Source: Escherichia coli
GTDB taxonomy: Bacteria; Pseudomonadota; Gammaproteobacteria; Enterobacterales; Enterobacteriaceae
Assembly: GCF_044324875.1 (NCBI RefSeq)
Contig: NZ_CP172185.1
DNA length: 64,000 nucleotides
Strand: one strand, 5' to 3'
In this document: in pieces, positions 1 through 64,000 of the stretch
Numbering within the stretch: position 1 is the stretch's first letter
Layout of the letters: each line of letters opens with the position of its first letter
Translations under genes and position numbers: made by a program
Notes under the pieces: generated by a model
What the model saw: the letters and a program-made list of their open reading frames with translations, nothing else
Database searches by the model: none
What the model was told of the DNA's origin: nothing

Positions 1-2
1 TG

Positions 3-638
3 ATGTCGCTGCTGCTGATGGCAGTCAGCATTCCGGCGGGGGCGGCGCTGCATGATATCCCGGAGGGATACGTGCGTGTGGCGGAACAGCATGGTGTTCC
101 GGCAGAAGTACTCTATGCCGTCTCGCTGACCGAGACGGCCATGGTCCCCTCCGCCATTGGTGCTGTAATGAAAAAACGGAATGAGGATTACAGGGTACCA
201 GCAGTGGCACGTCCCTGGCCCTGGACCATCAATGTGGCGGGCCGGGGATACCGCTATGCCAGTCGACTGGAGGCCTGGCAGGCCCTCCAGGTTTTTCTGA
301 AACGATATCCGGCCCGACGGATTGATGTGGGGATAGCCCAGGTCAATCTGGGCTGGAACGGGCACCGTTTTGCGTCCACATGGGCGGCATTTGACCCGTA
401 CACCAGTCTGAACACGGCGGCGGTCATCCTGAGAGAATGTCGCCGTCGCCATCCTGACAGCTGGCTGCAGGCTGCCGGCTGTTATCACCATCCGGCAGGC
501 GGCGCACCCGCAGTACGCTACATCGCGCTGGTGAGGCGGCATATTGACCGCCTCCACCGTGATGCGGTCAGTACGTCAGGTGTGACTGCCATGAATCCCC
601 GTTATATCCGGACAGAACCCCGGGAGTTAACCCCATGA
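3..638 (+). CDS. SLT-domain lytic transglycosylase of ICE transfer module; 5' end may continue upstream of window
   Basis: ORF opens at window edge; SLT-like motifs (LTETAM, GIAQVNLGW); first gene of co-oriented overlapping operon. Confidence 0.5.
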   Translation: MSLLLMAVSIPAGAALHDIPEGYVRVAEQHGVPAEVLYAVSLTETAMVPSAIGAVMKKRNEDYRVPAVARPWPWTINVAGRGYRYASRLEAWQALQVFLKRYPARRIDVGIAQVNLGWNGHRFASTWAAFDPYTSLNTAAVILRECRRRHPDSWLQAAGCYHHPAGGAPAVRYIALVRRHIDRLHRDAVSTSGVTAMNPRYIRTEPRELTP

Positions 639-1162
639 AACGATTTAAACGATATGTCATGACGACCGCAACGGGTCTGTTGCTGTGCGCGGCTCAGGCC
701 GGCGCGGAGCTCAGGGTGATTGCTGACCTTGGTGGCAGTGATGCCGGCAGGTTTTATGAAGCAATAAACCGCCAGGCGGACAGCGGAACGTCGTCGCCTG
801 TCACGGCGCTGCTGCCGCAGGGGGAGAGTGCGATGCTGCCGGTGTCCACACCGGAAATGTCTCCCGGAGAGGTGACGCCGAGATCACTGCAGTTACCGGG
901 GCTGGGGGCACTGTTCCTCGTGGGGGATGATGCACTCTCCCGTCAGTGGCTGCAGACGAATGCGGCCGCGCTGCTTGAAAGGAAGGCTGCCGGTATGGTG
1001 GTGAGCGTGACGAATGAGAGCGGTCTGCAGGCGCTGCGGGCGCTGGCTCCCGGTGTGATGATGGTACCGGCTTCCGGTTCAGCACTGGCCCGCCGTCTGC
1101 AGCTTGACCACTGGCCGGTGCTGATAACGGACAGTGGTATCAGCAGTGTGGTGATGCCGTGA
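635..1162 (+). CDS. ICE-associated exported protein, function unknown
   Basis: N-terminal signal-like segment; start overlaps upstream stop (operon coupling). Confidence 0.45.
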   Translation: MKRFKRYVMTTATGLLLCAAQAGAELRVIADLGGSDAGRFYEAINRQADSGTSSPVTALLPQGESAMLPVSTPEMSPGEVTPRSLQLPGLGALFLVGDDALSRQWLQTNAAALLERKAAGMVVSVTNESGLQALRALAPGVMMVPASGSALARRLQLDHWPVLITDSGISSVVMP

Positions 1163-1752
1163 TGCAGAGACAACTGACGGACCTGTTACAGGAAGGCACG
1201 TGGCACGGCATTCTGCTGTGCGTACTGGTCGTGCTGTTTCTGTTTTTTCCGCTCCTGTGGGGGCGATGCAGACGTCGTGAACGCGCCAGTGAGCGTCGTC
1301 ACCGCCGTTACCGCGCTGCGGCTGAACGTGTGCTGACAAAGCTGCCGGAAGGTGGGGCGGGTGTGAAATACCTGCGAAAAATTAACCCGTATGTGTTTGA
1401 AGAACTGCTGCTTCTGGCGTTTGAACGCAGGGGGATGGCGGTCATCCGTAACACACGTTACAGCGGAGATGGTGGCCTGGATGGTCAGGTGCTGATTGAC
1501 GGCGAGCGGTGGCTGATTCAGGCCAAACGTTACGGACGGACCATCCGTCCGTCACATATTGATGATTTTGGTGACCTGCTGCGCCGTGAAGGCTGCCGTG
1601 GATTTTTTATTCACACCGGTCGTACGGGACCGGCCAGCCGGGCACGGCTGGCGCTGTGGCCGGATATTGAGCTGGTCAGCGGGCAGCGTCTGCTGAAACT
1701 GCTGAACGGGGCATTGCTGCCGGATGAACTTACCAGAGGAGCGCGGAGATGA
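1159..1752 (+). CDS. membrane-anchored restriction-endonuclease-fold (Mrr-like) protein of ICE transfer module
   Basis: N-terminal TM helix then segment resembling Mrr catalytic core (DG..D...QAKRY); overlaps neighbours. Confidence 0.45.
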   Translation: MMQRQLTDLLQEGTWHGILLCVLVVLFLFFPLLWGRCRRRERASERRHRRYRAAAERVLTKLPEGGAGVKYLRKINPYVFEELLLLAFERRGMAVIRNTRYSGDGGLDGQVLIDGERWLIQAKRYGRTIRPSHIDDFGDLLRREGCRGFFIHTGRTGPASRARLALWPDIELVSGQRLLKLLNGALLPDELTRGARR

Positions 1753-2261
1753 TGACGGTAAAACGGATGTTTATGTTTTTATTCAGAATAACGATTGTCT
1801 GGCCATCCATGCTGACAGGATGCGTGATGATGCTGTATTTCGCGGAGGTCGCCGGCGGTGGTGTGGCGGGACTGGAGCAGCGTTACGGGGTGGAATCCGC
1901 CCGCTGGCGTGATGCGCCGGAAGGGATGGTGATGACAGCGCAGTGCCCGTCGCGTCCCTTTATGGCGCCTGTGAGTGCCGGGGAGTGGCGTGCACTGGCT
2001 GCATCTGATGATGAATGCAGCCAGGTTCCGCGCTCTTTCAGAGAAGCTGCAGAGGGCGATGTGCAGTCGCTGCGCAGAGTGGCACTGACACTTCTGCTGG
2101 CATCCGTGGTTCTGGAAGCGCTTTCAGCCTGCATTCTGCGCCGGGTAACGGCATCCGTCCGGGTATCACCACACTGTGGATATGGCTGCGGACGTGGTGC
2201 GGTGGCGCACTGGCCAGAGAGTCGCGTTCACGCTGCACCGGAGAAAGGAGAGCGGGTGTGA
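1749..2261 (+). CDS. ICE-associated putative exported/lipoprotein
   Basis: hydrophobic N-terminus with LTGC lipobox-like motif; start overlaps upstream stop. Confidence 0.4.
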   Translation: MMTVKRMFMFLFRITIVWPSMLTGCVMMLYFAEVAGGGVAGLEQRYGVESARWRDAPEGMVMTAQCPSRPFMAPVSAGEWRALAASDDECSQVPRSFREAAEGDVQSLRRVALTLLLASVVLEALSACILRRVTASVRVSPHCGYGCGRGAVAHWPESRVHAAPEKGERV

Positions 2262-3043
2262 ACGTTTCATTTACTGAACAGGTGCAGAGGGATATGCCGC
2301 AATGGGCGAATGACCCGTTACTGGCATGGGATGCCACCGCGTTTGCGGCAATGTCGGATTTTATTACAGAGCACTACTGGACGGGACAGGGCAGCATCAA
2401 TGTGTTCCGCATTGTGGGAACTGACCATCCACAGTATGCCGGAATGACCTGGCTGGAGCTGCTGGAGCGCGGTAACCGTATGGACATCAATATCCCGTTA
2501 CTGGAAAAAAATCCGGGATACTACACGCAGGCAGAGCAACAGCATGCCGGGATGAGTTTTGTCAGCACGGATGGCGTTGACTGGTATGTCAGTACAGACG
2601 GCAATCACCGCAGTTGCCTGGCACGCTTTCTGTTTCACCTGCAGGGGGAGGAGCGCACACAGCTTCACAACGTGGCACAGAGTATTTATCACACAGACCG
2701 GGCGTTCTGGTCTGCCTGCCGGGAAATCCACAACCTGACTGACGCGCTGTCCCGGCATGGTGTATATATCCGTCTGCAGATCCGACGGCAGTGTGTTGCC
2801 CGCGAAGACCTGGCCTGCTGGAAAGTGGACCGTTTCAGCACAGAGGCGCAGCTGACAGTGGATGACGTGCGTGCCGGCGGACATGATATGCCTGCGGTGT
2901 ATAAGACGTTGCTGCTGAATGCGGCAGACGCATGGCGTGAGGTGATGGTATTACAGCGCAGACTGGAGGCGCTGTCTGCATCACCGGGGAACGATTTGCC
3001 ACGCACATGGTGGCGACGTCTTTTACGGAAGGGGGACATGTAA
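2258..3043 (+). CDS. ICE-associated hypothetical protein
   Basis: GTG start overlapping upstream stop (GTGA) after GGAGAAAGGAG; long ORF in operon frame; table ORF 2015-3043 trimmed. Confidence 0.4.
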   Translation: MNVSFTEQVQRDMPQWANDPLLAWDATAFAAMSDFITEHYWTGQGSINVFRIVGTDHPQYAGMTWLELLERGNRMDINIPLLEKNPGYYTQAEQQHAGMSFVSTDGVDWYVSTDGNHRSCLARFLFHLQGEERTQLHNVAQSIYHTDRAFWSACREIHNLTDALSRHGVYIRLQIRRQCVAREDLACWKVDRFSTEAQLTVDDVRAGGHDMPAVYKTLLLNAADAWREVMVLQRRLEALSASPGNDLPRTWWRRLLRKGDM

Positions 3044-5160
3044 TGAGCAACCGCTATGTCATTGAGGCATTGCTGAGACCGGCTGTGGAGTTCAATACGG
3101 CAGTGGTGGCAGCAACAGCAGCATGTATCTGTGTGACAGCCCCCTGGGCGGTGGCGCTGGCACCCACCGTCAGTTACGCCACTGCCGGTGGATTTGCCCT
3201 GCTGGCCGTGGTGCGTTTCCGGCAGGGGATGAACATCATCCGGTATCGCCGTAATCTGCGCCGGCTGCCCCGCTATGTGATGAGTACACGGCAGATCCCG
3301 CTCAGCCGTCAGCGGCTGTTTCTGGGGCGGGGATTTCGCTGGACCCAGAAGCATACCCAGCGTCTCCAGGATACGCTGCGACCGGAGGTGGCACACTATC
3401 TGCAGCCGGGCGGACTTTACCGGCTGGCGCGCTGGCTGGAAATGAAAACGGAACACCGTCTGCCCGCGCTGGGGAAACTGCTCCGGCATGAGTCGTCGCT
3501 GAATCCTGTGCGTCCTCTGCCGCCGGTGGGGGGAAATCCCGCCCTGCATGGTATTGAGCCGGATGAACAGGATGTGACGCTGGCTCTGGGGGAGCGTGTG
3601 GGGCATACCATTGTCTACGGCACCACCCGTGTCGGTAAAACCCGCCTGGCAGAACTGCTGGTCACTCAGGATATTCGCAGGGGAGAGGTGACCATTGTTT
3701 TTGATCCCAAAGGTGATGCTGATCTGCTGCTGCGTGTCTGGGCGGAAGCACACCGTGCCGGGCGGGGTGATGAACTGTATATTTTCCATCTGGGATGGCC
3801 GGAAATTTCGGCCCGATATAATGCGGTGGGACGCTTCGGGCGTGTTTCGGAAGTGGCTTCCCGTGTGGCCGGGCAGTTGTCCGGTGAAGGGAACTCGGCG
3901 GCTTTCCGCGAGTTCGCCTGGCGGTTCGTCAACATCATTTCCCGCGCCCTGGTGGCACTCGGTGAGCGCCCGGACTACCTGCTGATTGTGCGGTATGTGA
4001 ACAACATAGCCGATCTCTATATCCGCTATGCCGGAAAGGTGATCCGCGAGCGCATGCCGGAACTGGAGCAGGCGATTGCGAATAACCAGAATGTGATCAG
4101 CGAGGAGGATGTTCCCCGCACCATGCAGAACCAGCCGGATGCGGTACGTATCTGGTCCATCGAGATGGCCCTGAGCAGTGAGGAGGGTAAAAAAATTTAC
4201 GATCCGATCCTGGACGGGCTTCGCAGTGCGGTCCGCTATGACCGTACCTATTTTGACAAAATCGTGGCGTCCCTGCTGCCGCTGCTGGAAAAACTCACCA
4301 CGGGCAGGATCGCAGAGCTGCTGGCACCGGACTATCTGGACATGAACGATGCGCGACCGATTTTTGACTGGGAACAGGTGATCCGTAAAAAGGCGGTGGT
4401 CTATATCGGCCTGGATGCACTCAGCGACAGTGTGGTAGCCAGTGCTGTGGGGAATTCGATGTTTGCGGACCTGGTGAGCGTGGCGGGGCATATCTACAAG
4501 CACGGCATGCATGCCGGTCTGCCCGGTAAGGGGGAAGGCAAAAATGTGGTGAACCTGCACTGCGATGAGTTTAACGAACTGATGGGGGATGAGTTTATTC
4601 CGCTCATTAACAAGGGGGGCGGTGCCGGTATGCAGGTCACCGCGTACACCCAGACATCGTCAGATATTGAAGCGCGTATCGGTAATGCAGCCAAAACGGC
4701 GCAGGTTCAGGGAAACTTCAACAACATGATCATGCTGCGTGTCAGGGAGAACAGGACGGCAGAGCTGCTGACCACACAACTGCCTCAGGTGGAGATCTAC
4801 ACCAAGACGCTGGTCTCCGGTCACCAGGATACGGCGGACGTGTCTGCCGGTCAGGATTTCACGTCCAGCACCCAGGATCGTGTCGGCACGGTGAAGGTAC
4901 CTCTGCTGGAGCCGTCAGATATTGTCACCCTGCCCAAGGGACAGGCGTTTGCCCTGCTGGAAGGGGGGCAGCTGTGGAAAATCCGGATGCCGCTGCCGGC
5001 AGGGGATACGGATGACGTGCTGATGCCGGAGAACATTGCCCGGGTGGCAGAGGCGATGAGACAGAACTATCACACCGGTGAAGGATGGTGGAATGAGCCG
5101 CCGTCAGCGCAGGCCGCCGGAACAGATGAAGGAGGCGGATATGGCGGAAGCGCGTCGTGA
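3043..5160 (+). CDS. traD: conjugative coupling protein TraD (VirD4-like ATPase), ICE class
   Basis: 706 aa; N-terminal TM helices; Walker A GTTRVGKT; ATG 1 nt overlap with upstream stop, GGGGGA RBS. Confidence 0.8.
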   Translation: MSNRYVIEALLRPAVEFNTAVVAATAACICVTAPWAVALAPTVSYATAGGFALLAVVRFRQGMNIIRYRRNLRRLPRYVMSTRQIPLSRQRLFLGRGFRWTQKHTQRLQDTLRPEVAHYLQPGGLYRLARWLEMKTEHRLPALGKLLRHESSLNPVRPLPPVGGNPALHGIEPDEQDVTLALGERVGHTIVYGTTRVGKTRLAELLVTQDIRRGEVTIVFDPKGDADLLLRVWAEAHRAGRGDELYIFHLGWPEISARYNAVGRFGRVSEVASRVAGQLSGEGNSAAFREFAWRFVNIISRALVALGERPDYLLIVRYVNNIADLYIRYAGKVIRERMPELEQAIANNQNVISEEDVPRTMQNQPDAVRIWSIEMALSSEEGKKIYDPILDGLRSAVRYDRTYFDKIVASLLPLLEKLTTGRIAELLAPDYLDMNDARPIFDWEQVIRKKAVVYIGLDALSDSVVASAVGNSMFADLVSVAGHIYKHGMHAGLPGKGEGKNVVNLHCDEFNELMGDEFIPLINKGGGAGMQVTAYTQTSSDIEARIGNAAKTAQVQGNFNNMIMLRVRENRTAELLTTQLPQVEIYTKTLVSGHQDTADVSAGQDFTSSTQDRVGTVKVPLLEPSDIVTLPKGQAFALLEGGQLWKIRMPLPAGDTDDVLMPENIARVAEAMRQNYHTGEGWWNEPPSAQAAGTDEGGGYGGSAS

Positions 5161-5902
5161 TGCGGAACGCAGCCCGCAGTCCCGGGCGCCCCGTCAGCAT
5201 GGTCTGCTGTACAATCTGGTGTGGGGCTGGCCGTGGGCACTGGTGGGGCTGATTTTATCCTCCCTGCTGCTGAGTCTGTTGATTGAGTATGCCGGTATGA
5301 CGTTTTTCTGGAGTGAGGAGGGGGCGGCGCACAGCCGCGCTGTCATGAACACGGAGCTGGGCTGGCTGTCAACGGAGTTCACCCGCAGTCTGCTGCTTTC
5401 CGCGCCGGCAGAAACGGTGCCTGCGTGGATTTCCGCCGCGTATCAGTGGCTGTTTGTGGACAGTGGCATGCAGACATGGCTGCATGCACAGCAGGCGGGG
5501 ACGGCGGCAGGCAGAAGCGTGTCTGAATTCAGCAGTGAGCTGAGTCAGTGGCTGGCTTATCATCTTCATGACTACCTGCTGGCGACGGTGTATGTGACGG
5601 TGGTGACGATGGTCAGGGTGGTTATTCTCGTCCTGTCCGTTCCGTTGTTTGTGATGGTGGTTCTGGTGGCCGTTGTGGAGGGGCTGGGGCGCCGTGATTT
5701 GCGGCGTTACGGCGCGGCTTATGAGTCCAGCTTTGTCTATCATCATGCAAAAAAATCAGTCAGACCGGCGATTTATGTCCCCTGCATTATTTACCTTTCC
5801 TGGCCCGGCGCGGTATATCCGAACCTGCTGATATGGCCGGCGGCCATGCTGCTGGGACTGGCGGTTACCGTGACTGTGGCATCGTTCAAAAAATATCTCT
5901 GA
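5141..5902 (+). CDS. ICE-associated inner-membrane protein
   Basis: GGAGG RBS 7 nt upstream of ATG; several TM segments; start inside 3' end of traD. Confidence 0.5.
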   Translation: MAEARRDAERSPQSRAPRQHGLLYNLVWGWPWALVGLILSSLLLSLLIEYAGMTFFWSEEGAAHSRAVMNTELGWLSTEFTRSLLLSAPAETVPAWISAAYQWLFVDSGMQTWLHAQQAGTAAGRSVSEFSSELSQWLAYHLHDYLLATVYVTVVTMVRVVILVLSVPLFVMVVLVAVVEGLGRRDLRRYGAAYESSFVYHHAKKSVRPAIYVPCIIYLSWPGAVYPNLLIWPAAMLLGLAVTVTVASFKKYL

Positions 5903-6320
5903 TTCATGCGCCGGACACCCCGGTGCAAAACGTGTTTTGTGGCGGGGTGTCGGCAGACAAGCCACGTACTGACTGTCACAGCGCGTCAGCGTAAGAGCAC
6001 CGGCAGCAAGGGAATGACAACAATGGTGATGACGATGATGAGCAGGTTGATGCCCCTGATGACGTCATATAACCAGACAGGGCACTGTGGCTCTTCCCTG
6101 ACGATATATAACACAACAAAAAACCAGGTAAGACTGAACAGGGCCCGGTACGGAAGGGCGGTGAGGAGAAATTCCATGCTGATGTTTCCTCTTTACGGGG
6201 GGTCATTAGCGGGAAACTGTAGTGATGACCTGTTTCAGTAAACAGAAAAAATCATTAAAGATGGAATAAAATTGCGCCCCGGCGCGGGGATATGTTCCGG
6301 CATTCAGCCATGTCCGTTTT

Positions 6321-6341
6321 CCCTTAAAAATTTTCAGTTTT
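6321..6341 (+). promoter_or_regulatory. conserved upstream motif shared with 17145-17166
   Basis: see paired feature; lies in 520-bp noncoding gap before RAQPRD gene. Confidence 0.3.
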
Positions 6342-6420
6342 ACAAATAGAGTTTATCGCTGACCGGCACACCTGCCTTCTTCATGCTGTACGCACCCACA
6401 GATTCTTAACGGAGGTGCGT

Positions 6421-6762
6421 ATGTTTTCTCTTCCCGCATTTCCCCGGCGTGCCGCTGCCCTGGCAGGTACTACCGGGATGATGCTTCTTGCCATTGTGGC
6501 TGTGCCGGCTCAGGCCGCCGAAAAGGATGAGCTGGCAACGGCCATGCGTCAGCTTGACCAGGTACGGGAGGCGCTTGACCGTGCGAGAACGGTTTCCCTT
6601 CAGGCCACGCCTCATGACGGGCGTTATTTCTTCGACTACCCGCGTGCACAGGCTGACATTCAGACCATACAGGCGGGTATTGACCGTTATCTCACGCCGT
6701 CCCGTGCCCAGCCCCGAAACGGCAGTGCCGTGACCGGTGAATACCGGCGGGAGCGTCCCTGA
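6421..6762 (+). CDS. RAQPRD-motif ICE protein (exported)
   Basis: GGAGG RBS; signal peptide; motif PSRAQPRNG typical of RAQPRD family of ICE proteins. Confidence 0.55.
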   Translation: MFSLPAFPRRAAALAGTTGMMLLAIVAVPAQAAEKDELATAMRQLDQVREALDRARTVSLQATPHDGRYFFDYPRAQADIQTIQAGIDRYLTPSRAQPRNGSAVTGEYRRERP

Positions 6763-7004
6763 TGGCGCTGACGTCGGCACAGACCACGGCCTTTATGGCG
6801 GCATCCGGTGGCCTGGCAGTGAATGAGCTGCATCTGACCGCTGTGGGAATACTGGTTGCCGTTCTCTTTCTCTGGGCCGCCTGGGGACTGTCGGATGCAT
6901 GGTCCGGGTGGCGTAACGGTGACGTCAGGGAATCTTCGTTTATCTGGTTTACCGTCCGTACCGCACTGCTGCTTGTCAGCAGTATCTGGATGTTTGCGGG
7001 CTGA
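6762..7004 (+). CDS. small ICE membrane protein
   Basis: 80 aa, two hydrophobic helices, start overlaps upstream stop. Confidence 0.45.
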   Translation: MALTSAQTTAFMAASGGLAVNELHLTAVGILVAVLFLWAAWGLSDAWSGWRNGDVRESSFIWFTVRTALLLVSSIWMFAG

Positions 7005-7031
7005 TTTTCCGTTTTCTTTAAGGAGACATAC

Positions 7032-7397
7032 ATGTGTAAAAAGGTTTTTACTTTCCGTCACCTGCGTCTGGCGGGAATGGGACTGATTGCTTTTCTGCTG
7101 GGCAGTCTGACCCCGGCACTGGCCGATTTGCCCAAAATTGAGCCGCCATCATCCGGTGGGGGTGGTGGTTTTTTTAATCAACTCAAAGGCTATATCCAGG
7201 ATGGCATTGTGCTGTTTGGTCTGGTAGTTGCAGCGGCGGCCTTTGTGAAGGTGGCGGAGGCTGCCGTTACCACTTTTTCTGAGGTGCGTGACGGCAAGAC
7301 GGGCTGGGGACAGTTCGGGGCCATTATCGTGGTCGGGGTGGTGCTGCTGGTTGCGGTTATCTGGCTGCTCGGCAAATCCGCGAACATCATCCTGTAA
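7032..7397 (+). CDS. ICE membrane protein, possible conjugative pilin-like subunit
   Basis: signal-like N-terminus, Gly run (SSGGGGGFF), two C-terminal hydrophobic helices; AAGGAG RBS. Confidence 0.45.
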   Translation: MCKKVFTFRHLRLAGMGLIAFLLGSLTPALADLPKIEPPSSGGGGGFFNQLKGYIQDGIVLFGLVVAAAAFVKVAEAAVTTFSEVRDGKTGWGQFGAIIVVGVVLLVAVIWLLGKSANIIL

Positions 7398-7415
7398 TCC
7401 ACCAGAGGGCTGTTT

Positions 7416-7781
7416 ATGGAAACCATTCGTTTTCTGCCCGATCGTCTGAATGCCGAACCGACGGTGTTCCGGGGATTCACCACGCCAGAGCTGGGTCTGG
7501 CCGCACTGAGCGGTGTCTTTCTCGGTCTTCTCTGGACACTGCCACTGATACCGCTGTTCGGCTGGGTGATTATTCCCACCGGTGCCCTGCTCACTCCACT
7601 GCTTCTGGTCTGGACCGGCGGCGTGTGGATCACCCGGCTGAAACGGGGCAAACCGGATAACTGGCTCTGGCAGCGTATTGAAGAGAAAAAAGCGGCGCTG
7701 GGTGTGGGGCGCCCTGCATTTATCAGGGAAGCACAGGGCTGGTCCCTGCGTCGTTCCCGCGTCAGGGGAGGAAAAGGATGA
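7416..7781 (+). CDS. ICE membrane protein (transfer region)
   Basis: two TM helices; in-operon spacing. Confidence 0.45.
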   Translation: METIRFLPDRLNAEPTVFRGFTTPELGLAALSGVFLGLLWTLPLIPLFGWVIIPTGALLTPLLLVWTGGVWITRLKRGKPDNWLWQRIEEKKAALGVGRPAFIREAQGWSLRRSRVRGGKG

Positions 7782-8425
7782 GTCGTTTTCGTCATGCCCT
7801 GCAGGATCGTGACCAGCATATTTTGACGCTTCGTGTGTTCAGTGGTGTGCTGGCGGGGCTGCTTCTGATGGTCACCCTCGGCTGGATGTCTGCACCTGAC
7901 CGGCTGACCATCCATAATCCACCTGATTTACGTTCCGGCAGTACCCGTCCGTGGTGGGAGGTTCCGCCTTCCACTGTCTATTCCTTTGCGTATTACATTT
8001 TCCAGCAACTGAATGCCTGGCCGAAAAACGGTGAGGTGGATTATCCGGCAAAAATTCATGCCCTGTCGGCCTATCTGACACCGTCGTGCCGGGAAATCCT
8101 TGAAACGGATGCACGACGCCGTAAGGACGCGGGGGAACTGCTGGATCGTGTTCGTGTGGTGTATGAGATCCCTGAGCACGGTTACGGCGGACGTTACAAC
8201 CGTAATCCGGTCACGGTGGAAGGCCGGGACAACTGGCAGGTTCGTCTCGACTTAGTGGTGGATGAGTATTTTCATGCTGAGCCGGTCAAACGGGCGCTGG
8301 TCCGCTATCCGATGAAGGTGGTGCGTATGGAGGGCGATCCGGAACTTAATCCGTTTGCTCTGGCGCTGGACTGTTACAGCTCCACGCCGCAGCGTCTGGA
8401 AGCCGTGAAGGGAGGTGGTGAATGA
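7778..8425 (+). CDS. ICE mating-pair formation protein (VirB8/TraE-like candidate)
   Basis: single N-terminal TM helix then periplasmic domain; overlapping start/stop. Confidence 0.45.
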   Translation: MSRFRHALQDRDQHILTLRVFSGVLAGLLLMVTLGWMSAPDRLTIHNPPDLRSGSTRPWWEVPPSTVYSFAYYIFQQLNAWPKNGEVDYPAKIHALSAYLTPSCREILETDARRRKDAGELLDRVRVVYEIPEHGYGGRYNRNPVTVEGRDNWQVRLDLVVDEYFHAEPVKRALVRYPMKVVRMEGDPELNPFALALDCYSSTPQRLEAVKGGGE

Positions 8426-9342
8426 GAACCTGTGTACTGCGCAACCTGCTGCGTCCTGCCGCTGTGATGTTGTCGCTGTCAGTGATGTCCCTGACGGCGC
8501 AGGCAGATGAACTGATGAAGTGGGAGCGTATTCCGCTGGATGTCCCGCTGATGGTGGGGCAGGAGCGGGTCATTTTTGCCGATAAAAACGTGAGGGTGGG
8601 CTTTCCGCCTGCACTGAACGGCAGGCTGCGGGTGCAGAGCACCGGCGGTGCCGTCTACCTGAAAGCGGACAGCGCCTTTCCGAAAACGCGGGTTCAGCTG
8701 CAGGATGTGGAAAGCGGGGAGATGATCCTGCTGGATGTGACGGCCGCAGAAAAGGGGCCCACTGAGCCTGTCCGGATTGTGTATGACGGGGAGGTGAACA
8801 CGGTGAGCCGTGCCGGCGGCAGCGCTCCGGAGAGCGCGAAGGCGGGCAGCAGTGACGGACGTCCCGGGAAAGTCGGTGCGGATGACGGCACGCAGGCCCG
8901 CCGGACCGCCCCCCGTTATGACGAGCCCTTGCCGGTTCTGCTGACCCGGTATGCGGCACAGTCCCTGTATGCTCCGCTGCGCACCCTTGAACCGGTTGCG
9001 GGGATCAGACCGGTGGTGCCACCTCTTCCCCGGCAAATCACCACGCTTTACCCGTCTGAACCCCTGACGGTATCCCCGGTGGCGGCATGGTCCGCCGGCG
9101 GACGAACCGTGGTGGCCCTGAAACTCACCAGTACGGTGAGCCGGCGTATTGTGCTTGATCCGCGAGCCCTGCAGGGCCGTTTTGTGGCGGCCACCTTCCA
9201 GCACCGCTGGCTGGGTGCTGCCGGGACACCGGAAGACACCACAATGCTGTATGTGGTGACGGCAGGCCGCCCGGAGAAGGCCTTTGTGGCAGAGCCTGTG
9301 GCACCGCGCAGGACGGGCGGGGAGGTGAAACATGCAGATTAA
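8422..9342 (+). CDS. ICE mating-pair formation protein (VirB9/TraK-like candidate), exported
   Basis: signal peptide; operon coupling. Confidence 0.45.
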   Translation: MRTCVLRNLLRPAAVMLSLSVMSLTAQADELMKWERIPLDVPLMVGQERVIFADKNVRVGFPPALNGRLRVQSTGGAVYLKADSAFPKTRVQLQDVESGEMILLDVTAAEKGPTEPVRIVYDGEVNTVSRAGGSAPESAKAGSSDGRPGKVGADDGTQARRTAPRYDEPLPVLLTRYAAQSLYAPLRTLEPVAGIRPVVPPLPRQITTLYPSEPLTVSPVAAWSAGGRTVVALKLTSTVSRRIVLDPRALQGRFVAATFQHRWLGAAGTPEDTTMLYVVTAGRPEKAFVAEPVAPRRTGGEVKHAD

Positions 9343-10810
9343 GTCCAATACCCTGGTGAAATTTGTGGTACCTGCTGTGGTACTGGCGGGGCTGGTGATC
9401 ACGATGAAAAGCTGCAGCACACCGGAGAGCGGGAGTGAGAGTACAGCACAGAGCGGTGCGCTGGCCGGATTATCGTCAGAAGAGCTGCGTGCGCTGGGCG
9501 TGGAAGGGGACACGCCGGAGGATACCCTGCGGACCCTGGTTGCCCGCCTGAACCAGGTCAGGGATAACCAGAAAACGCTGGAGAGCCAGAATGCGCAGTT
9601 GCTGAAGGACAACGAACAACTGCGTCGCCGGGGGACGGATGTGTCCGGCCAGGTCAGTGAAGCCGTGGCGGGAATGCAGAAAACCTACGATCAGAAGCAG
9701 CGTGAACTGCAGGAGCAGCAGCGCTCCCTGATGTCGCAGATTGATGTGCTGCGGGGGCAACTGAGTGACCAGCTGACGGGAAGTCACACGAAGCTCAGCG
9801 ATATTCCTGACGGGCTGGGACTGGATTCAGGCAGTGGTTCCGGGTCGTTGATCTCGCAGGGGGCGGACGGGCTGATGTGGGTGAGTCCGGCCGATCAGTC
9901 ACAGGATGATCCGCTGAGCAGCGGCGGAAAGAGCGGTCCGCGTTTTCCGACCTCCTTCCTTGAAGATAACCCCCTGACCCGGCAGAAAGCAGCCTATGAG
10001 CAGCAGGTGAAGGGGTACAGCAATGAGCAGCAGGCGGCCACCACGCAGGCCGTGTACACCCTGCCGGAGAACTCAACCCTGACGGGCAGCCGTGCCATGA
10101 CGGCCCTGCTGGGCAGGGTGCCGGTAAACGGCACGGTGACCGATCCGTATCCGTTCAAGATCCTCGTGGGGCGCGATAACCTCACGGCAAACGGCATTGA
10201 ACTGCCGGATGTGGAGGGGGCTGTGGTGTCAGGGACGGCCAGCGGTGACTGGACGCTTTCCTGTGTGCGCGGACAGGTGAACAGCATCACCTTTGTGTTT
10301 GCTGACGGCACGGTACGCACGCTGCCACAGGCGGATGTGAACGGTACCACCAACAGCAATCAGCAGGCGAAAAACGGGAATAACGCAGGCGGGATTGGCT
10401 GGATTTCGGATGAGGATGGGATCCCGTGTATCAGCGGCACCCGTAAATCCAATGCGTCAACCTACCTGCCGACGATATTCGGGCTGGCCGCAGCCGGCGC
10501 GGCAGGGGATGCCCTGAGTGAGGGGCAGTACACCTCGCAGAACAATGTCAACGGTATAACCTCGACGCTGACCGGCAGTGCCGGTGAAGCGGCGCTGGGT
10601 AAGGCCCTTTCCGGCGGGATGAATGAGACCGCGGACTGGGTAAGACAGCGTTACGGGCAGACCTTTGATGCCATTTATGTGCCGCCGGGAAAAACGCTGG
10701 CCGTTCACATTACCCGTCAGCTGGCGATTGATTATGAAGAGCGTGGACGTCGTGTGCGTTATGACTTCACCCTGCCGGGAGAAGCGGGCGACCGGGGCGG
10801 CCTTGACTGA
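9332..10810 (+). CDS. ICE mating-pair formation protein (VirB10/TraB-like candidate)
   Basis: N-terminal TM anchor, coiled-coil region, Gly/Ser-rich linker, C-terminal domain. Confidence 0.5.
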   Translation: MQIKSNTLVKFVVPAVVLAGLVITMKSCSTPESGSESTAQSGALAGLSSEELRALGVEGDTPEDTLRTLVARLNQVRDNQKTLESQNAQLLKDNEQLRRRGTDVSGQVSEAVAGMQKTYDQKQRELQEQQRSLMSQIDVLRGQLSDQLTGSHTKLSDIPDGLGLDSGSGSGSLISQGADGLMWVSPADQSQDDPLSSGGKSGPRFPTSFLEDNPLTRQKAAYEQQVKGYSNEQQAATTQAVYTLPENSTLTGSRAMTALLGRVPVNGTVTDPYPFKILVGRDNLTANGIELPDVEGAVVSGTASGDWTLSCVRGQVNSITFVFADGTVRTLPQADVNGTTNSNQQAKNGNNAGGIGWISDEDGIPCISGTRKSNASTYLPTIFGLAAAGAAGDALSEGQYTSQNNVNGITSTLTGSAGEAALGKALSGGMNETADWVRQRYGQTFDAIYVPPGKTLAVHITRQLAIDYEERGRRVRYDFTLPGEAGDRGGLD

Positions 10811-10827
10811 ACAGGGAGAATGAGTCC

Positions 10828-11232
10828 GTGAAACGATTACTGTTCGTGATGAGTGTGGCACTGGTGCTGTCGGGCTGTGCCACCTCTAAAGAAGAGCTGC
10901 TGCCTGCCGGAGAGCAGACGATGCTGGAGCTCTGGCAGGGTAAAACCGCAGGTGGCGGTCAGCGGCATGCGCTGGCCGCCCGGGAAACGTTGCGCCGTCC
11001 CCTTACGGTAACGGAGCAGCAGGGGATGAACGCGGAGGCGTACAGCTACAGCCGGACGCAGGAAAGCGAAATCAGCCAGCAGTTTCCGCGTCTGCCGAAT
11101 CCCGACATGGTGATGTATGTGTTTCCGCATCTGGCCGGCGGTACGTCGCCGGTTCCGGGCTACAGCACGGTATTTCCTTTTTACAGCAGGACGCAGTATG
11201 CGCTGCCAGGTGAGCGTACGGAGGCTCTGTAA
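10828..11232 (+). CDS. conjugal transfer lipoprotein (TraV-like)
   Basis: lipobox LSGC at residues 15-18. Confidence 0.55.
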   Translation: MKRLLFVMSVALVLSGCATSKEELLPAGEQTMLELWQGKTAGGGQRHALAARETLRRPLTVTEQQGMNAEAYSYSRTQESEISQQFPRLPNPDMVMYVFPHLAGGTSPVPGYSTVFPFYSRTQYALPGERTEAL

Positions 11233-14081
11233 TGACATTCTCGCTTTTCAGACGCCGTGAGGAAAAAGGTACAGCAGAGACCAGGGAACGACCGGAAGCA
11301 GAAGCGGGGGCATCTTCATCGGCCTTTGTTCCGCCCTGTCCTCCGGGGGCACAGCCCCTGCGACGTCCGGGACAGATGACCCGTGATGCTGAGGCGGCGG
11401 TTTATCATGCCGGTCCGTCGGTTATTGATTTTCTGCCATGGGTGGAATATCTGGATGAGGAGCAGTGTCTGCTGCTTGACGACGGGGTGTCGGTGGGAGC
11501 GGTCTATTCGGTGACGCCGGCCGCAACGGAAGGGCGTACGGAAGAGCGCCTGGCGCAAATCAGGGACATGGTGGAGGATGCCCTGCAGGACAGTTTTGAT
11601 GAGTACGACACGCATCCCTGGGTGGTGCAGTTCTACTGTCAGGATGAAAATGATGTGGATGCGTACCTGGACTATCTGAAGGGGTATGTGAAACCCCACG
11701 CGCAGGGAACGGCATTCACGGAGGCCTGGCTGGGTGAAATGGCCCGCCATCTCAGGGGGATTGCCCGTCCTGAGGGACTGTTTACGGACACCCTGGTCAC
11801 CGGTCAGCCCTGGCGGGGACAGCAGCGACGAACCCGGATGGTGGTTTACCGTCGTATCGGGAAGAACAATAACGATCCGATGTCGCCGGTGGCGATGCTG
11901 AACCAGGTCTGCGACCGCGTGGTGTCCGCACTGGGTGGAGCCGGTATCCGCTGTACCCGGATGAACGGTCAGCAGGTGCACAGCTGGCTGCTGCGGTTAT
12001 TTAATCCGGCACCGGACTGGATTGCCCGTGAAGAGCTGTACCGGATGGCCTCACGGGTTGATCCGCGTGAGCGTGGTGATGATGTGATGCCGGTGATGAC
12101 GGATTTTGCCGAGAGCCTGTGGTTTAACCCGCCGTATTCCGATCCGGAGAACGGGGTGTGGTGGCTGGACGCCATGCCGCACTGTGCCGTGGTGGTGGAA
12201 AAGCTGCGTACGCCGCCGGAGCCGGGGACCATCACCGGAGAGATGCCCCGTGGGGAAAAAACGGTGAATGCGCTGATGGACACCTTTCCGGAGGGAACGG
12301 TGATGTGCATGACCATCGTGGTGCAGCCCCAGGACACCCTGGAGGACCGTTTCACCCGGCTGTCGAAAAATGCGGTGGGTGAGAACACGGAATCCATCCG
12401 GGCGCGTCAGGACGTGAAGGTGGTGAAGGAGCTGCTGGGGAACCGGCACAAGCTGTACCGGGCAGGGCTCACCTTTCTTCTGCGGGCAGAGGATATGGAC
12501 AGCCTGAAACGCCGGCGTGTGGAGCTGACCACGGTGCTTCTGGGGGCTGGTCTGCAGCCGGTGCGGCCTGAGTTTGACGTGGGGCCGCTGAACAGCTGGC
12601 TGCGGGCGCTGCCGATGTGTTTTGATCCGGATACGGACAAAAAGCAGTGGTACACGCGTCTGATGTGGGTACAGCACATGGCAGGATTGTTGCCGGTGAC
12701 CGGCCGGGATACGGGGACCGGACATCCGGGGTTCAGTTTTTTTAACCGGGGTGGTGATGTGCTGACTTTCGATCCGCTGAACAAGCTGGACCGTACCCAG
12801 AACGCGCATCTGCTGCTGTTCGGACCAACGGGGGCCGGTAAATCGGCCACGCTGTGTGCTTCACTGTCGCAGGTGATGGCAGTACACCGTCCCCGCCTGT
12901 TCATTGCCGAAGCGGGGAACTCGTTTGGTCTGCTGGCCGATTATTTTGAGAGTCTCGGGCTGTCGGTGAACAAAATCAGCGTCAGACCGGGAACCGGTGT
13001 GACCCTGCCGCCGTTTGCAGATGCGCATAAACTGGTTGAGGAAGGGCAGGATCTGCAGTGCGTGGATGAGCACTCACTGCCTGATATTGAGGATGAAGCC
13101 GGGGATGAAGGGGAGGATAAACGAGACATTCTGGGCGAGATGGAAATCTCAGCCAGGATGATGATCACCGGGGGGGACCCGAAAGAAGAGGCCGCGCTGA
13201 AGCGTGCGGACAGGGCGATGATCCGCGAGGCGCTGCTGATGGCCACACACCGGACATACCGTGAGGGGCGGCAGATGCTGCCGGAGGATTTGCAGTCCGC
13301 CCTGTGGGAGATCTCCCGTGACAGCAGCCGTAACGATGTGCGCAATGCAAAGGCGGCGGAGATGGCGGAGTCTCTGGGGATGTTCACCCAGAAGGGGAGT
13401 TTTGAGGCGGAGTTGTTCAACCGTGAGGGCGAACTGTGGCCGGAAGCGGATGTGACGCTGATTGACCTGGGGCATCTGGCCCGTGAGGGGTATGAGGCAC
13501 AGATGGCGCTGACCATGGTGTCGATGACCAACATGATCAATAACATTGCCGAACGTGATCAGTATCTGGGGCGTGACATCGTGTTTGCGGTGGATGAGGC
13601 GCATATCGTGACGGTCAATCCGCTGCTTTCGCCGTACATGACGAAGGTTGTGAAGATGTGGCGTAAGCTGGGAGCGTGGCTGTGGCTGGCGACACAGAAC
13701 CTGAAGGATTATCCGGATGTGTCGGAGAAGATGCTGAATATGGCGGAATGGTGGGTGTGTCTGACGATGCCACCGGAGGAAGTGAACAACATTGCACGCT
13801 TTAAATCACTGACGGAAGAGCAGAAAGCGGTGCTGATGTCGGCGAGTAAGCTGTCCGGCTGTTATACCGAAGGCGTGGTGCTGGCGAAACAGATTGAGGC
13901 GCTGTTTCGTGCGGTGCCGCCAAGTCTCTATCTGGCGCTGGGCATGACGGAGAAAGAAGAGAAGGCTGAGCGGCGCATGCTGATGAAGGAACATAACTGC
14001 AGCGAACTGGAGGCGGCGTTCCATGTGGCGCGTAAGCTGGACAGGCTGCGTGGTCTGTCGGCCATGGAGGCGGATGTATGA
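11232..14081 (+). CDS. traC: conjugative transfer ATPase (VirB4/TraC-like), ICE class
   Basis: 949 aa; Walker A GPTGAGKS; Walker B-like FAVDEAH. Confidence 0.8.
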   Translation: MTFSLFRRREEKGTAETRERPEAEAGASSSAFVPPCPPGAQPLRRPGQMTRDAEAAVYHAGPSVIDFLPWVEYLDEEQCLLLDDGVSVGAVYSVTPAATEGRTEERLAQIRDMVEDALQDSFDEYDTHPWVVQFYCQDENDVDAYLDYLKGYVKPHAQGTAFTEAWLGEMARHLRGIARPEGLFTDTLVTGQPWRGQQRRTRMVVYRRIGKNNNDPMSPVAMLNQVCDRVVSALGGAGIRCTRMNGQQVHSWLLRLFNPAPDWIAREELYRMASRVDPRERGDDVMPVMTDFAESLWFNPPYSDPENGVWWLDAMPHCAVVVEKLRTPPEPGTITGEMPRGEKTVNALMDTFPEGTVMCMTIVVQPQDTLEDRFTRLSKNAVGENTESIRARQDVKVVKELLGNRHKLYRAGLTFLLRAEDMDSLKRRRVELTTVLLGAGLQPVRPEFDVGPLNSWLRALPMCFDPDTDKKQWYTRLMWVQHMAGLLPVTGRDTGTGHPGFSFFNRGGDVLTFDPLNKLDRTQNAHLLLFGPTGAGKSATLCASLSQVMAVHRPRLFIAEAGNSFGLLADYFESLGLSVNKISVRPGTGVTLPPFADAHKLVEEGQDLQCVDEHSLPDIEDEAGDEGEDKRDILGEMEISARMMITGGDPKEEAALKRADRAMIREALLMATHRTYREGRQMLPEDLQSALWEISRDSSRNDVRNAKAAEMAESLGMFTQKGSFEAELFNREGELWPEADVTLIDLGHLAREGYEAQMALTMVSMTNMINNIAERDQYLGRDIVFAVDEAHIVTVNPLLSPYMTKVVKMWRKLGAWLWLATQNLKDYPDVSEKMLNMAEWWVCLTMPPEEVNNIARFKSLTEEQKAVLMSASKLSGCYTEGVVLAKQIEALFRAVPPSLYLALGMTEKEEKAERRMLMKEHNCSELEAAFHVARKLDRLRGLSAMEADV

Positions 14082-14464
14082 TGTGTCTGAAATACCCGAA
14101 ACCGGAGGTGATGACAGAGGTCATGCCCGGGGGCAGCGTGTTTTTTCTGCCGCCGCAGGGAAAACCGGGTGTTGCGGATCTGGCGCAACCGCATCTGCAG
14201 CGCCTGCGGTCACAGCTTGAACGCAGGCTGGGTACGCTGCATCGTGTGGTGTGTCAGCCCCAGCGGGTGGGGCAGAGCAGCAGTGTGGCCGTGACAGCAG
14301 AAGGGGCGTGTGGCGAGGTGCATCTTCTGCTGACAGTAGGGGGGCATGAGAGCTGGCCCTCTGAAGAGGAATACCGGCATCCGCGCTGGTATATCCAGGT
14401 GGTGGATGCGGCCGATCTGTTCTACCTGCTGCTCTGGCTGTGTGATGGCGGGCAGGAAGCGTGA
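14078..14464 (+). CDS. ICE hypothetical protein; last 62 bp duplicated downstream of iha
   Basis: start overlaps traC stop; C-terminus VVDAADLFYLLLWLCDGGQEA repeated at 16806-16870. Confidence 0.4.
   Translation: MMCLKYPKPEVMTEVMPGGSVFFLPPQGKPGVADLAQPHLQRLRSQLERRLGTLHRVVCQPQRVGQSSSVAVTAEGACGEVHLLLTVGGHESWPSEEEYRHPRWYIQVVDAADLFYLLLWLCDGGQEA
14399..14460. repeat. direct repeat copy 1 (62 bp) flanking iha insertion
   Basis: 59/62 nt identical to 16806-16867. Confidence 0.8.
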
Positions 14465-14553
14465 AGTAAAAATACTTCCACTGGCAAACTGCTCCAGTGG
14501 AAGTGTATGTAATGTTTTGTTGTTTATTTTAATTTCTTGTAAAACACAAACAC

Positions 14554-14570
14554 TAATTATTCTCATTATT
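14554..14570 (+). promoter_or_regulatory. candidate Fur box upstream of iha
   Basis: TAATTATTCTCATTATT matches about 13/17 of the core of consensus GATAATGATAATCATTATC; 50 bp upstream of ATG. Confidence 0.35.
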
Positions 14571-14619
14571 GTTTAGATTTGTGTATCTTTCGCCCGATTA
14601 ATATAATCGGAGAGAAGAT

Positions 14620-16707
14620 ATGCGAATAACCACTCTGGCTTCAGTAGCCATCCCTTGTCTCGGATTTTCAGTCAGCAGCATGGCTGCGGAAGATGTGATG
14701 ATAGTCACCGCATCCGGCTATGAAAAAAAATTAACCAGTGCAGCTGCGAGTGTTTCGGTGATCAGTCAGGAGGACTTGCGATCCAGCCAGTATCATGATC
14801 TTGGGGAGGCACTGAGATCCGTAGAGGGGGTGGATGTTGAAAGCGGTACGGGTAAAACCGGTGGACTGGAAATCAGCATCCGTGGAATGCCTGCCAGTTA
14901 TACGCTGATACTGATTGATGGTGTCCGTCAGGGCGGGAGCAGAGACGTAACCCCGAACGGTTTTTCTGCCATGAACACGGGGTTTATGCCACCTCTGGCC
15001 GCCATCGAACGTATTGAGATTATCAGGGGCCCCATGTCCACTCTGTACGGCTCTGATGCCATGGGGGGCGTGGTGAATATCATCACCAAAAAGAATGCAG
15101 ACAAATGGCATTCTTCAGTTAATGCCGGGCTGAACCTGCAGGAAAGTAACAAATGGGGGAACAGCAGCCAGTTTAATTTCTGGAGCAGCGGCCCCCTGGT
15201 GGATAATTCTCTCAGCCTGCAGGTACGTGGCAGCACGCAGCAGCGACAGGGCTCATCGGTCACATCACTGAGCGGCACCTCAGCCACGCGCATCCCTTAT
15301 CCAACAGAGTCACAGAATTATAATGCAGGTGCTCGTCTTGACTGGAAAGCAACGGACAAGGATATGTTCTGGCTTGATATGGATACTGCACGACAGCGTT
15401 ATGATAACCGGGACGGCCAGCTGGGCAGCCTTACTGGCGGTTATGATCGTACCCTGCGCTATGAACGTAATAAAATTTCGGCAGGTTATGATCATGCATT
15501 CACCTTCGGAACCTGGAAGTCATCCCTGAACTGGAATGAGACGGAAAATAAAGGCCGTCAGCTTGTACGCAGCGTACTGAAGCGTGATAAATGGGGACTT
15601 GCCGGCCAGCCGAGGGAGCTTAAGGAGTCGAATTTTATCCTGAATTCCTTACTGCTTGCACCTGTGGGTGAATCTCACCTGGTTACTGTCGGTGGTGAGT
15701 ACCAGAACTCATCCATGAAAGACGGGGTTGTTCTCACCAGTACAGGCGAAACCTTCCGGCAGAAAAGCTGGTCGGCATTTGTTGAGGATGAGTGGCATAT
15801 CACGGATGCGGTTGCACTGACTGTGGGCAGTCGTTATGAACATCATGAGGTGTTCGGAGGACACCTCAGTCCGCGGGCATATATGGTCTGGGATGTGGCT
15901 GATGAGTGGACGCTGAAAGGTGGGGTGACCACGGGATATAAGGCACCCGGCATGGGGCAGTTACATAAGGGGATCAGCGGTGTGTCCGGTCAGGGGCGTA
16001 CGAATCTTCTCGGTAACCCGGACCTGAAGCCGGAGGAGAGTGTCAGCTATGAAGCGGGCGTGTATTACGATAATCATGCCGGTCTGAACGCCAATATCAC
16101 GGGCTTTATGACAGAGTTCTCCAACAAGATCGTATCTTATTCTATTGATGATAATACCCGCAGCTATACAAACAGCGGAAAGGCCAGGACTCAGGGTGTG
16201 GAGTTTGCCGGCACACTGCCTCTGTGGTCAGAGGATGTGACGCTGTCTCTGAATTATACCTGGACGCAGAGTGAACAACGGGATGGGGATAATAAAGGTG
16301 CACCACTGAGTTACACCCCTGAGCATATGGTGAATGCGAAACTGAACTGGCAGATTACTGAAGATGTGTCATCATGGCTGGGTGCCCGTTACCGCGGGAA
16401 AACGCCACGTTTCACCCAGAATTATTCGTCACTCTCAGCTGTACAGAAGAAAGTGTATGATGAGAAAGGTGAATATCTGAAAGCCTGGACGGTACTGGAT
16501 GCGGGCATGTCGTGGAAAGTGACGGATGCACTGACGCTGAATGCAGCGGTGAATAATGTGCTTAACAAGGATTACAGTGACGTAAGTCTGTATCGTGCCG
16601 GCAGTGGTACGCTTTATGCGGGTGATTACTTCCAGACGGGGGCATCGACAACAGGTTATGTGATACCGGAGAGAAATTACTGGATGTCGCTGAGCTATCA
16701 GTTCTGA
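14620..16707 (+). CDS. iha: TonB-dependent outer-membrane siderophore receptor/adhesin, Iha/IrgA-like
   Basis: 695 aa; signal peptide; TonB box EDVMIVTAS; plug motif IEIIRGPMSTLYGSDAMGGVVNIITKK; C-terminal YQF; N-terminus matches recalled Iha sequence. Confidence 0.75.
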   Translation: MRITTLASVAIPCLGFSVSSMAAEDVMIVTASGYEKKLTSAAASVSVISQEDLRSSQYHDLGEALRSVEGVDVESGTGKTGGLEISIRGMPASYTLILIDGVRQGGSRDVTPNGFSAMNTGFMPPLAAIERIEIIRGPMSTLYGSDAMGGVVNIITKKNADKWHSSVNAGLNLQESNKWGNSSQFNFWSSGPLVDNSLSLQVRGSTQQRQGSSVTSLSGTSATRIPYPTESQNYNAGARLDWKATDKDMFWLDMDTARQRYDNRDGQLGSLTGGYDRTLRYERNKISAGYDHAFTFGTWKSSLNWNETENKGRQLVRSVLKRDKWGLAGQPRELKESNFILNSLLLAPVGESHLVTVGGEYQNSSMKDGVVLTSTGETFRQKSWSAFVEDEWHITDAVALTVGSRYEHHEVFGGHLSPRAYMVWDVADEWTLKGGVTTGYKAPGMGQLHKGISGVSGQGRTNLLGNPDLKPEESVSYEAGVYYDNHAGLNANITGFMTEFSNKIVSYSIDDNTRSYTNSGKARTQGVEFAGTLPLWSEDVTLSLNYTWTQSEQRDGDNKGAPLSYTPEHMVNAKLNWQITEDVSSWLGARYRGKTPRFTQNYSSLSAVQKKVYDEKGEYLKAWTVLDAGMSWKVTDALTLNAAVNNVLNKDYSDVSLYRAGSGTLYAGDYFQTGASTTGYVIPERNYWMSLSYQF

Positions 16708-16805
16708 TAACAACAAAACCGATATAACGCACAGTAAAATGTAAACATGCTGCTGCTGTCACTGCAGGCAGTGGCAGCAGCGTATAACCGCAGATGTTTG
16801 TCCAT

Positions 16806-16867
16806 GTGGTGGATGCGGTCGATCTGTTCTGTCTGCTGCTCTGGCTGTGTGATGGCGGGCAGGAAGC
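16806..16867. repeat. direct repeat copy 2 (62 bp) flanking iha insertion
   Basis: re-encodes VVDAVDLFCLLLWLCDGGQEA plus stop. Confidence 0.8.
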
Positions 16868-17144
16868 CTGAAAAAACTGCCGCTACTGGCAACTGTGTCG
16901 TGGTGGCATGTTACTGGCAGGTGGTTTACGGAGTATGGGCCCAATTCTGGCCTGCCGGAACATGCCCTTATAACCTTTAACACAGCGGTTACATAAAAAA
17001 CAATGTCTTTTGTGCACAGCAGTATTGTGGCTGAAAGTGAAATAAAAGCGCGATATTATACTGCTTCGCGTCCGGTTGTCATTATCATGGATAGTGCGTT
17101 ATGTTTATAAAGGCGTGACGGACGCTTAATTCTCACGCAACGCA

Positions 17145-17166
17145 CCCCTCTTAAATTTTCAGTTTC
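17145..17166 (+). promoter_or_regulatory. conserved upstream motif shared with 6321-6341
   Basis: CCCCTCTTAAATTTTCAGTTTC vs CCCTTAAAAATTTTCAGTTTT, each 80-100 bp upstream of an ICE operon start. Confidence 0.3.
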
Positions 17167-17244
17167 CGGTTTTGAATTTATTGCTGCTATTGGTGCTGCT
17201 TATGCGCACGCTGTAAGTCGGATATTGTCTGACGGAGGCGTACA

Positions 17245-17640
17245 ATGTACCGGATTTTCTGTTCCCTGTTTTTCCTGCCGCTGGCAGCGTCTGCCGGCAC
17301 AACAATTTATACCGATTCTCAGCACCTCCCCGTTAATCCTCCCGATGGTGTCAGGGTGGTTCTGCTGGATGCACCGGAGCAGCTTCAGACCCGCTTTTTT
17401 GGCACGTTGCCTGCTGATGCGGATAAGGCTGAAGCGGTGGTCAGGGCACGTATGCAGTCTCCCGAATGGCAGATGATGCAGGCGGAACTGGCTGCTCATT
17501 ACCGCGATGTGGCACATGCCTGGTCGCTGGGCGTGAAGAAATATCCTGCCGTGGTGTTTGATGACAGTGAGGTGGTTTACGGCATCACGGATGTGGTGGT
17601 GGCCGGGAAACTCCGTACTGAGGGAGGAGTTCAGCCATGA
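17245..17640 (+). CDS. ICE exported protein, function unknown
   Basis: signal peptide; GGAGG RBS. Confidence 0.45.
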   Translation: MYRIFCSLFFLPLAASAGTTIYTDSQHLPVNPPDGVRVVLLDAPEQLQTRFFGTLPADADKAEAVVRARMQSPEWQMMQAELAAHYRDVAHAWSLGVKKYPAVVFDDSEVVYGITDVVVAGKLRTEGGVQP

Positions 17641-18611
17641 TGACCCTGAAAAGTCGTCTGCGTGCCTGCGTACTGTTACTGAGTGTGGCATCACTGCCTC
17701 TGGCGTCTGCGTCACTGAATACTGCCAGCATTATCGCCAGTGCGGCGGCACCGGACTGTATCAGCTGGCGTGTCAGCGGGATTTGTTACTGGCTTTACTG
17801 CAGCGCGTCTGGCTGTACGGTCAGAACTTCCGTGAAGGTGACACATTTCATCCCGGAAGTGGTTATTTCCACCTATACGGCACCGGGTGGTAATCCCTGG
17901 AAAGAGATGTCGCTGGTCAGCCGGACCGCAGGTGGCCCGGAGAATGCCATCACTGACGGCCTGTCCGGGCTGAGTGCCGGCGGGGGAAATCCGGCGGATA
18001 TGAAAATACAGGGGAAGCGCCGTTCAGCCATTCGTTTCAAATACGCAGATGCGCTGGGTCATCCGGCCACACAGCTTATCGGCGGGATGGTACCCGGATT
18101 CAGCTGTGATTCACCGGTGACACCGGCCATGCCCTATTTCCTCAGTACCCTGGACAGCATCGTCTGGCGAACGGGATTACCTGAATCCCTGTATCCAGAG
18201 GCACAGGTTCCCGGCAAACGCGAGATTGGCACCCAGGCCGATAAAAACATGTGGGGGAGCGTTTATCCCCGGAGTGGTTTTGTGATGCAGACCGATGATG
18301 ACCGGGCAGCGGCGGTGGTGGCCCAGCGGGTGGCCGACATTATCACGCGGACGGGGGAGCCGCATGTCTACAGGGAGGTTAAGGGCGTGAAACGTGACGG
18401 CTACTGGCCCCCGGAGGCGGTGGAGGAAAACACCGGCACCCGAAATCACAAATGGCAGCGACTGACGCCGTCAGTGTCGCGTTCCTGTGCCGTTTTCCCG
18501 GATGGTGAACATCAGGCAGCGGAGAACGGTAATGCCGCCTTTTCACTGTGGCAGCCCTATAGCTGCTGTAAAAAGCGCGGGCAGCGATTTCTTGGCAGTA
18601 CGAATTTTTAA
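17637..18611 (+). CDS. TraU-like conjugal transfer protein
   Basis: signal peptide; Cys-rich periplasmic protein about 320 aa at expected operon position. Confidence 0.5.
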   Translation: MMTLKSRLRACVLLLSVASLPLASASLNTASIIASAAAPDCISWRVSGICYWLYCSASGCTVRTSVKVTHFIPEVVISTYTAPGGNPWKEMSLVSRTAGGPENAITDGLSGLSAGGGNPADMKIQGKRRSAIRFKYADALGHPATQLIGGMVPGFSCDSPVTPAMPYFLSTLDSIVWRTGLPESLYPEAQVPGKREIGTQADKNMWGSVYPRSGFVMQTDDDRAAAVVAQRVADIITRTGEPHVYREVKGVKRDGYWPPEAVEENTGTRNHKWQRLTPSVSRSCAVFPDGEHQAAENGNAAFSLWQPYSCCKKRGQRFLGSTNF

Positions 18612-18617
18612 GGAACC

Positions 18618-20039
18618 ATGATGATGAAGATGAAAACAGGTGTGGTGGCACTGAGTGTGATGCTGTGCTGCAGTACTCCGGTGATGGCTGATCTTCTTTC
18701 TCTGCCGAAACTGAATGACAGCACGTTCGGTTACGGGAAATCCGTTGATGGCGCCGTATCCGACAAACTGTTCTATACGCTGGGTGGCGGCTCGGTGATC
18801 TCACAGCCGGCCACGCGCAGCAACATGCAGAAGCTGGGTATGGACCTGGGCTGGAGCAGCGATCTGATGTGCGGCAACTTTGACCTGAAGACCACGGTGG
18901 GTAATCAGCTTAACGGCGTGACTGAAGGCTTTAAAAATCTGATGGGGGATGTGATTCAGGGGGCGACCGGCGCCGTTGCCAGTCTGCCGGCGATGGTGAT
19001 ACAGCGTGCCAATCCAGGCCTGTACGACATGATCACCAACGGTGTGCTGCAGGCGAATGTGGCTTTCGACAAGGCGCAACTGAACTGCCAGAACATGGCA
19101 AAACGGATGATGGACTTTTCTGATCGCAGCAAATGGACGCAGGCTGCGATGCTGGAAGAGTACAAGAAGGTGGTGAACAGCGGTGACGGTGATGCGGTGA
19201 AAGGGGATGAGGCCGGGCGTCAGGCCACCGGGAAGGAGGGTAAGAAATGGATTGGCGGACAGCAGCGCGGCGGGGCAGGTCAGCCCGCCATCCGGCCGGT
19301 GCATGATCTGACAGCGGCCGGGTTTAACATGATGAACAGTCTGCCCGTGACCAGTAGGGCCAGCGTCAGTGCCGGTAACTGTAACGGCAGCGCCTGTGAG
19401 ATGTTCCGGAATGCAGAAGAGGCCGCTAAGGCGGTGGTAAAGGTGCTGGGTGATCGTACCATGCGCACCTGTACGGATGCGAAGGCCTGTACCAGCGGGG
19501 ATAATGAACAGCAACAGGGAACCGTTGCAGGAACGGGGTTTGCGCCGGTGCTGGAAGAGGCGACTAGGGTGAACACGGAACAATTGGTCCGTCTGGTGAA
19601 TGGTCAGGAAAAACCCACTGCAGAGAATCTGGCAAAACTGAAAACCGGCAGTCTGGCTGTATCTGCAGGGGTGATCCATGCCCTGCGTCGTGACCCGGAC
19701 AATATGTCCCTGACGTCACGGCTGGCGGGAGAACTGGCGATGGCGCATACCGTGGAAACGGCTCTGGTGATGCGCAGAATGCTGCTCACCGGGATGTCTG
19801 AGCCGTACGCGGCCGCAGAAGATGCCGCGATTCAGGAAGGCGACCGGCGTATCGCTGCACTGGACAGGGAAATCATGGCGCTGAAGAACGAGATGGAGCT
19901 GAAACGCGATCTGGCACGTAACAGCGTGCTGACCATCATTGAACGCGACAATGAGCGCGTGGGCAGCAACCCGATGATCCAGCCTGCAGACAATACTGAC
20001 AGTCGTGTCCGGGCACTGGACATTCCGGACGGGGAGTAA
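18618..20039 (+). CDS. ICE exported transfer protein
   Basis: signal peptide, 473 aa, C-terminal coiled coil. Confidence 0.45.
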   Translation: MMMKMKTGVVALSVMLCCSTPVMADLLSLPKLNDSTFGYGKSVDGAVSDKLFYTLGGGSVISQPATRSNMQKLGMDLGWSSDLMCGNFDLKTTVGNQLNGVTEGFKNLMGDVIQGATGAVASLPAMVIQRANPGLYDMITNGVLQANVAFDKAQLNCQNMAKRMMDFSDRSKWTQAAMLEEYKKVVNSGDGDAVKGDEAGRQATGKEGKKWIGGQQRGGAGQPAIRPVHDLTAAGFNMMNSLPVTSRASVSAGNCNGSACEMFRNAEEAAKAVVKVLGDRTMRTCTDAKACTSGDNEQQQGTVAGTGFAPVLEEATRVNTEQLVRLVNGQEKPTAENLAKLKTGSLAVSAGVIHALRRDPDNMSLTSRLAGELAMAHTVETALVMRRMLLTGMSEPYAAAEDAAIQEGDRRIAALDREIMALKNEMELKRDLARNSVLTIIERDNERVGSNPMIQPADNTDSRVRALDIPDGE

Positions 20040-20043
20040 GCGT

Positions 20044-20403
20044 ATGGCGATGACTCAGGGGACAAAAGCGGGGCTGGTTCTGAAGGGCGTTAAGGTGGCC
20101 GGCATGTGGCTGTCGGGCCTTATTGCCATGATGATTCTGGCCCTCCTGGTGGCTGATACGGGCATGCGGAATACGCAGGAAGTGGAAGCATTACGGCTCT
20201 GGCTCCACGAGACACGTTTCGGATGGCTGGGGTGGCGGGTGTGCCTCTACGGTGCGCTGGCATGGGGATGCCGGAAAACCTGGCGTGCGCCGGGGTTCAG
20301 ACCGGAATACCGCCGTCCCTTTGCGCGGATTTGTCTGGTCAGTGCCCTGTTTGCGTTACTTTGCGAGTACAGCATTTTTTTCGGACCGGGGGTTGAACTG
20401 TGA
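20044..20403 (+). CDS. small ICE membrane protein
   Basis: GGGGAG RBS; TM helices; table ORF 20005 trimmed to ATG 20044. Confidence 0.4.
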   Translation: MAMTQGTKAGLVLKGVKVAGMWLSGLIAMMILALLVADTGMRNTQEVEALRLWLHETRFGWLGWRVCLYGALAWGCRKTWRAPGFRPEYRRPFARICLVSALFALLCEYSIFFGPGVEL

Positions 20404-21923
20404 CCACGAATAACTATCTGGAACACTTTCTGACCCTGCTGGGCTGGCTGGTGAATAATGGCCTGTGGGATCTGCTGACGGGGACGGGGCTGTTTGCCCT
20501 GCCACTGGCCTTCAGGGTTATCGGGATCTGGCTGAAAGTGCGGGAAGAGGGGGCGGATGAGGGAAATAAAGGGATGCTCTCACTGCCCCGCATTGAGCAT
20601 GCCCTGTATGGTGCATTTTTTGTGATGGTGGCCTGTTGTGTGCCGCTGGTACAGGTGACGCTGGACACGCTGAAATTTGATCGCAGCCGTGCCCAGACCT
20701 GCGGTGTGTGGACACCGAAAGCACCCGGTGATACCGGGTACAGCGGGGTGATCAGCAGCCTGGGTGACAGGACAGCGGCCGCCCCGGTGTGGTGGGTGGT
20801 GGTGCATAAACTCTCCAAAGGTGTGACGCAGGCTGCTGTGGCTTCCATTCCCTGCCGGCCGGATATACGGCAACTGCGTTTTGAGGTGCAGCGGACATTC
20901 ATTGCGAACCGGGCGCTGGCCGACGAGCTGCAGGATTTCACCAACGACTGTTACTCGCTGGCGCTATATCAGTGGAAGCAGCGTGACCAGGGGATGACGA
21001 AGGACAGGAAGCTGCTTTCGGATATCAGCTGGATTGGCAGCAGTACGTTCATGCAGGGTGACTACGGAACACTGCAGTCGAAAATGCCACGTGCGGCATT
21101 CCCGTGGAATAGCGCCCGTGACAGCGGCCGTCCGGATACGGGACGGGGTGGTTATCCCACATGCCGTGAATGGTGGAGTGACAGTAGTGTCGGGCTGAAG
21201 AAGCGGGTGACAGGGGAAGTCGATGAAGGACTGTGGTTGCGTATTTCGGCGGCAATGAAAATGCTGGGGAACGCGCAGGCGAACTACCAGGAGGAAATCA
21301 TCAAACGTCTGGTGAGTCCGGCGAACCTGACCCTGTCACAGGGTGGTGAGGTGTACCGCGGCTATGGCGGTAATGCAGATATGACGGCGGCGAATGCGGT
21401 CACGCGTGCAGCAGGCACGGCGGGGTCTGCCGTTGCGAGTCTGGCAGCGTTTCCGGCGTTTGATGCGATGCGGCAGGCGCTGCCGATGGTGCAGAGTATT
21501 CTGCTGATGGCGGTGTATATCATGCTTCCGTTGATTCTGGCGTTTGCGGCGTATGAATTCAGCACGCTGATCACACTGACGTTTGTGGTGTTTGCGCTGA
21601 ACTTCCTGACGTTCTGGTGGGAGCTGGCGCGGTGGCTTGACAGCTGGATGCTGACGGCCTTGTACAGTTCGGACACGCATTCCCGAGTGAACATGATGGG
21701 GCTGCAGAACACGTCGGATGATATCATCATGAATTTTGTGATGGGCACGATGTTTATTATATTGCCAGCGGTGTGGCTTGGGGCTTTATCCTGGGCGGGT
21801 ATTAGCGCAGGTGTTGCTATTGCTAATGCAGCCAGAGATGGAACAAGTGCAGCACATCAAGCAGCTTCAAAGGCAGGAGATCTTGTTGGGAAAGTAGGAA
21901 ATTCTTTAGGTAAAAATCAATAA
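20400..21923 (+). CDS. TraG_N-like mating-pair stabilisation membrane protein; C-terminal tail AT-rich
   Basis: GTG start overlapping upstream stop; multiple TM helices; composition shifts near 21760. Confidence 0.55.
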   Translation: MTTNNYLEHFLTLLGWLVNNGLWDLLTGTGLFALPLAFRVIGIWLKVREEGADEGNKGMLSLPRIEHALYGAFFVMVACCVPLVQVTLDTLKFDRSRAQTCGVWTPKAPGDTGYSGVISSLGDRTAAAPVWWVVVHKLSKGVTQAAVASIPCRPDIRQLRFEVQRTFIANRALADELQDFTNDCYSLALYQWKQRDQGMTKDRKLLSDISWIGSSTFMQGDYGTLQSKMPRAAFPWNSARDSGRPDTGRGGYPTCREWWSDSSVGLKKRVTGEVDEGLWLRISAAMKMLGNAQANYQEEIIKRLVSPANLTLSQGGEVYRGYGGNADMTAANAVTRAAGTAGSAVASLAAFPAFDAMRQALPMVQSILLMAVYIMLPLILAFAAYEFSTLITLTFVVFALNFLTFWWELARWLDSWMLTALYSSDTHSRVNMMGLQNTSDDIIMNFVMGTMFIILPAVWLGALSWAGISAGVAIANAARDGTSAAHQAASKAGDLVGKVGNSLGKNQ

Positions 21924-21970
21924 ATGGAAAAGAAAATAGCGTTTGTCGGAGTACAAACGCTATTAAAATT

Positions 21971-22177
21971 TTATTTTTGTTCTTCCCATTGTTGATATTC
22001 CCAATAGGGGCGAGAGTCTAAAAAGGCAGGTAATTCATCATTTTTTTCTGGTGAATTTGTCAATTTTATGGAATTTGACAACTCAACAGCCAAAAGTTTT
22101 TTCAGCAGAGAGCTGAAAGTCCATGGGGTATCAGATGTTTTGCAACTCCACATTGCTTTTTCTGTTTCATTGTTCAT
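21971..22177 (-). CDS. small hypothetical protein
   Basis: AGGAGG RBS 7 nt upstream of ATG; AT-rich. Confidence 0.3.
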   Translation of the reverse strand: MNNETEKAMWSCKTSDTPWTFSSLLKKLLAVELSNSIKLTNSPEKNDELPAFLDSRPYWEYQQWEEQK

Positions 22178-22474
22178 CTCGTGCCTCCTGTAAGTGGATA
22201 ATCATCCTGGTACTATCATACGTGTTGTATGATAAATATTCAATGCTTGCAAATCCAGGTGTAATTGTCTGATTTTACTCTTCTTGCTGTACAGCCTGTG
22301 ATGTGGGCCAGGACGTGGCACTGCATGTCACAATAGCTCCAGGAGCTTCAGTCTCAGCCCTGCTGAACATTGTGTGATTAATTTTTAAAAATGCGAAAAG
22401 AATAATCTCTCTTTTTAGTCGTCCGGCTATGCCTTAATTCTCCCTGAGTCAAAACCTGTATCAGGAGAAGCTGA

Positions 22475-23047
22475 ATGAAAATATCAAAACTGGTTGTTAT
22501 GGCTACAGTATGTTCCACGTTGAGTGCATGCTCTGTGGAAGAGATGGCTGCTGTGAACAAGAAAATCAGTGACGGTGCATTTGCTGTGACGAAAGCGCTC
22601 AACGGGGGAACGGGCTACGCGGATAATGGTATGCCGATCCTTAACAAGCAATTGCCGCCGGAGCAGGATAAACGCGAAAATATTATTGATGTCCCTGTTG
22701 ATGTGGATACCGCAGCAGGCCGACTGAAACGCTATTACAAGTTTTACTCAAATGATGAGGTGAATGCGATACGCAATAACGGCACAACTGACGGAAAATG
22801 GCAGGCAAGTGCGATTATTGACAATGGACATATCTGGGATGCGATGCCGGGCAGTTACTACAAAATGGGAGGAAACTGGCGTAAAAGCAGCTTTGATGAT
22901 CACCTGACGATTGAGGTGGAAAAGAACGGTAAGGGAAGCCGGGTCTATATCACCTATGCTTCAGCTTCTCAGGCGCATTTGCAGGCAAGTTCTCTTGAGC
23001 CTCTGTTTAAGCGAGTGAAGGATGTGGCTGAAGGAAAGGTTCGTTGA
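22475..23047 (+). CDS. hypothetical lipoprotein
   Basis: lipobox LSAC; AGGAGAAG RBS. Confidence 0.5.
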   Translation: MKISKLVVMATVCSTLSACSVEEMAAVNKKISDGAFAVTKALNGGTGYADNGMPILNKQLPPEQDKRENIIDVPVDVDTAAGRLKRYYKFYSNDEVNAIRNNGTTDGKWQASAIIDNGHIWDAMPGSYYKMGGNWRKSSFDDHLTIEVEKNGKGSRVYITYASASQAHLQASSLEPLFKRVKDVAEGKVR

Positions 23048-23270
23048 TGAGCACATCACGGGCAAGCCCTTATGGCTAAAGGAGAGGGAGATTGCCCGTG
23101 GCGGCCCACTTTTTTAATCATTTTTTTACCATGTTGTCCAGTATTTTTACATAAGTGAAACATCTGGTGTTGTTTTCTGTTCATCGTGCTGGAAGTTACA
23201 GGGCTTGTAATTGAACGGGGAGAGATGTAATTTACGTGCGCAAAAATTTTACTCAAGGGGGAGAAAACCG

Positions 23271-23534
23271 ATGAAACCGAATATCCATCCTGAATACCGT
23301 ACTGTGGTGTTCCACGATACCAGTATCGATGAGTACTATAAAATTGGTTCGACCATCAAGACTGAACGTGTGATTGAGCTTGATGGTGTCACCTATCCGT
23401 ACGTAACTATTGACGTTTCCTCTAAGTCGCATCCTTTCTACACCGGCAAACTGAGAACTGTTGCTTCAGAAGGTAACGTGGCGCGCTTTAACCAGCGTTT
23501 CGGGCGTTTTGTTGACACCAAAAAAGGTGCCTGA
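23271..23534 (+). CDS. rpmE2: 50S ribosomal protein L31 type B (zinc-independent paralog)
   Basis: 87 aa [18 protein letters not shown]... lacking the Cys zinc motif; near-identical to recalled YkgM. Confidence 0.8.
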
Positions 23535-23575
23535 CCAGAAATTGATCACAGGCGCGCTTGATACGCAAAAGTATT
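23468..23575. repeat. direct repeat copy 1 (about 108 bp; 3' end of rpmE2 plus downstream)
   Basis: about 90 percent identical to 26863-26970. Confidence 0.75.
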
Positions 23576-23640
23576 ATTTGTATTATTTCTGATATTTTAT
23601 TTCAAAGGCGGTATTTACCGCCTTAATTAGTTTTATCCGT

Positions 23641-24813
23641 TTATTTATTTCCTTTTGAACGATTATGCGTAACGCAAAGCATTTCGCAATTATCAGGCTT
23701 ACTTTCACCCCCCTTACTCCATGCGGAAACATGGTCGGCTTCCATTTCTTTCAAAGCCCAGATTTTTGTTTTATTGGCATTATCTGAACTGGCGCAAAGG
23801 GGGCAGTTTGAAATACCTTGTTGCTCCGCTTTATCTGTTTGCCTTTTGTAGGCTTGTTTTTTAATTTTTTCATCAAAAAAGCGAATGTTTAATAAACGTT
23901 TATCAGATTGACCACCTAACACATATTCCCAGATGCCTTTAATGTTTTTTACACTATCATCCTGATATAATTTATTGATTTGCGTGGCTAATTCACCTGG
24001 ATTGTATGGTTTGTCTTTATAGGTTTCGTATAAACGCCCCCATTCCAGTCCGCACATTTCTTTTTTTACCTCGGTAAATGTGGTGTTAACCCAGTCAATC
24101 ACGCTATTGAAATAGGTTTTTAATTCCTTGATATTGTCATCATTACGATGGGCATTCATGTATTCGCTGATATTTCCTTTACTGACCCAGTTTAACGCAC
24201 ATTCTAAAATTTCCTGGCGTTTAACATTACCTTTGATGTAAGCACTCCATTTTTGCACATTTGAATTAGCAGAATTACTGAATTCTGCTTTTGCCAGTGT
24301 AACAAATTTGCCCGAATACACCGCATTCAATAATTCTTGTTCATTTAAAGGGACGCCAGTAATATTAATCGTTTTAAACCATTCTTTAATTTCGCTTTCT
24401 GTACCCTTACATTTGTAAATCAGCAAAGTGGTTTGTTTGATTTTCTCTTGTTGGTCTTGCGGTAAACTATGGAAATAGTATGGCGTGCCTTTATCATCTA
24501 TAATGGCGAATTTTCCGGTAACAAACCGCCCAATACTGGTAATGCGCTGCTGACCATCCAGTACTTCAAATGTATCTTCTGTATCTTTGTCAGGTTGATT
24601 AAAATAAATCAAACCGAGCGGATAACCTTTTAATACTGACTGGATAACTGCCACATCTTTCTTACCGTCTGCATAAATATAATTGCGTTGATATTCGGGC
24701 TGAATGGTAAGCTTTCCTGATAAACCAAACAAGCCTTTTCCCTCCAGTTCATTATAAACAAATCCATCGCACAATTGTTCAACGGTGATTGATGTATCTA
24801 ATTGTGTTTTCAT
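23641..24813 (-). CDS. DUF262 (ParB-like, DGQQR) plus C-terminal HNH nuclease
   Basis: motifs QPEYQR and DGQQR near N-terminus; HNH-like HVSAWSKGG...[10 protein letters not shown] at C-terminus; 15 bp after methyltransferase stop. Confidence 0.6.
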
Positions 24814-24828
24814 TTTTCACTTTTCCTT

Positions 24829-25983
24829 TTATTTATTTTGTGGATTGATGTGTTTAATAAGAATGCGTCCATAAGTACGTTTGCCGTTAATAACTGTACA
24901 CCCACCCCTATCTTCAGAATGTTGAGAATAATTTAAAATCTCCAGTATCTCTTCGGGAGTTGATGCTCGTGTATTACCACTTGCTTGCCAAATAATTTCA
25001 AACTGTTCAGGACAATATTTATCCAAAAAGCTAATTGGCACGCCCATAACTCCTGCATAATCGCTAGGAATACCGTTAGTTCTGGGCACTTCAATAGCAT
25101 CATAATTGTCATATGCCTGATAAGCGTTAGGGTCATTGATAATTTGTTTGTTGTATTTTAAATTATCCGCCATAGACATTAGCTGTAAAGATTGATGCCG
25201 TCTGCCGTGTTCAATATTGGTAAACCAACAAGAGTTACCCAAACGAGTATAATCACCTATATATCCTAGACGCTCCGCTTTTTTCTTATCAGCTTCCCTC
25301 ACATCAGCACCTTGTGGTACAGCAAAAACCATATCATTACCATTCCCAGTAGCACCCAACCAAATTTTATTTCCTTTGATAAGTGGAAAAATCTCTTTAT
25401 AAGTAATAGCATTCATATTACCGATAACGGCAAACTGCTTTTTACCTTCCATAATCCATGCCATAAATTCGCGAAACAGCGAAAAAGGCGGATTGGTGAT
25501 AATTATGTCGCTTTCATCGCGTAGAGCTTTGATTTCATCACTACGAAAATCGCCATCACCCTGCAGGTATTGCCATTTAATATCTTTAAAATCAATTACA
25601 CCATCGTGATTACTGTCTTCGGTTAGCGTGTAAATTTTGCCATGTTTCTGGCTTTTATCACTGTCGTATTGTTCACTTTCGCTTTCAAATAATGATGGCT
25701 GATAAGCTGTGTTTAACTGTTTGGATTGATGAGCGTAGCTGGTACTGATGAGCTTCTTTAATCCAAGTCGTTCAAAGTTTTGTGCAAAATAAAGTGTGAA
25801 ATTGCTCCACTCGGGGTCATCACATGGTAAGAGAATGGTTTTGCCACGAAATACGTCTTTATTGAAATCAAGATAGGCATTCATCTCTTTTTCAATATCA
25901 TGGTATTGGGTGTAAAATTCGTCATTTTTGGCTTTTTTTGCAGCAGAAAGATTACTGTTTTTGGCAGAAATATTCTTTGACAT
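24829..25983 (-). CDS. N6-adenine DNA methyltransferase (NPPF motif)
   Basis: catalytic motif IITNPPF; GGAGG RBS 7 nt upstream. Confidence 0.6.
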   Translation of the reverse strand: MSKNISAKNSNLSAAKKAKNDEFYTQYHDIEKEMNAYLDFNKDVFRGKTILLPCDDPEWSNFTLYFAQNFERLGLKKLISTSYAHQSKQLNTAYQPSLFESESEQYDSDKSQKHGKIYTLTEDSNHDGVIDFKDIKWQYLQGDGDFRSDEIKALRDESDIIITNPPFSLFREFMAWIMEGKKQFAVIGNMNAITYKEIFPLIKGNKIWLGATGNGNDMVFAVPQGADVREADKKKAERLGYIGDYTRLGNSCWFTNIEHGRRHQSLQLMSMADNLKYNKQIINDPNAYQAYDNYDAIEVPRTNGIPSDYAGVMGVPISFLDKYCPEQFEIIWQASGNTRASTPEEILEILNYSQHSEDRGGCTVINGKRTYGRILIKHINPQNK

Positions 25984-26033
25984 TTCAAACCTCCAAAACA
26001 GTATTGAAGGTTTGAAAAAACGGGGTTACATTA

Positions 26034-26152
26034 TGCTTGTTGCTTGTTGCTTGTTGCTTGTTGCTTGTTGCTTGTTGCTTGTTGCTTGTTGCTTGTTGCT
26101 TGTTGCTTGTTGCTTGTTGCTTGTTGCTTGTTGCTTGTTGCTTGTTGCTTGT
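26034..26152. repeat. heptanucleotide microsatellite (TGCTTGT)x17
   Basis: 17 perfect tandem units, 119 bp, beginning 50 bp upstream of the methyltransferase ATG. Confidence 0.9.
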
Positions 26153-26211
26153 ATTAGCATTGGATTTTCCCTTTTACTTGTCAAGTATTTTCTTTTGGAT
26201 TCTGAAGTTTT

Positions 26212-26538
26212 TCACGTATTCGTAACGATGGCATCAAGTGCAGCGATAATTTCATTTCTGGATGAAGAAATATTACATATAAAATCTTTGCTGTTTATTT
26301 TTTTTGCATCCAGGAACGTGAGCGCCGGGGTGAACACATAGAAATCCGATGTCTCTATTTTAACTAATGGCGTTATCCTTTTCTTTTTAAGCTCAATATC
26401 ATTTTTTGATACCAGAGGCACGACTATCCTTGTGGTTAAATCGTCAAAATAATCATTCTGGAGAATAAGGTAGAACGGCCAGAGTTTATTCGTTCTGACC
26501 GATGGATTGCGGTATACATCAAATTGCTTTGGCATCAC
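26212..26538 (-). CDS. CcdB-like toxin candidate
   Basis: 108 aa; QFDVYRN...FYLILQNDYF...PL pattern resembles CcdB; 4-nt overlap with upstream antitoxin-like ORF. Confidence 0.4.
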   Translation of the reverse strand: MMPKQFDVYRNPSVRTNKLWPFYLILQNDYFDDLTTRIVVPLVSKNDIELKKKRITPLVKIETSDFYVFTPALTFLDAKKINSKDFICNISSSRNEIIAALDAIVTNT

Positions 26539-26783
26539 AGACTCCCAAAGAAATCGTCATCCGTCAACATTCCTGCTTTTGCCATAAATTTATTCATAGT
26601 GTGCATATCCTGTTTTTCTTCTTCCCGCTCTACAGTTTTGGCCTCGATAGCCTGTGCCAGAAGGTTATCCAGTGTTGCCGACAGGTTCATGTCCATACTC
26701 CGGGCTTTATCAACCAGTGAGGCCGTCAGGTAAACGTTGGTGCTTCTTTTGTTGCTGTTACGAGTGGTGGCAACTGTATTCAT
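26535..26783 (-). CDS. CcdA-like antitoxin candidate
   Basis: 82 aa from ATG 26783 (AGGAG RBS); table ORF 26535-26879 trimmed. Confidence 0.4.
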   Translation of the reverse strand: MNTVATTRNSNKRSTNVYLTASLVDKARSMDMNLSATLDNLLAQAIEAKTVEREEEKQDMHTMNKFMAKAGMLTDDDFFGSL

Positions 26784-26862
26784 TATGCTTGCTCCTGTGC
26801 GCAGATGTATGCGCATAATTATGATGGGGGAAGGATAAACAATCAAGTGTGATCCTTCCGTT

Positions 26863-26970
26863 AGAAGGTAATGTGGCATGCTTTAACCAGCGTTTCGGGT
26901 GTTTTGTTGACACCAAAAAAGGTGCCTGATCAGAAATCGATCACAGGCGCTATTGATATGCAAAAGTATT
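26863..26970. repeat. direct repeat copy 2 (about 108 bp)
   Basis: re-encodes ...[21 protein letters not shown] plus stop and downstream flank. Confidence 0.75.
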
Positions 26971-27053
26971 GCTTGAGTGTCTGAGGTCGGTTATTTTATG
27001 TTTCACAAGTAAAGAAGCATTTAAAAAGAAACTCACAGTCCATATTCCTTCAT

Positions 27054-27077
27054 CCCCGGTTACGGGGATTTTTTTTA
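27054..27077 (+). terminator. rho-independent terminator
   Basis: CCCCG GTTA CGGGG hairpin followed by T8; downstream of repeat copy 2. Confidence 0.45.
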
Positions 27078-27190
27078 GCTGCTGTCTGGTGAGGAGGAAA
27101 GGGGCTGTGTCGGGCAGGGCGCTGTAAGGCTGCGATTGTCCGGGTGATGTCTGAACATGCGGTATGTTTGTGTTAAACAAGGGGGGAGTA

Positions 27191-27378
27191 TGTGGATACT
27201 GATTTTCTGGCTTTCAACACCATATTCAGTGTCATCCAGCGTTGCCAGACAACCAACGCTTGCTGTTCATTCTCAGGAGTTCGCCAGCGAAAGGGCCTGC
27301 AGGAATGCGCTGGCTGAGATGAAGAAGGTGAATGTCGGAGAACTGACCCTGAGGGGTATCTGTGTCTCAAAAGAATAG
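27191..27378 (+). CDS. small exported protein, hypothetical
   Basis: G-rich RBS; signal-like N-terminus; 62 aa. Confidence 0.3.
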
Positions 27379-28121
27379 TGGGGGAGAGGGAGCGAACCAG
27401 GCAGTTTTATCAGGAATGTGATTCCGGCGAACCCGCTCGCCGCAGTCCGGCGACCGAACGTCAGTGAGTAAGCGGACGAGGAAGCGGAATGTCACCGTTC
27501 TTTCATAATGCACGAACGCTGTGTGGTTACATGGGGAAAGGATGAATGTCACCATTCTGTATCTGTTTCTGAAAAACAGTTCCGCTTGTTACCCTGTAAT
27601 TGCCGACTGGCGTTAGCATACAGAGGCGGTATTATCCCCTGTGATATCAGGGGTTATTTTGTTTTGCTCTGTAAGACCTGGCCAGCTATTATGCTGGCCT
27701 TTTTGTGGTTTATTGTTCGCAGTCCAGCATTGCAAATAATTTTCGTTTCTGTTCCTTCACATACTCAACATCAACAGTACAATCCAGATAACTTAACTCA
27801 TCTTCTGTCCAGGCATTGATGGATTCTTTTATTCGGTGTGTCACATCAGGTGTGAGTATGTCGCGCATTTCTCAATGGTATCCCGGCTTATTTCTCCTCG
27901 TGGAGATTCAAGCAGAGGAATTACGGCCTGATCTCCCGGAGGGAGTATAAGACGTAATTCATATTTAAGCGTTTCGTTGAGTAAACTACAGAAAGCACTG
28001 TATTTCTCTTTCCGGGTACTGTTCATCGTTTTATTCCTTCTAATTACTGTGCATGGGGTAAGATTAAAGTGTTTTGCAAAAAATGTACAAGTTGTTTTTA
28101 TCCTGATTTAATTTGATGTCA

Positions 28122-28802
28122 TCACTTTTCTTTTGTGTCAGTGGGTACTGCATTGTTTATTAGCCACGGCAATTGTTGATTATCCTGTATTTTTCGGATG
28201 TAGTTATCAATAATATCTTTTGTTTCATCAATATTATTATAAAAAGATTCAAGTGTGCATATAAAATCATCATTTAATGTAGGTAGCAGGATTATGTTTT
28301 TTACTGTGAACCGGATATGACGATTACTCAGTGTTTTTAAATAAAGTTTCTTTCCAATAACAGGATTTACATTGAAAATATTGTAACAGATTTCCACTGT
28401 GTTTTCTGAAGGTGCGTATAATACGTATACCGGATATTTTTTATGAAGTTTTATCAAGCAACTTATAAAATCTAAGTAATTTGTTTGTTTTGCTTTTTCT
28501 CGCATCTTATTTACGTGCTGCGAAAAGAAATATGCTTTTGTAAATATAAAAAGAAAAATAAACGCAGTGTTTAACAGAAATGTGATGACAATTGTTGTAA
28601 ATAACCATTTGCCTGAACCTGTATTAAAAATATGGGATGAAAGATACCCACCTGTCAGCAACAAAAATATAAATAATAATGACTGCATTTTTTCCTGGTT
28701 GTTTATTGATGATTTCAGACACAGAAATATAACAACACATGAAAAGGTCCAGAAAAATATAACAGCAAAATCCATATTATCACCTTTTGTCTGACAGTTC
28801 AT
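28122..28802 (-). CDS. polytopic membrane protein, hypothetical
   Basis: 226 aa, several hydrophobic helices, strongly AT-rich. Confidence 0.4.
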   Translation of the reverse strand: MNCQTKGDNMDFAVIFFWTFSCVVIFLCLKSSINNQEKMQSLLFIFLLLTGGYLSSHIFNTGSGKWLFTTIVITFLLNTAFIFLFIFTKAYFFSQHVNKMREKAKQTNYLDFISCLIKLHKKYPVYVLYAPSENTVEICYNIFNVNPVIGKKLYLKTLSNRHIRFTVKNIILLPTLNDDFICTLESFYNNIDETKDIIDNYIRKIQDNQQLPWLINNAVPTDTKEK

Positions 28803-28944
28803 TTGTTGATGCTATCACGATATTCGCGATGCGGTAAATATATCAATATGTTGGTTTATTTGTGTAATACATTATTTCCCATACGCCATAAATCAGTCTG
28901 TTGACGATAGCTTTTTTCTTTTGTTATTCTGTACCCGCTTTAAC

Positions 28945-29187
28945 TGTCGCTTCGGCGACCACCAATGTTCCATGAGGCCTGTGAGGAACGCCTTCGGGTG
29001 GCCCACGTCGCTCCGGCGACCACCAATGCTCCATCTGACCTGTGAGGAGCGCCTTCGGGTGGTCAGTTTTACACCTCCGTAGCCTGAAAGGAGCTGTGCG
29101 TGCTGATGGGATATGTTCCCGGAAGTACGGGTAAATCTGCACACCTTTGCGAGCAGATGTCACCACGGTTTACGTGATGATGAAGGC
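28945..29187. repeat. 244-bp direct repeat copy A with internal 48-bp tandem sub-repeat
   Basis: about 95 percent identical to 31740-31983. Confidence 0.8.
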
Positions 29188-29921
29188 ATTCCGGATTTCG
29201 TCCGGTACTTTTACTTTTTCTCAGCAGACTTTCATAAAAATGCTTTATGGATCTGCTTCTTAAGATGTTTTCTGGCTTTCCGCATAAGCTTCTTATGACT
29301 GTGCGCACGGCATAAGGCCATTTGAAATTTGGCCGCTTGCGTGTGTACGTGGATTTTGAAGCCTTGCGGCGTCACTTGAGTGCGACCGTAGGGAACACCA
29401 AGTGACGCCACAACAATCTGCCCTGAAAGCAGCATCACGTAAGGCCAGCCAGAAAATCGTCGCTCGTGACCAGCGTTCTGATGACCGTTTCGTCTGTCTG
29501 ACAGCGTCTTTCAGTAACGTGTCCATGCCTTTCCGGCGCGTCCGTTTTCACGGACGGCCACGCCGGAATGTCTTTTTAAACTTCATAATACATGAGAGGT
29601 AAGTGTATTAACTTGTTGAAAAAAGGAATAAATATGAAAAATCGTTCTGAAGTCGGAAGGCGTCATCGTAAGATGACGGGGAGTAAAAAATCGCCCTGGT
29701 GCACAGGTAGCGAACTCCTGTAAAAACTCAACATGTGCAAGCTCTGCTACATCGACATCAAACGAGCCAGGAAGGCGAGCAACCGCGTTACAGAGCCGTC
29801 CGTGATGACGAAAAACTAACAATATCAACGATCTGGTCTGTTTATCGGAAGGGCATCTCATGCAGTTGAACTTTCAGAACGGATGGTTTTCTGCATCTTT
29901 TTTAACAGGGGGATTGACGTT

Positions 29922-30839
29922 ATGTCCCGTAAATCGTCACGTTCCAAAGTTGAAGTCTTTCGCAAGTCATTCATCTCACTTGCCCGTGATTGTGGTGGCA
30001 GCTACGCAACAACCGCTGACAGAATGCGAATTGCCAGATACTTTTTGAATTATTTGCAAGTAAACGGTATCAAACTTCGTCAGACGGGCAGTATTAAGAC
30101 GAGGCATATTTCTGGTTATCTTCTCAGCAGGAAAGAGCAGGGGATCTCTCACCGCACAATTCAGAATGAACGGGCAGTTATGCGCGCAATTCTAGAGAAA
30201 GATGGTCGCCTTAAAATAGCGGATCCGTCCAATCCTTTATTGAGCAATGAAGCTCTTGGACTCAGGGATACATGCCGTGATGGTAAAAAGATACCACTCT
30301 CACAGGATGAGTTTAATAAAGCCTTCAGTAAGGTTGAAAAAAATAATCCCGGTGTTGCTGCAGTAATGCAAATTTCTTATGTTCTTGGACTGAGGACAAA
30401 AGAAGCTGTTCAGTCTTGTAAATCAGTTAACTCGTGGCTACGTGAACTTGATTCAGGGCATGATTCTCTTCTCGTTGTTTTTGGGACGAAAGGTGGAAGG
30501 CCCAGAGATACAACGATCATTAATCGTGATGCAGTGAAACATGCGCTCATTTATGCAAAAAACATTATGGATAAACAGAATGGTAAACTTATCGATTGCC
30601 CCAATATTAAACAGGCTATAAACGTATATCGTTACCATGTAAGAAAAGCTGGTTTATCTGGAGTGAAGGCACCACATAGTATGCGTTATCATTTTTCGCA
30701 GGAAGCAAGGCAGTTTTATCGAAAAAGTGGATATGGAGATAAAGAAATTTACGCAAGGGTTTCCATGGACCTTGGTCATGGTGACGGAAGAGGGCGTTAT
30801 GTAAAACAGGTCTACTTTAAAGGCGATGATGAGAGCTGA
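29922..30839 (+). CDS. tyrosine-recombinase-like protein (integrase family)
   Basis: C-terminal HSMRYHFS...LGHGDGRGRY resembles Box II HxLRH...LGH...Y; AGGGGG RBS. Confidence 0.45.
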   Translation: MSRKSSRSKVEVFRKSFISLARDCGGSYATTADRMRIARYFLNYLQVNGIKLRQTGSIKTRHISGYLLSRKEQGISHRTIQNERAVMRAILEKDGRLKIADPSNPLLSNEALGLRDTCRDGKKIPLSQDEFNKAFSKVEKNNPGVAAVMQISYVLGLRTKEAVQSCKSVNSWLRELDSGHDSLLVVFGTKGGRPRDTTIINRDAVKHALIYAKNIMDKQNGKLIDCPNIKQAINVYRYHVRKAGLSGVKAPHSMRYHFSQEARQFYRKSGYGDKEIYARVSMDLGHGDGRGRYVKQVYFKGDDES

Positions 30840-30842
30840 TAT

Positions 30843-31583
30843 TTAAAATGAATCCGGAGGATATGTGTTTTTCGCGAACTTATTAATTTCTGTAATAAGA
30901 ATTTCTGATGCACGATTACACATGCTCTCATTAAAGTATCCTATATGGCATTCATGGATGCGGCAATTTAGTTTTCTGGATAGCCATCTGTTTGCCTCGT
31001 TACGGGATATATTTGTTTTTTGCTGATAGCTGTCAAAAAGTTTACGCACTTGTGCTCTGAGTATTCTCAAATTTTCTTTAGCTGGAGTACCTAATGGTCT
31101 CCCTGAATTTTTATGACATCCAACCCATGCATTGCATGGGCTGCAAATCCAGTAATATTTGTTTTCTGTAGTGGGTGTCGTGGAAAATGGCATAAGTGCA
31201 CCTTTTCTGAGTTGTGCCTTATTACCACAGTAAGTGCAGATTACAATTGGACGAACATCTGCAATATTCAGTGCTGCATAAGTAAGACGTTCATTTTTCA
31301 TCATGTTTCGTTTTCCACAGTCAGTGAGAATATGCTTTATTGTGTCTAATTCTTCTCGGAGTATTTTTGAACGGACGCCAGTTCGATAACGCTGTTGAAA
31401 GTAGAGCTCAATATGGCGTAGTTTTATACTATTTATTGATTTTATCTGTATATTGGATTCTTTAAGAAATGAAGCAAATCTTCTGGCTCTCCCCATATAT
31501 ACCAGTATGTCTTCTGGTGTCGGGGCGCATGCTTTAGCTATTTTGATTAGCTCATCTTTTAATTTTTTGTATTTCGATTTCAT
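30843..31583 (-). CDS. integrase-N-terminal-like domain plus Cys-rich zinc-ribbon protein
   Basis: CTYCGN...CSPCNAWVGCH and CRIHECH clusters; convergent with 29922-30839. Confidence 0.4.
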   Translation of the reverse strand: MKSKYKKLKDELIKIAKACAPTPEDILVYMGRARRFASFLKESNIQIKSINSIKLRHIELYFQQRYRTGVRSKILREELDTIKHILTDCGKRNMMKNERLTYAALNIADVRPIVICTYCGNKAQLRKGALMPFSTTPTTENKYYWICSPCNAWVGCHKNSGRPLGTPAKENLRILRAQVRKLFDSYQQKTNISRNEANRWLSRKLNCRIHECHIGYFNESMCNRASEILITEINKFAKNTYPPDSF

Positions 31584-31739
31584 CCTGATATCTCTCTTTA
31601 AGGTTCATTAAGAGTGTTACTGAGTAAAAAAATATCAAATTAAGTATTTATTGTCATTCAGTTGTAGCTTCTCAGCCGCTCCACGACAATAACAACTTGA
31701 AGTTTTATGCAGTTTGTGCTTACAATTTAAACGCTAACT

Positions 31740-31983
31740 TGTCGCTTCGGCGACCACCAATGTTCCATGTGGCCTGTGAGGAACGCCTTCGGGTGGCCCA
31801 CGTCGCTCCGGCGACCACCAATGCTTCATCTGACCTGTGAGGAGCGCCTTCGGGTGGTCAGTTTTACACCTCCTGAGCCTGAAAGGAGCTGTGCGTGCTG
31901 AAGGGATATGTTCCCGGAAGTACGGGCAAATCTGCGCACCTTTGAGAGCAGATGTCACTGCGGTTTTCCGTGATGATGAAGGC
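31740..31983. repeat. 244-bp direct repeat copy B
   Basis: pairs with 28945-29187. Confidence 0.8.
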
Positions 31984-32112
31984 TTTTTTATCACTGTATG
32001 ACCTGAGTTATCTCTGGTCTTTAAGCGCATCGTGTTATCGCGTTGATGTGTTCACCTGACGGATTTTCCAGTCCGTCAGGGCGGAACGTCCGTCTTTTAT
32101 CCGGAGGTTCCG

Positions 32113-32514
32113 ATGTTTATTCCACTTCTGTTTCGCGCAGAGATGCGCCTGACACCTTTCTTTCAGCGACTCAGACAACGTCTGTGTTATCCGGTGAGTC
32201 GTGTTCATACACAACATCCCTGGTCTTCTCCACAGTTGCGGCACCTTTACTGCACGCCGTGGTTTGTTAACGCCACCGGCAATCTGGCAGTCCGTGCCTG
32301 CATTGTTTCCATTGACGGTTCTTTGCGACACTGCTTTGAGTTCCGTGAAGGCTCTCACAGCCGTGAATACCGTTTCTGGTTTGAGGCGCTTCCTTTGTCG
32401 GTACTGCGTTTTAACGCTTTTACCGGTCGAATATCCGATCGCCGTACACTCTCTGCTGCCTCCCGTATGGCCGCGCAGCTTACTTCCTTTCGCTATCGCT
32501 TCGGTTTGCGCTGA
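32113..32514 (+). CDS. hypothetical basic protein
   Basis: GGAGG RBS 7 nt upstream; Arg-rich. Confidence 0.3.
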   Translation: MFIPLLFRAEMRLTPFFQRLRQRLCYPVSRVHTQHPWSSPQLRHLYCTPWFVNATGNLAVRACIVSIDGSLRHCFEFREGSHSREYRFWFEALPLSVLRFNAFTGRISDRRTLSAASRMAAQLTSFRYRFGLR

Positions 32515-32666
32515 AGCTGTTTGAGGTCGTTATGACCGTCATTTTCTCTACGAGCAGCGTTGTCTGATCGCGCCATTCAGAACGCGATGACAAAGCTGAT
32601 TTTTCCTTAACCCGTCCGGGAGCGCTTCCGTTCGGGGAACGGTCTCTCTGTTTCTGGAGATTGTTT

Positions 32667-33053
32667 ATGGGACTCGATATTTTTTTCCTTGGGCGTGATC
32701 GTGTTTGTGTTACCGACGCAGTGGTATCGGTACCGGAAACGCGGGAAGTGGGGTACTTTCGCAAGGTTAACCCACTGATTGCCTGGTTTGAGAAGCATTG
32801 TGGACCGCTTGAAAATGCCGTGGAGCGTCCGGTTTCCAGAACGAAACTGGAGGCACTACTGAGCGATCTTGAATGCCTTACGCCGGAGAACTGCCGGGAA
32901 TTCTTCCCCACAACAGAAGGATTCTTTTTTGGCTCTCAGGAGTATGACCAGTATTACTGGAAGGATGTTGAGGACGTGAAGTCGTGGGTCAGACGCACGC
33001 TTGATTCGTTTGATTTTGAACGAAAAATACTGTTGCTCTGGGCATGGTGGTAA
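32667..33053 (+). CDS. hypothetical protein
   Basis: GGAGA RBS; 128 aa. Confidence 0.35.
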   Translation: MGLDIFFLGRDRVCVTDAVVSVPETREVGYFRKVNPLIAWFEKHCGPLENAVERPVSRTKLEALLSDLECLTPENCREFFPTTEGFFFGSQEYDQYYWKDVEDVKSWVRRTLDSFDFERKILLLWAWW

Positions 33054-33139
33054 CTATTTCTCAGTCCTTATTTTTAACCATGTGATTATTCGCAGAGGCC
33101 CGACAGCTCTGGCCTGCTTTTATTCCGGAGAATGAGATT

Positions 33140-33331
33140 ATGCAAATAAGTGCAGAAACTCGCGCTGTTTTACGTCACTACAGACAGATCATTAACGCCA
33201 GACGGCGTGAAGATGGCATGAAAGCTCTCAGCACGCCGCAAATCGTTGATGAGATCTGTGAGTTTATGCTCAGCCAGCCAGCAGTGTATCTGGGGGGGCA
33301 GTTCATCATGCAGAAGGCCAGAACAAGATAG
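33140..33331 (+). CDS. small hypothetical protein
   Basis: GGAGA RBS; 63 aa. Confidence 0.3.
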   Translation: MQISAETRAVLRHYRQIINARRREDGMKALSTPQIVDEICEFMLSQPAVYLGGQFIMQKARTR

Positions 33332-33884
33332 CTGTCTTTGTTCATGGCTTTTCAACAGACCGTTATGCTTTCGCCACCACATGGTAAGGCGGGTCTGATT
33401 TTACTGTTAACCGTACGGTTCACTCTCATACCGTACGGTGGGAGTGAACCCTTTTCATTAAGGACACTCTCATGAAAACGAAAACTTCTGCACCTGCTGT
33501 ATATGTTGGTACCTGGGCTAAATACAACAATGGCAGCATAGAAGGATGCTGGTTTAATGATTTAACCGTTTTTGAAACTGAAAGCGATTTTTTATCTGCG
33601 GCCCGTAAGTTTCATCAGGATGAAAAAGATCCTGAATTTATGTACCAGGATTATGAAAACTTTCCTTCGGGAATGGCTTCAGTGCAAAATGGCATCTGAA
33701 TCGATCGCAGTTTGGCATTCGAATCGATCATGATTTGGCATCCATCTCCGATCACAGTTTGGCATCACAATCGATCACGATTTGGCATGCTTCCGATCAT
33801 TGATTGGCATCCTGCCAGTCACTCCGGGAATTAACTCTTTTCACCACAGTCTCCATTGCCGTGTTTAAACCAGTGGAGACGTCA

Positions 33885-35450
33885 ATGTCCAGAAAGAGAA
33901 AATCCAGGAGCACTATGGAAACCTGTTTTAAGATCCTTCAGCTCAAGTTCGACAAGAAGCTGACTAACCGTTGTATCGGACTGACGTTACACATCAGCGC
34001 CTCAACCGTTTTTGAGGTTCTTGCCCGCTTCAAAGCCTCTTCTCTGTCATGGCCATTACCTGCTGATATATCCCATGACACGCTGGAGAAACTCATTTTT
34101 CCGCCCAAAGACACCTTTGCATCAGAGCTTGTAATGCCTGACATGTTGTACTTCGATACGGAAATGAGAAAACCAGGTGTGACGCGGCAACTGTTGTGGA
34201 TGGAATACAAGGCACAGGCGGGTAACAAAGCGATGGGATACTCGCACTTCTGCCGTTGCTACCGGGAGTGGAAAAAAACGCGACGTCTCTCCATGCGCCA
34301 GGAGCATCGTGCCGGCGAAAAGCTTTTTATCGACTTCTGTGGTCCTACGGTTCCTGTTATTAATCCGGACACCGGTGAGATACGCCGCGTGGCAATCTTC
34401 GTGGCCGTAATGGGGGCGTCCAACTATACCTACGTTGAAGCGTGCGAAGGTCAGGACATGATGTCATGGTTAAATGCCCACAGCCGTTGCCTGACCTTCC
34501 TGGGCGGCGTACCGAAGCTGCTCATCCCCGATAACCTCAGAAGCGCAGTGAAAAAGGCCGATCGATATGAGCCTGTCATCAACGACAGTTATCAGGCACT
34601 GGCTGAGCACTATGGCACGGTTATCATCCCGGCCCGACCACGCAAACCTAAAGATAAACCAAAAGCAGAAAACGGCGTCCTCATCGTTGAACGATGGCTT
34701 CTTGCCCGCATCCGTAATGAAACCTTCCACACGCTCAGGGCGCTGAATGCGCGCCTTAGGGAGTTACTGACAGACATGAATAACCGGCCAATGAAGGGGT
34801 ACGGCAATCAAACCCGTGCAGAACGCTTCCGCATACTGGATGCGCCAGCACTCTCTCCGCTGCCTCTGGCACCTTATGAATACACGGAATACAAAGCTGT
34901 GAAGGTTGGCCCTGACTACCACGTTGAATATGCCCGTCACTGGTACTCCGTTCCACACGAACTGGTCGGTCAGCGTCTGTCACTGAAGGCGGGGCAGTCG
35001 GTGGTACAGCTCTGGCACAAGGGGCAGTGTGTGGCGCAACATCCGCGCAGCACACATGAATATAAACACACAACCAATCCGCTTCACATGCCAGAGCGCC
35101 ACCGGCAGCACGGGACATGGACACCGGAACGCCTGATCGAGCAGGGAAAACGTACGGGCCCGTCCACAGGCCGGGTGGTTGAATCCATGCTGAAGGCAAA
35201 ACCCCATCCGGAACTGGCTTATCGTGCAGTTCTGGGGCTGCTGGCACTTCAGAAAAAATACGGCCCGGAACGGCTGGAAAAGGCCTGTTACGTTGCCCTG
35301 CACTATAACGCCCCTGACAGACGCTTTATCGACAATCTGCTGCGTCACCATCGGGAGAACCTGGAGCTTCCATTATCCCGCCAGGGCGAACAACATCCGG
35401 CATATGCTTCAGAGCATGAAAACCTGCGTGGTCCGGGCTACTACCACTGA
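33885..35450 (+). CDS. istA: IS21-family transposase IstA
   Basis: 521 aa, N-terminal HTH and DDE-like core; GGAGA RBS. Confidence 0.7.
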   Translation: MSRKRKSRSTMETCFKILQLKFDKKLTNRCIGLTLHISASTVFEVLARFKASSLSWPLPADISHDTLEKLIFPPKDTFASELVMPDMLYFDTEMRKPGVTRQLLWMEYKAQAGNKAMGYSHFCRCYREWKKTRRLSMRQEHRAGEKLFIDFCGPTVPVINPDTGEIRRVAIFVAVMGASNYTYVEACEGQDMMSWLNAHSRCLTFLGGVPKLLIPDNLRSAVKKADRYEPVINDSYQALAEHYGTVIIPARPRKPKDKPKAENGVLIVERWLLARIRNETFHTLRALNARLRELLTDMNNRPMKGYGNQTRAERFRILDAPALSPLPLAPYEYTEYKAVKVGPDYHVEYARHWYSVPHELVGQRLSLKAGQSVVQLWHKGQCVAQHPRSTHEYKHTTNPLHMPERHRQHGTWTPERLIEQGKRTGPSTGRVVESMLKAKPHPELAYRAVLGLLALQKKYGPERLEKACYVALHYNAPDRRFIDNLLRHHRENLELPLSRQGEQHPAYASEHENLRGPGYYH

Positions 35451-35466
35451 CAGAAGGAACAACAGT

Positions 35467-36222
35467 ATGAGTGATAACCTGTTAAACAAACTGACCCAAC
35501 TGAAACTCCCGGCGATGGCCGGGAGCCTGATACGGCAGCGGGAAACGCCTCAGACCTACGACGAACTGTCGTTCGAGGAAAGGCTGACGCTGCTGGTTGA
35601 TGACGAGCTTCTGAGCAGGGAAAACAGCCGTGTGGCACGGTTGAGAAAAAATGCCGGCCTGAAATACCAGGCAACACCGGAAGGGCTGCGCTATCCGGCC
35701 TCAAGAGGTCTGCGGGCTGAACAGATGAGAGAACTGCTGAACGGCCACTACATAACCCACAGGAAAAACCTGCTGATAACCGGTCCGACAGGATGTGGCA
35801 AGAGCTGGATAGCCAATGCGCTGGGCGAACAGGCATGTCGACAGAAACACAGCGTCCGGTACTGTAGAACCGGGCGATTACTGGAACAACTGGCTCAGGG
35901 ACGTGTTGATGGCAGCTGGCTGAAATATCTGAAACAGTTGCAAAAAATACAGGTTCTAATCCTGGACGATCTGGGGCTGGAACAGTTAAGTAACGCCCAG
36001 TGTAATGACCTTCTGGAGCTCATAGAGGATCGTTACGGACAAAGCAGCACGATAGTGGTAAGCCAGTTCCCGGTAGATAAATGGCATGGTCTGATGGAGA
36101 ACCCAACAACAGCAGATGCCATCCTGGACAGACTGGTACATAACTCACACCGAGTGGTCCTTCAGGGAGAGTCACTGAGGAAAAATCCCCCGGTAGTGGA
36201 AAGCAGCGAAAAAACGCGTTAA
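35467..36222 (+). CDS. istB: IS21-family helper ATPase IstB
   Basis: Walker A GPTGCGKS, Walker B ILDDLG. Confidence 0.75.
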   Translation: MSDNLLNKLTQLKLPAMAGSLIRQRETPQTYDELSFEERLTLLVDDELLSRENSRVARLRKNAGLKYQATPEGLRYPASRGLRAEQMRELLNGHYITHRKNLLITGPTGCGKSWIANALGEQACRQKHSVRYCRTGRLLEQLAQGRVDGSWLKYLKQLQKIQVLILDDLGLEQLSNAQCNDLLELIEDRYGQSSTIVVSQFPVDKWHGLMENPTTADAILDRLVHNSHRVVLQGESLRKNPPVVESSEKTR

Positions 36223-36823
36223 AAAGCGGTAGAAAAAGTTAAGTTCCCGGTTGATCGAATGGATGCGAATCGCTGATCGGACTTCGATGCCAATCCGTGA
36301 TCGAATAGAGCGGAATACGCAGCTTCAGAATATGGTTTCAACTGGGCTTATGTTGAAGGTTATCGTCTTGCCCGTGAAGAAGGCTGTGAAGATGCATGGT
36401 ATGCATGGGTTTCTAATACCGGTGATACCTGTTTCGAACAGTTCAGGGAGGCGTGGCTTGGTGGTCCTTATGACAGTGAACTCGAGTTCGCCGCGCAGTA
36501 CGTGGATGAATGCGGTTTTCTGTCAGAGGTACCTGATACTGTTGCACGCTATTTTGATTATGAGGCTTTTGCGCGCGATTTGTTCATGGAACTGGATTTT
36601 GTCGACGGACACGTTTTCCATCGGTAACTCACAGCCATGAGGGCGCATATAAGCCGTGTACTGGCGGATGTGATTTCAGCATACATTCTGCTGGTTTTTT
36701 TACCGTTGTTGACAATTTTAATCATCGCGGATGAACAACCTGAACTCTGTTGTTCACCGCCCGGAGGCATCGTTCCTTCGGACGGTGTGCTCTTTCATCA
36801 GAAAGAATCAGACAGGGGGTTTT

Positions 36824-37183
36824 ATGTATTCGCGTTTTATTACTGGTTACTGGCATCTTCAGACGCAGTCCGCTTTGCTGGCACATCTCTGTCAGCTTGA
36901 AGGTGAACTGACGATACTTCGCGCCTGGCAACGTCTCGGAATTACCCCGGTGCCGGAGGATGAAGATGAGCCTTCACCACTTTACTCAATTTTGTGGGAT
37001 GTTGGTGAGGCTCTGGGCTGGTTGCTGTATGACCTGGAGATGGAAAATGTTCCTGCACCGGGAACGATTTTCCACGAGGTATTCGACAGGGTTATATCTC
37101 TGGGGTATGAGACTGAGCCCGGTATCTGGGCTGAAAGTATCAGTACCGGAAAGCGCTACGCTGCAATGCCTGACGAATTTTAA
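36824..37183 (+). CDS. hypothetical protein (gene 1 of 4-gene cluster)
   Basis: GGGGG RBS; acidic 119 aa. Confidence 0.35.
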   Translation: MYSRFITGYWHLQTQSALLAHLCQLEGELTILRAWQRLGITPVPEDEDEPSPLYSILWDVGEALGWLLYDLEMENVPAPGTIFHEVFDRVISLGYETEPGIWAESISTGKRYAAMPDEF

Positions 37184-37250
37184 TGTTTTCCACATTCCCA
37201 CAGGGACTCATCCCTGTGGGACGGGTCCCGGCTTTTTCAGGAGAAATTTC

Positions 37251-37589
37251 ATGAGACCCGATTTGAATACTTTACCCGGAGATTCCGGCTGCAGCGTCTG
37301 GTTCTATGACGGAATGTCTCAACCGCGTCTGCTGGCGGGCAGTATTGCCGGGTTACTGACGGATGTTACGATCACATCGAATTACCGTGGTGACGTCACA
37401 TCTGAAATTCATGACGTGGTGCAGGAGTGGCTTGCGACCGGCAGGGGTAACCTGGCGGATTTAAAGGAAGAACTCTGGTACTACAACCTCTACATAAATC
37501 CGTCGGCAGACGAACTTATGAATGCCAACAGGCGGTATGGCCTCGGACATACCACCAGGCTGAAAGGCTTTATCAATAACGCGGCGTGA
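37251..37589 (+). CDS. hypothetical protein (gene 2)
   Basis: AGGAG RBS; 112 aa. Confidence 0.35.
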   Translation: MRPDLNTLPGDSGCSVWFYDGMSQPRLLAGSIAGLLTDVTITSNYRGDVTSEIHDVVQEWLATGRGNLADLKEELWYYNLYINPSADELMNANRRYGLGHTTRLKGFINNAA

Positions 37590-37664
37590 CACACCGCCAT
37601 CCCGTGAGGGCTCAGCTCCTCACGGGGCTGTTCCCTCGGTGATTTTCATACAGAGAGGAGCAGA

Positions 37665-38102
37665 ATGATGAACGTTAAGTCTGTGACTGAGGTTGACGAC
37701 GCTGTGGTTGCCCGTGTCAGTGAAGTTCTGGAATTCGCATTTCCGGGGCAGAAATTTGAAGTGCTGAAGGTATGCGATTCCGGCGTTTACAACATGATTA
37801 ATGTGTACTGGCTGGACGGCCCGACACAGGCTGAAGTGCGGTTTATCACCCGTGCGTTTGAAGGCAAAAACGGGCTGAGGTTTGTGCACGAATCCCGCGA
37901 ATTCAGTAATGAATTTGTGCAGGAGTGCATTGACCGGCTTCGCCAGAAGTACGGGCATCGCAACGTTCCGCCAGAGGTGACCGTGGAGCGTTACTGGAAA
38001 AACGATCTGTGGAAGATTAAAACAGATCGTTTCCCGGGCACTATTGAGGTTGCCATCAACGAAATGGGGATGGAAACCAGTAAATACCGGAAGGTTGTAT
38101 AA
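37665..38102 (+). CDS. hypothetical protein (gene 3)
   Basis: GAGAGGAG RBS; 145 aa. Confidence 0.35.
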   Translation: MMNVKSVTEVDDAVVARVSEVLEFAFPGQKFEVLKVCDSGVYNMINVYWLDGPTQAEVRFITRAFEGKNGLRFVHESREFSNEFVQECIDRLRQKYGHRNVPPEVTVERYWKNDLWKIKTDRFPGTIEVAINEMGMETSKYRKVV

Positions 38103-38209
38103 CCGGCTGGACTTTTGACGATGGCGGAATGTGACAATTCCGCTTTTCCCGTGAGGGCATTGTTCCTCACGGGACAATGCCCTCTTCATTTACCAGAGGA
38201 GCATTGATT

Positions 38210-39187
38210 ATGGCTGAATGGTGCAGAAATCGTTTTGAAATCACCGGTAAGTCAGTCTGTCTTGACGTACTGATTCAGTGGATTGAAGGGAATGATGCCC
38301 CCCGGTACCGTCATGCGATCCAGCAGAGCATACTGCTGTTTCTTGCAGGCTGTGCGGGGATACTGAAACCGGTAAGAACGGTGTCATATCCGCCTTATCC
38401 CGGGCTGGTCAGTCACGGTGCCGGCTCAACAACTGTAGCCAGTCAGGCGTTTGAACAATGGCTGGGATTACTGACCAGGGATGCCTTCCTTGATCACGAG
38501 ACGGTGAAGACAATAGATCGTCTTTATCATCAGACAGGGACAGGCGCTATCCGGTGGAGTAATCTGCCTGATACGGCGAAGGAGATAATCGGTGGTGTGC
38601 TTGCACAACAATATGCTGACTGGTTTGGCGTGGCGGATGTGTATGAACGCCCTGATAACGCCTTTCTCTGGGAGTCGTTGTTAACATTTGCGGAGTATTC
38701 GCAACCCTGTGATATGCTGCAGGTGATGCCAACACGACTGGCCACGGAGCTGAACGGAAGTGGTGGTTTGCTGAAAGGCACCGGAACGACCCGCAGTTTT
38801 TACTGCCGCCAGTTTGGTATGGAGTACCCACTGGGGCAGAATGTCCGGTGGAAACGAACCGGGCTGAGTACGTTGATACTGGAGTTTGATACCATCTGGT
38901 GTCCGCCTTCAGGTGTACTGGTGGGGGAGATTTCGGCAGTGTTTGACTGTGAGGTCCGTCACTGGTACAGCGAGCCGAAGAACGGAATCAGAGGCTATGA
39001 CTGTTATGATGGTGGTGAACATACGGACAGCAATATGGAAGCCGAATGGCCACACTCTGACGATGAGGGGGAGGTCGCGGAGCATGAGCAGCCACAACTC
39101 TGTCTGATCAGGGACACGCAGCCAGGTGAACGCGTCATGGCATTAGCATCAGTCGAGTCCCCGGGGCCAGTAGTAAAAATAGTGTAA
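38210..39187 (+). CDS. hypothetical protein (gene 4)
   Basis: AGGAG RBS; 325 aa, acidic C-terminus. Confidence 0.35.
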   Translation: MAEWCRNRFEITGKSVCLDVLIQWIEGNDAPRYRHAIQQSILLFLAGCAGILKPVRTVSYPPYPGLVSHGAGSTTVASQAFEQWLGLLTRDAFLDHETVKTIDRLYHQTGTGAIRWSNLPDTAKEIIGGVLAQQYADWFGVADVYERPDNAFLWESLLTFAEYSQPCDMLQVMPTRLATELNGSGGLLKGTGTTRSFYCRQFGMEYPLGQNVRWKRTGLSTLILEFDTIWCPPSGVLVGEISAVFDCEVRHWYSEPKNGIRGYDCYDGGEHTDSNMEAEWPHSDDEGEVAEHEQPQLCLIRDTQPGERVMALASVESPGPVVKIV

Positions 39188-39196
39188 TGAAACAAT

Positions 39197-39221
39197 GCGC
39201 CACATTTTGTGGCGCTTTTTT
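39197..39221 (+). terminator. rho-independent terminator
   Basis: GCGCCACA tttt GTGGCGC followed by T6. Confidence 0.55.
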
Positions 39222-39268
39222 AATAAATCAGTGATGGCAGAGTTGTTATTGTAAATAACTCTCCGTGT

Positions 39269-42184
39269 TTACTGAGTCAGTTTTTTTATCAGGTCGTGAA
39301 TTTTATCACCTGAAAACTGGGTCATGAAAGTTATCTTTATGGATTTACTGATTTGTTCGAAGAGTTTCTGTGCATGTTTTATTTTATCGCGTTCTTCATG
39401 TCTGAGTTCACGTTTGCCATCAACATTTTTGGTTTCAATAATAAGGTTCAGATAATCACCCTTTGACGTGTTTACAACATAAGCGAAGTCAGGGGAGTAA
39501 GTGTATCCTCCCGCTACAGGAATTTTTATTGAATTTTTGGGGATCTTTGTGAAGACAATGACTGACCTGACCTCACCCTCTGTCATATTGAGTTTTTCAA
39601 GTTCTGAATCATAAAATACTTCTTCAAAAAGATAAGAGTCCAGTGGAGGGCTTGTATTATCCTGTAAAACGCCAAGATCACTTGACAATACATCAGCAAG
39701 ATAACCGCCGTCTGCATTGGTGAATTTCGTGGGATGGACAGTTCCTGATATTACATTATACCCAAGGCTGAATTTACTGAACGAGTTATTAAGCAAATAC
39801 TTGCTGAAACCAGATTTAATTTTTCTGATTGTCTGAATGTTAAGGTATTCAGTTATATTTATGATGTCTTTTATATCACAAAAAACCTTATGCATGGTGT
39901 CATGTTTGACAAAAATAGTCTGTGATAATTTATCAAGGAATTCACGATAGCTCATTGTGTTTATTTTGTGAAAATTATCCTCATCAACACTGAGAATGCT
40001 TTTCGACATTGCCGTATCATTATGGATATAAATTCTTTCAATACGAGTATGAGCACCGGATTTGGTAAATCTGTCTGCTTCTTCCAGCATAAACGCTCTG
40101 AAAAGGGATAAAAACTCACGTTCACTTTTTATTTTATACTCAATCACGACCTTTTGATTGATCAAGTCCCATAGTTCTTTCAGCTCACTGAACTTACCAA
40201 CACGCATTTTAGTGCGTCTTTTTCCATCAGAGGCTTTTTTTATTTTGCCTGGTTTCACTCCTGCAGGAAATGCTGCCGGATATCTGGCTTTTAAGCGGCT
40301 ATAGGCATCTGAATCTTTGAAGTTATCATTATCATCAATGATCTCATCATCAAAAATTTCATTCAAGAGTGTTCTGGAGGAAAGCTCCGGATATTGAGAC
40401 AGGATTTTATCCTTAAGTTCCTGAGTAAACTTACCTGGAACAGTCTCTTTGAAAGAACTATCGTTGATCTCTTTGACAAGAGAATCGACAAAATCTTTTT
40501 CTGTAAAATCAACATAATAGTTGAGGGTAAAATTGCGGTCTTTCACACGACACATGTATTCATTCACCGGAAGACGTAAACCACGCCCTACTTCCTGAAG
40601 TTTAGATGTGGTGCTACCGCTCGAACGGAGCTTACAAATCTGAAAGACATTTGGGTTATCCCATCCCTCACGCAACGTCCATTTAGAGAAAATGAAACGG
40701 CGAGGATTTTCTAAAGACAATAGAAGCTCTTTATCATGAAGGATTTCGTTGATTTCCTGCTCAATTTTATCATCTTTATCACTATTATCTTTTGAAAAAT
40801 AACCACCATGAACAGAAGATATATCCTTAACAGTTTTTTCAAGGTAGTTTCTGTAAAACTCATCTTTTTCTGTTTTTAACAGTTCATTTGCTTCTGCCAA
40901 AACGTATTCTTCGAACTTAGTTTTCAGGCTTCCTGCAATATCATTACCATCACGATAGCCTTCAATGTCATCAATGAAGAAAAGAGTAAGAGGTTTTATG
41001 CGTGGCCTTTGTGTCAGATACTCTTTTTCTAACTTAAAGTGTTCTTTGACAGCTTTACGTATCATGTTATCAGCAAGTGTCTGATCGTAAGAATAGGGGT
41101 TTATCGAACTACCAATTTTTAGCTCAATACCATTACTCAACACTGCTGTATTCTTATTTAAAGCATCAAGAGTTAAATCATGGATCGCACTATGCGTCTT
41201 AGATAGTGATTCACCTTTGGCTAACTTAAAAATTTTTTTATTATTATTTTCGTTCAGTTCAAATGTAGCTTCTTTTCCGTCAGATTTGACCAACTTGAGG
41301 TTGGCATTACCATCACCAACTATATCCTCAATGTATGCATCAATACCTTTAACAAGATCTTCATTGAAGGCATCTACGGCTGTAAGACGATAAACTAAGT
41401 TCTTATATCCTTCACTAAAGGTTGCACCATAGCGGATGATATATTGGGCATTAAATTTTTGAATATGTTCCCATGTCTTTTTACCAGTAGGAAATTTATG
41501 AGGCTCATCAATGATAATGAATGGTTTTATCGCACTAAGTGCAGAAAATGGGGTATCAAACTGATTATTAAGCAAGCCAACATCATAAGTGTCAGTTAAA
41601 GACTTAGAGTTAATCATCCCTGAATTGATCACAAGAATGTGTATATATTTCTTATTGAAATTACTTGCTTCAACAAAATCATGGATAGCTTGAGGCATAT
41701 ACGATTTTGTATTTTTACCCGAACGTTTCTGACTTTCAACAACGTAAGTCTTTAGTTCACGCTCGTAATCATCTCGAAAGTGTTCTTTTATAGCATCGCT
41801 TTTTAAAAAGTTAACGGTTCCGGCTTTGATCGATAGGGTAGGAACAATGATGATAAACTTGTTAATACCAAATGATTTGTTCAGGTCAAAAATTGTTTTG
41901 GTGTAAGTATAAGTTTTACCTGTACCTGTCTCCATAGAAACATCAATTACGTTGCTTTTAGCATCGTAATTATCTTTTGAGTGCTCAATACCATTGAACT
42001 CCTGAACATTTTTTATGTTGTTGTAGTATTGTTGTTCAGATAGATTCAGTTCTGGATTAGCTAACAGGCGAATTGCAACATGATCCGTCTGATGAGGTAT
42101 GGCGGATACAAAGACATTCATTACCGAATCAACGCCAGCCTTTTGATGAGGTAAATTTTTTTCGAATGTGAACCCTTTAGACAT
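39269..42184 (-). CDS. res: Type III restriction enzyme, Res subunit
   Basis: 971 aa; Walker A METGTGKT; DEAH-like IIIDEPH; immediately downstream of mod. Confidence 0.8.
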   Translation of the reverse strand: MSKGFTFEKNLPHQKAGVDSVMNVFVSAIPHQTDHVAIRLLANPELNLSEQQYYNNIKNVQEFNGIEHSKDNYDAKSNVIDVSMETGTGKTYTYTKTIFDLNKSFGINKFIIIVPTLSIKAGTVNFLKSDAIKEHFRDDYERELKTYVVESQKRSGKNTKSYMPQAIHDFVEASNFNKKYIHILVINSGMINSKSLTDTYDVGLLNNQFDTPFSALSAIKPFIIIDEPHKFPTGKKTWEHIQKFNAQYIIRYGATFSEGYKNLVYRLTAVDAFNEDLVKGIDAYIEDIVGDGNANLKLVKSDGKEATFELNENNNKKIFKLAKGESLSKTHSAIHDLTLDALNKNTAVLSNGIELKIGSSINPYSYDQTLADNMIRKAVKEHFKLEKEYLTQRPRIKPLTLFFIDDIEGYRDGNDIAGSLKTKFEEYVLAEANELLKTEKDEFYRNYLEKTVKDISSVHGGYFSKDNSDKDDKIEQEINEILHDKELLLSLENPRRFIFSKWTLREGWDNPNVFQICKLRSSGSTTSKLQEVGRGLRLPVNEYMCRVKDRNFTLNYYVDFTEKDFVDSLVKEINDSSFKETVPGKFTQELKDKILSQYPELSSRTLLNEIFDDEIIDDNDNFKDSDAYSRLKARYPAAFPAGVKPGKIKKASDGKRRTKMRVGKFSELKELWDLINQKVVIEYKIKSEREFLSLFRAFMLEEADRFTKSGAHTRIERIYIHNDTAMSKSILSVDEDNFHKINTMSYREFLDKLSQTIFVKHDTMHKVFCDIKDIINITEYLNIQTIRKIKSGFSKYLLNNSFSKFSLGYNVISGTVHPTKFTNADGGYLADVLSSDLGVLQDNTSPPLDSYLFEEVFYDSELEKLNMTEGEVRSVIVFTKIPKNSIKIPVAGGYTYSPDFAYVVNTSKGDYLNLIIETKNVDGKRELRHEERDKIKHAQKLFEQISKSIKITFMTQFSGDKIHDLIKKLTQ

Positions 42185-42186
42185 GA

Positions 42187-44223
42187 TTAGTTTCTTACCA
42201 CCAAATCTAAATCAATAGATTTTTTATTAGCATAACTTTTTAGTGCTTCATTGAGTTCCATCTGTTTCGCACTTTCGAAGTTGCTGCCATAAAATACAAC
42301 TTTGTTAGGGGCAAAGTCTTTGTCTGCATCCAGCTTTTGAAGTAAAGCTTTCAAAGCCTCACTTGTGAAATTAGGCGCAATTAGATATAGCCGACCATCG
42401 CACAAGTGTGCTTTGTAGCCATTAAGGTCAATATCTTCAATTGGTGTTGTTAGCAAGCTGCCATCATACACGCACCATGTCGTCAATAGAGTGTCATACT
42501 GCTCTGGTGTCAATACAGCATCGTCAAAGAAACTAAGATTAGAAAGCGTAAGTTCAGACTCATCTTTCACTCGAAAATTATGAACTGTTTCAAATATTTT
42601 AAATCCCAAATCTCCATTATAATTAGGATTATCTTTTTTCAGCTTTTTTCCTGCCTTAATAATTCTGTCTTTTGTTATATTGAAGATGGATTTATACCCT
42701 TCTTTATAGGCTTGTTTCTTTTTATCTGTTTCTTCATCTAATTGAACACAGATGAAGTTTCTTTTCCTGCCGTCTTCAATATTTAACTCCAGAATACCAT
42801 GAGCTGTAGTTCCAGAGCCAGCAAAAAAGTCAAGATAAATGTCTTTATCTTCGGTTTTTACTGAACCAAATAGTGTTTTTATTAAACTTGTTGGCTTCGG
42901 GTAGGAGAAATATCCTTTCCCACCAAAAAGATTTTCAACCTCAACACCACCATCACTTTTAGTTGAAATAATTGATCTTAGTAAAAACTCTTCAACTTCA
43001 TCTAAAAATTTAACCGAACTGGGTTGGGTGTTTTCTGTACTGGCAAACCAAATTCCACCACAAATAACGCTACCATCATGTAGTTTTTTGATATCTGCAT
43101 ACTTTCCATCTATTCTTTTTGCAATATGATTAAAAGTGCCTTCTTTCCAACGCCAGCCTCTGTCTGGGATTTTGACAGGGTTATTAGTCAAAGGGTGCAA
43201 TACTTCATACGTGGGTCCAAATGAATCTGCATTAGGCCAGCTCATATTAATTTTACCCCATGGCCTATAATCTTCGTTCAAACAGTTGTAAAGAGTAATT
43301 CCACGATCATATCCGTTGGAGCTGTAGAATTTTTTGAGTTGCTGCTCTGCTTTATCTAATGGCACCTTCTCCTTTTTTAACTTTTCAATAAACTGATATA
43401 CATCATCAATACCATCTTTCCGCATTAAAAATTCTTTACTTATTTCGTTATTCTTCGCATAAGCAAGGATGTACTCATGGATATTACCAATACCCTTATC
43501 ATTTTTAGGGATACGTTTATTCCATACAATATTTTCTATGAAATTTGCTTCGCCAAAAATTTCATCACAAATAGTTTTAAGTTGATTTAATTCATTTTCG
43601 TCAATCGAAATAAATATCACACCATCTTCACGTAGAAGCTCACGAGCAATATATAAACGAGGATAAATGAACGTTAACCATGCGCTATGGCTGCTTGAAC
43701 CATTCGTGGTAAATTCAAGTATACGTTTAGCCTCATCAAGATCGATACCTGCCAGATCAGAAAGCTGTTCAGGTGTAAACTTGCGATCATCGTTATAGGC
43801 GAATCCATCCTTACCTGTATTGTATGGTGGATCAATGTAAATCATCTTCACCTTTTCAGAGTAAGCATTAACCATATGCTTCAATACTTCGAGGTTATCC
43901 CCTTTGATTAACAGATTCTGACTGTTTTTGTTCTCTTCACGTTGGTTATGGTCTTTATCTTCGGAGAGTAATGTCTTCGGCGGCAAGTTAGCTAACAGAC
44001 GGGCATAGGATTTACCAAGCCAGTTCAGGCTGTATGATTCTTTGGAGAGTTCAACATCCGATGATTTGACGATTTCAAGCAATTTTTCCTGAATGAACGC
44101 TCCATTTTTATCAAAACACTGTGGAAAGTTAGCCTTTAAAATCGCAAGCTGTTTACTGTTTGTGGTTTCAGTTTCAGAGAAAAGAGTTTCTTTTTTCAGT
44201 TGAAATTGGGGTTGTGTATTCAT
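42187..44223 (-). CDS. mod: Type III restriction-modification methyltransferase, Mod subunit
   Basis: 678 aa; DPPY motif (IYIDPPYNTG); AdoMet motif FFAGSGTT; GGAGG RBS. Confidence 0.8.
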   Translation of the reverse strand: MNTQPQFQLKKETLFSETETTNSKQLAILKANFPQCFDKNGAFIQEKLLEIVKSSDVELSKESYSLNWLGKSYARLLANLPPKTLLSEDKDHNQREENKNSQNLLIKGDNLEVLKHMVNAYSEKVKMIYIDPPYNTGKDGFAYNDDRKFTPEQLSDLAGIDLDEAKRILEFTTNGSSSHSAWLTFIYPRLYIARELLREDGVIFISIDENELNQLKTICDEIFGEANFIENIVWNKRIPKNDKGIGNIHEYILAYAKNNEISKEFLMRKDGIDDVYQFIEKLKKEKVPLDKAEQQLKKFYSSNGYDRGITLYNCLNEDYRPWGKINMSWPNADSFGPTYEVLHPLTNNPVKIPDRGWRWKEGTFNHIAKRIDGKYADIKKLHDGSVICGGIWFASTENTQPSSVKFLDEVEEFLLRSIISTKSDGGVEVENLFGGKGYFSYPKPTSLIKTLFGSVKTEDKDIYLDFFAGSGTTAHGILELNIEDGRKRNFICVQLDEETDKKKQAYKEGYKSIFNITKDRIIKAGKKLKKDNPNYNGDLGFKIFETVHNFRVKDESELTLSNLSFFDDAVLTPEQYDTLLTTWCVYDGSLLTTPIEDIDLNGYKAHLCDGRLYLIAPNFTSEALKALLQKLDADKDFAPNKVVFYGSNFESAKQMELNEALKSYANKKSIDLDLVVRN

Positions 44224-44432
44224 AACGCACCTCCAGAATGCACGGAGGTACTTGACGCGGAATTTTTATACAGGCATATTGTTGCGTTGCGTTGCGTTGC
44301 GTTGCGTTGCGTTGCGTTGCGTTTCGTTGCGTTGCGTTGCGTTGCGTTGCGTTGCGTTGCGTTGCGTTGCGTTGCGTTGCGTTGCGTTGCGTTGCGTTGC
44401 GTTGCGTTGCGTTGCGTTGCGTTGCGTTTCAT
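44220..44432 (-). CDS. repeat-encoded leader ORF (QRNAT)n overlapping mod start
   Basis: ATG at 44432 followed by the 5-mer tract; TGA overlaps mod ATG as ATGA. Confidence 0.35.
   Translation of the reverse strand: MKRNATQRNATQRNATQRNATQRNATQRNATQRNATKRNATQRNATQRNATICLYKNSASSTSVHSGGAL
44281..44425. repeat. pentanucleotide microsatellite (GTTGC)x29; GCAAC on mod strand
   Basis: 29 tandem units with one GTTTC variant. Confidence 0.9.
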
Positions 44433-44514
44433 TAAATAGCCTCGAGTTTCGTTTTACAGGTTTTTATTCTAACCTGAATTGTTGATTTTCTGAATAAGTC
44501 TGACGTCAGTTGTT

Positions 44515-44680
44515 ACGGGAAGGTATCAGAGTGGCTAGATGCACTGTGGCACGTCTCATGGCGGTTATGGGGCTTGCCGGCGTTCTCCGGGGGGTAAAGC
44601 TCCGTGCTACTGTCACCTGGAACGCCGTTGCCGCAGGCGACCGCGTAAACCGTCTGTACCGCCCGGGCCCAATATTAAGA
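44515..44680 (+). pseudogene. IS3-family (IS629-like) transposase OrfB N-terminal fragment
   Basis: GIRVARCTVARLMAVMGLAGVLRG... resembles IS3-family OrfB; no start or DDE core. Confidence 0.35.
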
Positions 44681-44709
44681 ACTAACGTCATACCAGGGAC
44701 GTTGTCTGA

Positions 44710-45723
44710 ATGGATGAGAAGCTAAAACATGCGGATTTATCGTCTTTGCCAGAGCAGGTGAGGGTTGCCGCTAGGGAGCTTGTTGACCTGAAGTTTCGTA
44801 TCGATATGGCAGCAAGAGGCGGTACGTCAGGGATACCACTTGACCTGCATGGGAGGATGACAGGAGGAGAATGGGGGCCGCATTGCGGGCTGGAATTTTT
44901 CTGCAGCATCATTCCTTTTTTCCCGCGAGATTTTGAAACCTGTTCAGTAACTGAAATGTTGGTTCCTACCTTACATACCTTCGGCTGCAACTGGCGTTGG
45001 TGGCCCGATCGTTATTGTAGCGACAAAGATGAACACTATATACGGCGTCACATTTTTTCTGATTACGGGCTGAAAAGTACGAGCTATACCTTCATTCCTC
45101 AGTTGGGATTGTTCTGCCCGAGTGAAGGTAAAAATCGTGTTAACTTCTGCCGCCATCACGGTATCGAATATATCCCCGCACAGGTTTATTCCCATGATTA
45201 CCCAGAAGCAAATCGAATCTCTGTGTACGTTCAGGATACTGCCGGAGGGCTGGATGTGTGGGCCGTTCTTGATAATCGCTATGTTCAGAAGGTTACTCAC
45301 TATGCCTTTGCGCTCCCACTTTTGTGCGCTTATGGGGTAGAGTTCCCAGGTAAGTGGCCAGCAGGATGGCCATCGATATCGGACCTCCTGGCTAATCAAC
45401 TGTGTTGCACTGATGACACAACCTTTCATAAACCCGTGATCGATATGCAAGCTGTCAGGGATACGCTGGATCGTGATGAGAACAGCAGAGAGGATGGGGA
45501 GATGTATGTCAAAACCAATGTGGTTGAGCTGCCGCTGGCCGGGCTGGTTCGCTTCATTCTGATCGCAATGTTACTGAGTTTAGGTGCGTTGTTCATCCAC
45601 GAGGTACTGGATGAGGGAAGCCTGTCCAGGATTGCACTGGGAATAAGCACTTTCACGGCTGGCGTGGTTGCTTCGTTTTTTATCCCAGCGTTCCGTATCA
45701 AGAAAAAATATCTTCGCAAATAG
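44710..45723 (+). CDS. hypothetical protein with C-terminal membrane anchor
   Basis: 337 aa, Cys/Trp/His-rich domain then two hydrophobic helices. Confidence 0.4.
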   Translation: MDEKLKHADLSSLPEQVRVAARELVDLKFRIDMAARGGTSGIPLDLHGRMTGGEWGPHCGLEFFCSIIPFFPRDFETCSVTEMLVPTLHTFGCNWRWWPDRYCSDKDEHYIRRHIFSDYGLKSTSYTFIPQLGLFCPSEGKNRVNFCRHHGIEYIPAQVYSHDYPEANRISVYVQDTAGGLDVWAVLDNRYVQKVTHYAFALPLLCAYGVEFPGKWPAGWPSISDLLANQLCCTDDTTFHKPVIDMQAVRDTLDRDENSREDGEMYVKTNVVELPLAGLVRFILIAMLLSLGALFIHEVLDEGSLSRIALGISTFTAGVVASFFIPAFRIKKKYLRK

Positions 45724-45739
45724 TTGTGGCATTTCTTGA

Positions 45740-45993
45740 ACACTTTTTCGAGACAGGTTCAACCGCAGGCATTCAGGCCAAACATGCGGTTAAACTACGT
45801 ATTCAATTAACTGCCCTAAATATGGCTAAGCGCCCGGACGATATGTCTGTCTGCACCTAGGTGGAAATTACACCCTCTAAAGGGAGCTGATCTTAGAGGT
45901 CATTGGGAAATATCAGTAAACTCTAACTGGCGAATTACCTTTCGATTTGAAGGCGAAGACGCAATTCTGGTTGACTATCAGGATTATCATTGA
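45740..45993 (+). pseudogene. HigB-like (RelE/killer family) toxin gene, frameshifted
   Basis: C-terminus KLHPLKGADLRGHWEISVNSNWRITFRFEGEDAILVDYQDYH; N-part in another frame ending TAG near 45858. Confidence 0.45.
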
Positions 45994-46001
45994 GGGATAA
46001 C

Positions 46002-46746
46002 TGAACCGCCCCGGGAATCCTGGAGACTAAACTCCCTGATAAAGAGGTAAACAGAATGACTAAAAATACTCGTTTTTCCCCCGAAGTCCGTCAGAGGGCG
46101 ATTCGTATGGTTCTGGAAAGTCAGGGCGAATATGACTCACAGTGGGCGGCAATTTGTTCCATTGCCCCAAAGATTGGCTGTACACCGGAGACTCTGCGTG
46201 TCTGGGTACGCCAGCATGAGCGGGATACCGGAGGCGGTGATGGCGGGCTCACCACCGCTGAACGTCAGCGTCTGAAAGAGCTGGAACGTGAAAATCGTGA
46301 ACTGCGCCGCATCGTCTATGGAAACGACATTCGTGCTGGATGCTCTGGAGCAGGCGTTATGGGCCCGTCGACCGTCCGGCACAGTCCATCACAGTGATAA
46401 AGGTTCTCAGTATGTATCGCTGGCCTACACACAGCGGCTTAAGGAAGCCGGATTACTGGCATCAACAGGAAGTACTGGTGACTCGTATGACAACGCGATG
46501 GCGGAGAGCATCAATGGCCTTTACAAAGCGGAGGTAATACACCGTAAGAGCTGGAAAAACCGGACAGAAGTGGAGCTGGCCACACTCACGTGGGTGGACT
46601 GGTATAACAATCGACGATTGCTGGAAAGGCTGGGCCATATCCCACCGGCAGAAGCAGAAAAAGCTTATTATGCTTCCATCGGAAACGATGATCTGGCAGC
46701 CTGAGTTCACAGATAAAACACTCTCCAGGAAACCCGGGGCGGTTCA
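46002..46746 (+). mobile_element. IS629-like (IS3 family) element with internal deletion
   Basis: terminal inverted repeats TGAACCGCCCCGGG...; OrfA 46056-46380 joined to OrfB C-terminus (to 46704); flanked by AAC/AAC. Confidence 0.6.
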
Positions 46747-46750
46747 AACT

Positions 46751-46959
46751 ATGAGTCGTATTCATAATCCCGCCACTCAGGCGCGGTTCTTCGTGAAGAT
46801 CTGGGAGATATGTCAGTCACAGACGCTGCCACCGCATTGGGCATTACTCGCACGGCGCTTTCCCGGATTCTGAACGAAAAAGCGGGTATTTCTGCGGATA
46901 TGGCGCTCCGTCTGGAATCAGCACTCGGAACCAGCGCCGAAATGTGGACAGGTATGTAA
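46751..46959 (+). pseudogene. HigA-like HTH antitoxin gene, frameshifted
   Basis: MSRIHNP... then frame switch to ...ALGITRTALSRILNEKAGISADMALRLESALGTSAEMW. Confidence 0.4.
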
Positions 46960-47159
46960 TCACAGTATGAGCTTTGGGTTGCTTCGCAAACTGCTCGCCC
47001 AAACATTCGCCCATTATTTCACCATGCCTGACATGCATTCCCCAACATTGGACGGGGAGCCGTCATGGAGGGGGCTACGCAGGAACCGCCGAAAGCACGC
47101 TGTTTTATATTTGTTTTATTGAATATAAGAGGAGGCCATAAAACGGCCCCCTTGTTTTT

Positions 47160-47480
47160 ATCAGAAAGAGTAACGGAAGCTGGCGTTCACCGCGTTATCC
47201 ACGTTGTACTTACCAAATGCCGATTTCTCAAACTCCAGACCAAAGCGGAGATTATCGCGAATTTCTGCATTCAGACCAACATTCATGAGCATACGTCCGT
47301 CTTTCTCGCCTTTGATGCGTTTTTCACCAGAGGCATCGCGCGGAACGGTTTCACTGTTTGCCAGAATGTCAAACTGGTAACCGAGGCCGGCACGGGCAGT
47401 GACTTTCCAGTCCTTACCAGAGAAGGTTTTACCGACATCGATACCGGTACGGCCAATCAGCGGGTTGAAGTCCTTTCTGG
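47160..47480 (-). pseudogene. outer-membrane beta-barrel protein gene fragment
   Basis: minus-strand reading ends ...NASFRYSF stop; no intact ORF. Confidence 0.3.
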
Positions 47481-47640
47481 TGTGAGAACCTTAAGGAAAT
47501 CGTCCGCAGCCCCATTACCGTCTTATATCACTGGCGCTGACATGTATTATCCGGGGAGTTAAGTCTGTCGATGTCCGACAGACTTTTGATAATGGAAACA
47601 ACATGCAGCGATAATGTGCATGCTGTTTTGCAGGTGGAAC

Positions 47641-48843
47641 TCAGAAGGTGAACTGCAACTGTGCGACCGCACCGTAAGTGTTGTCCGTGCCGATCAGGCC
47701 TGCCACATCAAGGTGAACCACATCAAACGGTGAGATACCAACCCCGGCCGTGAATGCACTGCCGTTGTTGCTGGCCAGATTCTGGCGGTAACCGGTACGT
47801 AACTGTGCCCATTTCCAGGCATTAAACTCAGCACCAACGGCGGCAAACTGACGTTTGCTGTCTGATGTGAAGCCGCTGGCCGGGGTCAGATCCACATCCA
47901 GTGCCGTGGTGAACATGTCGTTGTGCCATGATACGCCGGTCGTTACCTGCGGACGGATCCTGAAGGTTTCAGTGACACCATGTACCTCTTTGGTCTCAAT
48001 GCTGCGTGGGATCAGGTTTTGTGCGACCAGACCCAGCGTCCAGTTGTCATCCAGGTCCATGCTGGCACCGATATCAGCGTTAATACCGTTTTGGGTGTTG
48101 TGGTAACGGTTACCTTTGAATGCGCTGCTGTCATAGTTTTTGATCAGCGTATTGTAGTTAAACAGGTCAACACGCTGGAATTTTGGTGTGAAGCCCAGTG
48201 ACCATTTTTGTCCGGCCGTTTCCAGTTCAGTGGCCAGCGCAACGCCCACATCGGTGATCAGTGCGGCACGGGCAAAAGCCTGTGAGGTCAGTCTGTTTTT
48301 ATCCACATCCTGGCTGCCACTGTCTGCAATGCTTTCCAGATAGTTCAGGTCGGCATCGCTGACTTTACCGTCGACGCTGACAGTCCCGAACGTTTTCAGC
48401 ATCAGTGCAGCAGCGAGGGTATCACCGGGAAGGGCCGCCACAGCAGATACCCCGGCCTGTGCGCTGGCATGGGTGTTCCGGAAGTCCTGCAGTCTCTCTT
48501 TCAGGCGGGCCGCTGTCTGCGGTACCCCGGAGTGGCTGTCGACGGCACGGTCGAAGGCTTTCCAGTCATCGCTGATTTTGTCGGCGTTGTCGGCGATATT
48601 ACCCGGATCGGACAGCTGCGCACCCACGGACGGAAGCAGAAGACTGAAGTCATCTTTTGCACCGGATTTTGTCAGCAGTGCCGGGTTTGCCAGTGGGGCC
48701 ACACCATAGTGAGAGGAGGCAACCCCCGTTCCTCCCATCGCATCATTGCGGGCTTCAAAATATGACGTTGCTGCAGTCGAATTAAAGGAAAATAAAACGG
48801 CAGACGCGATGAGAGTACGGGTAATATGCTTTTTCATCATCAT
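47641..48843 (-). CDS. outer-membrane beta-barrel protein
   Basis: signal peptide; 400 aa; C-terminal ...QLQFTF aromatic terminus. Confidence 0.45.
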   Translation of the reverse strand: MMMKKHITRTLIASAVLFSFNSTAATSYFEARNDAMGGTGVASSHYGVAPLANPALLTKSGAKDDFSLLLPSVGAQLSDPGNIADNADKISDDWKAFDRAVDSHSGVPQTAARLKERLQDFRNTHASAQAGVSAVAALPGDTLAAALMLKTFGTVSVDGKVSDADLNYLESIADSGSQDVDKNRLTSQAFARAALITDVGVALATELETAGQKWSLGFTPKFQRVDLFNYNTLIKNYDSSAFKGNRYHNTQNGINADIGASMDLDDNWTLGLVAQNLIPRSIETKEVHGVTETFRIRPQVTTGVSWHNDMFTTALDVDLTPASGFTSDSKRQFAAVGAEFNAWKWAQLRTGYRQNLASNNGSAFTAGVGISPFDVVHLDVAGLIGTDNTYGAVAQLQFTF

Positions 48844-48944
48844 TTCAGTTTCCTGTATTGAGGTATTTTGGGTATAACAACAGAGGGCACGGCTGTGCCA
48901 TTAAAAATAGTTGGTGTATTATTCCGGTTTGTTGCTCAGTATTA

Positions 48945-49766
48945 TTACCAGGGGGATAACGGAACCCTGAATAACGCAGTGGGTAATATTTTTCCTGTTA
49001 TCAGATATTCTGCCTGTGCCGGAGTGAGTGTTACGGCGCGAACAGGGATATCCGGAGATATTTTTCGGGCCATCTGAAACCAGCCTTCTTTTTCTATATC
49101 CATTCTGACCGGATATAACGAAAGTACCGGATAAATAATGGTGTTATTAATTTCTTTTTTCTGCCTGAGCAGAACGCCGCAATATTCTCCGGAATGCGTT
49201 CCGGCAAACGGAAAACCATGCCAGAGAATAATGTCCATATTCTCGCGGGCTGAAATAATCCTGCAGAATATCTCCTGTGTGGCTGGCCAGTCTCCCGGAC
49301 GATACAGTGGATAATGCACCCTGCCGTTCAGCCATTCCGGACTGAGATAAAACCAGTCAGCCAGTGCTGCAAGAATCTCCCCGCTCAGATAGTCAGTGAG
49401 TCTGTCCGGCTCCCGGAAGACGGCAGGGCGGATATTCCAGGGGGCCAGTAATGCAGCCATCGTTGTTGCGCTGATATCATGTGCCTGCATGATGTGCTCC
49501 ATCCTGCTGAGAAGACGGCGGACGATGTTATCTGCAGGAAGAAACATTTCACTTAACGCGTCTTCGACCAGGATACGCGTCAGGTCAGAGACGGAAAGAG
49601 AAAGCTGTTCGCTCATGATACCAAGGGCATCCCTGACTCCCTGCGGATAACGAACCTGCAGGGGTGTGGACTGCAGCTGGCGATGACTGAGCAGGCATTC
49701 GCAAATTCGCTCCCTGTCCAGGGAGAGCATCATACGGGCGGCAATACCTGTGCTGTCAGTTTTCAT
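48945..49766 (-). CDS. hypothetical protein
   Basis: 273 aa ORF between OMP gene and rci. Confidence 0.35.
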   Translation of the reverse strand: MKTDSTGIAARMMLSLDRERICECLLSHRQLQSTPLQVRYPQGVRDALGIMSEQLSLSVSDLTRILVEDALSEMFLPADNIVRRLLSRMEHIMQAHDISATTMAALLAPWNIRPAVFREPDRLTDYLSGEILAALADWFYLSPEWLNGRVHYPLYRPGDWPATQEIFCRIISARENMDIILWHGFPFAGTHSGEYCGVLLRQKKEINNTIIYPVLSLYPVRMDIEKEGWFQMARKISPDIPVRAVTLTPAQAEYLITGKILPTALFRVPLSPW

Positions 49767-49978
49767 TTCACCTCCATGCGGGTCAGCGTGTTTTGTTCAT
49801 AAATTGAGTCTAAAGAGAGTGTTTTTTAAACGGAAGCGAGTTATTTCGATCGTTATGATCGAGTGTGTTTCAAGAGTGTTTGCAACTCTGTTTTAAGGGC
49901 GAATGAAAAGGATTCGGACAGGATGACCGTGATTAATTTAACCCGGAAGCAAAAGTTGATTTTCATTCTGATATGCCT

Positions 49979-51103
49979 TCAGTTTGTTAACGGACAAATC
50001 ATGACCCGTTCATCAATGTTTGCGGGTAGCTCGCCTGGCGTGGGAACGCGTTCACCCCGCTGAGCAGCCTGTGCCAGTGTGCGCAGCAACAATACGCTGG
50101 CATGAGATATAGCCAGTTCCCGGGTTTCTGCACGGGTTTCAAGGTCGAAATCGTGCAGTGTCACGACAAACAGCCCGTTTCTGCACCCGACAGTTGCAGG
50201 GTAGGGAACAAAATAAGGTGAAATTTTGCTGGTCTGTTTACGCCTTGCATCGAGTTTGCTGACCAGCTGATATGCCCGGAGATGCGTGTACCGTTTTAAC
50301 ATGTTCAGGGAGCGGTGGCCTGAAATAGCGGCAACTTCAATGACATTCAATGTACCAAGTTCGAAAAATCGGCTGATGGCTTCATGACGGAGATCGTGAA
50401 AATGCAGATTTTCTATTTTCAGGTCCAGAAGTGCGGTACGCCAGGCGCTTTTGAAACCGGATGAGGTGTAACTGAACACATTGCCGTTTATCTGTTGTGG
50501 CAGAATTTGCAGGTAGTTGCGAGCTTTCCGGGAGAGTGGGACATCGCGTGGTAAACCATTTTTCGTTTCAGGAAGATGCGCCACTCCGTGCTGCAAATCG
50601 AGGTGTTCCCAGCGTAATGTGAGAATTTCCCCCTGTCGCATTGCTGTTTCCAGGGCCAGATGGAAGATAACGTAGAGCTGCTGATTTTTATCTCTGAAAT
50701 AGCGGGAGAGTCGGCGTTCTTCGCCAGAAGTCAGGCGACGCTCTCGCCCATTACTGATTTTGGGTTTTCGGACCAGTTCAACAGGATTCATACGGCATGT
50801 CCCCCATTCCACACGGGCGATATTGAATAATGATGATAAAAGAGCAAGTTCAAGACGGACGGTGTTTCCGGTGATTTGACGCCCAGTTCGTGGGTTAATT
50901 TGAGCCAAACGCTGATCCCGGTAACTGGCGATATCAACGGTCGTGATTTCATCCATATAGCGATCGGCCACAGGGTGACGTTTAATCACATTGACGCGAT
51001 AAACCTCCTGCAGATGCCCTTTTTTATGGACGGAAACGGTTTTCAGGTATTTGTCCAGCGCCCGGTTGAGAGTCATTTTGCGAATTTTGATTTTTCGAAA
51101 CAT
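49979..51103 (-). CDS. rci: shufflon-specific tyrosine recombinase Rci
   Basis: 375 aa from ATG 51103 ([23 protein letters not shown]...); [11 protein letters not shown] and RYTHLRAY motifs; table ORF start inside shufflon repeat region trimmed. Confidence 0.75.
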
Positions 51104-51165
51104 ATCGGCCTTCCACGATAAAAACGGGGAAGGTAGGAATAGTGAAACGGAAATGCAATATCGCC

Positions 51166-51184
51166 GTGCCAATCCGGTTTGTGG
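51166..51184 (+). repeat. shufflon crossover repeat R1
   Basis: GTGCCAATCCGGTTTGTGG. Confidence 0.7.
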
Positions 51185-51673
51185 CTTGGAGGCAATAAAG
51201 TGAACTATTCTGCCTGTAAATGGTATGAAGCGACCTCCGCACATTTTATCGGTGGCAGAAGCGGAGGCTCTATTTATTACAAGCCGATTCAGTGCCCTGC
51301 CGGGTACGTCATGACAGGTACAAGAATGTACGGCATCGGAGATGGTGTTGATGAAGAGCACGTCGATGCTTACTGTTGCCCTTTTGGTTAGATTCCGAGG
51401 GCCGGTATTTAATTTTCTCCCGTTGGCTTATTTCTCACAGATTGCTATAGCCTGGAAACAACTCAGGGAGCCAGAGCCAGTAGCAATCCACCGATTGTTT
51501 TTGTAATCAGGGTAACTACCATCTGGTGAGTTGTATCCGTTATGGACCCACTGGGATAACCTGTAGCCGCCGGAGACCAACTTACTCCCCGATGGGCATA
51601 CCGCGTAAGACGATGTCTGAAAGCACCCATTCCCGCCGGATACTGTGAAACGCTCTTTTTTGTCACTGTTTTG

Positions 51674-51692
51674 CCACACACCGGATTGGCAC
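51674..51692 (-). repeat. shufflon crossover repeat R2
   Basis: reverse complement of GTGCCAATCCGGTGTGTGG. Confidence 0.7.
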
Positions 51693-51700
51693 TGGCCTCC

Positions 51701-51719
51701 GTGCCAATCCGGTGTGTGG
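51701..51719 (+). repeat. shufflon crossover repeat R3
   Basis: GTGCCAATCCGGTGTGTGG, 8 bp from R2. Confidence 0.7.
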
Positions 51720-52095
51720 ATTGGCTTTGAATCCTACCCTGTGGGAAGCCCTATCCCATGGCCATCTGCCACTCCTCCACAAGGCTATCTGTTGATGAAC
51801 GGCCAGTCGTTTTCCTGTTCCCGGTATCCTCAGCTTGCCCGTGCTTATCCTGGCTGTAAATTGCCCGATCTGCGCGGTGTTTTTATCCGTGGCTGGGATA
51901 ACGGGAAGGGACTTGATGGTGATCGGAACAGACAACTCCTGAGTTATCAGGCCGATCAATCAGGCGTCTATCACGAACGTGGCGGATGGCTGAAAGGGCA
52001 TCATAGTGGTATGCCATACTGGGCACAGGGGAGTACCACAGAAATGCGTCCCAAAAATATTGCATTCAACTACATTGTTAAAGCCAGCTAGGGAC

Positions 52096-53385
52096 TCACA
52101 TCTGATAGGCATACACAGAGAAAACACCGTTACCACAGGCGTAATTTTGTGGTGGTCTGGAGATGATTTGATATGACGCTCCCACTGGCACGGCAAATGA
52201 AATAAATGCTGTCTTTCCGTAGGAGGGGTTATTGCTGGCATTCATACCAATGAAAGCGCCGTTCACATAGCCCTGAAGATTTGATGTGTTGGCGCAATCA
52301 CCGCCACCGGCACCATTTCCACCGGAAGCGTACACAAACAAAGTTCCTCTGCCGTTATTTCTCCCGTTAAATGTTCCCCGGTGAGAACCCAGATTGCTGT
52401 AACTTCCGTCAGGTGCACCAATCGTTCGCCACACACCGGATTGGCACGAAAGTATTGCCCCTTTACTGTCGCGGCCTACAAGTCCGTCCGGTGAGCAGGA
52501 AGTACCTGCGGTGGCTGTTTTTTCCAGCTGTAAATACTCACCCGTGGAAAGACGCCCCTCAGACCGGACAGTTCCACCACTGACTTTTCCTCCTTTGAGC
52601 TCTCCTTCGGTTGTGATCCCTTTGTTGTTAACAGCACGTATCCATTGGCTGTCCGTCATGGTGAAGCCGCCACCATTTGGATGTAACCAACGATTTGATG
52701 TGACATCGCCTGAAAATCTGGCGTTTTTACCACTGGCTTCATTGATATTGGTGATGCTGTTATTATTCATATCAATGCCAGTATGCATTCTGTTTAAATC
52801 GGGTCTTCCCTGAACGCTGTAGCGGTAAAGCCGATCGCTTTCCTCCAGATCTTTTCCAGCCATTCGCATGGCGATATGCCCCTTGTTGCAGGTAATCTGA
52901 TAATTACTTCCCAGATCGGTCCAGCCGCCAAAGGCACCTGTAACGGAATTATTCTGGAGCATAAAACCACCGAGTCCATTAATCTGGCCCGCTATGCGAC
53001 GTAACCCATCTTCTTTAATATCCTGTCCTCCGGTTGTGCAGGTAAGTGCTTCCAGACGACCGGATAAATTATTTTTTCTGATACCGGTAATATAGCTGTG
53101 TCCAAAGGGGGAGCGGGAAAAACCGTTGTTCAGATATCCCTGCTGAATTAATTCATTTACCGTGATGGTTTTACTGGAAAGTGAGCTGGTTTTATCAGCC
53201 ACATAATTCTTTATTGCATTATTATATTCATCAGCATGTAAAGCCGCACTTTGATAAAGTTGTTCATTCAGCCAGTCTTCAATTTCTGAATAAATCATTG
53301 GCGTGGCGATACCAATTACTATCAGGCCTGCCAGAATTTCAAGCAGAATAAAACCTTTATCGTCATCGTGTCTGAATTTTTTCAC
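52096..53385 (-). CDS. pilV: type IVB minor pilin/adhesin PilV (current shufflon configuration)
   Basis: prepilin-like N-terminus GFILLEILAGLIVIG; C-terminal segment starts at R4. Confidence 0.7.
   Translation of the reverse strand: MKKFRHDDDKGFILLEILAGLIVIGIATPMIYSEIEDWLNEQLYQSAALHADEYNNAIKNYVADKTSSLSSKTITVNELIQQGYLNNGFSRSPFGHSYITGIRKNNLSGRLEALTCTTGGQDIKEDGLRRIAGQINGLGGFMLQNNSVTGAFGGWTDLGSNYQITCNKGHIAMRMAGKDLEESDRLYRYSVQGRPDLNRMHTGIDMNNNSITNINEASGKNARFSGDVTSNRWLHPNGGGFTMTDSQWIRAVNNKGITTEGELKGGKVSGGTVRSEGRLSTGEYLQLEKTATAGTSCSPDGLVGRDSKGAILSCQSGVWRTIGAPDGSYSNLGSHRGTFNGRNNGRGTLFVYASGGNGAGGGDCANTSNLQGYVNGAFIGMNASNNPSYGKTAFISFAVPVGASYQIISRPPQNYACGNGVFSVYAYQM
52429..52447 (-). repeat. shufflon crossover repeat R4, inside pilV
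   Basis: reverse complement of GTGCCAATCCGGTGTGTGG at constant/variable junction. Confidence 0.7.
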
Positions 53386-54032
53386 GTGAATATCTCCGAT
53401 GTGTGGATAACGGAATCAGGGAAGAGGGTCAGCACATACAGGGACCCGCAGAGAAACGGGGCAAACGGCAGCGCCAGCTGGCGTCTGCGACGGCAGAAAA
53501 TGAGGATAAACAGAAATGCTCCGGAGGCTGCGGCGGTGATTATGAGTGGAGTGTGTTGCGGTTGCGTCCACATTGCGATCCCCGCAATCAGGAACACATC
53601 ACCAAGGCCGAGCGCTTCCGTCCCTTTCGCTGCCAGAAAAATGCGTCGTAACAGGTATATCATGCCGAACCACAGTGACGCGTTGAGCAGGGCATGAGCC
53701 AGTGAGTCCTGGCTGTATCTGAACGCTGCGCCCAGAATAATAAGAGAAAGCGTGAATATCCGGGGAAGCCGACAGACAGCAATATCCGTCAGCGTCATTA
53801 CAGTTAATAATCCCGTCAGAATGGAAAGGAATAACAGTCCTGTCGCGTCAACACCATATGCACCGTTGAGGCAAATGCTCAGGACAGCCAGAAGACAACA
53901 GATGCACACCGCAGCGTTGTGTGGGCGGGTATTGTGTACTTCTGATAAATATACTGTGGCGGCGCTGTATGAAAGATACAGAATTGCCGCAAGGACAATC
54001 AGGATAATGCATATCGGGAGTAATTCAGACAC
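53382..54032 (-). CDS. pilU: prepilin peptidase PilU
   Basis: polytopic membrane protein, GLGDV motif. Confidence 0.65.
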   Translation of the reverse strand: MSELLPICIILIVLAAILYLSYSAATVYLSEVHNTRPHNAAVCICCLLAVLSICLNGAYGVDATGLLFLSILTGLLTVMTLTDIAVCRLPRIFTLSLIILGAAFRYSQDSLAHALLNASLWFGMIYLLRRIFLAAKGTEALGLGDVFLIAGIAMWTQPQHTPLIITAAASGAFLFILIFCRRRRQLALPFAPFLCGSLYVLTLFPDSVIHTSEIFT

Positions 54033-54044
54033 AGTTACCTCAGC

Positions 54045-54521
54045 TTAATCTTTTCTGAAATACCGGTTGTGGATTATTCGGGCATATATCATGCGCCGGG
54101 CTGTGTTATTTTTGCTGAATCCTGCGTTGTAACTGCCAAGGCATTCCCAGTTAACGCCGCAGCGTTGAAAATGGCGGGCCAGTATCCAGGCACCGGTATG
54201 AATATTCAGGCAGGGCTTTTTAAGCAGTTCATCCTTGTTTTTAATGACGCCCAGTTTTTTCAGTTCAGGAATATGCACTGAATTAATCTGCATTATTCCG
54301 TAATCCGTACTGATGATTTTTCCGGATTTGTTTTTATTGTGATTTATCGCAGTGGCGACCAGGCCGCTTTCCTGCTGTGCAATGGTTTTCAGAAGCTCAG
54401 GGGCAATCAGGTAACGTTTTCCGGCCTGAATAAAACAGGAATCGAGATGATTATTATTCATCACAGATGCGATTGATGTGTGACTGAATAAAAGCAGGAC
54501 AGAGAGATATAACCATTTCAT
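54045..54521 (-). CDS. pilT: lytic transglycosylase PilT
   Basis: signal peptide; SLT motifs ESG and GIMQIN. Confidence 0.6.
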   Translation of the reverse strand: MKWLYLSVLLLFSHTSIASVMNNNHLDSCFIQAGKRYLIAPELLKTIAQQESGLVATAINHNKNKSGKIISTDYGIMQINSVHIPELKKLGVIKNKDELLKKPCLNIHTGAWILARHFQRCGVNWECLGSYNAGFSKNNTARRMIYARIIHNRYFRKD

Positions 54522-54579
54522 TATGATAATCCCGGCAGTGACAGCATCCTCTGGTATTTAAGGATGCTGTCCGGAAACA

Positions 54580-55116
54580 TTAGCTGTTTGTTTCAAGGGT
54601 GATGTTATTTTTGTCGTTACTACATACTGTTACGGGATCCACAGTAGCCGGGGCGGTATTCATGATTTTGGTAAACATGGATGAACTGCGCAGGCTGTTA
54701 ATGAGTTCCACGCAATTTTCTTTCGGTACATTATTGCTGGTAATCGTATAACCATACTTATCTGCTGTTGCCTTAATGGTGACATCACCGCCCCAGGCAT
54801 TTTTGGCCTTGTTACCACCGGCGATCATATCGGCCGGCAGGGAACCACTCTGCGTCAGCGTTTTGATATAATCACTGCTGGTATATTGTCCCTGGAACTT
54901 GTACTGCTTCATTTTGGTTGCAATAGTCTGCAGGTTTTTCAGTTCGCGCTGGTTATCACTGGATGACATTGTGCTGGACATCTGACTTATTGCGAGAGCT
55001 ACCACAATACCGATGATAATCAGTGCACCGGCAATTTCCAGTAATGTTAAACCTTTATCCTCCTCTTTCTCTTTTTTTAAAGCAAAATAAGAATAAAGAC
55101 ATGATCTGAAGTTCAT
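54580..55116 (-). CDS. pilS: type IVB major pilin PilS
   Basis: prepilin leader then GLTLLEIAGALIIIGIV. Confidence 0.65.
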   Translation of the reverse strand: MNFRSCLYSYFALKKEKEEDKGLTLLEIAGALIIIGIVVALAISQMSSTMSSSDNQRELKNLQTIATKMKQYKFQGQYTSSDYIKTLTQSGSLPADMIAGGNKAKNAWGGDVTIKATADKYGYTITSNNVPKENCVELINSLRSSSMFTKIMNTAPATVDPVTVCSNDKNNITLETNS

Positions 55117-55165
55117 ATATCACTCCTGGTTTATGGGATGTTTCAGAAATATTCTGTATGCGGGA

Positions 55166-56266
55166 TTATTGTTTCAGCATGTCGCTGATACTGTAGATGG
55201 CAGATATCATGTTAAGAATAAAAAAGAAGACAAAACCTCCTGATATACCGGTAATAATTAATCCCATTCGTTTTACCCGTTTTTTTGCCTCTTCCAGCCA
55301 CTGATCGGCATAGAGTGCCATGGTTGCCACTCTGTCCTCCCTTTCGGAGTTCAGGAGCAGTTTATTGATGCATATTCTGGACGGAAAATCGTAACCGGAA
55401 TTTCGCATTGCTGTGGCCAGATTCTGACCGGATAATACATGTTTTCGTATTGCCTGAATTCTCTCCTTTAACCATTTATTCTTTTCTGCACCTTTTTCCA
55501 TTCGGAGCAGCGCCTGCGAAAGAGGAATATTAATCTGCAGCATGGATGAAATACTGAACAGATAATTCACCCCGTGTAAGGTCTGATACAGTGACCAGGG
55601 GGGAGCCTTGTCCAGCATCCTCCGGCCGGGGCCGGTATACCGGCTGAATGAAAAACGGATCAGAAGCGTCAGGGCGAAAATGGTCCCACAGAGCCAGAAT
55701 CCGTACCCGATGAAAAATTCCGACATGCCGGCAAGCAATTTCATCTGGAATGACCATTTATCTTCTGAAGCAAACGCACTGACGATGGGGATGATACGGG
55801 TATGGGCGTTGTACATATTCACCACACAGAGCGAAAGCAGCAGAAGGGGGTAGAGGCAGACGGCAATGAGGCTGGATGTCATTTCCCGCCGGGCTTTAAC
55901 GGTTCTGGCCACCTGGAAAAGGGCGTCGGCAATATTTCCGCGCTCTTCCCCGTTTCTGATTAACGTGGCTTCCTCCGGTGGCACCCAGGTTAACAGGGCA
56001 CCGGATAACATGCCGCTGGCTTTGATGGAATCGATGCATTCTTTTGCCAGAAAATACATGCCGGATGTGCCTTTCTTTTCACCAAAATCGGTTTCGATCT
56101 CGCAGAGAAATTCGAGTGCACGCAGGGACGGCGTTCCGTCACGTATCATGCCGCCCAGGGCTTCGTAGAACTCCACCCGGTTCAGGGCAAAGGTTTTTCT
56201 GGCTATCCAGACAGTCAGTGCTGTCAGCTCAATGTCGGTGTTGTTGAGTTTTTCCAGAAATCTCAT
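55166..56266 (-). CDS. pilR: pilus assembly inner-membrane platform protein PilR (GspF-like)
   Basis: about 366 aa with TM segments; ATG 56266 one nt after pilQ stop. Confidence 0.6.
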   Translation of the reverse strand: MRFLEKLNNTDIELTALTVWIARKTFALNRVEFYEALGGMIRDGTPSLRALEFLCEIETDFGEKKGTSGMYFLAKECIDSIKASGMLSGALLTWVPPEEATLIRNGEERGNIADALFQVARTVKARREMTSSLIAVCLYPLLLLSLCVVNMYNAHTRIIPIVSAFASEDKWSFQMKLLAGMSEFFIGYGFWLCGTIFALTLLIRFSFSRYTGPGRRMLDKAPPWSLYQTLHGVNYLFSISSMLQINIPLSQALLRMEKGAEKNKWLKERIQAIRKHVLSGQNLATAMRNSGYDFPSRICINKLLLNSEREDRVATMALYADQWLEEAKKRVKRMGLIITGISGGFVFFFILNMISAIYSISDMLKQ

Positions 56267-56267
56267 G

Positions 56268-57788
56268 TCAGTGCAGCAGCGTATAGCTGTCCTCGTCGAT
56301 GGGAGAGATGTAATGGGCCGCCAGCGGATCAACCTGCCCGCTGTTGATTTTTCCCAGCAGATGCTGATTTCGTGTCATGCCGCCCAGCTCCCGGTGCCAG
56401 TATGTTCTGGCCTCAATACGCCCCTTTTCCCGGTACAACTGGAAAAAACGGGCATCCGGGGAGATGACTTCTGCGATCACCGTTCGTCCTGTCACGCCAC
56501 GCCAGCAGTGCGGGCAGCCTTCATGATTTCGCAGATATACCTGGTCCGGGTTGCAGACGCTTTCCACCAGGCGCCGTTCATCATCCGTGCGCTCGGTAGC
56601 CACCTCATGCCAGGGGCGACGGCAGTGCGGACATATCAGCTGAACCAGACGCTGGCTCAGCAGGCCAATGAACAGTTGCGGGTCGGCAATCATCCTGGCC
56701 TGTACCCCCTCCATCTCAAGACGTTCGAGGATGTTAATCGGGTCGTTCGCATGGATGGTGGTCAGCATCAGATGCCCGGTCATGGCGGCTTTTATTGCCG
56801 TAATGGCGGAATCGTGGTCACGGATTTCGCCGTTCAGGATCCCGTCAGGGTCAAGACGCAGTGCTGATTTAATGGAGTCCACCCAGCCCTGTGCGGAATC
56901 CATGACGGCAGTCTGAATGGCACCGGGTATACGGCCCTCTGGCGGGGATTCAATGGTGAACAGCCTGCGACGGGGCAGAAGAATACCGCCGGTATTGTTG
57001 AAGCCGTACTGTTCAAGGTATGCCGCAGAGGCGGTTCTCAGCGTGGTGGATTTTCCTGAACCTGTTGGTCCTGAGAGCGTGATAATACCTTCAGGGCGCT
57101 GCAGAATACGGCGCAGGGTGCGCTCCTGCTCAGGGTGGTAGCCCAGCATGCTGAAGGTCGGGATTTGCTGACTGTCATCCTTGATCAGACGGAGCACAGC
57201 ATAGAGGCCGCCCACGCAGGGATAGTGGGAGTAGCGTGCACCAAACAGACCGGCCAGTTTCAGGTACTGCTCTGAAAGACGCGCATCCTGAGGCACCCCG
57301 GGATCAAACTGTGTGCCCTTGATGACGTCGGTCATGCCGGAATAGGTGGCCCCCAGTAATTCGAGGCCTTCTTCTTTCCGGAGGATATCGAGCACTTCCA
57401 GTTCGCCGTGAACCCGGGCTTCCACATAGGTGAAGTCCGTGTTGTCTCGTCCCGGGGTCATATGAAGGTCTGAGGCATCCAGTTGAGCGGCTTTTCTGAT
57501 GTAATCAAGAACTTTTCTTTGTACTGTGTTGATCCCTCCGTCGGATAAAACGCCCGGTGCACGTTCCGTATTATTGCTGTTCAGGGTTGCGATAACGTCA
57601 AGAGTGGTAAAATCGAATTTGCTGATTTTTCCCGGATAGCGGGAGCGTAAGAGCGTCAGGTAACGTTGTACAGAGGTGATGTGCTTCTTCGCCTCGACGA
57701 CTTTCACCCTGATTTTTCCGTCAGCGTCATGCTGAATTGCGACGAAATCACGAATATCTTCAGGAGGCAGTTCGATAGTCTCTGGCAT
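56268..57788 (-). CDS. pilQ: pilus assembly ATPase PilQ (GspE-like)
   Basis: Walker A SGPTGSGKST; C-terminal Cys tetrad CPHC...CPHC. Confidence 0.8.
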   Translation of the reverse strand: MPETIELPPEDIRDFVAIQHDADGKIRVKVVEAKKHITSVQRYLTLLRSRYPGKISKFDFTTLDVIATLNSNNTERAPGVLSDGGINTVQRKVLDYIRKAAQLDASDLHMTPGRDNTDFTYVEARVHGELEVLDILRKEEGLELLGATYSGMTDVIKGTQFDPGVPQDARLSEQYLKLAGLFGARYSHYPCVGGLYAVLRLIKDDSQQIPTFSMLGYHPEQERTLRRILQRPEGIITLSGPTGSGKSTTLRTASAAYLEQYGFNNTGGILLPRRRLFTIESPPEGRIPGAIQTAVMDSAQGWVDSIKSALRLDPDGILNGEIRDHDSAITAIKAAMTGHLMLTTIHANDPINILERLEMEGVQARMIADPQLFIGLLSQRLVQLICPHCRRPWHEVATERTDDERRLVESVCNPDQVYLRNHEGCPHCWRGVTGRTVIAEVISPDARFFQLYREKGRIEARTYWHRELGGMTRNQHLLGKINSGQVDPLAAHYISPIDEDSYTLLH

Positions 57789-57797
57789 GATGGCACC

Positions 57798-58259
57798 TCA
57801 CGGGAGTAGCGTCTGCCTGTTGCCGTTGTATTCCAGAATCACACTGTCCGGTGTGATTTGTTCCACCATGAACAGTGTACCGGGTAATGCCTGTCCGGCC
57901 CTGACATCAGTTTCAGTTCCTCCGGGGAGTATGACGCGTGCTGAAAGCTGTGGCTGAATACCAAAGATTTCTTTCAGACGGGGGGATGAAAATGCCTGTG
58001 AACCGGAGGAGGTGCCAGCCGCATTTTCCGGCTGATGTCCCGTGACAGAACCGGAAACCGGGGAGATACCCTGTTCCAGTGTCCGCAATTCATGACGAAT
58101 TTTTTCTCTTGCCAGCATCGCTTCATACAGGGCGGTTTCTTCCTGAATCTGCTCAATCTGCAGTTGTTTGTTCTGTGACGCGTCATTTTCGTTGCCGGCC
58201 ACTGCCATTGCCGGTAACAGCAGGGCTGCAATCAGCAGCGCTTTTGTTTTATCGTGCAT
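57798..58259 (-). CDS. pilP: pilus assembly protein PilP
   Basis: signal peptide MHDKTKALLIAALLLPAMAVA; table ORF trimmed. Confidence 0.45.
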   Translation of the reverse strand: MHDKTKALLIAALLLPAMAVAGNENDASQNKQLQIEQIQEETALYEAMLAREKIRHELRTLEQGISPVSGSVTGHQPENAAGTSSGSQAFSSPRLKEIFGIQPQLSARVILPGGTETDVRAGQALPGTLFMVEQITPDSVILEYNGNRQTLLP

Positions 58260-59547
58260 AATATTTACCTGTGAACTGATAACGGAAACGACCATTTTCC
58301 AGTTGTCTTGTGACAGAGAGAAAACGGACAGATGGCTCGCTGAAGCGCTCTGCCAGCTGGTTAGCCGGGAGTAGCGTCTGTATCTGCAGGTCATACTCTT
58401 TCCACGGTGGCTGGATGATGTTTCCGTTTTCATCAGTGAAGCTGTTATTGACTTCCTGCCAGTCAATCTGCAGTTGAACTGACTGTGCGAGCGTGGTCAG
58501 TCGTTCCTGCAGGTCTCGGGTTTCCGGAAGGGAATCAACCGGGACAGGATTATCCGGGAGCCGGAATGTGACCGGCAGTGCAACGCCGCCAGAGTTCCCT
58601 TCAGGCATAACAATAAACGGCCGGGTGTCTGTGAGTTCAGTGATGCGCCGGATGAAGGCTGTCACTGTCGTGCCTGCTGTATTGGTGTATGAAGAACGCA
58701 GATTACCGCTGTTACCGTCAGAAGAACATTCAGCCAGGGTATAACGCCATCCGGCAGCAGACAGTGGCGTCTGGTTCCATGTTGTGCTGCATTGCCGGAT
58801 AAATTCTCCGCTCTCAGGCTGCCTCGTCCATGGTGGCGTTATACGTGCTTCAGCTGCTTTCCGGGCGCTTTCTTCCCGTTCCGCTTTTTCCGCCTGCCAG
58901 ATTTCATAACGTTGCCAGCCGTACCACGATGCGCCAAGCAGCGTGATGATGAGTAAGGCTGTCATTAACTGTGGGCCTCTGGACACGGGGAGCAGACGCG
59001 CTTCTGCCGGATGCTTTCTGGTGCTGATCAGGTTTGACAGCGGTAGCGGGATACACCGACTGTCTGGTGAAAAACCGTCAGGTTCGTAGCGTACCCAGCC
59101 GTTTTCCGGTTCCGCATTGAGCATCAGGAACGTGTTGCGGGCTTCCGTGATTTCAGTCGGGGTACCGGTAACGTCGTTAACCAGAATGCCATTAATCACC
59201 GATACAAACGCACAGGTGAGTTCAGCGTCGTCGTTCTCGATGATGAAAATGGCATACCCACCTGATTTGAGTAGCGGGCGTATTAACATTGCCAGTGACA
59301 GGCACTGGCGAATGTTACGGGGGATATCTGCATCCTGACGACTGAGCAGGGCAATCATCATTTCATCACCGTTTTCACCGTCGTGGTTGTGGCAGGAAAG
59401 ATACAGTTCTGCGCCCTGTGACCGGGCAAACCGCCGGGCATTCCGGTAACCGGGAGGTATGCTCTTCCAGTCAAGGCCCGCAAGGAATGCCTGTTTACCC
59501 GATATCAGTGAAACCGGACGAATTTTTTTCTGCATTGACCCGTTCAA
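58249..59547 (-). CDS. pilO: pilus assembly protein PilO
   Basis: 432 aa, single internal TM helix; operon position. Confidence 0.45.
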   Translation of the reverse strand: MNGSMQKKIRPVSLISGKQAFLAGLDWKSIPPGYRNARRFARSQGAELYLSCHNHDGENGDEMMIALLSRQDADIPRNIRQCLSLAMLIRPLLKSGGYAIFIIENDDAELTCAFVSVINGILVNDVTGTPTEITEARNTFLMLNAEPENGWVRYEPDGFSPDSRCIPLPLSNLISTRKHPAEARLLPVSRGPQLMTALLIITLLGASWYGWQRYEIWQAEKAEREESARKAAEARITPPWTRQPESGEFIRQCSTTWNQTPLSAAGWRYTLAECSSDGNSGNLRSSYTNTAGTTVTAFIRRITELTDTRPFIVMPEGNSGGVALPVTFRLPDNPVPVDSLPETRDLQERLTTLAQSVQLQIDWQEVNNSFTDENGNIIQPPWKEYDLQIQTLLPANQLAERFSEPSVRFLSVTRQLENGRFRYQFTGKYYAR

Positions 59548-59558
59548 GGGAACCTCCG

Positions 59559-61184
59559 TCAGATTACGTGCGGTGTGATCAGCACAACCAGAATGGTGTC
59601 ATCGTCACCGCTGTCAGTGCCGCCACCCAGCCCGAAGAATGCCGGGCTGCCGACGCCCTGGCGCACGGATTTGCTGCCGGACTGCCGGAATCCGCTGAGA
59701 ATGACGGTCTGACCTGATTTCAGGTCGATGGTCTGGTTGATGGTTTTCAGGTCCACCGTGGGTACCTGTGCCCGGCTGCCGCCGCTCTCGAACACCTCAA
59801 AGGTGGGTTTGTCGGAGAGGTTCATGCTGAAGAGCAGCTGCAGGCTGCGCGCATCCGGCTGAATGAACGGCAGCAGGGTCATGTTGAAGCCGGTGGTGAT
59901 GGTGGCGGCGTTCAGGGAGGTGCTGGTCCCGACGTTGGCCGTGGTGTCGGTGGTGACACCTTCGATATAGCCCTGCTGGCTGGCCACCTGCATGGGCACC
60001 GGCGTCATGTTTTTGGTGACGGCGGAGTTCTGTGTGACCACGCTGACGGTGCCCTGACTGGAGAGCGCCTTCAGGAAGGCCTTCGAGCCGGTGAGCTTAC
60101 CGTCCACAATGGAGACGCCACTGGTGATGATGTCATCGGCGGCACTGCTGAATGCCCCTCCCAGCGTGAGGCCGAGACGTCCGTCGCTGAAGACGGCATT
60201 CCAGTCAATGCCGGCCTGGTCACGGCGGGTTTTTCTGACGCTGAGGACTTCCACGTTCAGCACCACCTGACGTCGCATCTCGCGGTTACGTGCCTCCACA
60301 AAACGGCTGACGGTGTCGAGGACCCGAGGGGTGTCGGTGACGGTGAGAAAGCCGGTGGCAAGCACCATCCGGCCGGTCCCGGGGGTCAGCATGGCACCGA
60401 CGGCATTTTTCAGGTCCTCATAGAGGGTGGACTTCATGTCGACCGTGGTGGTCTGGGTGTTGCTGGCCTCCCCGCTGAGGGTGCCGGCGTTACTGCCGGT
60501 ACTGCTGCCGGATGAGGAGGAGGCGGTGCCACTGACGACTCTGGCATTGTAGGCGACCTGGCTGTCCATGTAGGTGACCGGGAAGGTGCGTGTCTCCAGC
60601 CAGTAAAAGGTGATGGCGCGCCGGTCACTGTCGTAACGGTACGAGATACCGAGCCGGGAGGCGACGGTATCCAGCAGCTGCCGCAGCCCGGTGGCGCTGA
60701 GTTCCGGCAGGACGGCACCGCCGCCCGGGGGGATGACCTGTGCGCCACTGCCGACGGCGGCCAGCGGCACCATGCCGTTCGGGTCAGGTGCGGGGATTGC
60801 GCCTGTCAGCTGCTGTGTGGGGCCGGTGGTGGCCAGCGCCTGCCAGACGTCGGCGGTGATGGTCACGGGGATACCGCAGCTTCCGGTGATGCGCTGGGCT
60901 ATCTGCCGCAGGCTGATATCCCGGCGGGTGTTGATGATGATGGGGCAGCCCGGCAGGCTCTGGTGTGCGGGGCTGACGCTGACAGGAGAGGGGTTGATCC
61001 ACTGTCGCGTGGTCTCCGTGACCACCGGCCGGGATTTACGGAGTTCGCCCGCGTGCCGGCGCGCTTTCTCCAGTGTGGCGGTGGCGTCTTTTTCCGTGTT
61101 GCTGATACGTTCGGCCGTACCGCAGCCTGACAGCAGCAGGGCGACGGCAGTCAGTGGCAGGAGCATGTGTTGTCTTTTTTTCAT
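59559..61184 (-). CDS. pilN: secretin-like outer-membrane lipoprotein PilN
   Basis: lipobox LLSGC; large Gly/Ser/Thr-rich secretin-like body; table ORF trimmed. Confidence 0.6.
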   Translation of the reverse strand: MKKRQHMLLPLTAVALLLSGCGTAERISNTEKDATATLEKARRHAGELRKSRPVVTETTRQWINPSPVSVSPAHQSLPGCPIIINTRRDISLRQIAQRITGSCGIPVTITADVWQALATTGPTQQLTGAIPAPDPNGMVPLAAVGSGAQVIPPGGGAVLPELSATGLRQLLDTVASRLGISYRYDSDRRAITFYWLETRTFPVTYMDSQVAYNARVVSGTASSSSGSSTGSNAGTLSGEASNTQTTTVDMKSTLYEDLKNAVGAMLTPGTGRMVLATGFLTVTDTPRVLDTVSRFVEARNREMRRQVVLNVEVLSVRKTRRDQAGIDWNAVFSDGRLGLTLGGAFSSAADDIITSGVSIVDGKLTGSKAFLKALSSQGTVSVVTQNSAVTKNMTPVPMQVASQQGYIEGVTTDTTANVGTSTSLNAATITTGFNMTLLPFIQPDARSLQLLFSMNLSDKPTFEVFESGGSRAQVPTVDLKTINQTIDLKSGQTVILSGFRQSGSKSVRQGVGSPAFFGLGGGTDSGDDDTILVVLITPHVI

Positions 61185-61373
61185 GCAGAAATCCTTGTGT
61201 GAAACGTGAAAACAGTGAGCAGAGCAGGGAGGGCAGAAGCGCTTCGGGACTGAAGTCTGCGCGTGATGGCGATATATCCGCGGGACATGACCGCGGCCGG
61301 ATATGCAGACTTCAGTCCACAGGCTCCTCACACTGTGCGGGACAGCGAAGGTTAACGGTGCAGTGATGTCCCG

Positions 61374-61811
61374 CTAGTTGAAATAAACAAATGCGCTGTC
61401 AGGAATGACGGACGGCACGCTGATACCGGTGTCCTGACCTGTGGTGTTCAGCAGTCGCCGCCCCTTCACCCGGCCTGCCAGCGCGGTTTTGTGGGTGATG
61501 TCTGCCAGCGCACCTGCAAGCCCAGGGCGGTCATCCTGCCAGACAAAGACCCGCTGTCCGGCGATGATATGGCGGGTACCGTATACCGGGCGGAAACCCG
61601 TGGCGGTGACGGGGAGCGTGCCACCCCCCGTGCGCTCAGCCGGATGGGTGTACAGCCGGTCGTTAATGCCGTTCATGAGGCGGACCATCTCCCACGCACG
61701 TTCACGCATCTCCGCCTGCTCGCTGTACACGGTGACCCGGTGGGTACTGCTGTTGTGAAACCAGGTCAGCGCCACGGTCAGGGCCATGACCAGGGAGAGC
61801 GACCAGCCCAT
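61374..61811 (-). CDS. pilM: pilus assembly protein PilM
   Basis: 146 aa with N-terminal TM helix. Confidence 0.4.
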   Translation of the reverse strand: MGWSLSLVMALTVALTWFHNSSTHRVTVYSEQAEMRERAWEMVRLMNGINDRLYTHPAERTGGGTLPVTATGFRPVYGTRHIIAGQRVFVWQDDRPGLAGALADITHKTALAGRVKGRRLLNTTGQDTGISVPSVIPDSAFVYFN

Positions 61812-61813
61812 GG

Positions 61814-62539
61814 TCAGTCTCCCGGTCTGTCGCTGACGTGCACCACACACTGCGTGCTGTTGATGGCTGCATACAGCGGCGTCTGTGCGTCCTGATAGAG
61901 ACGGAAGAGTTCACTGAGCGCGTGGCGGAACTCGCCGGTGAAATGCAGCGGCGCATCGATGCTGTAATTGAGTCTGGGGTTCTGCCAGGCCAGCTGCCAG
62001 GTGCCACCGGCCTGACAGGGAACGGCGGCCACCCACTGCTCAAGACCGGCACGCAGCAGGGTTCCGCGGGCAAGAGTCCAGGTGGTCCGTGCATGCGCCG
62101 GTTGCGGCATGTTTGCTGATTTTTCCGCGGTTTTTTCCTGCAGACTGGTGGTGCCCGGGGTGGCCTGAGACGGACTGAACAGGGTGTTCCGCTCAATACG
62201 TACATGCTTCTTCTCCGTGTCGGTGATGGCGCGGAGCTGATATTTTTTCAGCATGCGTTCCGTAACGTAATTCCACTGGTCATTTCCCTTCCATGACACC
62301 GTGCGGGGCGGCCTGACATCCGGTGCAATGTCAAATGTCCATCCCGGCGGTATCAGTTGCTGCATGGCTTTTTTCAGTGATAACCCTTTACCGTCCCGGG
62401 GAATAAATTTCAGTGCTCCCGGAGCGCTGCTGACCGTGGACGATGAGGGTGCACTGACCTGAGAAGGTGACGGTGCAGCAAAAAGTGGAACAGAAAATGC
62501 CAGCAGCGGCACAATAAGAAGTGGTTTCAGTGGTGTCAT
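61814..62539 (-). CDS. pilL: pilus assembly protein PilL (exported)
   Basis: signal peptide; first large gene of minus-strand pil operon. Confidence 0.45.
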   Translation of the reverse strand: MTPLKPLLIVPLLAFSVPLFAAPSPSQVSAPSSSTVSSAPGALKFIPRDGKGLSLKKAMQQLIPPGWTFDIAPDVRPPRTVSWKGNDQWNYVTERMLKKYQLRAITDTEKKHVRIERNTLFSPSQATPGTTSLQEKTAEKSANMPQPAHARTTWTLARGTLLRAGLEQWVAAVPCQAGGTWQLAWQNPRLNYSIDAPLHFTGEFRHALSELFRLYQDAQTPLYAAINSTQCVVHVSDRPGD

Positions 62540-62591
62540 ATTATGGTCCTGTATCGCACATTTTTTGTGTTTCCTGAGCCTGTATCCGGTT

Positions 62592-62810
62592 TTATTCCGG
62601 CTGAACTCTGCTGCATGAGAATGCGGTGACGTTCACTTTCACACTGAACGATTTACCGGCCTCTTTTTCTTTTAAAAACAGCCTGACGCATTCAGGCTCA
62701 GTCATCGGTGTGTTCTGAAAACGCACCCAGGATACCGGTGCACCACCAGGCTTCAGGATGGTGGCTTCAATCCGGTATTTATGCGGTGTGGTGTCTGTTG
62801 TTGCTGTCAT
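62592..62810 (-). CDS. small hypothetical protein upstream of pilL
   Basis: 72 aa ORF. Confidence 0.3.
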   Translation of the reverse strand: MTATTDTTPHKYRIEATILKPGGAPVSWVRFQNTPMTEPECVRLFLKEKEAGKSFSVKVNVTAFSCSRVQPE

Positions 62811-63336
62811 TCATGGCTCCTGTTGCCGGTTTCCGGTCCCGGAAAAACAGGCGACATCAGCAACAAGGGGAAAAACGCGATGTCGCCTGAAAGGTACTGG
62901 TGCAGCGGTGCGTTGTACGGACGCAGGTCCGCACAACCGGAAATACACGGGATGATTCGGTCAGTGTATTTTCGTGTTGTGCGCCTGTACTGATACGGCA
63001 GGGTGTGATGAGTGTTACCTGTGGCTGCAGGCGCGGCACGTCACTCATAACGTAGCATTCTGTTTCCTCCTCAGCCCGGCTTCAGGGCGTTGCCGCAATA
63101 CCCGATTGTTAAAGAGCCTTACCGGCATGGTGTCCGGTGTCACCGCGCGGATAACGATACGGCGGTGTCTGAAGGGATGATGCTGCGGCGCTCTGCACAT
63201 GGCGACGATTAATTCTTTTTGTGTTTCTGAAAATTTATTGCCGGGAAATTTCTGGTGTGACAGGGTGAATTAATTCTGGTCAGCGACGCTCCTGAGAAGG
63301 CAGAGTGCGCTGACATTTCGTGAACGGAGGAATGCC

Positions 63337-64000
63337 ATGTCCCTGAATCCCACCGATGAACAGTCAGCCATCATTCACTGGCAGGGGGAAAAACTGGTGG
63401 TGAATGCCTTTGCCGGTACAGGCAAAACCAGCACACTGGTGCAGTTCGCCGCAGCCTGCCCTGAGAGCCGGATGCTGTATCTGGCCTATAACCGCGCGAT
63501 TCGTGATGAGGCGGAGCGCCGGTTTCCCTTTAATGTGGAGTGCAAAACCTCCCATCAGCTGGCGTATTCGCGGTTCGGAAAGCATTTCCGGCATCGTCTG
63601 GTGCCGGGGCTGTCAGTGACGGATGTAGCGAGAAAACTGAACACCCGCTACTGGACGCTTGCCCGTGTTGCCATGACCGCGCTGAATCAGTTCATCTGTT
63701 CGGCGGACGTGGCGCCCGGAATGCAGCATATGCCGCCTCCCGACGAGATGAAGGGCATGTCGCCACAGGATGCGCTGCGTGCCGTGCAGATCCTCTGGCA
63801 TGAAATGAGCAATCCGGATGGCAATTTTCCGGTCACTCACGACACCTATCTGAAGCTCTATCAGCTTTCCTCACCGGATCTGTCACGCAGGTGGGATACG
63901 ATCCTTTTTGATGAGGCCCAGGATGCGAATCCGGTGACGTCCGCACTGGTGCTGGGGCAGCGGTGCAGGGTGGTACTGGTTGGCGACCGTTACCAGCAGA
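63337..64000 (+). CDS. UvrD/Rep-family DNA helicase, 3' end beyond window
   Basis: GGAGG RBS; Walker A AGTGKTS; FDEAQD motif. Confidence 0.6.
   Translation, partial: MSLNPTDEQSAIIHWQGEKLVVNAFAGTGKTSTLVQFAAACPESRMLYLAYNRAIRDEAERRFPFNVECKTSHQLAYSRFGKHFRHRLVPGLSVTDVARKLNTRYWTLARVAMTALNQFICSADVAPGMQHMPPPDEMKGMSPQDALRAVQILWHEMSNPDGNFPVTHDTYLKLYQLSSPDLSRRWDTILFDEAQDANPVTSALVLGQRCRVVLVGDRYQQ

What the first reader, a model, noticed from the sequence alone, without database searches (positions are those of the whole stretch)
21740..22470. Abrupt composition switch at the end of the TraG_N-like gene marks the transfer-module/cargo junction
Over about the final 55 codons of the TraG_N-like gene the sequence changes from GC-rich to AT-rich and runs into 550 bp of AT-rich noncoding DNA. 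The native 3' end of the gene appears to have been replaced, so the transfer module may be truncated here. Relaxase and other late transfer functions are not present downstream.
Basis: inference. Interest (0 to 1): 0.4.

Follow-up and report, generated by a model that had tools for sequence, protein, structure and literature searches.

The report
Swappable tail cassette ending an ICE transfer gene
The drop in GC content at the end of this conjugation gene is real, but the gene is full length: the drop marks a roughly 300-bp segment that related mobile elements exchange as alternative versions, and those versions may determine which elements can enter a cell that already carries one.

Summary
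The composition switch is real. GC3 of the TraG_N gene falls from 0.70 to 0.10 after codon 466 (nt 21798), and no shuffle out of 2000 reaches this.

The gene is not truncated. It is 507 aa, it matches positions 2-460 of the 462-position Pfam TraG_N model, and homologues are 498-513 aa, including the transfer-essential 505-aa ICEclc protein. Most homologues carry a 31-46-residue, low-GC3 tail after a conserved WAG motif.

The window is an E. coli SPI-7/PFGI-1/ICEclc-type ICE at tRNA-Phe. The type IVb pilus and shufflon genes lie inside the window. In the nearest complete genomes, the relaxase, integrase and tRNA lie just past the window's end.

The "550 bp noncoding" stretch contains a bidirectional terminator and a real 68-aa gene on the minus strand.

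The new result is that about 21762-22097 is a hypervariable cassette. It comprises the TraG_N tail, the terminator and the C-terminal part of the small gene. ICEs with 97-99.8% identical flanks carry unalignable alleles here. dS jumps from 0.02-0.09 in the flanks to about 1 in the cassette, yet within an allele type the sequence is under purifying selection. The same homology break occurs in other genera, where the partner gene is DUF3742.

Co-resident ICEs carry different alleles. An entry-exclusion specificity role is plausible but unproven.

The parts
20400..21923 (+). TraG_N-domain (VirB6-like) gene, full length at 507 aa. It is the last gene of the MPF_G-type T4SS operon.
   Evidence: Pfam PF07916 scores 263.5 bits and covers model positions 2-460 of 462. 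RefSeq annotates the same coordinates. Homologues are 498-513 aa.
21762..22097 (.). Hypervariable allelic cassette: the end of the last transmembrane helix, the TraG_N tail, the terminator and the C-terminal part of the convergent small gene.
   Evidence: blastn homology to ICEs with the same backbone stops at 21804/21805 and resumes at 22097. Flanks are 97.0-98.9% identical to the window and 99.4-99.8% identical between L007 and L091. The rise in dS begins about 21762.
21801..21923 (+). Codons 468-507 of TraG_N, with the stop codon: the AT-rich tail after the invariant WAG motif. This is allele 'A'.
   Evidence: The GC3 change-point falls after codon 466, with GC3 0.70 before and 0.10 after. 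Within the allele type, dN is 0.15 and dS 0.84 against L090.
21935..21964 (.). Bidirectional intrinsic-terminator hairpin between the two convergent genes.
   Evidence: A 12-bp stem followed by T-runs was found on both strands. The aligned alleles show a different inverted repeat at this position, judged by eye.
21971..22177 (-). 68-aa small gene (WP_001058560.1). It has a conserved N-terminal 27 aa, a hypervariable C-terminal part and no hydrophobic segment.
   Evidence: It is annotated. It has 19 homologue clusters, found in E. coli and Salmonella where a source names the organism. The alignment is. dN/dS is 0.01-0.07. It has no Pfam match at E<=10 and no relation to DUF3742.
22215..22243 (-). 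Conserved sigma-70-type promoter of the small gene (TTGAAT, 17 nt, TATGAT). It carries an operator-like palindrome, ATCATAC-N5-GTATGAT, at 22215-22233.
   Evidence: The promoter was found in the scan. It is conserved in all eight lineages compared.
22098..22245 (.). Last stretch conserved with other ICE lineages (L003, L004, L094). The junction between conserved backbone and cargo lies at about 22245.
   Evidence: Identity is 78-80% to L003 and L094 and 71.5% to L004, and ends at 22244/22245.
22475..23047 (+). First gene beyond the junction: a 190-aa predicted lipoprotein (lipobox LSAC). It is not part of the cassette.
   Evidence: The ORF is listed and has no Pfam match. It is 97% conserved in ICEs that carry alleles A, B and C'. 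It is absent at this position in L003 and L004.

Best explanation
**What it is.** The GC-to-AT switch marks the left edge of a cassette of about 300-335 bp. The cassette lies at the convergent 3' ends of two backbone genes of an SPI-7/PFGI-1/ICEclc-family ICE. One gene encodes the TraG_N (VirB6-like) inner-membrane protein. The other is a small partner gene on the opposite strand.

**How it behaves.**
- The cassette encodes the roughly 40-residue tail of TraG_N, a bidirectional terminator and the C-terminal part of the partner protein.
- It exists as several old, mutually unalignable alleles, all AT-rich.
- The alleles are moved between otherwise near-identical ICEs. This is inferred to happen by homologous recombination in the conserved flanks.

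**What follows (shown).**
- TraG_N here is intact and full length, and the transfer module is not truncated.
- The rest of the transfer machinery lies beyond the cargo, as is normal for this family. The type IVb pilus genes are in the window. The relaxase and integrase are seen only in the nearest complete genomes, just past the window's end.
- Shown directly: the gene is intact, the allele structure exists, there is a recombination signature, selection is purifying within an allele type, the pattern is family-wide, and co-resident ICEs differ in allele.

**What is inferred.** The two facing C-termini may be specificity determinants of a recognition system. The most likely candidate is entry exclusion between a donor VirB6-like protein and a recipient factor, as in SXT TraG/Eex and F TraG/TraS. 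The confidence given below is for the structural and evolutionary statement. I put the exclusion function at about 0.25-0.3.
For: **The gene is intact.**
- The Pfam TraG_N model is matched over positions 2-460 of 462.
- Homologue lengths are 498-513 aa, and the tails share a loose consensus.
- ICEclc Orf53587 is 505 aa and essential for transfer (PMC10018362).

**A cassette with sharp edges.**
- Window against L007, L091 and L097: flanks are 97.0-98.9% identical, with no similarity across 21805-22097.
- L007 against L091: flanks are 99.4% and 99.8% identical, with the same edges.
- The two ICE copies inside strain TUM1886 are 98.9% and 97.2% identical in the flanks and carry alleles A and B.

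**Recombination, not local acceleration.**
- Body dS is 0.017-0.086. The last transmembrane helix and the tail have dS about 0.9-1.25 or saturated.

**The alleles are old and constrained.**
- Allele A aligns through the whole cassette with L090 at the same identity as the body, about 80%.
- An A-like tail and an A-like partner end are also seen in Rosenbergiella.
- Within-type tail dN/dS is 0.05-0.18.
- The partner's C-terminal end has dN 0.02 against dS 2.0.

**The pattern is family-wide.**
- The same homology break occurs at codon 467-471 in Kluyvera/Superficieibacter, Serratia, Photorhabdus and Pectobacterium ICEs.
- In the last three pairs, homology resumes inside the N-terminal half of the convergent DUF3742 gene. 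In the Kluyvera/Superficieibacter and Kluyvera/Pantoea comparisons it does not resume.

**Context.**
- A complete ICE with ParA-DnaB-ParB-TopoIII, the T4SS, cargo, pil genes, UvrD, a TIGR03760 relaxase, the integrase and tRNA-Phe is present in TUM1886 and CM2.

**For the exclusion idea.**
- Exclusion genes generally abut the VirB6-homologue gene, and the determinants on both proteins are cytoplasmic (PMC11493245).
- PAPI-1, from the same ICE family, shows an exclusion index of about 298, and its determinant is unknown (PMC5297154).
- No E. coli complete genome carries the same allele twice: A is in 21 genomes, B 10, C' 3, B' 15, C 6 and D 2, always as one copy. Genomes with two ICEs carry A+B, C+D or B'+D'.
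Against: **Against a specificity or exclusion role.**
- The E. coli partner protein has no hydrophobic segment or signal peptide, unlike most known exclusion factors.
- Co-variation between the tail type and the partner's C-terminal type (A, C and D types) cannot be separated from simple linkage, because the two are less than 60 bp apart.
- The B and B' tails are 66% identical but are paired with dissimilar partner ends.
- A Mantel-type test across DUF3742 lineages gave no correlation.
- The absence of same-allele co-residence is weak evidence. By my estimate, chance alone gives P of about 0.1 for 11 two-copy genomes. Shared attachment sites or instability of identical repeats could also explain it.
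- Xenorhabdus genomes carry several copies with near-identical tails.

**Against any strong structural claim.**
- The AF2 model is poor (mean pLDDT 55). The cytoplasmic location of the tail is therefore only inferred from helix counting.

**Unexplained.**
- The extreme AT-richness of the tail (GC3 0.10).
Confidence: 0.8

Rival explanations
1. An illegitimate recombination or cargo insertion replaced the native 3' end of the TraG_N gene with foreign AT-rich DNA. This left a truncated or defective transfer module without a relaxase.
For: There is an abrupt GC3 change. DNA homology to other ICE lineages stops about 120 nt before the stop codon. No relaxase gene lies inside the 64-kb window.
Against: - The protein is full length and matches the Pfam model to position 460 of 462.
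- The tail is homologous in length and loose consensus to tails across Enterobacterales, and it is under purifying selection within its allele type.
- Conserved backbone DNA resumes at 22097-22245.
- The relaxase, integrase and tRNA-Phe lie just past the window's end in TUM1886 and CM2. The pilus and shufflon genes are inside the window.
Confidence: 0.03
2. Neutral island of divergence. The two C-terminal tails and the terminator are weakly constrained spacers that diverged rapidly in separate lineages and drifted towards AT. Later recombination homogenised the flanks of ICEs that met in E. coli but could not cross the unalignable island. On this reading the alleles have no specificity function.
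For: - The tails are low-complexity (rich in Ala, Gly, Ser, Lys) and poorly predicted (pLDDT below 50).
- Tails, partner gene and neighbouring DNA are all AT-rich.
- Co-variation is explained by linkage, and the Mantel test is null.
- The B/B' pairing is discordant.
- The Xenorhabdus clade keeps one tail type in many copies.
Against: - Within an allele type, both the tail (dN/dS 0.05-0.18) and the partner's end (0.01) are clearly constrained.
- The same edges recur in several genera with a different partner gene.
- The allele types are retained across genera.
- Near-identical ICEs co-resident in one genome differ exactly here.
- By my calculation, GC3 of 0.10 is below what mutation bias alone would predict for E. 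coli. That is my own background estimate and was not measured here.
Confidence: 0.35
3. Targeted hypermutation of a 3' variable region, as by a diversity-generating retroelement.
For: The variability is concentrated at the C-terminus of a protein-coding gene.
Against: - No reverse transcriptase is annotated in the ICE, and no template repeat was noticed. A repeat search was not run.
- The variable segment spans an intergenic terminator and the end of a second gene.
- Alleles differ by indels and at all base types.
- Alleles are stable: 100% identical across 21 genomes.
Confidence: 0.01
4. Assembly chimera or sequencing artefact at the junction.
For: None beyond the abruptness of the switch.
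Against: The 291-bp cassette with both flanks is 100% identical in 21 independent complete E. coli genomes.
Confidence: 0.01

Closest known systems
SXT/R391 TraG-Eex and F-plasmid TraG-TraS entry exclusion pairs
   Same: - The target is a VirB6-like TraG protein of the donor.
- The partner gene abuts traG.
- Specificity lies in short variable stretches of both proteins that are cytoplasmic.
- Discrete exclusion groups exist within one element family (PMC11493245, PMC5812530).
- Here, variable facing C-termini of adjacent genes occur as discrete alleles on near-identical backbones, and co-resident ICEs differ in allele.
   Different: - TraG of F and SXT is about 940-1200 aa with an extra C-terminal domain. 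That figure is my background knowledge. Here the protein is TraG_N only (507 aa), and the variable part is the extreme C-terminal tail.
[quoted passage not shown] That Eex and TraS are themselves inner-membrane proteins is partly my own knowledge.
- No sequence homology to Eex or TraS was tested or claimed.
- No exclusion phenotype is known for this element.
ICEclc Orf53587 (TraG_N/VirB6 analogue) and the MPF_G ('GI-type') T4SS of ICEclc, PAPI-1, SPI-7 and ICEHin1056
   Same: - The Pfam domain, length (505 against 507 aa) and position as last gene of the T4SS operon are the same.
- The flanking TIGR03755, TIGR03756 and TIGR03757 genes match.
- The relaxase sits next to the integrase at the far end of the element (PMC10018362, PMC8704644).
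   Different: In the papers I could search, nobody describes a hypervariable tail cassette or assigns a role to the tail. For ICEclc the published table lists 5 predicted transmembrane helices. My poor AF2 model suggests 6.
DUF3742 genes convergent with traG in Pseudomonas and Enterobacterales ICEs
   Same: - They occupy the same position and orientation, a few tens of bp after the traG_N stop codon.
- They have a conserved N-terminal half and a variable C-terminal end.
- They show the same homology-break pattern.
   Different: - DUF3742 proteins are 115-150 aa with a clear hydrophobic segment.
- The E. coli small ORF shows no detectable relationship to them (Pfam none at E<=10; hhalign probability 0.3%).
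- The function of DUF3742 is unknown.
ICEBs1 exclusion system (from my own knowledge, YddJ acting on the VirB6 homologue ConG)
   Same: As I recall it, a small protein of the recipient targets a short variable region of the donor's VirB6-like protein. The paper I read says only that ICEBs1 also encodes exclusion determinants (PMC11493245).
   Different: It is a Gram-positive system with no sequence relationship, and the determinant is reported to lie in an external loop. That last point is background knowledge and was not checked here.

Membership tests
Pfam TraG_N (PF07916) | A full-length match to the family model above the gathering score | tested here: met
   263.5 bits against a cutoff of 36.1. 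Residues 9-484 match model positions 2-460 of 462.
SPI-7 / PFGI-1 / ICEclc-type (MPF_G) integrative conjugative element | The T4SS gene set marked by the TIGR037xx 'integrating conjugative element' families, plus the TraD coupling protein and a VirB4-like ATPase | tested here: met
   The RefSeq annotation of the 99.76%-identical TUM1886 region lists TIGR03759, 03747, 03758, 03745, 03750, 03749, 03752, 03751, 03757 and 03756, TraD and a conjugative transfer ATPase. TIGR03755 scores 546.8 bits on window 18618-20039.
SPI-7 / PFGI-1 / ICEclc-type (MPF_G) integrative conjugative element | A PFGI-1-class (MobH-type) relaxase and a tyrosine integrase next to a tRNA gene | tested here: met
   These are not inside the window. 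In TUM1886 and CM2 they follow within about 0.8-3.9 kb of the window's end. TIGR03760 scores 193.1 bits against a cutoff of 161.4. The integrase and tRNA-Phe are annotated.
SPI-7 / PFGI-1 / ICEclc-type (MPF_G) integrative conjugative element | A replication and partition module (ParA, SPI-7-type DnaB, ParB, TopoIII, SSB) at the other end | tested here: met
   It is annotated upstream of the window in TUM1886.
TraG/Eex-type entry exclusion pair | The exclusion gene abuts the gene of the VirB6-like target | tested here: met
   The small gene ends 47 bp after the TraG_N stop codon, in convergent orientation. The rule is stated in PMC11493245.
TraG/Eex-type entry exclusion pair | The exclusion factor is a small inner-membrane protein or lipoprotein | tested here: not met
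   No hydrophobic segment, signal peptide or lipobox appears in any of the 16 aligned alleles of the E. coli small protein. DUF3742 partners in sister lineages do have a hydrophobic segment.
TraG/Eex-type entry exclusion pair | Discrete specificity groups with matched variable determinants in both proteins | tested here: inconclusive
   Discrete alleles exist on near-identical backbones. The A, C and D tail types pair with matching partner ends, but B and B' do not. Linkage cannot be excluded, and the Mantel test is null.
TraG/Eex-type entry exclusion pair | An allele-specific reduction of transfer into recipients that carry the element | not testable with these tools
   This needs mating assays. 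The only indirect evidence is that no E. coli complete genome holds one allele twice, and that genomes with two ICEs hold different alleles.
Pfam DUF3742 | Sequence or profile similarity of the 68-aa protein to DUF3742 | tested here: not met
   No Pfam hit at E<=10. hhalign of the small-ORF alignment against 18 DUF3742-like partners gives probability 0.3%.
Diversity-generating retroelement target | A nearby reverse transcriptase and template repeat, with adenine-specific variation | tested here: not met
   No reverse transcriptase is annotated in the ICE. No repeat search was run. Alleles differ by indels and at all bases, and the variation extends into intergenic DNA.

The most novel reading that the evidence does not exclude
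The cassette (TraG_N tail plus the C-terminal end of the convergent partner, which is the small ORF in E. coli and DUF3742 elsewhere) is the so-far unidentified entry-exclusion or self-recognition determinant of the MPF_G ICE family (ICEclc, PAPI-1, SPI-7, ICEHin1056). Its alleles would define exclusion groups and so decide which ICEs can stack in one genome.
Probability: 0.25. Interest if true: 0.7.

Novelty: new variant of a known kind. Interest (0 to 1): 0.4.

Why it matters
**As submitted, the finding is mostly ordinary.** A drop in GC at the end of the T4SS operon, next to the cargo, is expected in a mosaic ICE. The inferred truncation is wrong. This matters for annotation: the element should be scored as a complete and probably transfer-proficient ICE that carries iha, restriction-modification systems and toxin-antitoxin genes.

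**The cassette is the part worth following up.**
- A short segment spans the facing ends of the VirB6-like gene and its neighbour. It occurs as old, constrained and mutually unalignable alleles on backbones that are up to 99.8% identical.
- The pattern recurs across genera.
- Two near-identical ICEs co-resident in one genome differ exactly here.
- This is the population signature expected of a specificity determinant.
- PAPI-1 is excluded from cells that already carry it, and the responsible gene is unknown (PMC5297154). In the papers I could search, no exclusion factor has been assigned for this very widespread ICE family.
- The observation therefore gives a concrete, cheap experiment on how these islands compete and accumulate in pathogens.

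Tried and rejected
1. **Small ORF as a degenerate DUF3742.** Rejected. Pfam gives nothing at E<=10 and hhalign gives probability 0.3%.
2. **A known RNA family in 21500-23700.** Only a chance Histone3 hit at E=0.23.
3. **Searching for the donor of allele A.** blastn of 21800-22100 against about 85 related loci found nothing. Only the metagenomic locus L090 aligns through the cassette, at about 80%.
4. **AF2 model of TraG_N from a 34-sequence alignment.** Mean pLDDT was 55 and pTM 0.35. This was too poor for a fold search, so I used it only to count helices.
5. **Mantel-type partial correlation of tail against DUF3742 C-terminal similarity, controlling for the body.** The correlation was 0.00, and 920 of 2000 permutations reached it. 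The test is uninformative because most pairs are saturated.
6. **The 190-aa lipoprotein (22475-23047) as the exclusion factor.** Rejected as the variable partner, because it is 97% conserved across alleles A, B and C'. It is absent from other lineages.
7. **Exact source of the window.** Not found. No complete genome has the IS21-family insertion at 33683-36321. TUM1886 and CM2 served as proxies.
8. **Marrero & Waldor 2007 (PMC1951900).** The paper is not held. Its content is cited only through PMC11493245 and PMC5812530.
Full report
**1. The observation**

In 200-bp windows, GC is 0.54-0.63 across 21300-21800 and 0.31-0.40 across 21800-22300. The ORF 20400-21923 (+, 507 aa) is a TraG_N protein. 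Pfam PF07916 scores 263.5 bits, and residues 9-484 match model positions 2-460 of 462.

A two-segment likelihood scan of third-codon positions puts the change after codon 466 (nt 21798). GC3 is 0.70 before and 0.10 after, and none of 2000 shuffles reaches the observed likelihood ratio. A nucleotide-level scan of 17000-26000 puts the change at 21718, with GC 0.574 against 0.396. The switch is real, sits at the stated place and is far beyond chance.

The '550 bp noncoding' part is not correct. The stretch 21924-22474 holds three things:
- A 12-bp-stem hairpin with T-runs on both strands at 21935-21964.
- A 68-aa gene on the minus strand at 21971-22177, which RefSeq annotates as WP_001058560.1.
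- About 297 bp of intergenic DNA.

**2. What the window is**

The window is 99.76% identical to E. coli TUM1886 (NZ_CP128970). There are two differences: a 2.64-kb IS21-family insertion at 33683-36321 and an inverted shufflon segment at 51163-51696.

The annotation of TUM1886 and of CM2 shows a complete SPI-7/PFGI-1/ICEclc-type ICE at tRNA-Phe. Its gene order is:
- ParA, SPI-7-type DnaB, ParB, TopoIII and SSB.
- PilL and the T4SS genes of the TIGR037xx families, with iha inserted among them.
- TraG_N.
- Cargo: L31 type B, a GmrSD/HNH endonuclease with an EcoRI-like methylase, CcdAB, ArdA and a type III restriction-modification system.
- TraF, the shufflon recombinase and a type IVb pilus cluster.
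- UvrD-like helicase, TraI, integrase and tRNA-Phe.

TraI is a PFGI-1-class relaxase (TIGR03760, 193 bits against a cutoff of 161). The window stops inside the helicase gene, so the relaxase lies about 0.8 kb beyond it. The pilus, shufflon and TraF-annotated genes are inside the window at 47.6-62.5 kb.

In this family the relaxase normally sits beside the integrase, and TraG_N borders the cargo (PMC8704644, Fig. 1 legend). The absence of a relaxase 'downstream' is therefore an effect of where the window ends. It is not evidence of decay.

**3. Is the gene truncated or its end foreign?**

No.
- E. coli homologues at 84%, 80% and about 70% nucleotide identity are 500, 501 and 504 aa.
- Across the 80 related loci recovered from other Enterobacterales, most intact copies are 493-523 aa.
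- ICEclc Orf53587, which is essential for transfer, is 505 aa (PMC10018362).
- All carry 31-46 residues after an invariant W-A-G motif, with a loose shared pattern (G..GT....Q..GG..G).
- In most lineages the tail has GC3 of 0.2-0.4 against 0.55-0.8 for the body. A Xenorhabdus clade and a few others have GC3-rich tails.

The AT-rich tail of this length is a widespread feature of the family, although its sequence is hypervariable.

**4. What the switch really marks**

DNA homology to related ICEs stops at 21799-21805 and resumes at 22097-22116. Three ICEs share this window's backbone but have no detectable similarity across 21805-22097:

| Comparison with the window | Left flank identity | Right flank identity |
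|---|---|---|
| L007 (strain 5CRE51) | 97.7% | 97.4% |
| L091 | 97.9% | 97.5% |
| L097 | 98.9% | 97.0% |

L007 and L091 are 99.4% and 99.8% identical to each other in the flanks and differ over the same interval.

Synonymous divergence shows the same boundary:

| Pair | Body dS | Last transmembrane helix and tail dS | Tail dN |
|---|---|---|---|
| L007 vs L091 | 0.017 | about 0.9-1.0 | 0.56 |
| window vs L007 | 0.086 | about 0.9 (tail); saturated in the helix | 0.54 |
| window vs L091 | 0.080 | 1.25 in the helix; saturated in the tail | 0.66 |

A roughly fifty-fold jump in dS is a recombination signature. It is not accelerated protein evolution.

The alignment shows synonymous differences rising from about 21762. 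The cassette is therefore about 21762-22097. It covers the end of the last helix, the tail, the terminator and the C-terminal part of the small gene.

The alleles are old. L090 aligns with the window through the whole cassette at about 80%, the same as the body. An A-like tail with an A-like partner end also occurs in Rosenbergiella.

The alleles are constrained:
- Within-type tail dN/dS is 0.18 (window vs L090), and 0.07, 0.10 and 0.05 in three other pairs.
- The partner's last 20 codons have dN 0.02 against dS 2.0.

**5. The partner gene**

- The 68-aa protein has a strongly conserved N-terminal 27 residues (dN 0.03-0.06, dS 0.9-1.2).
- Its promoter, TTGAAT-17-TATGAT, is conserved and carries the palindrome ATCATAC-N5-GTATGAT.
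- A search of 5.8 billion proteins found 19 clusters, from E. coli and Salmonella where a source names the organism. They have at least six C-terminal types and mosaic internal modules.
- It has no hydrophobic segment, no Pfam match and no relation to DUF3742.

In many other Enterobacterales lineages, and in Pseudomonas syringae ICEs (PMC8895235), a 115-150-aa DUF3742 membrane protein occupies the same convergent position. It has a variable C-terminal end.

The same homology break recurs in those lineages. It falls at TraG_N codon 467-471 in Kluyvera/Superficieibacter, Serratia, Photorhabdus and Pectobacterium pairs. In the last three pairs homology resumes inside the N-terminal half of the partner gene.

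Conservation between ICE lineages ends at about 22245, just upstream of the small gene's promoter.

**6. Mechanism**

Shown:
- The gene is intact.
- Discrete, old alleles exist and are exchanged by recombination.
- Selection is purifying within an allele type.
- The pattern recurs across genera.

Inferred: the two facing C-termini act as specificity determinants.

The best-fitting known model is entry exclusion. In F, SXT/R391 and IncA/C, the recipient factor (TraS or Eex) acts on the donor's VirB6-like TraG. The two genes are adjacent and the determinants are cytoplasmic. [quoted passage not shown] PAPI-1, from the same ICE family, is excluded with an index of about 298, and its determinant is unknown (PMC5297154).

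Helix counting on a poor AF2 model gives three helices, then a Cys-containing soluble domain, then three helices, then the tail. This places the tail in the cytoplasm, but the inference is weak.

Population data are compatible with exclusion. In the 5426 complete E. coli genomes, allele A occurs in 21 genomes, B in 10, C' in 3, B' in 15, C in 6 and D in 2, always as a single copy. Genomes with two ICEs carry different alleles:
- TUM1886 carries A and B, on copies 98.9% and 97.2% identical in the flanks.
- SCU-171 carries C and D.
- STEC2018-553 carries B' and D'.

Against the exclusion model:
- The E. coli partner is soluble.
- Co-variation (the A, C and D types match, but B and B' do not) cannot be separated from linkage.
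- The Mantel test is null.
- The co-residence result is weak. By my estimate, chance alone gives P of about 0.1.
- Xenorhabdus genomes hold several copies with the same tail.

I put the exclusion function at 0.25-0.3. A neutral 'island of divergence' remains a serious rival at about 0.35.

**7. Comparison, novelty and verdict**

The element is a member of the MPF_G ICE family, and the gene is a member of TraG_N. Both memberships were tested and met.

The cassette works like the variable determinants of TraG/Eex-type systems. It cannot be filed there, because one defining feature (a membrane-bound factor) is not met in E. coli and the phenotype is untested.

I found no description of this cassette in the searchable literature.

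The submitted finding is therefore a real but ordinary module boundary with a wrong inference of truncation. The hypervariable tail and partner cassette behind it is a modestly interesting new variant of a known kind. Overall interest is 0.4.

Noticed in passing
window 33683-36321: A 2.64-kb IS21-family element (istA/istB, ISSso4-like) is inserted in the cargo. It is absent from TUM1886 at this site, and no complete E. coli genome in the collection has it here. The window's exact source strain is therefore not in that collection.
   Followed up: partly
window 51163-51696: This segment is inverted relative to TUM1886. It lies next to the PilV gene and a tyrosine recombinase (49979-51361), which is consistent with an active shufflon that switches PilV tips.
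   Followed up: no
window 22215-22233 (minus-strand promoter 22215-22243): A perfect 7-bp inverted repeat, ATCATAC-N5-GTATGAT, overlaps the -10 box of the small gene's promoter. It is conserved in all eight ICE lineages compared. It looks like an operator for an unknown repressor.
   Followed up: partly
window 14620-16707 and the AT-richer spacer to 17244: The iha siderophore-receptor/adhesin gene (GC 0.52) sits inside the T4SS gene cluster, between the VirB4-like ATPase region and the TIGR03757 gene. In sister ICEs the same slot holds taaP or an AraC-family regulator gene, so this is a second cargo hot spot.
   Followed up: no
TUM1886 (NZ_CP128970) 944165-946865 and 5038426-5045741 (L098): One genome carries two ICEs of this backbone. 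They share the same neighbouring genes (the 190-aa lipoprotein and L31 type B) and differ only in the cassette allele over the 7 kb compared.
   Followed up: partly
window 39269-42184: The type III restriction endonuclease gene is an intact 971-aa ORF in the window and in CM2, but it is annotated as frameshifted in TUM1886.
   Followed up: no
window 23271-23534: A type B (zinc-independent, YkgM-like) ribosomal protein L31 paralogue is carried as ICE cargo directly after the junction. It also occurs in sister ICEs of other lineages.
   Followed up: no
loci L053-L080 (Xenorhabdus spp.): A Xenorhabdus clade of these ICEs has a conserved, Met-rich, GC3-rich (0.7-0.9) TraG_N tail, no convergent ORF downstream and often two or three copies per genome. 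This is the opposite of the pattern in E. coli, Serratia and Photorhabdus.
   Followed up: partly

Follow-up and report, generated by a model that had tools for sequence, protein, structure and literature searches.

A putative restriction-modification and ccdAB cassette at the 3' end of rpmE2 in an Escherichia coli integrative conjugative element, probably inserted by homology-dependent recombination

A cassette of four genes, none of which encodes a recombinase, lies between the stop-codon region of rpmE2 and the terminator of this gene in the E. coli DNA analysed here (a stretch of 64,000 nucleotides, hereafter referred to as the window), and it was probably inserted there by homology-dependent recombination. 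The cassette is not located in the chromosome proper but inside an integrative conjugative element (ICE) of the type defined by the TIGR03745-03758 / PFL_4xxx transfer proteins. It is flanked by long imperfect direct repeats, the second of which is partly of foreign origin, and sites of the same ICE that lack the cassette are common in E. coli. As the best reading of these features, the cassette belongs to a known class of restriction-modification (R-M) units, the 'insertions with long target duplication', and is not a new kind of element.

Direct repeats and the exchange point at the 3' end of rpmE2

The gene rpmE2 (23,271-23,534, plus strand) encodes the type B 50S ribosomal protein L31 of 87 amino acids, as identified from the open reading frame (ORF) and its translation, the Pfam family Ribosomal_L31 and the RefSeq protein WP_000803993.1, which is annotated in both CM2 and AR_0089 (RefSeq). 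It is an intact backbone gene of the ICE and encodes the same protein in occupied and empty ICEs. Its coding sequence is uninterrupted, the exchange point being within the last 29 bp, stop codon included.

The original prediction described imperfect 108-bp direct repeats at this gene end, and they were found where it had placed them (23,468-23,575 and 26,863-26,970), with 99 of the 108 positions identical (91.7%) and transitions accounting for seven of the nine mismatches. A repeat search of the window returned a wider match (23,461-23,580 and 26,856-26,975; 120 nt, 88%). The 50-nt core of the repeat occurs exactly twice in the window and had no match in 100 shuffles; no repeats of this kind are expected by chance. 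Copy 1 (attL-like, plus strand) is composed of the last 67 bp of rpmE2 and 41 bp of downstream sequence. Copy 2 (attR-like, plus strand) is a promoterless fragment of the rpmE2 3' end followed by the native sequence downstream of rpmE2. It had been predicted to re-encode the C-terminus of the protein, which its translation bears out over 22 residues, with two Arg-to-Cys changes that mark it as a decayed version of the genuine C-terminus. The rho-independent terminator that had been predicted to follow copy 2 is also present (27,052-27,077, plus strand), with its stem at 27,052-27,069 and then a T run; in empty ICEs, it comes directly after rpmE2.

The two halves of the repeats can be assigned to different alleles. 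The left part of copy 1 matches the resident ICE allele; beyond the stop codon, copy 1 is more diverged, and that portion is ascribed to the cassette. The left part of copy 2 contains AAT and GCA, synonymous variants that it shares with rpmE2 alleles from ICE relatives of STEC and O157; the two Arg-to-Cys changes were private in the allele comparison. Because the left part of copy 2 thus carries variants of other ICE alleles, the cassette brought its own rpmE2 fragment rather than generating a duplicate in situ. Drift of an exact in situ duplicate was considered as the main source of the copy differences and was rejected, because two of the four differences in the left part are variants found in other rpmE2 alleles. 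The allele at empty sites is identical to copy 1 at all four diagnostic sites on the left and mostly to copy 2 on the right, where one of the five diagnostic sites (23,556) matches copy 1 and not copy 2. Together with the AAT and GCA variants, this pattern agrees with the proposal in the original prediction that the homologous copy came with the element.

Of the blocks in which the two copies are identical, the longest has 29 bp (23,506-23,534, plus strand; twin at 26,901-26,929) and ends with the rpmE2 stop codon. By allele assignment, the switch from the resident to the cassette allele maps to this block. A site-specific core would also be expected at this location.

In the mechanism that we favour, the cassette would have carried an rpmE2 3' end of ~108 bp, ~10% diverged and derived from another ICE lineage, and the resident rpmE2 3' end would have been its recombination partner. 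The exchange would have taken place in the 29-bp block, and no other identity block has the length required for RecA-type recombination. This may have been a single exchange of the Campbell type with a circular or gapped intermediate, which, like the enzymes involved, we infer from the products. An equivalent event between ICEs, by copy choice or gene conversion, is the alternative. Either would have left rpmE2 intact at the left junction and a decayed fragment of it at the right one.

Gene content of the cassette

The unique part of the cassette (23,576-26,862; 3,287 bp) has a G+C content of about 36-38%, compared with 58-60% in the transfer genes upstream. The nuclease gene, the methyltransferase gene, the 7-mer tract and the CcdAB-like pair that had been noted between the repeats were all located there, the gene content of this region being a nuclease, a methyltransferase, ccdB and ccdA. 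In family profile searches, none of these four genes matched a recombinase or transposase family, in agreement with the earlier statement that the bounded segment contains no recombinase. The left end of the cassette contains a terminator-like hairpin (23,605-23,624, plus strand), which is now 70 bp downstream of the rpmE2 stop codon and also follows that of the nuclease gene on the opposite strand.

The nuclease gene (23,641-24,813, minus strand; 390 amino acids) encodes a GmrSD_N (DUF262) domain and a C-terminal HNH domain (Pfam PF03235, 3e-21; PF01844, 3e-6) and matches the PADLOC model REase_II over its full length (3e-86). Outside E. coli, its closest relatives reach no more than 80% identity, and those with a named source (Haemophilus felis, Mannheimia, Moraxella and Neisseria) reach 72-76%. 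The adjacent gene (24,829-25,983, minus strand; 384 amino acids) encodes an N6-adenine DNA methyltransferase of the EcoRI family (Pfam PF13651, 2e-131; PADLOC MTase_II, 7e-96). The two families are also linked in H. felis and Mannheimia haemolytica, with one extra gene between them. The two genes form a putative type II-like R-M pair, in which the nuclease would be the restriction enzyme. Because GmrSD_N is also typical of modification-dependent (type IV) enzymes, the role of cognate restriction enzyme is assigned putatively. In searches of PDB sequences, neither the nuclease nor the methyltransferase had a close relative that has been solved or characterised.

Upstream of the methyltransferase gene, the 7-mer GCTTGTT is tandemly repeated (26,035-26,146; 16 copies in the window) within a short leader ORF (26,026-26,160, minus strand; MLIQATSNKQ...). 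The methyltransferase gene has its own Shine-Dalgarno sequence, and the tract lies outside its ORF. Among 27 loci with near-identical surroundings, the copy number ranges from 6 to 20 and all three reading frames are represented, so that the tract varies between close genomes as a contingency locus does. With the 16 copies of the window, the leader ORF ends 42 nt short of the methyltransferase ATG. If dividing the copy number by 3 gives a remainder of 2, the distance shrinks to 1 nt, and this is the only frame with such a spacing. Repeat tracts are also present upstream of the methyltransferase gene in the homologous units of Mannheimia and H. felis. Phase-variable R-M systems, known as phasevarions, occur in Haemophilus, Neisseria and Helicobacter. 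The cassette resembles them in having a simple-sequence tract that differs in copy number between isolates beside a methyltransferase gene. However, the tract is in an upstream leader ORF, and the methyltransferase is a type II enzyme of the EcoRI family, not a type III Mod protein.

The remaining two genes, which overlap, encode a CcdB-family toxin (26,212-26,535, minus strand; 107 amino acids; Pfam PF01845) and a CcdA-family antitoxin (26,535-26,783, minus strand; 82 amino acids; Pfam PF07362), that is, a small antitoxin adjacent to a toxin of the CcdB fold, as in CcdAB toxin-antitoxin systems. The score of the toxin against the NCBIfam CcdB equivalog (8e-6, 26 bits) is below the curated cut-off of 147, and the gene product is therefore a family member and not an orthologue of the F-plasmid protein. 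At the DNA level, the pair is 86-89% identical to ccdAB of Klebsiella, Enterobacter and Citrobacter plasmids. Once inserted, the cassette would be guarded against loss by post-segregational killing through both the R-M pair and ccdAB, which would explain its stability.

Empty sites, haplotypes and a second module in the same ICE

Insertion at the 3' end of a gene, as originally predicted, is supported by empty sites, in which the same ICE has rpmE2 followed directly by the terminator. They were found in at least 24 complete E. coli genomes, in further assemblies and in two metagenome contigs. No genome has two repeats without cargo, an arrangement that had been named as evidence against an island bounded by these repeats. 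Empty ICEs are about four times commoner than occupied ones (6,700 versus 1,479 index blocks). All 22 occupied loci of the W haplotype examined share the same copy 1, the same copy 2 and the same flanking haplotype, which points to a single insertion event that was followed by spread with the ICE. An empty site with the window's own flanking haplotype, sought through a protein specific to the right flank, was absent from the samples; one candidate, L038, turned out to have the common empty haplotype. For this reason, the resident allele before insertion was deduced from a relative whose divergence amounts to 3-5% in the flanks and about 9% within the repeat.

An identical cassette (0 substitutions) is present in another ICE haplotype, at locus L028 (GCA_027275365.1). 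Because its flanks differ from those of the window by 3-5%, the cassette is a recent arrival in this haplotype. Both repeats at this locus have the sequence of the recipient allele as far as the cassette boundaries, and the switch points of the two repeats are at opposite ends of the repeat, although a consensus artefact is possible in this single long-read assembly with homopolymer errors. An exchange at a fixed point by a site-specific enzyme cannot yield two repeats of the recipient allele, whereas gap repair or mismatch correction in homologous recombination can. The left end of the cassette at this locus keeps a diverged homologue of the next 12 bp of the target (CGCAAAAGTATT versus TGGAAAGGTATT), which indicates that the cassette brings homology along. 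The cassette core (23,589-26,862) also recurs at 96-97% identity in STEC ICEs, without the rpmE2 repeats. There, it is situated between a remnant of IS66 tnpB and a remnant of ureB, with rpmE2 6.6 kb further on, and a check for flanking rpmE2 fragments or other long duplications detected none.

The same anatomy is seen a second time in the ICE of the window, around iha (14,620-16,707). The 77-bp repeats of this module are laid out as at rpmE2: copy 1 (14,389-14,465, plus strand) is the last 77 bp, with the stop codon, of the backbone gene, with a product of 128 amino acids, that precedes iha, and copy 2 (16,796-16,872, plus strand), 91% identical to copy 1, comes after iha. At the empty iha site (L026), the sequence is a clean hybrid that equals copy 1 on its left side and copy 2 on its right side and changes over within a 35-bp identity block. 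The exchange regions of the rpmE2 and iha modules have no common sequence. Another candidate, the 227-bp direct repeats around an integrase-like gene of the ICE backbone, was rejected as a third insertion scar; these are two copies of the known STAXI RNA motif.

It is conceivable, though on balance doubtful, that these modules represent a general and ongoing process, in which ICEs of this family would gain or swap cargo via recombinase-less cassettes carrying a decoy 3' end of a backbone gene (rpmE2 or the gene before iha). Such cassettes would insert beside the resident copy by recombination and leave long imperfect duplications, L028 being a second recent arrival.

Alternative explanations and relationship to known systems

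R-M insertions with long target duplication have repeats of 46-420 bp (Nobusato et al. 2000; Furuta, Abe and Kobayashi 2010, PMC2853133), and in two Haemophilus cases the repeat overlaps a gene 3' end (Furuta et al. 2010, PMC2853133). The class was delimited by the presence of R and M genes, an insert of <20 kb, a repeat of >30 bp, a relative with a single copy and no mobility gene (Furuta et al. 2010). At rpmE2, homologues of both R and M genes were detected by PADLOC and Pfam, a unique part of 3,287 bp is accompanied by a 108-bp repeat, related genomes have a single repeat copy without an insert, and no other mobility gene is associated with the insert; however, the whole structure is inside an ICE. 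The cassette is thus similar to this class in being a small R and M unit without a mobility gene, flanked by repeats far longer than the target duplications of transposons. It differs in that its repeats are 91.7% identical, compared with mostly 94-100% in the published tables (PMC2853133), and one of them is a partly foreign allele, so that this is not a pure target duplication. The presence of a toxin-antitoxin pair, the location in an ICE and the shared anatomy of the non-R-M iha module are further differences.

An exact duplication driven by the R-M system itself, with entry through double-strand breaks or widely staggered nicks, about 100 bp copied on both sides and the 8% difference arising later by drift and by flank exchange between ICE lineages, appears unlikely despite its agreement with these operational criteria. 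The two repeats of L028, both the target allele, are as such a process predicts, but in the window 9 of the 108 positions differ and the left part of copy 2 is foreign, with variants of another rpmE2 allele rather than random drift. The uniformity of the W-haplotype loci leaves no visible time for 8% drift, the diverged target homologue at the cassette's left end in L028 implies that homology was brought in, and the iha module demonstrates that no restriction-enzyme-specific step is required.

The original prediction left mobilisation in trans and homologous exchange side by side, and the evidence leans towards the latter. Integrative elements with a gene or tRNA 3' end as target site carry a replacement end, and CIMEs are without their own integrase; non-autonomous elements of the CIME type flanked by att sites have reportedly been described by Pavlovic, Burrus, Guedon and colleagues for ICESt1/ICESt3. 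If the cassette were such an element, the repeats would be attL and attR, the core would lie in the 29-bp block, and the tyrosine recombinase would be encoded elsewhere, either by the host or by the gene at 29,883-30,839, whose product is tyrosine-recombinase-like (PF12834 + PF12835, 2e-51). The intact target gene, the displaced 3' fragment at the far end, the empty site and the lack of an own integrase are all shared with these elements. Reconstitution of the gene after insertion at its 3' end is a classic integrase signature, the exchange maps to a discrete identical block, and the integrase-like gene is present 3 kb downstream in every ICE of this family. We nevertheless consider integration in trans improbable. 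The cassette has no recombinase, neither an integrase or excisionase nor a short conserved core was identified for it, and such enzymes need no extended imperfect homology of 108 bp. Only a single cargo type is found at the site among >30 loci, one recombinase could not serve both the rpmE2 and iha modules with their unrelated exchange sequences, and the switch points of L028, seen in one assembly, are not fixed and are incompatible with a fixed core. The predicted attP (copy 2 left plus copy 1 right) was searched for in complete E. coli genomes and plasmids, which yielded only known occupied and empty sites. Degenerate patterns of all forms gave nothing in species-representative genomes or viral contigs and only copy 1, copy 2 and empty forms in JGI metagenomes. 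Neither a circular or attP form nor the donor allele was present in any collection searched, assemblies being a weak test for rare circles.

Reversed polarity, with an occupied ancestral state and empty sites formed by recombination between the repeats, is very improbable and was rejected: although 108-bp direct repeats could support deletion and recombining the two repeats of L028 would recreate the common empty allele exactly, the cassette is compositionally foreign, the closest named relatives of its nuclease outside E. coli are in Pasteurellaceae, Moraxella and Neisseria, its ccdAB is plasmid-like, empty ICEs predominate, no sampled empty site has the window's flanking haplotype, and the cassette of L028 is identical to that of the window while the flanks differ.

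Homology-dependent insertion also invites comparison with the SXT/R391 ICEs, in which the variable regions HS1-HS5 are said to be exchanged by homologous recombination (reportedly Wozniak et al. and Garriss et al., both in 2009). The rpmE2 locus is similar in having cargo at a fixed border after a conserved backbone gene, where STEC ICEs have hok/gef, and the mosaic haplotypes make exchange among ICE lineages evident. Hotspot exchange by flanking crossovers, however, leaves the backbone gene with a single 3' end, whereas its duplication is the defining feature here, and this ICE family is not SXT.

R-M units with long direct repeats have been on record since 2000, but, to our knowledge, nobody has yet reproduced or explained their insertion step. 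In E. coli, this locus combines many natural empty sites and a very common occupied form with a repeat whose halves are traceable to the resident and the incoming allele; the ICE also contains another cargo, iha, of equivalent anatomy, and L028 is a candidate for the same cassette in a second haplotype. The locus makes the dependence of insertion on RecA, a recombinase or the nuclease testable by simple genetics. If the reading as a homology-anchored cassette is true, it would provide a concrete set of donor, recipient and product for unexplained R-M insertions in the tractable host E. coli. Apart from these points, the finding represents ordinary mobile-element mosaicism. This ICE is widespread in avian and human E. 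coli, and the cassette equips it with an addiction module and with an R-M system that has a hypervariable tract, which may affect the movement of the ICE and of other DNA between strains.

The cassette and its bounding repeats

The window is part of an ICE (integrative conjugative element) of E. coli that also lies in the chromosomes of strains CM2 and TUM1886, where the sequence is nearly identical; their annotation places its transfer proteins in the TIGR03745-03758/PFL_4xxx families together with TraD, TraG_N and TraU. rpmE2 (23271-23534), an intact gene of 87 codons, encodes the type B L31 paralogue, a ribosomal protein. It serves as a landmark of the backbone in this ICE family and also occurs in the ICEs of STEC strains and in SpLE1, a decayed element of O157 Sakai. 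The type B form of L31 is the zinc-independent form. rpmE2 belongs to the conserved backbone of the family and stands without ykgO, its usual partner, as seen in the window and in two loci from other genomes (L017, 7186-7449; L018, 5804-6067); relatives have other cargo immediately after its stop codon (e.g. hok/gef in SCU-171).

A repeat search of the whole window detected a 120-nt direct repeat with 88% identity (23461-23580 and 26856-26975). In the alignment of 23468-23575 (copy 1) with 26863-26970 (copy 2), 99 of the 108 positions are identical, and seven of the nine mismatches are transitions. Within the 64-kb window a 50-nt core of the repeat has exactly two occurrences, and it is absent from all of 100 shuffled sequences. 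Copy 1 consists of the final 67 bp of the intact rpmE2 and the 41 bp that follow. In copy 2 these 22 codons and the stop codon are encoded again, but copy 2 is a gene fragment, because it contains two Arg-to-Cys changes and has no start. The longest uninterrupted identity between the copies is a 29-bp block (23506-23534) with the stop codon at its end. A canonical terminator (stem at 27052-27069 plus a T run) follows copy 2, and a second hairpin is located at the left end of the insert (23605-23624). The repeat pair, the re-encoded C-terminus with its stop and the terminator thus agree with the original prediction, as does its statement that the bounded segment lacks a recombinase: none of the four genes between the copies matches recombinase or transposase families.

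These four genes, all on the minus strand, encode a 390-aa nuclease with GmrSD_N and HNH domains (full-length match to the PADLOC type II restriction enzyme model, 3e-86), a 384-aa adenine methyltransferase of the EcoRI family (Pfam, 2e-131) and the toxin-antitoxin pair CcdB and CcdA. The G+C content of the cassette is 36-38%; a few kb upstream, the transfer genes have 58-60%. Copies of the nuclease within E. coli are 100% and 96% identical, and relatives beyond these show at most 80% identity, including those of Haemophilus felis, Mannheimia, Moraxella and Neisseria (72-76%); both H. felis and Mannheimia also have the methyltransferase and nuclease families linked. The ccdAB part (26211-26848) shares 86-89% identity with plasmid ccdAB of Klebsiella, Enterobacter and Citrobacter. 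The cassette itself is therefore composite.

Simple-sequence tracts and other repeated sequences

Across 27 loci that are otherwise nearly identical, the GCTTGTT tract of the cassette (26035-26146) has between 6 and 20 copies, and each of the three frames occurs. The tract is located in a short leader ORF (26026-26160, MLIQATSNKQ...). One frame places the stop codon of this ORF 1 nt ahead of the methyltransferase ATG, and the other two place it 42-47 nt upstream, which suggests that expression may be switched by translational coupling. The homologous methyltransferase-nuclease units of Pasteurellaceae contain tracts of different sequence about 60 bp upstream of the methyltransferase gene, in Mannheimia haemolytica (L045 1908-1984; 15 copies of AATCA) and in H. 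felis (L043 1-19; a TTCGG tract at the contig end). Having a tract at this site seems to be characteristic of the family.

Elsewhere in the window, about 30 copies of the pentanucleotide GTTGC (44281-44430) are present ~60 bp upstream of a type III mod gene (42187-44223, minus strand), which likely represents a second phase-variable restriction-modification system in the same ICE. In one genome (L014; GCA_030142865.1, CP126293.1; about 4340-4830), the 7-mer tract is fused directly to a GCAAC pentanucleotide tract, and about 18 kb, including ccdAB, copy 2, the integrase-like gene and the type III system, is absent. This is apparently a deletion between two simple-sequence tracts, with an N at the junction that makes an assembly problem possible.

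The integrase-like gene of the ICE backbone (29883-30839; PF12834 and PF12835) and the adjacent zinc-finger/DUF3268 gene (30843-31583) are flanked by 227-bp repeats, which were set aside as candidates, as they are two STAXI RNA motifs (28945-29117 and 31740-31911; 85 and 83 bits) with an EFASI motif in between (29642-29764). The STAXI/EFASI segments are the most diverged between ICE haplotypes (13-24%). In addition, iteron-like 23-bp units (AATCGATCACAGTTTGGCAT) are located at 33679-33793, in a region annotated as ardA in CM2. They have the 12-mer AATCGATCACAG in common with copy 2 downstream of rpmE2 and with the allele of sites lacking the cassette, while copy 1 has AATTGATCACAG; the match between these units and copy 2 is probably a coincidence.

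Occupied and empty sites

The cassette occupies the site in two complete E. coli genomes, whereas at least 24 others contain the same ICE with an empty site, where the query flanks are 1604 bp rather than 5001 bp apart and the terminator directly follows rpmE2. The empty site that was to be sought in related genomes therefore exists, and occupied and empty forms of the same ICE support the predicted insertion at the 3' end of rpmE2. Across the broader set of assemblies, exact matches were indexed in 1479 blocks for the nuclease protein and in 6700 blocks for the rpmE2 protein. Only two states, nothing or the cassette, follow rpmE2 in the 32 loci read; one genome contains both an occupied and an empty ICE copy (L022 and L023), and the JGI metagenomes yielded copy 1, copy 2 and empty forms only.

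All 22 occupied loci of one flanking haplotype (W) share the same copy 1 and the same copy 2, and all nine empty loci have a different flanking haplotype (c). Judging from these sequences, the insertion in the W haplotype appears to have been a single event followed by spread. The W and c haplotypes differ by ~0.2% to the left of rpmE2, while 3-5% of positions differ between rpmE2 and about 29000; when about 23055-29500 of the window was compared with L020, the 3-5% divergence extended over 2.5 kb on the right side of the cassette. The occupied ICE can therefore be described as a c-like backbone with a diverged patch containing the cassette, which arrived within this larger recombinant patch from a diverged ICE.

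The cassette core (about 23589-26862, 96-97% identical) is also present in a related ICE in four STEC strains, between remnants of IS66 tnpB and ureB, and no rpmE2 fragments are found at its ends in these four strains. In SCU-171, direct repeats of ~270 bp (L003 4765-5037 and 9638-10015; 82-87% identical) bracket a 4.9-kb segment with the STEC-type copy of the cassette; such repeats are absent from the other STEC loci examined.

Origin of the repeats and mode of insertion

The copies differ at four left-hand positions, where the empty allele always equals copy 1, and at five right-hand positions, where it equals copy 2 at three, copy 1 at one and neither at one. Of the four left-hand variants of copy 2, the two synonymous ones (AAT and GCA) are shared with STEC and O157 ICE rpmE2 alleles, and the other two are the private Arg-to-Cys changes, as expected for a fragment released from selection. 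Because of the allele matches at these diagnostic sites, the left part of copy 2 derives from a different rpmE2 allele and is not a duplicate of copy 1, which bears out the proposal that the element supplied its own homologous copy. The switch between resident and incoming sequence maps to the 29-bp identity block.

A second occupied configuration was found in L028 (GCA_027275365.1, JAPXDV010000001.1), whose cassette shows no substitutions relative to the window and differs only by three homopolymer indels and by a 7-mer tract of 10 copies. From 23055 to 28747 the flanks in L028 belong to the c haplotype, the backbone type of the empty locus L021. Both of its repeats (locus positions 7198-7330 and 10552-10690) are of the c, or recipient, allele up to the cassette edges: copy 1 changes to cassette sequence only in the last ~12 bp, and copy 2 changes to c within the first 9 bp (junction sequences CCGTTAGAAGGTAACGTGGCGCGC and GCGCGATTGATACGCAAAAGTATTATTTG). 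The arrangement is probably real, although it comes from a single long-read assembly with homopolymer errors. The pattern appears incompatible with a single reciprocal exchange or with site-specific exchange at a fixed core; it could arise through gap repair of a broken intermediate, heteroduplex mismatch correction towards the resident strand, or copy-choice. Since a diverged counterpart of the target's following 12 bp persists at the left cassette end of L028, the cassette carries homology along.

The same anatomy surrounds iha (14620-16707), a non-defence cargo that is not a restriction-modification unit. The whole-window search detected a 77-nt direct repeat around it (14389-14465 and 16796-16872; 91% identical). 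Copy 1 of this repeat is the 3' end of the 128-aa backbone gene in front of iha, stop codon included, and the segment lacks a recombinase gene. A locus without iha (L026, site at about 440-640) is identical to copy 1 on its left side and to copy 2 beginning with the stop codon; the allele switch lies in a 35-bp identity block. It is a clean hybrid empty site because the flanks here belong to the same haplotype. The exchange regions at rpmE2 and iha share no sequence.

The best-supported account, which we consider fairly probable, is that a recombinase-less cassette bringing along a divergent 3' end of its target gene was inserted in a homology-dependent manner. Operationally, the cassette qualifies as a restriction-modification insertion with long target duplication, a class for whose proposed life cycle the release and reinfection steps lack experimental evidence according to the authors (Furuta, Abe and Kobayashi 2010, PMC2853133). 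It departs from that class in three respects: the repeats are just 91.7% identical, one is partly of foreign allelic origin, and the same anatomy occurs with iha. That the restriction-modification unit drove an exact long duplication that diverged later is unlikely.

About as unlikely is site-specific integration in trans, for which the integrase-like gene of the ICE would be the candidate. The layout resembles integrase-mediated insertion at a gene 3' end and CIME-type non-autonomous att-flanked elements, but the recombinase, fixed core and attP form that define these were not found, and fixed-core exchange would not produce the switch pattern of L028. The circular junction sought joins the left part of copy 2 to the right part of copy 1 (GGGTG...GGTGCCTGACCAGAAATTG), and the matching excision scar would read GGGCG...GGTGCCTGATCAGAAATCG; no donor allele, circular form or scar was found in complete E. 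coli genomes and plasmids, representative genomes, JGI metagenomes or viral contigs, and evidence of mobility today is therefore limited to L028. A reversed polarity, in which the empty sites are deletions, is very improbable.

The locus does not represent a new kind of system; its value is that it offers a tractable case for testing a mode of insertion that is long known and unexplained.

Follow-up and report, generated by a model that had tools for sequence, protein, structure and literature searches.

Is the gene for a zinc-free ribosomal protein that lies among the modules of an integrative conjugative element (ICE) of Escherichia coli a part of that element's cargo, or is it the native chromosomal locus with fragments of mobile DNA at its sides? 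As a rule, zinc-free ribosomal paralogs have been described as genes of the chromosome that belong to the Zur regulon and spare or release zinc in starvation. The gene examined here, for the type B form of ribosomal protein L31 (bL31B), lies in a 64-kb stretch of DNA that was analyzed as a whole (hereafter, the window), and an earlier note on this DNA had placed it between ICE modules and considered that it might belong to the element. Island-borne copies of L31B are in themselves already known: they have been catalogued for O157:H7, and UniProt names them bL31B-2 and bL31B-3. One genome paper also lists "ykgM_2," without comment, in a genomic island common to the strains FDN-4 and EC958. A search of the literature on ykgM together with "integrative and conjugative" found no paper, and we found no study of an ICE-borne L31B. 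What the present case adds to this familiar kind of gene is real but modest: a strongly conserved L31B on an ICE inserted at pheV, to all appearance disconnected from Zur.

The Gene and Its Product

The open reading frame fills exactly the interval given in table 1, from an ATG start to a TGA stop, with 87 codons. The product has the C-terminal end FVDTKKGA, and its 87-aa translation contains no cysteine; hence it lacks the zinc motif (CxxC...CxxC) that type A L31 has. The NCBIfam model NF002462 ("type B 50S ribosomal protein L31") matches it with 121.6 bits (E = 1.1e-35) against a curated cutoff of 86 bits, it scores under the cutoffs of the type A models, and Pfam PF01197 is assigned to it. 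In the E. coli 70S structure 6I7V, the bL31B chain aligns to residues 1–68 of the product and differs by four substitutions. The gene shows two marks of the type B family, the model score and the missing zinc cysteines. With K-12 YkgM (bL31B, L31p) the ICE protein shares family, length, and the lack of cysteine; 82 of the 87 residues are identical (93%; five differ), and residues 1–18, including K2, H6, and E8, are the same. In DNA, 51 of the 264 nucleotides differ (~81% identity). The predicted product is a zinc-independent bL31B of the Escherichia type, and the RefSeq naming of the gene is correct. The coordinates, length, family, and missing cysteine motif read earlier from the sequence were all borne out by the reading frame and by NF002462.

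Table 1. Coordinates of the Features of the L31B Locus and of Its Surroundings in the Window
Feature	Position	Strand	Basis
iha, siderophore receptor/adhesin, separate ICE cargo inside the conjugation module	14620..16707	+	RefSeq name, Pfam Plug and TonB_dep_Rec
TraG N-terminal domain conjugal transfer gene, end of the mating-pair formation module	20400..21923	+	RefSeq annotation of identical region, Pfam TraG_N
Gene for a predicted 190-aa lipoprotein, last gene common to related ICEs before the variable slot	22475..23047	+	ORF
Hairpin then U6 run, intrinsic-terminator-like, between the lipoprotein gene and L31B	23048..23114	+	RNA fold −26.2 kcal/mol, z = −2.3
Candidate promoter: −35 TTGTAA (23205–23210), 17-nt spacer, −10 TAATTT (23228–23233)	23205..23233	+	Inferred, alignment with K-12 ykgM TTGAAA/TATCTT
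Shine-Dalgarno sequence AAGGGGGAG, 7 nt before the ATG	23255..23263	+	Read from sequence
rpmE2/ykgM-like gene, 87-aa cysteine-free type B L31 (bL31B; RefSeq WP_000803993.1)	23271..23534	+	ORF, NCBIfam, K-12 alignment
Direct repeat, copy 1: last 74 nt of L31B and 46 nt downstream	23461..23580	+	Repeat family D4, 120 nt at 88%
Inserted restriction-modification/ccdAB cassette	23581..26855	−	Pfam, PADLOC, ORFs, absence from ICE variants
GmrSD_N + HNH restriction enzyme of the cassette	23641–24813		Pfam; PADLOC REase_II
EcoRI-like methyltransferase of the cassette	24829–25983		Pfam; PADLOC MTase_II
(GTTGCTT)n repeat of the cassette	26025–26157
ccdB of the cassette	26212–26535
ccdA of the cassette	26535–26783
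Direct repeat, copy 2, with dead L31B 3′ fragment (aa 67–87, 26864–26926, 90% identical)	26856..26975	+	Repeat search, alignment

The Host Element

The 1.3 kb around L31B are 100% identical to two E. coli chromosomes, that of CM2 (from chicken, China) and that of TUM1886 (Japan); over the gene, its flanks, and the cassette that follows, identity is 100% in CM2 and 99.4–100% in TUM1886. In both strains the window falls wholly inside one contiguous element of 85–86 kb, bounded on one side by an intact tRNA-Phe gene (pheV) and on the other, beside ParA, by 50 nt that repeat the 3′ end of the tRNA gene with 92% identity. At the pheV end, beside yqgA-speC, a tyrosine integrase adjoins the tRNA gene. 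These integrase and attachment features lie outside the window, in which no tRNA gene was found. From the ParA end the genes run ParA, DnaB-PI, ParB, STY4528, TopB, Ssb, PilL, TraD, the TIGR037xx conjugation genes, and a conjugative ATPase; the middle of the element holds iha, TraG_N, the 190-aa lipoprotein gene, L31B, and a region of variable cargo; the far end carries TraF, a type IV pilus operon, UvrD, TraI, the tyrosine integrase, and tRNA-Phe.

Of the features by which the SPI-7/pKLC102/PAGI-2 family is recognized, the attachment structure and the gene set are present. The tyrosine integrase next to the tRNA and the distant repeat of the tRNA 3′ end are seen in TUM1886 and CM2, and RefSeq/NCBIfam names and Pfam identify the family gene set (TIGR037xx, TraD, TraG_N, DnaB-PI, ParA/ParB, STY4528/STY4534, TraI, and the type IV pilus); TopB, Ssb, and the tyrosine integrase are likewise common to the family and to this element. 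Judged by its boundaries and gene content, the host element is an SPI-7/pKLC102-type, ICEEc2-like ICE at pheV. ICEEc2, from avian E. coli, has been assigned to the SPI-7/pKLC102/PAGI-2 family (Roche et al. 2010, J Bacteriol 192:5026, as cited in PMC11537424 and PMC13127887), and its integration at pheV/pheU is shared by the element described here. Elements of this type are active: ICEs from clinical E. coli, the donor CH4804 included, transfer by conjugation into MG1655 (PMC13127887). The clinical strain CH4804 encodes the same L31B protein in the same ICE context, and the "ICE-2" that was transferred is not certainly the L31B-bearing element.

Native Locus or Mobile Copy

In K-12, ykgM-ykgO lies between ykgR and ykgL and adjoins the ecp operon. 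This native locus is found in ~5058 of 5426 complete E. coli genomes; a sensitive search found an L31B-like gene in 5070 of them, with a best match 80–90% identical in 5039 records. The ICE allele (at least 97.7% identity) is present in 35 of the 5426 genomes, FDN-4 among them. Like ICEEc2, it is mostly avian, with poultry as the source of 24 of the 35 genomes and humans of six. All 35 have at least one further L31B-like place, a number of matching places per genome that is consistent with ICE strains keeping an additional, native ykgMO copy. The exact ICE protein is recorded in thousands of assemblies, and in each of the ten contexts that were read it follows the same series: TraC ATPase, iha (present or absent), DUF1525, TraU, TraG_N, a small gene, and the 190-aa gene. 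Every copy read has kept the start codon, the Shine-Dalgarno sequence, and the full length of the gene.

These data settle the question posed at the outset. For a native ykgM locus flanked by chance by decayed, independent fragments of ICEs, nothing was found beyond the Escherichia type of the protein and its 93% identity to YkgM; against it, the true ykgM-ykgO lies beside ecp with a DNA identity of only 81%, one att-bounded element at pheV is colinear with the window, and L31B travels with the ICE in every context read. Synteny rules this reading out, and we give it practically no credence. The earlier note had itself named such a locus as the outcome that would tell against its view; the comparison came out negative, ykgM being elsewhere and the ICE flanks not being remnants, and the proposal that the gene belongs to the element is upheld by the single att-bounded ICE of CM2 and TUM1886 and by the ten contexts.

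Two other sources were considered and rejected. For a plasmid origin, no nucleotide match was found among the 72,556 plasmids of PLSDB, and a protein search of plasmids returned only F-prime-like or mis-assigned chromosomal records, records from other genera, and type A rpmE on plasmids of Citrobacter and Salmonella. For a phage origin, there were distant matches only, below 60% identity and many of them from fragmentary records. The Citrobacter and Salmonella plasmids, of ~80–100 kb and in some cases up to ~425 kb, are an observation in their own right, being annotated with a type A rpmE that is ~40% identical to the ICE L31B (e.g., NZ_CP056258.1, NZ_CP059428.1, and NZ_CP092913.1).

A Lineage-Specific Gene under Selection

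How general is the association of L31B with this family of elements? The 190-aa lipoprotein gene that precedes it, for which neither Pfam nor PADLOC gave a match, has homologs (39–51% aa identity) after TraG_N in nine related ICE loci from other genera and in the ICE of E. coli NC101. Around TraG_N we fetched 80 related ICE loci from other genera (TraG_N identity 44–77% aa), including Pantoea, Erwinia, Serratia, Pectobacterium, Photorhabdus, Xenorhabdus, Proteus, Providencia, and Edwardsiella; none of the 80 has an L31B within 8 kb of TraG_N. Some 59 further E. coli genomes hold only a diverged (~70%) match to the 190-aa gene, and in NC101, the one sister E. coli ICE lineage examined, the slot after this gene is occupied by other genes (e.g., DUF4282) and is without L31B. 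Because L31B is absent from the 80 loci of other genera and from the NC101 slot, unlike in the window ICE, it is lineage-specific cargo, the first gene in the variable slot of a single ICE sublineage.

The closest relative found belongs to a third class of L31B, 84% identical in DNA to the ICE copy, which is carried by the tellurite/urease (ter/ure) island of O157:H7 and its relatives (SpLE1, OI-43/48; WP_000803992.1). Like the ICE gene it is a solitary island L31B without ykgO; its leader, AAAGGGGGAAAAC, is similar to that of the ICE copy, and both proteins have the derived residues I19, V34, and D82. The two also differ: the O157:H7 gene sits in a decayed, IS-rich island and starts at GTG, whereas the ICE gene sits in an intact ICE and starts at ATG, and the homology between them stops at the stop codon. 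The O157-type ter/ure island is also known to carry iha. Because they share I19, V34, and D82, the sequences suggest that the ICE and O157 copies form one mobile subclade in which ykgO had already been lost. As to its origin, the ICE protein is 90–93% identical to Escherichia YkgM as against 71–77% for the orthologs of Salmonella, Klebsiella, and Citrobacter, although this resolves the origin only to the Escherichia type, since database clustering at 90% merges the ICE, O157, and native copies.

By the method of Nei and Gojobori, dN between the ICE and K-12 genes is 0.036 with dS > 1, a dN/dS of ~0.014–0.02; against the O157 island copy the ratio is 0.028. Overall the values lie at 0.014–0.03 and are rough, dS being saturated and the gene having only 87 codons, but their direction is clear. 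Between ICE variants, there are six synonymous changes and no nonsynonymous one. This indicates that the ICE copy is under strong purifying selection, and it bears on the possibility that L31B is a neutral hitchhiker, a fragment of chromosomal ykgM captured once by an ICE and without selected function. A passenger of this kind might well have lost its operon partner ykgO and its Zur operator (see below), be redundant in a host that appears to keep its own ykgMO, and be confined, as here, to 35 of the 5426 complete genomes. It would not be expected to show such a ratio (even with dS saturated), to vary between ICEs at synonymous sites alone, or to keep its start codon, Shine-Dalgarno sequence, and full length in every copy read; moreover, the second mobile copy, in the O157:H7 ter/ure island, shares the three derived residues and is equally conserved. 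Selection thus disfavors neutrality, which we consider quite improbable.

Signals for Expression

Compared with K-12 ykgM, which has its place at the ykgR/ykgL/ecp locus, a Zur operator, and ykgO downstream, the ICE gene has none of the three. The upstream regions of the ICE, O157, and K-12 copies align only weakly (41–59% identity). The candidate promoter (table 1) agrees with the consensus at 7 of 12 positions, and a consensus scan called no sigma-70 site at threshold upstream of the gene. In K-12, a 20-nt Zur operator stands between the −10 element and the Shine-Dalgarno sequence; both mobile copies have other sequence in its place, which in the ICE copy is GCGCAAAAATTTTACTCAA. Farther upstream, a terminator scan also made a call (23092–23104) within the hairpin region, and the leader (23236–23300), in which the Shine-Dalgarno sequence is a strong one, is predicted to be unstructured (z = +1.1). 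As modeled, the hairpin and the open leader argue for a separate transcription unit.

The search for a Zur box used two patterns from the literature, GAAATGTTATANTATAACATTTC (22 positions) and TGWNAYRWTATAWYRTNWCA (18 positions) (PMC4219657). Within 320 nt upstream of the ICE gene, the best scores were 11/22 and 12/18, as against 16/22 and 17/18 for the operator of K-12 ykgM, which served as a control. The background, taken by averaging the best scores over 320-nt pieces of the window, is 11.5 and 12.0, and the maximum anywhere in the 64 kb is 15 for either pattern. A third, skeletal pattern (RNNNY) was uninformative, its background already reaching 7–8 of 8 positions. The box over the promoter that is characteristic of the E. 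coli Zur regulon is not found for the ICE L31B by these consensus patterns, which a noncanonical operator or another regulator might escape. The scan agrees with the earlier impression that there is no convincing Zur box upstream of the gene. The further remark that no L36 paralog follows it was confirmed by a tblastn search with YkgO over the window, whose best match (E = 0.067, 20 aa, at 58351) corresponds to no YkgO-like reading frame; directly downstream, where the ykgM-ykgO operon would have its type B L36, the DNA that follows the stop codon bears no relation to that of K-12. Nor does any Rfam family occur in 22000–24000, where a chance match to Histone3 (E = 0.21) was all that appeared.

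The gene might nonetheless be conditionally regulated rather than constitutive, through a noncanonical or distal Zur site, through induction linked to the transfer genes of the ICE, or through silencing of the H-NS type. The O157 copy offers some encouragement for this: in the ter/ure island of O157:H7 strain F8952 (locus L004), there are two borderline Zur-box-like sites upstream of L31B (11749–11772 and 11875–11903), which agree at 14–15 of 18–22 positions (15/18 with the shorter pattern), at the top of the background range, whereas the ICE copy has none. The weak consensus promoter and the position of L31B just after the transfer operon point in the same direction. However, the ICE sequence is degenerate where it aligns with the O157 sites, its best score is at background, and a hairpin of −26 kcal/mol with a U-run separates L31B from the upstream gene. 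We therefore regard conditional control as unlikely, though with some real chance of being correct. A Zur-disconnected copy would also set this gene apart from the VSP-II island of Vibrio cholerae (PMC8248653). There, too, horizontally acquired genes are linked to the zinc starvation response, but those genes are wired to the Zur regulon of the host and are not ribosomal, whereas the ICE gene is a ribosomal paralog with no apparent connection to Zur.

The 3′ End as an Insertion Point

L31B lies, as first supposed, between ICE modules, with the conjugation module (TraG_N) on one side and a restriction-modification/ccdAB cassette on the other. The cassette, of ~3.3 kb, begins 46 nt past the L31B stop codon and has a GC content of 37.6% compared with 50.9% for the window. 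Seven ICE variants (L005, L006, L007, L009, L010, L012, and L013) have an empty site and run directly from 23575 to 26863; the cassette is present in the window and in three others (L008, L011, and L014), and empty and filled are the only two states seen. The geometry of the repeats that bracket the insertion (table 1) is what would be expected from a single crossover of a circular molecule carrying a homologous segment.

Does the ICE then keep L31B mainly for its 3′ end, as an attachment or recombination site for cassettes of cargo? The bracketing by a 120-nt imperfect duplication of this end, the existence of empty sites, and the iha cassette, arranged in the same way at the 3′ end of a different ICE gene, are what such a role would produce. 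On the other hand, purifying selection acts over the whole protein and not on the 3′ end alone, the cassette carries no recombinase, and the site has been seen in its two states only. A diverged ICE of E. coli 2013C-3033 (L096, 7001–10225; TraG 84% nt identity) has the same cassette (window 23600–26863), 96% identical and with the same ends, after TraG_N, in an element where no 190-aa gene, no L31B, and no flanking repeats around the cassette were found. An obligatory att site in L31B is not supported by this case. Retention of the gene for its 3′ end is partly supported but insufficient as an explanation, and we hold it to be very improbable. The earlier statement that L31B is the insertion target of the defense island thus stands as far as the 120-nt repeat and the empty-site variants go, and has to be qualified: because the same cassette occurs in the 2013C-3033 ICE without L31B, the 3′ end is a used but not an obligatory insertion point.

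The cassette has a further feature, an array of ~19 copies of GTTGCTT (26025–26157) just upstream of the EcoRI-like methyltransferase/GmrSD-HNH pair. Compared with that of the window, the TUM1886 cassette lacks 21 nt (three 7-nt units), and in 2013C-3033 the tract seems reduced in length; its copy number hence appears variable, and it is a candidate phase-variable switch.

A Possible Function

On balance, and in part by inference, we think it somewhat more likely than not that L31B is a functional accessory cargo of the ICE, a Zur-independent bL31B that supplements or replaces the zinc-binding L31 of the host. The terminator-like hairpin would insulate the gene from those upstream, and a weak promoter of its own, of the sigma-70 type, would drive its transcription at any zinc status. 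The protein would then enter 70S ribosomes in place of the zinc-binding bL31A. Native L31p acts through the rpmE leader to repress L31 synthesis, for which K2, H6, and E8 are required (PMC9825181); because these residues are all kept in the ICE copy, it may likewise repress translation of the host's rpmE mRNA through its conserved N-terminus (M1, K2, H6, and E8). Taken together, these steps would lower the ribosomal zinc demand of ICE strains, either pre-emptively or in addition to the native response, which would be useful in zinc-limited host niches and in parallel with the iron receptor iha on the same element.

Such a copy need not be wholly beneficial. Type A and type B L31 are unequal in fitness, growth at low temperature, reading-frame maintenance, and processivity, and E. 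coli with bL31B only loses fitness when grown cyclically or at low temperature (PMC7363858). Because the two forms are not equivalent, constitutive expression from a deregulated copy could be costly as well as beneficial. The added benefit may also be small, since the hosts appear to keep their Zur-regulated ykgMO.

A bolder form of this functional reading, which we rate as improbable, is that the ICE acts as a transmissible remodeler of the ribosome. On entry, bL31B would be made at any zinc level, translation of bL31A would be shut off via the rpmE leader, and the ribosome pool would shift to the bL31B form, with a change in both zinc economy and translation properties (reading-frame maintenance, processivity, and the response to temperature); together with the O157:H7 island copies, the ICE gene would represent a mobile, Zur-independent clade of L31B.

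The interest of the locus lies in finding a strongly conserved L31B, without a recognizable Zur operator, on conjugative elements of an active family that occurs in extraintestinal E. coli from birds and humans. Its expression would mean that the composition of ribosomes and the demand for zinc can pass horizontally between strains, with no tie to zinc sensing, and would bear on nutritional immunity and on the debate about specialized ribosomes; if the gene is not expressed, or if it adds nothing to native ykgM, it is merely an annotated extra copy. Derivatives of MG1655 that carry single ICEs of this family already exist (PMC13127887).

Other Features of the Element

The idea that the ICE joins a zinc-sparing L31 to an iron-uptake receptor is correct in that both genes are on the element, but iha is a separate and dispensable insertion, missing from the ICE variants L009 and L012. 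It is flanked by 77-nt direct repeats (14389–14465 and 16796–16872; 91%), the first of which is the last 76 nt of the upstream 128-aa ICE gene, and a Fur-box-like site (14/19) lies upstream of it at 14552.

A repeat of ~230–250 nt (94–98%) at 28945–29171 and 31740–31966 flanks an internal Integrase_1/DUF3268 pair (29883–30839, + strand, and 30843–31583, − strand), and the same ICE has a third copy, directly oriented and outside the window, between STY4534 and topB (CM2 5373395–5373718). An IS21-family element (33683–36321; istA 33804–35450, istB 35224–36222) interrupts the anti-restriction gene ardA, which is intact in TUM1886 and in the other ICE variants.

Finally, ~33 copies of GCAAC (44281–44430, − strand) begin right after an ATG (44431–44429) and end 58 nt upstream of a type III methyltransferase gene (42187–44223). 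The type III restriction subunit (39269–42184) is intact in the window and frameshifted in TUM1886, and the tract makes this a candidate phase-variable type III system in E. coli.

Follow-up and report, generated by a model that had tools for sequence, protein, structure and literature searches.

Genes and features of the locus

The analysed stretch of DNA (the window, 64,000 nucleotides of an Escherichia coli genome) contains a two-gene module coding for an adenine methylase and a nuclease (Table 1). Together with an upstream ccdAB pair, these genes lie within low-GC cargo of an E. coli conjugative element. Both open reading frames are located on the minus strand, and a gap of 15 nt separates the stop codon of the methylase gene from the start of the nuclease gene. 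The original prediction had described this order, an NPPF adenine methylase followed 15 bp later by the nuclease, and its coordinates and orientation were confirmed.

Table 1. Features of the module and its surroundings (positions refer to the window).
Feature	Position	Strand	Evidence
ccdA (26535-26783) and ccdB (26212-26538), toxin-antitoxin neighbours, context only	26212..26783	-	RefSeq names
Leader ORF MLIQ(ATSNKQQ)nATSIM-stop, containing the repeat	26026..26160	-	AAGGG Shine-Dalgarno-like sequence precedes
Heptanucleotide repeat, (CAAGCAA)n on the coding strand, 17 copies	26034..26152	-	TRF
Predicted 14-bp hairpin pairing the methylase Shine-Dalgarno sequence (GGAGG) and the A of ATG	25983..26017	-	RNAfold
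Methylase gene, 384 aa, EcoRI-family N6-adenine DNA methyltransferase	24829..25983	-	PF13651
NPPF catalytic motif, aa 164-167	25483..25494	-	read from sequence
Variable cassette VR1 of the methylase, aa ~206-252, putative specificity element	25228..25368	-	allele comparison
Variable cassette VR2 of the methylase, aa ~333-370, putative specificity element	24874..24987	-	allele comparison
Nuclease gene, 390 aa: ParB/Srx-like DUF262, helical middle, HNH	23641..24813	-	Pfam
DUF262/GmrSD_N domain, aa 36-166, with QPEYQR (aa 38-43)	24316..24708	-	PF03235, E=3.3e-21
DGQQR, aa 86-90, in the nuclease DUF262 domain	24544-24558	-	sequence
HNH nuclease domain, aa 337-390, with zinc-binding cysteines	23644..23805	-	PF01844, E=2.9e-6
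GC-rich terminator-like hairpin past the nuclease stop codon	23605..23624	.	terminator scan

A CcdAB-like pair immediately upstream on the same strand had also been noted correctly. CcdA and CcdB family are the RefSeq names of these genes in identical E. coli loci, and the match of CcdB in NCBIfam is weak (E=7.9e-6, under the curated cut-off). The pair was considered as a component of the system and rejected, since E. coli is the only taxon in which it adjoins the module, and it is common in other settings where the module is missing: ccdAB was absent beside the module in other taxa, and homologues with 84-89% identity are common on plasmids lacking the R-M pair.

The hairpin past the nuclease gene was called on the plus strand, on which the stem has a T-rich tail; as called, it would terminate the convergent plus-strand L31 gene. 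On the minus strand, that of the operon, the T-tail after this stem is weaker. Terminator-like sites were not more numerous in the region than in shuffled sequence. The original prediction had placed the gene pair under a repeat-bearing promoter. The repeat is real (17.0 copies with 100% matches according to TRF), but it is a simple-sequence repeat in a leader ORF and not an array of promoter-type repeats, and the promoter scan of the region did not exceed shuffled sequence in its number of sites. The spacer between ccdB and the methylase gene was likewise rejected as the site of a sigma-70 promoter, as no acceptable -10 element accompanies the TTGACA at 26179-26184. Transcription of the E. 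coli module may originate from the ccdA promoter; in Mannheimia, a good promoter (TTGATT-16-TATAAT) is located upstream of the leader.

The methylase and its variable cassettes

The methylase matches the Pfam family EcoRI_methylase over its full length (PF13651, E=1.9e-131), and the residues N164, P165, P166 and F167 are invariant in 40 homologues. The full-length match and the NPPF motif are shared with M.EcoRI, whereas the subfamily found here differs from EcoRI by its two shuffling cassettes and by a DUF262-HNH partner in place of a PD-(D/E)XK nuclease. A preprint on the classification of MTases lists 19 gold-standard enzymes of non-canonical architecture, those with the EcoRI_methylase profile included; of these, M.SsoI (identical to M.EcoRI) is the only one for which conclusively demonstrated activity is given there (10.1101/2023.12.13.571470). 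NCBIfam contains no model for either the methylase or the nuclease, and sequence searches of the PDB with both proteins revealed no relative, only chance matches with E>0.01.

Two methylase alleles of E. coli form a mosaic, with ~100% identity outside VR1 and VR2 and unrelated sequences within them, and the nucleases encoded with these alleles are 96% identical. Strains CM2, TUM1886 and 2013C-3033 carry one of the two alleles, STEC2018-553 and 2015C-3121 the other. Among 74 loci, 26 VR1 types and 43 VR2 types occur in 67 combinations. VR1 and VR2 assort independently (r=0.04), and the distribution of VR identities is bimodal. With only ~35-47 aa, the cassettes are smaller than classical target-recognition domains. 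We infer from these comparisons that VR1 and VR2 together set the DNA target.

Domains and conserved residues of the nuclease

The assignment of an N-terminal DUF262 domain (QPEYQR, DGQQR) and a C-terminal HNH motif was supported by Pfam profile searches, in which both domains were matched and the methylase was recovered as PF13651. In 53 diverse homologues, the residues Q42, R43, D86, G87 and R90 of the nuclease show no variation, and conservation is at least 90% at Q88 and Q89. In the HNH domain, C337 and H361 are invariant, and C340, D360, N375, C380 and N384 show at least 90% conservation. The invariant DGQQR motif suggests a nucleotide-dependent step in the nuclease.

DUF1524 was not matched in the Pfam search, and the C-terminal matches were HNH (PF01844) and HNH_5 only. 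The fold of the nuclease matches those of BrxU, SspE and DndI, which are the closest structures, as well as HNH domains. The N-terminal DUF262 domain with DGQQR is shared with the GmrSD family. GmrSD and BrxU, however, are stand-alone enzymes of ~560-600 aa that contain DUF1524 and act on modified DNA, whereas the nuclease described here is shorter, possesses a canonical zinc-binding HNH domain and is always accompanied by the gene of an m6A methylase. The earlier description as a non-canonical, R-M-like module is appropriate in that the nuclease has a GmrSD-like architecture and not a classical Type II fold. [quoted passage not shown]

Linkage and distribution of the gene pair

Pairing of a DUF262 nuclease with a methylase had been considered unusual, a view that did not hold. 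The methylase gene lies on the same strand beside the nuclease homologue in all 76 evaluable loci, which cover more than 10 phyla, and immediately upstream of it in 75 of them. This linkage also holds in relatives with 36-42% identity, and it is obligate for the nuclease clade. PADLOC already files both proteins under Type II models (REase_II matching the nuclease, E=3e-86, and MTase_II matching the methylase, 7e-96, both over the full length), and REBASE presumably also files the pair as Type II. In the literature, no description of a DUF262-HNH nuclease paired with an EcoRI-family methylase was found; the Menshen paper goes no further than suggesting that unmodified DNA might be targeted by DUF262 domains beside lone methylases. 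The module is carried on ICEs, plasmids and phages, and in some relatives a gene for a C-protein-like HTH protein adjoins the pair.

In some lineages, other genes lie between the two: an ORF of 292 aa in Acinetobacter, a DUF417 ORF in Mannheimia, and in CPR bacteria ORFs that match PDC-S57 and PDC-S13 of PADLOC. The possibility that a third gene at this position is the 'real' restriction gene was rejected, as these are lineage-specific insertions which are absent from most loci. The nuclease gene has its own Shine-Dalgarno sequence; taking this together with the intervening gene in Mannheimia, the operon structure gives no evident sign that the nuclease depends on the methylase.

The architecture of DUF262 plus a His-Me finger, as in GmrSD and BrxU, would also be expected if the nuclease were a Type IV modification-dependent enzyme that merely adjoins an unrelated methylase. 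This is extremely improbable, because the strict linkage across phyla, with its near-fixed gene order, argues against a modification-dependent nuclease. Further points against it are a natural fusion of methylase and nuclease (a single case, in an organism with genetic code 4, in which FPSF replaces NPPF), the correlation between the identities of the methylase core and the nuclease (r=0.50) and the missing DUF1524 match. Whether modified or unmodified DNA is cut had been regarded as unreadable from the sequence; the comparative linkage and the cassette data do bear on this question.

Repeat, leader ORF and hairpin upstream of the methylase gene

The heptanucleotide repeat between ccdB and the methylase gene varies strongly in E. 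coli, with 17, 11, 14, 12, 9, 2 and 2 copies in seven genomes. If n mod 3 equals 2, the stop codon of the leader ORF is located 42-43 nt before the methylase ATG. If n mod 3 equals 0, the leader ends with a TGA 1 nt before this ATG, and the longer ORF thus formed was annotated by PGAP in strain 2013C-3033. The hairpin at the methylase RBS has a predicted energy of -20 kcal/mol (RNAfold; z=-3.7 and -4.5 for two E. coli variants), and for the equivalent hairpin of Mannheimia, which exhibits one compensatory pair change, a z of -3.0 was predicted.

Mannheimia haemolytica harbours another repeat unit, (AATCA)12-16, in the homologous leader; all three repeat frames occur there, with both genes intact. 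The length of the 5' repeat differs between strains in both organisms (2-17 copies in E. coli, 12-16 in Mannheimia), as in phase-variable (contingency) methylase loci. In two other lineages, repeats are located within the 5' end of the methylase ORF. Upstream of the methylase gene, only 3 repeats were detected in 69 other loci in comparison to ~0.5 expected, an enrichment that is suggestive, not strong.

The hypermutable repeat is proposed to gate expression. In one of the three frames, a ribosome translating the leader would pass through the RBS hairpin and stop at the start codon of the methylase gene, and translational coupling would raise methylase synthesis. With the other frames, translation of the leader would end ~42 nt upstream and the hairpin would remain closed. 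The assignment of ON and OFF states to the frames is a prediction. Among the genomes, 4 of 15 have the coupled frame, a proportion compatible with no selection at all.

A hypervariable repeat might also indicate that the module acts in E. coli mainly as an epigenetic switch (phasevarion) or as a selfish addiction cassette, with a weak or decaying nuclease and defence as a secondary function. In one of six complete module-bearing E. coli genomes, IS1 interrupts the nuclease gene while the methylase gene is intact, truncated forms of the nuclease are common in this species, and the travel on ICEs, plasmids and phages and the adjacent ccdAB genes would fit this reading too. Across phyla, however, intact nucleases prevail whose catalytic residues show either no variation or at least 90% conservation, implying selection on nuclease function. 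As the main role of the module, a switch or addiction cassette is thus very unlikely; it is compatible with the explanation preferred below and not exclusive of it. Disruption of the nuclease with retention of the methylase, together with the orphan methylases of this family in several phages, is the decay pattern expected for R-M systems.

Specificity and putative mode of action

In 74 loci the nuclease was uniformly conserved and had no variable segment. Identity of the VRs and identity of the nuclease were uncorrelated (r=0.05 and 0.07; partial r=-0.02), and nuclease pairs that are 96% identical are accompanied by methylase cassettes with only 2-25% identity. No column of the nuclease alignment was associated with the cassette type beyond label permutations, of which 163/200 and 63/200 reached the observed maximum. 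Swapped cassettes beside a constant nuclease argue against an independently sequence-specific nuclease of the classical Type II and favour a Type III-like logic, in which the methylase is the source of specificity.

In a classical Type II R-M system, the HNH domain would independently read and cut the unmethylated site of the methylase, and DUF262 would serve as a DNA-binding or dimerisation module. The module resembles such systems in its SAM-dependent methylase with a (D/N)PP(Y/F) motif and the adjacent endonuclease with an intact HNH catalytic motif. The PADLOC matches, the tight gene pair with its 15-nt gap, the C-protein-like HTH gene in some relatives and the R-M decay pattern are all in line with this. 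As in this module, the HNH nuclease of Type II systems such as KpnI, MnlI and Eco31I is encoded beside a separate, cognate methylase; these nucleases recognise their site by themselves and do not require an NTP, and for cleavage by classical Type II systems Mg2+ suffices. In contrast, the nuclease of this module has an invariant NTPase-type motif, which suggests a nucleotide-dependent step, and it does not covary with the methylase cassettes. Furthermore, switching a methylase by a repeat would be dangerous if the nuclease were independent, but in Mannheimia each of the three frames is found together with an intact nuclease gene. A classical Type II mechanism is therefore unlikely.

A low but appreciable probability is given to a sensing mechanism like that of SspE or DndI, in which DUF262 would read host m6A and control the NTPase, and unmarked DNA would be nicked or cut without any need to bind the methylase. 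DUF262 functions in SspE and DndI as an NTPase regulated by the phosphorothioate mark of the host (stimulated in SspE), and the nuclease domain nicks DNA (PMC10952713, PMC11662687). BrxU, SspE and DndI being the closest structures is consistent with this, and such a mechanism would explain both the specificity-blind nuclease and the tolerance of methylase-OFF states. However, m6A is a far smaller mark than phosphorothioate or glucosyl-hmC, and one constant protein would have to read it in dozens of sequence contexts. Instead of DUF1524, the nuclease has a canonical HNH domain, and it is a far smaller protein than SspE and DndI. In comparison to SspABCD-SspE and DndBCDE-DndI, modification is performed by a single EcoRI-family adenine methylase and not by a sulfur-insertion pathway, and no ssp or dnd genes were found near the module. 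Between sensing of this kind and recruitment by the methylase, the computed evidence does not discriminate.

The likeness to Type III systems (EcoP15I-like mod-res) concerns the order of methylase and nuclease, the swappable segments in the methylase beside a constant nuclease, a specificity that apparently resides in the methylase only, a nuclease with a putative NTPase and the position of the methylase gene near a simple-sequence repeat. The parts themselves show no sequence relationship: Res consists of an SF2 helicase-like ATPase and a PD-(D/E)XK nuclease and Mod is a beta-class enzyme (PF01555), whereas a ParB-like domain plus HNH (PF03235 and PF01844) and PF13651 are present here. The Type III models of PADLOC matched neither the methylase nor the nuclease, while they did match the genuine Type III pair elsewhere in this stretch of DNA.

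We give an even chance to the explanation that the locus is a two-gene R-M module of a widespread family that follows Type III-like rather than classical Type II logic. The methylase would mark the host DNA at the target set by VR1 and VR2. The nuclease, having no sequence specificity of its own, would be recruited by the methylase at unmethylated sites or be licensed by the methylation state there. Its ParB/Srx-like DGQQR domain would serve as a switch driven by NTP, cleavage would be carried out by the HNH domain, and the leader repeat would gate expression. More tentatively, the module might represent an unrecognised class of NTP-dependent R-M systems, in which a dual-cassette EcoRI-family methylase is both self-marker and targeting subunit, a ParB-like switch joined to HNH replaces the helicase-type motor and the PD-(D/E)XK nuclease, and expression is phase-variable via leader-repeat translational coupling.

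If the Type III-like logic holds, a family that is filed as ordinary Type II and occurs in many phyla, on plasmids and in some phages works on a different principle, with one constant nuclease serving dozens of methylase specificities. The ParB/Srx nucleotide switch would gain a role in the restriction of unmodified DNA, and a link would be made between the effectors GmrSD, SspE and DndI and conventional self-recognition by methylation. As a natural toolkit, the modular cassettes would also allow re-targeting of the methylase and, via the methylase, of the nuclease. Among pathogens, for instance Mannheimia haemolytica and Shiga-toxin-producing E. coli, an adenine methylase that switches could additionally serve in phase-variable epigenetic regulation.

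Leader, repeat and hairpin are arranged in the same way at the genuine Type III mod gene of the window, whose leader is located at 44220-44432, so the leader device may also act upstream of Type III mod genes. The hairpin of the mod leader is present in the minimum-free-energy fold and was not significant in comparison to shuffled sequences (z=-0.97). In a Type III system of Bibersteinia, repeats ~40-60 nt upstream of the methylase start were reported without explanation (PMC4996451), and the leader-repeat-hairpin device provides a testable mechanism for repeats at this distance from methylase start codons.

Domain composition and conservation of the two proteins

The two minus-strand ORFs of the original prediction were confirmed at their coordinates (see table), with 15 nt between the methylase stop and the nuclease start. 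The full-length methylase ORF matched the Pfam family EcoRI_methylase (E=1.9e-131) and possesses the NPPF motif at aa 164–167, in agreement with the predicted adenine methyltransferase. For the nuclease, the Pfam profile search likewise yielded the expected domains, GmrSD_N/DUF262 (aa 36–166, E=3.3e-21) and HNH (aa 337–390, E=2.9e-6), and the motifs QPEYQR and DGQQR were found where they had been located before. In an alignment of 53 sequences, Q42, R43, D86, G87 and R90 as well as C337 and H361 of the HNH domain were invariant, and Q88, Q89, C340, D360, N375, C380 and N384 were at least 90% conserved. Selection thus acts on the nucleotide-binding motif as well as on the nuclease site.

Features of the window
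Feature	Coordinates	Strand	Remarks
Iha siderophore receptor/adhesin ORF	14620-16707		695 aa; named after RefSeq entry in matching CM2 locus
Type B (zinc-independent) ribosomal protein L31 paralogue	23271-23534	plus	convergent to nuclease gene
Hairpin common to L31 paralogue and nuclease genes	23605-23624		
Nuclease ORF	23641-24813	minus	390 aa
Methylase ORF	24829-25983	minus	384 aa, upstream ORF of pair
61-bp-unit array	28946-29062		1.9 copies
Integrase-domain gene	29883-30839		
Zinc-finger-containing ORF (RefSeq name)	30843-31583		246 aa
61-bp-unit array	31741-31857		1.9 copies
Iteron-like tandem repeats	33690-33811		imperfect, 23/47 bp (CGATCAC...TTTGGCATC)
548-aa ORF	33804-35450		
Type III res	39269-42184	minus	strong PADLOC Type III match
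Type III mod	42187-44223	minus	strong PADLOC Type III match
Leader ORF of Type III mod	44220-44432	minus	70 aa
(GCAAC)29.6 perfect pentanucleotide repeat	44281-44428	minus	inside mod leader ORF

The nuclease family is large and comprises 431 representatives of 50%-identity clusters (E≤1e-30). Members with 56–76% identity occur in Pasteurellaceae, Moraxella, Neisseria and Acinetobacter, in Bacteroidota, Chloroflexota, Firmicutes and Actinomycetes, and also in candidate-phyla-radiation (CPR) bacteria, Spirochaetota, Verrucomicrobiota and others; plasmids and a few phages carry members as well. PADLOC models for Type II REase and MTase cover both proteins end to end, and the family is therefore already catalogued. 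Its members bear generic names in public databases, and no publication describing a family of DUF262-HNH nucleases with EcoRI-family methylases was found in a literature search.

Linkage of the nuclease to the methylase

Linkage was analyzed in 80 loci (one genome per species), 76 of which had enough flanking DNA. An EcoRI-family methylase was encoded on the same strand as the nuclease in all 76, and directly upstream of it in 75. The pairing, which had been regarded as unusual, is common and catalogued, not rare. The same arrangement occurred even in relatives with only 36–42% identity, one of which possesses a divergent HTH gene resembling a controller protein. Where ORFs separate the two genes, they are insertions specific to a lineage, for example one in Acinetobacter and a DUF417 gene in Mannheimia. 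Three CPR loci (L052, 3383-3985; L066, 2523-3981; L047, 610-1211) contain extra genes at this position, encoding a 200-aa protein matching PADLOC PDC-S57 and a 280-aa protein matching PDC-S13; these are candidates for defence genes embedded in the pair.

On a metagenomic contig (L013, 4001-6067), methylase, DUF262 and HNH form an unbroken fusion of 688 aa in an organism reading TGA as tryptophan. This fusion shows FPSF in place of NPPF, and its methylase part may therefore have lost catalysis and been kept for another role. Several phages possess the methylase without the nuclease, and in E. coli 2015C-3121 (L008, 3042-4991) an IS1A element splits the nuclease gene into DUF262 and HNH fragments beside an intact methylase gene. 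Taken together, linkage, fusion, phage orphans and the IS1 case fit a restriction-modification (R-M) module. They do not fit the alternative, a Type IV enzyme beside an unrelated methylase.

A 298-aa truncated nuclease variant is frequent across E. coli assemblies (P0043, 38 members). On a phage- or plasmid-like metagenomic contig (L100, 2263-5122), the methylase is distributed over three ORFs (81, 299 and 83 aa) upstream of an intact nuclease, which reflects either an assembly error or a nuclease persisting without a whole methylase.

Variable cassettes of the methylase

Two methylase alleles occur in E. coli. Apart from aa ~206–252 (VR1) and ~333–370 (VR2), two segments in which they are unrelated, these alleles are approximately 100% identical. 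Their partner nucleases are 96% identical, with evenly spread differences. Among 74 methylase-nuclease pairs from homologous loci, methylase conservation dropped to 15–40% in exactly VR1 and VR2, and no comparable dip was present in the nuclease profile. Pairwise identity of the VRs was bimodal (~0.1–0.2 or 0.5–0.9), and that of the methylase core and of the nuclease unimodal. Single-linkage clustering at 50% resolved VR1 into 26 types and VR2 into 43, and 67 combinations of the two were present. Both assorted independently (r=0.04): 208 pairs of loci shared only VR1, 47 only VR2 and 5 both.

Nuclease identity was correlated with that of the methylase core (r=0.50) but not with that of VR1 or VR2 (r=0.05 and 0.07; partial r=-0.02). 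Nucleases 96% identical to each other occur with cassettes that are 25% and 2% identical, and no column of the nuclease alignment was informative on cassette type beyond label permutations. As the cassettes are discrete, conserved across phyla, set in constant sequence and freely reassorted, a signature also shown by HsdS and Mod alleles, we infer that they are target-recognition elements. If this is right, one unvarying nuclease serves many methylase specificities and cannot read the site itself.

Repeats and hairpins upstream of the methylase

Between ccdB and the methylase gene lies a spacer with (CAAGCAA)17; in seven E. coli genomes, 17, 11, 14, 12, 9, 2 and 2 units were present. The repeat is part of a leader ORF, MLIQ(ATSNKQQ)n..., which has a Shine-Dalgarno-like AAGGG in front of it. 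If n mod 3 = 2, the leader stops 42–43 nt before the methylase ATG; if n mod 3 = 0, it reads to a TGA 1 nt before this ATG, and this long version is annotated by PGAP in strain 2013C-3033. In a predicted 14-bp hairpin between repeat and ATG (-20 kcal/mol; z=-3.7 and -4.5), GGAGG and the start codon's first base are paired.

The layout in Mannheimia haemolytica is homologous but uses another repeat unit. A good promoter is followed by a Shine-Dalgarno sequence, an ATG, (AATCA)12–16, a hairpin (z=-3.0, one compensatory pair change) and finally the methylase ATG. Each of the three frames is found in at least one of eight genomes, all of which have both genes intact. In two further cases the repeat lies within the 5' end of the methylase ORF itself: (AAGCCGC)6 in a betaproteobacterial and (GA)8 in a Rickettsiales-like genome. 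In the assembled sequence of both, the upstream ATG is not in frame. A structured 5' leader is a common trait of the family (z<-2.5 in 18 of 74), and some of these structures may be DNA operators instead of RNA hairpins.

Several Bacteroidales loci (L021, L074, L095) have a long inverted repeat in common (GATTGATAGT...ACTATCAATC), which is located in the region ~60 nt upstream of the methylase start and extends to the start codon. This repeat may be a palindromic operator, or it may form a hairpin in the RNA that covers the start site.

Putative mechanism and comparison with the Type III system

According to the mechanism proposed from these data, the methylase would mark host DNA at a site determined by VR1 and VR2. 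The nuclease would have no specificity of its own and would act where these sites are unmethylated, either because the methylase recruits it or because it senses the methylation state, with the ParB-like domain as an NTP-using switch and HNH as the cutter. The leader would set methylase translation through the hairpin by translational coupling, its reading frame putatively assigning ON and OFF states.

The Type III system in the window shows the same leader-repeat-stem layout. The TGA of the mod leader and the ATG of mod overlap (ATGA). Just upstream of the mod start lies an ACCTCC...GGAGGT (anti-SD/SD) stem, which is not significant against shuffles. For Bibersteinia, the GCAAC unit has been reported 43 bp ahead of a Type III mod gene, with no mechanism given (PMC4996451). 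Two alternatives chiefly compete with the proposed mechanism: the nuclease may be a classical Type II enzyme, or it may sense methylated host DNA in the manner of SspE. A switchable methylase would fit better with a nuclease that depends on it, as in Type III systems, than with an independent one. The reading as a non-canonical R-M system was broadly right. No account of how the module appears to work (specificity confined to the methylase, a nuclease of GmrSD-like type and leader translation under repeat control) was found in the searched literature.

Genomic context

The window is E. coli chromosome, and the focal locus is 99.8% identical to strain CM2. The genes are part of the cargo of a PFGI-1/ICEclc-type integrative conjugative element (ICE), with TIGR037xx transfer genes and a TraG-N protein upstream and an integrase, ArdA and the Type III system downstream. 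GC content is low in the focal region (36–41%) in comparison to the transfer-gene backbone upstream (53–60%).

A ccdA/ccdB pair is present directly upstream on the same strand, as had been predicted. The methylase-nuclease pair was found in just 6 of 5426 complete E. coli genomes, each time with ccdAB. However, ccdAB homologues (84–89% identity) are frequent on enterobacterial plasmids without the pair, and other taxa possess the pair without ccdAB. Since each occurs without the other, ccdAB is a neighbour and was ruled out as a component of the module.

The ICE cargo also includes the L31 paralogue, and the Iha ORF is inserted among the conjugation genes. The iteron-like repeats lie directly upstream of the 548-aa ORF and overlap its start; this ORF had no PADLOC match. 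The two 61-bp-unit arrays, nearly identical and enclosing the integrase-domain gene and the 246-aa ORF, could delimit a small mobile cassette within the ICE.
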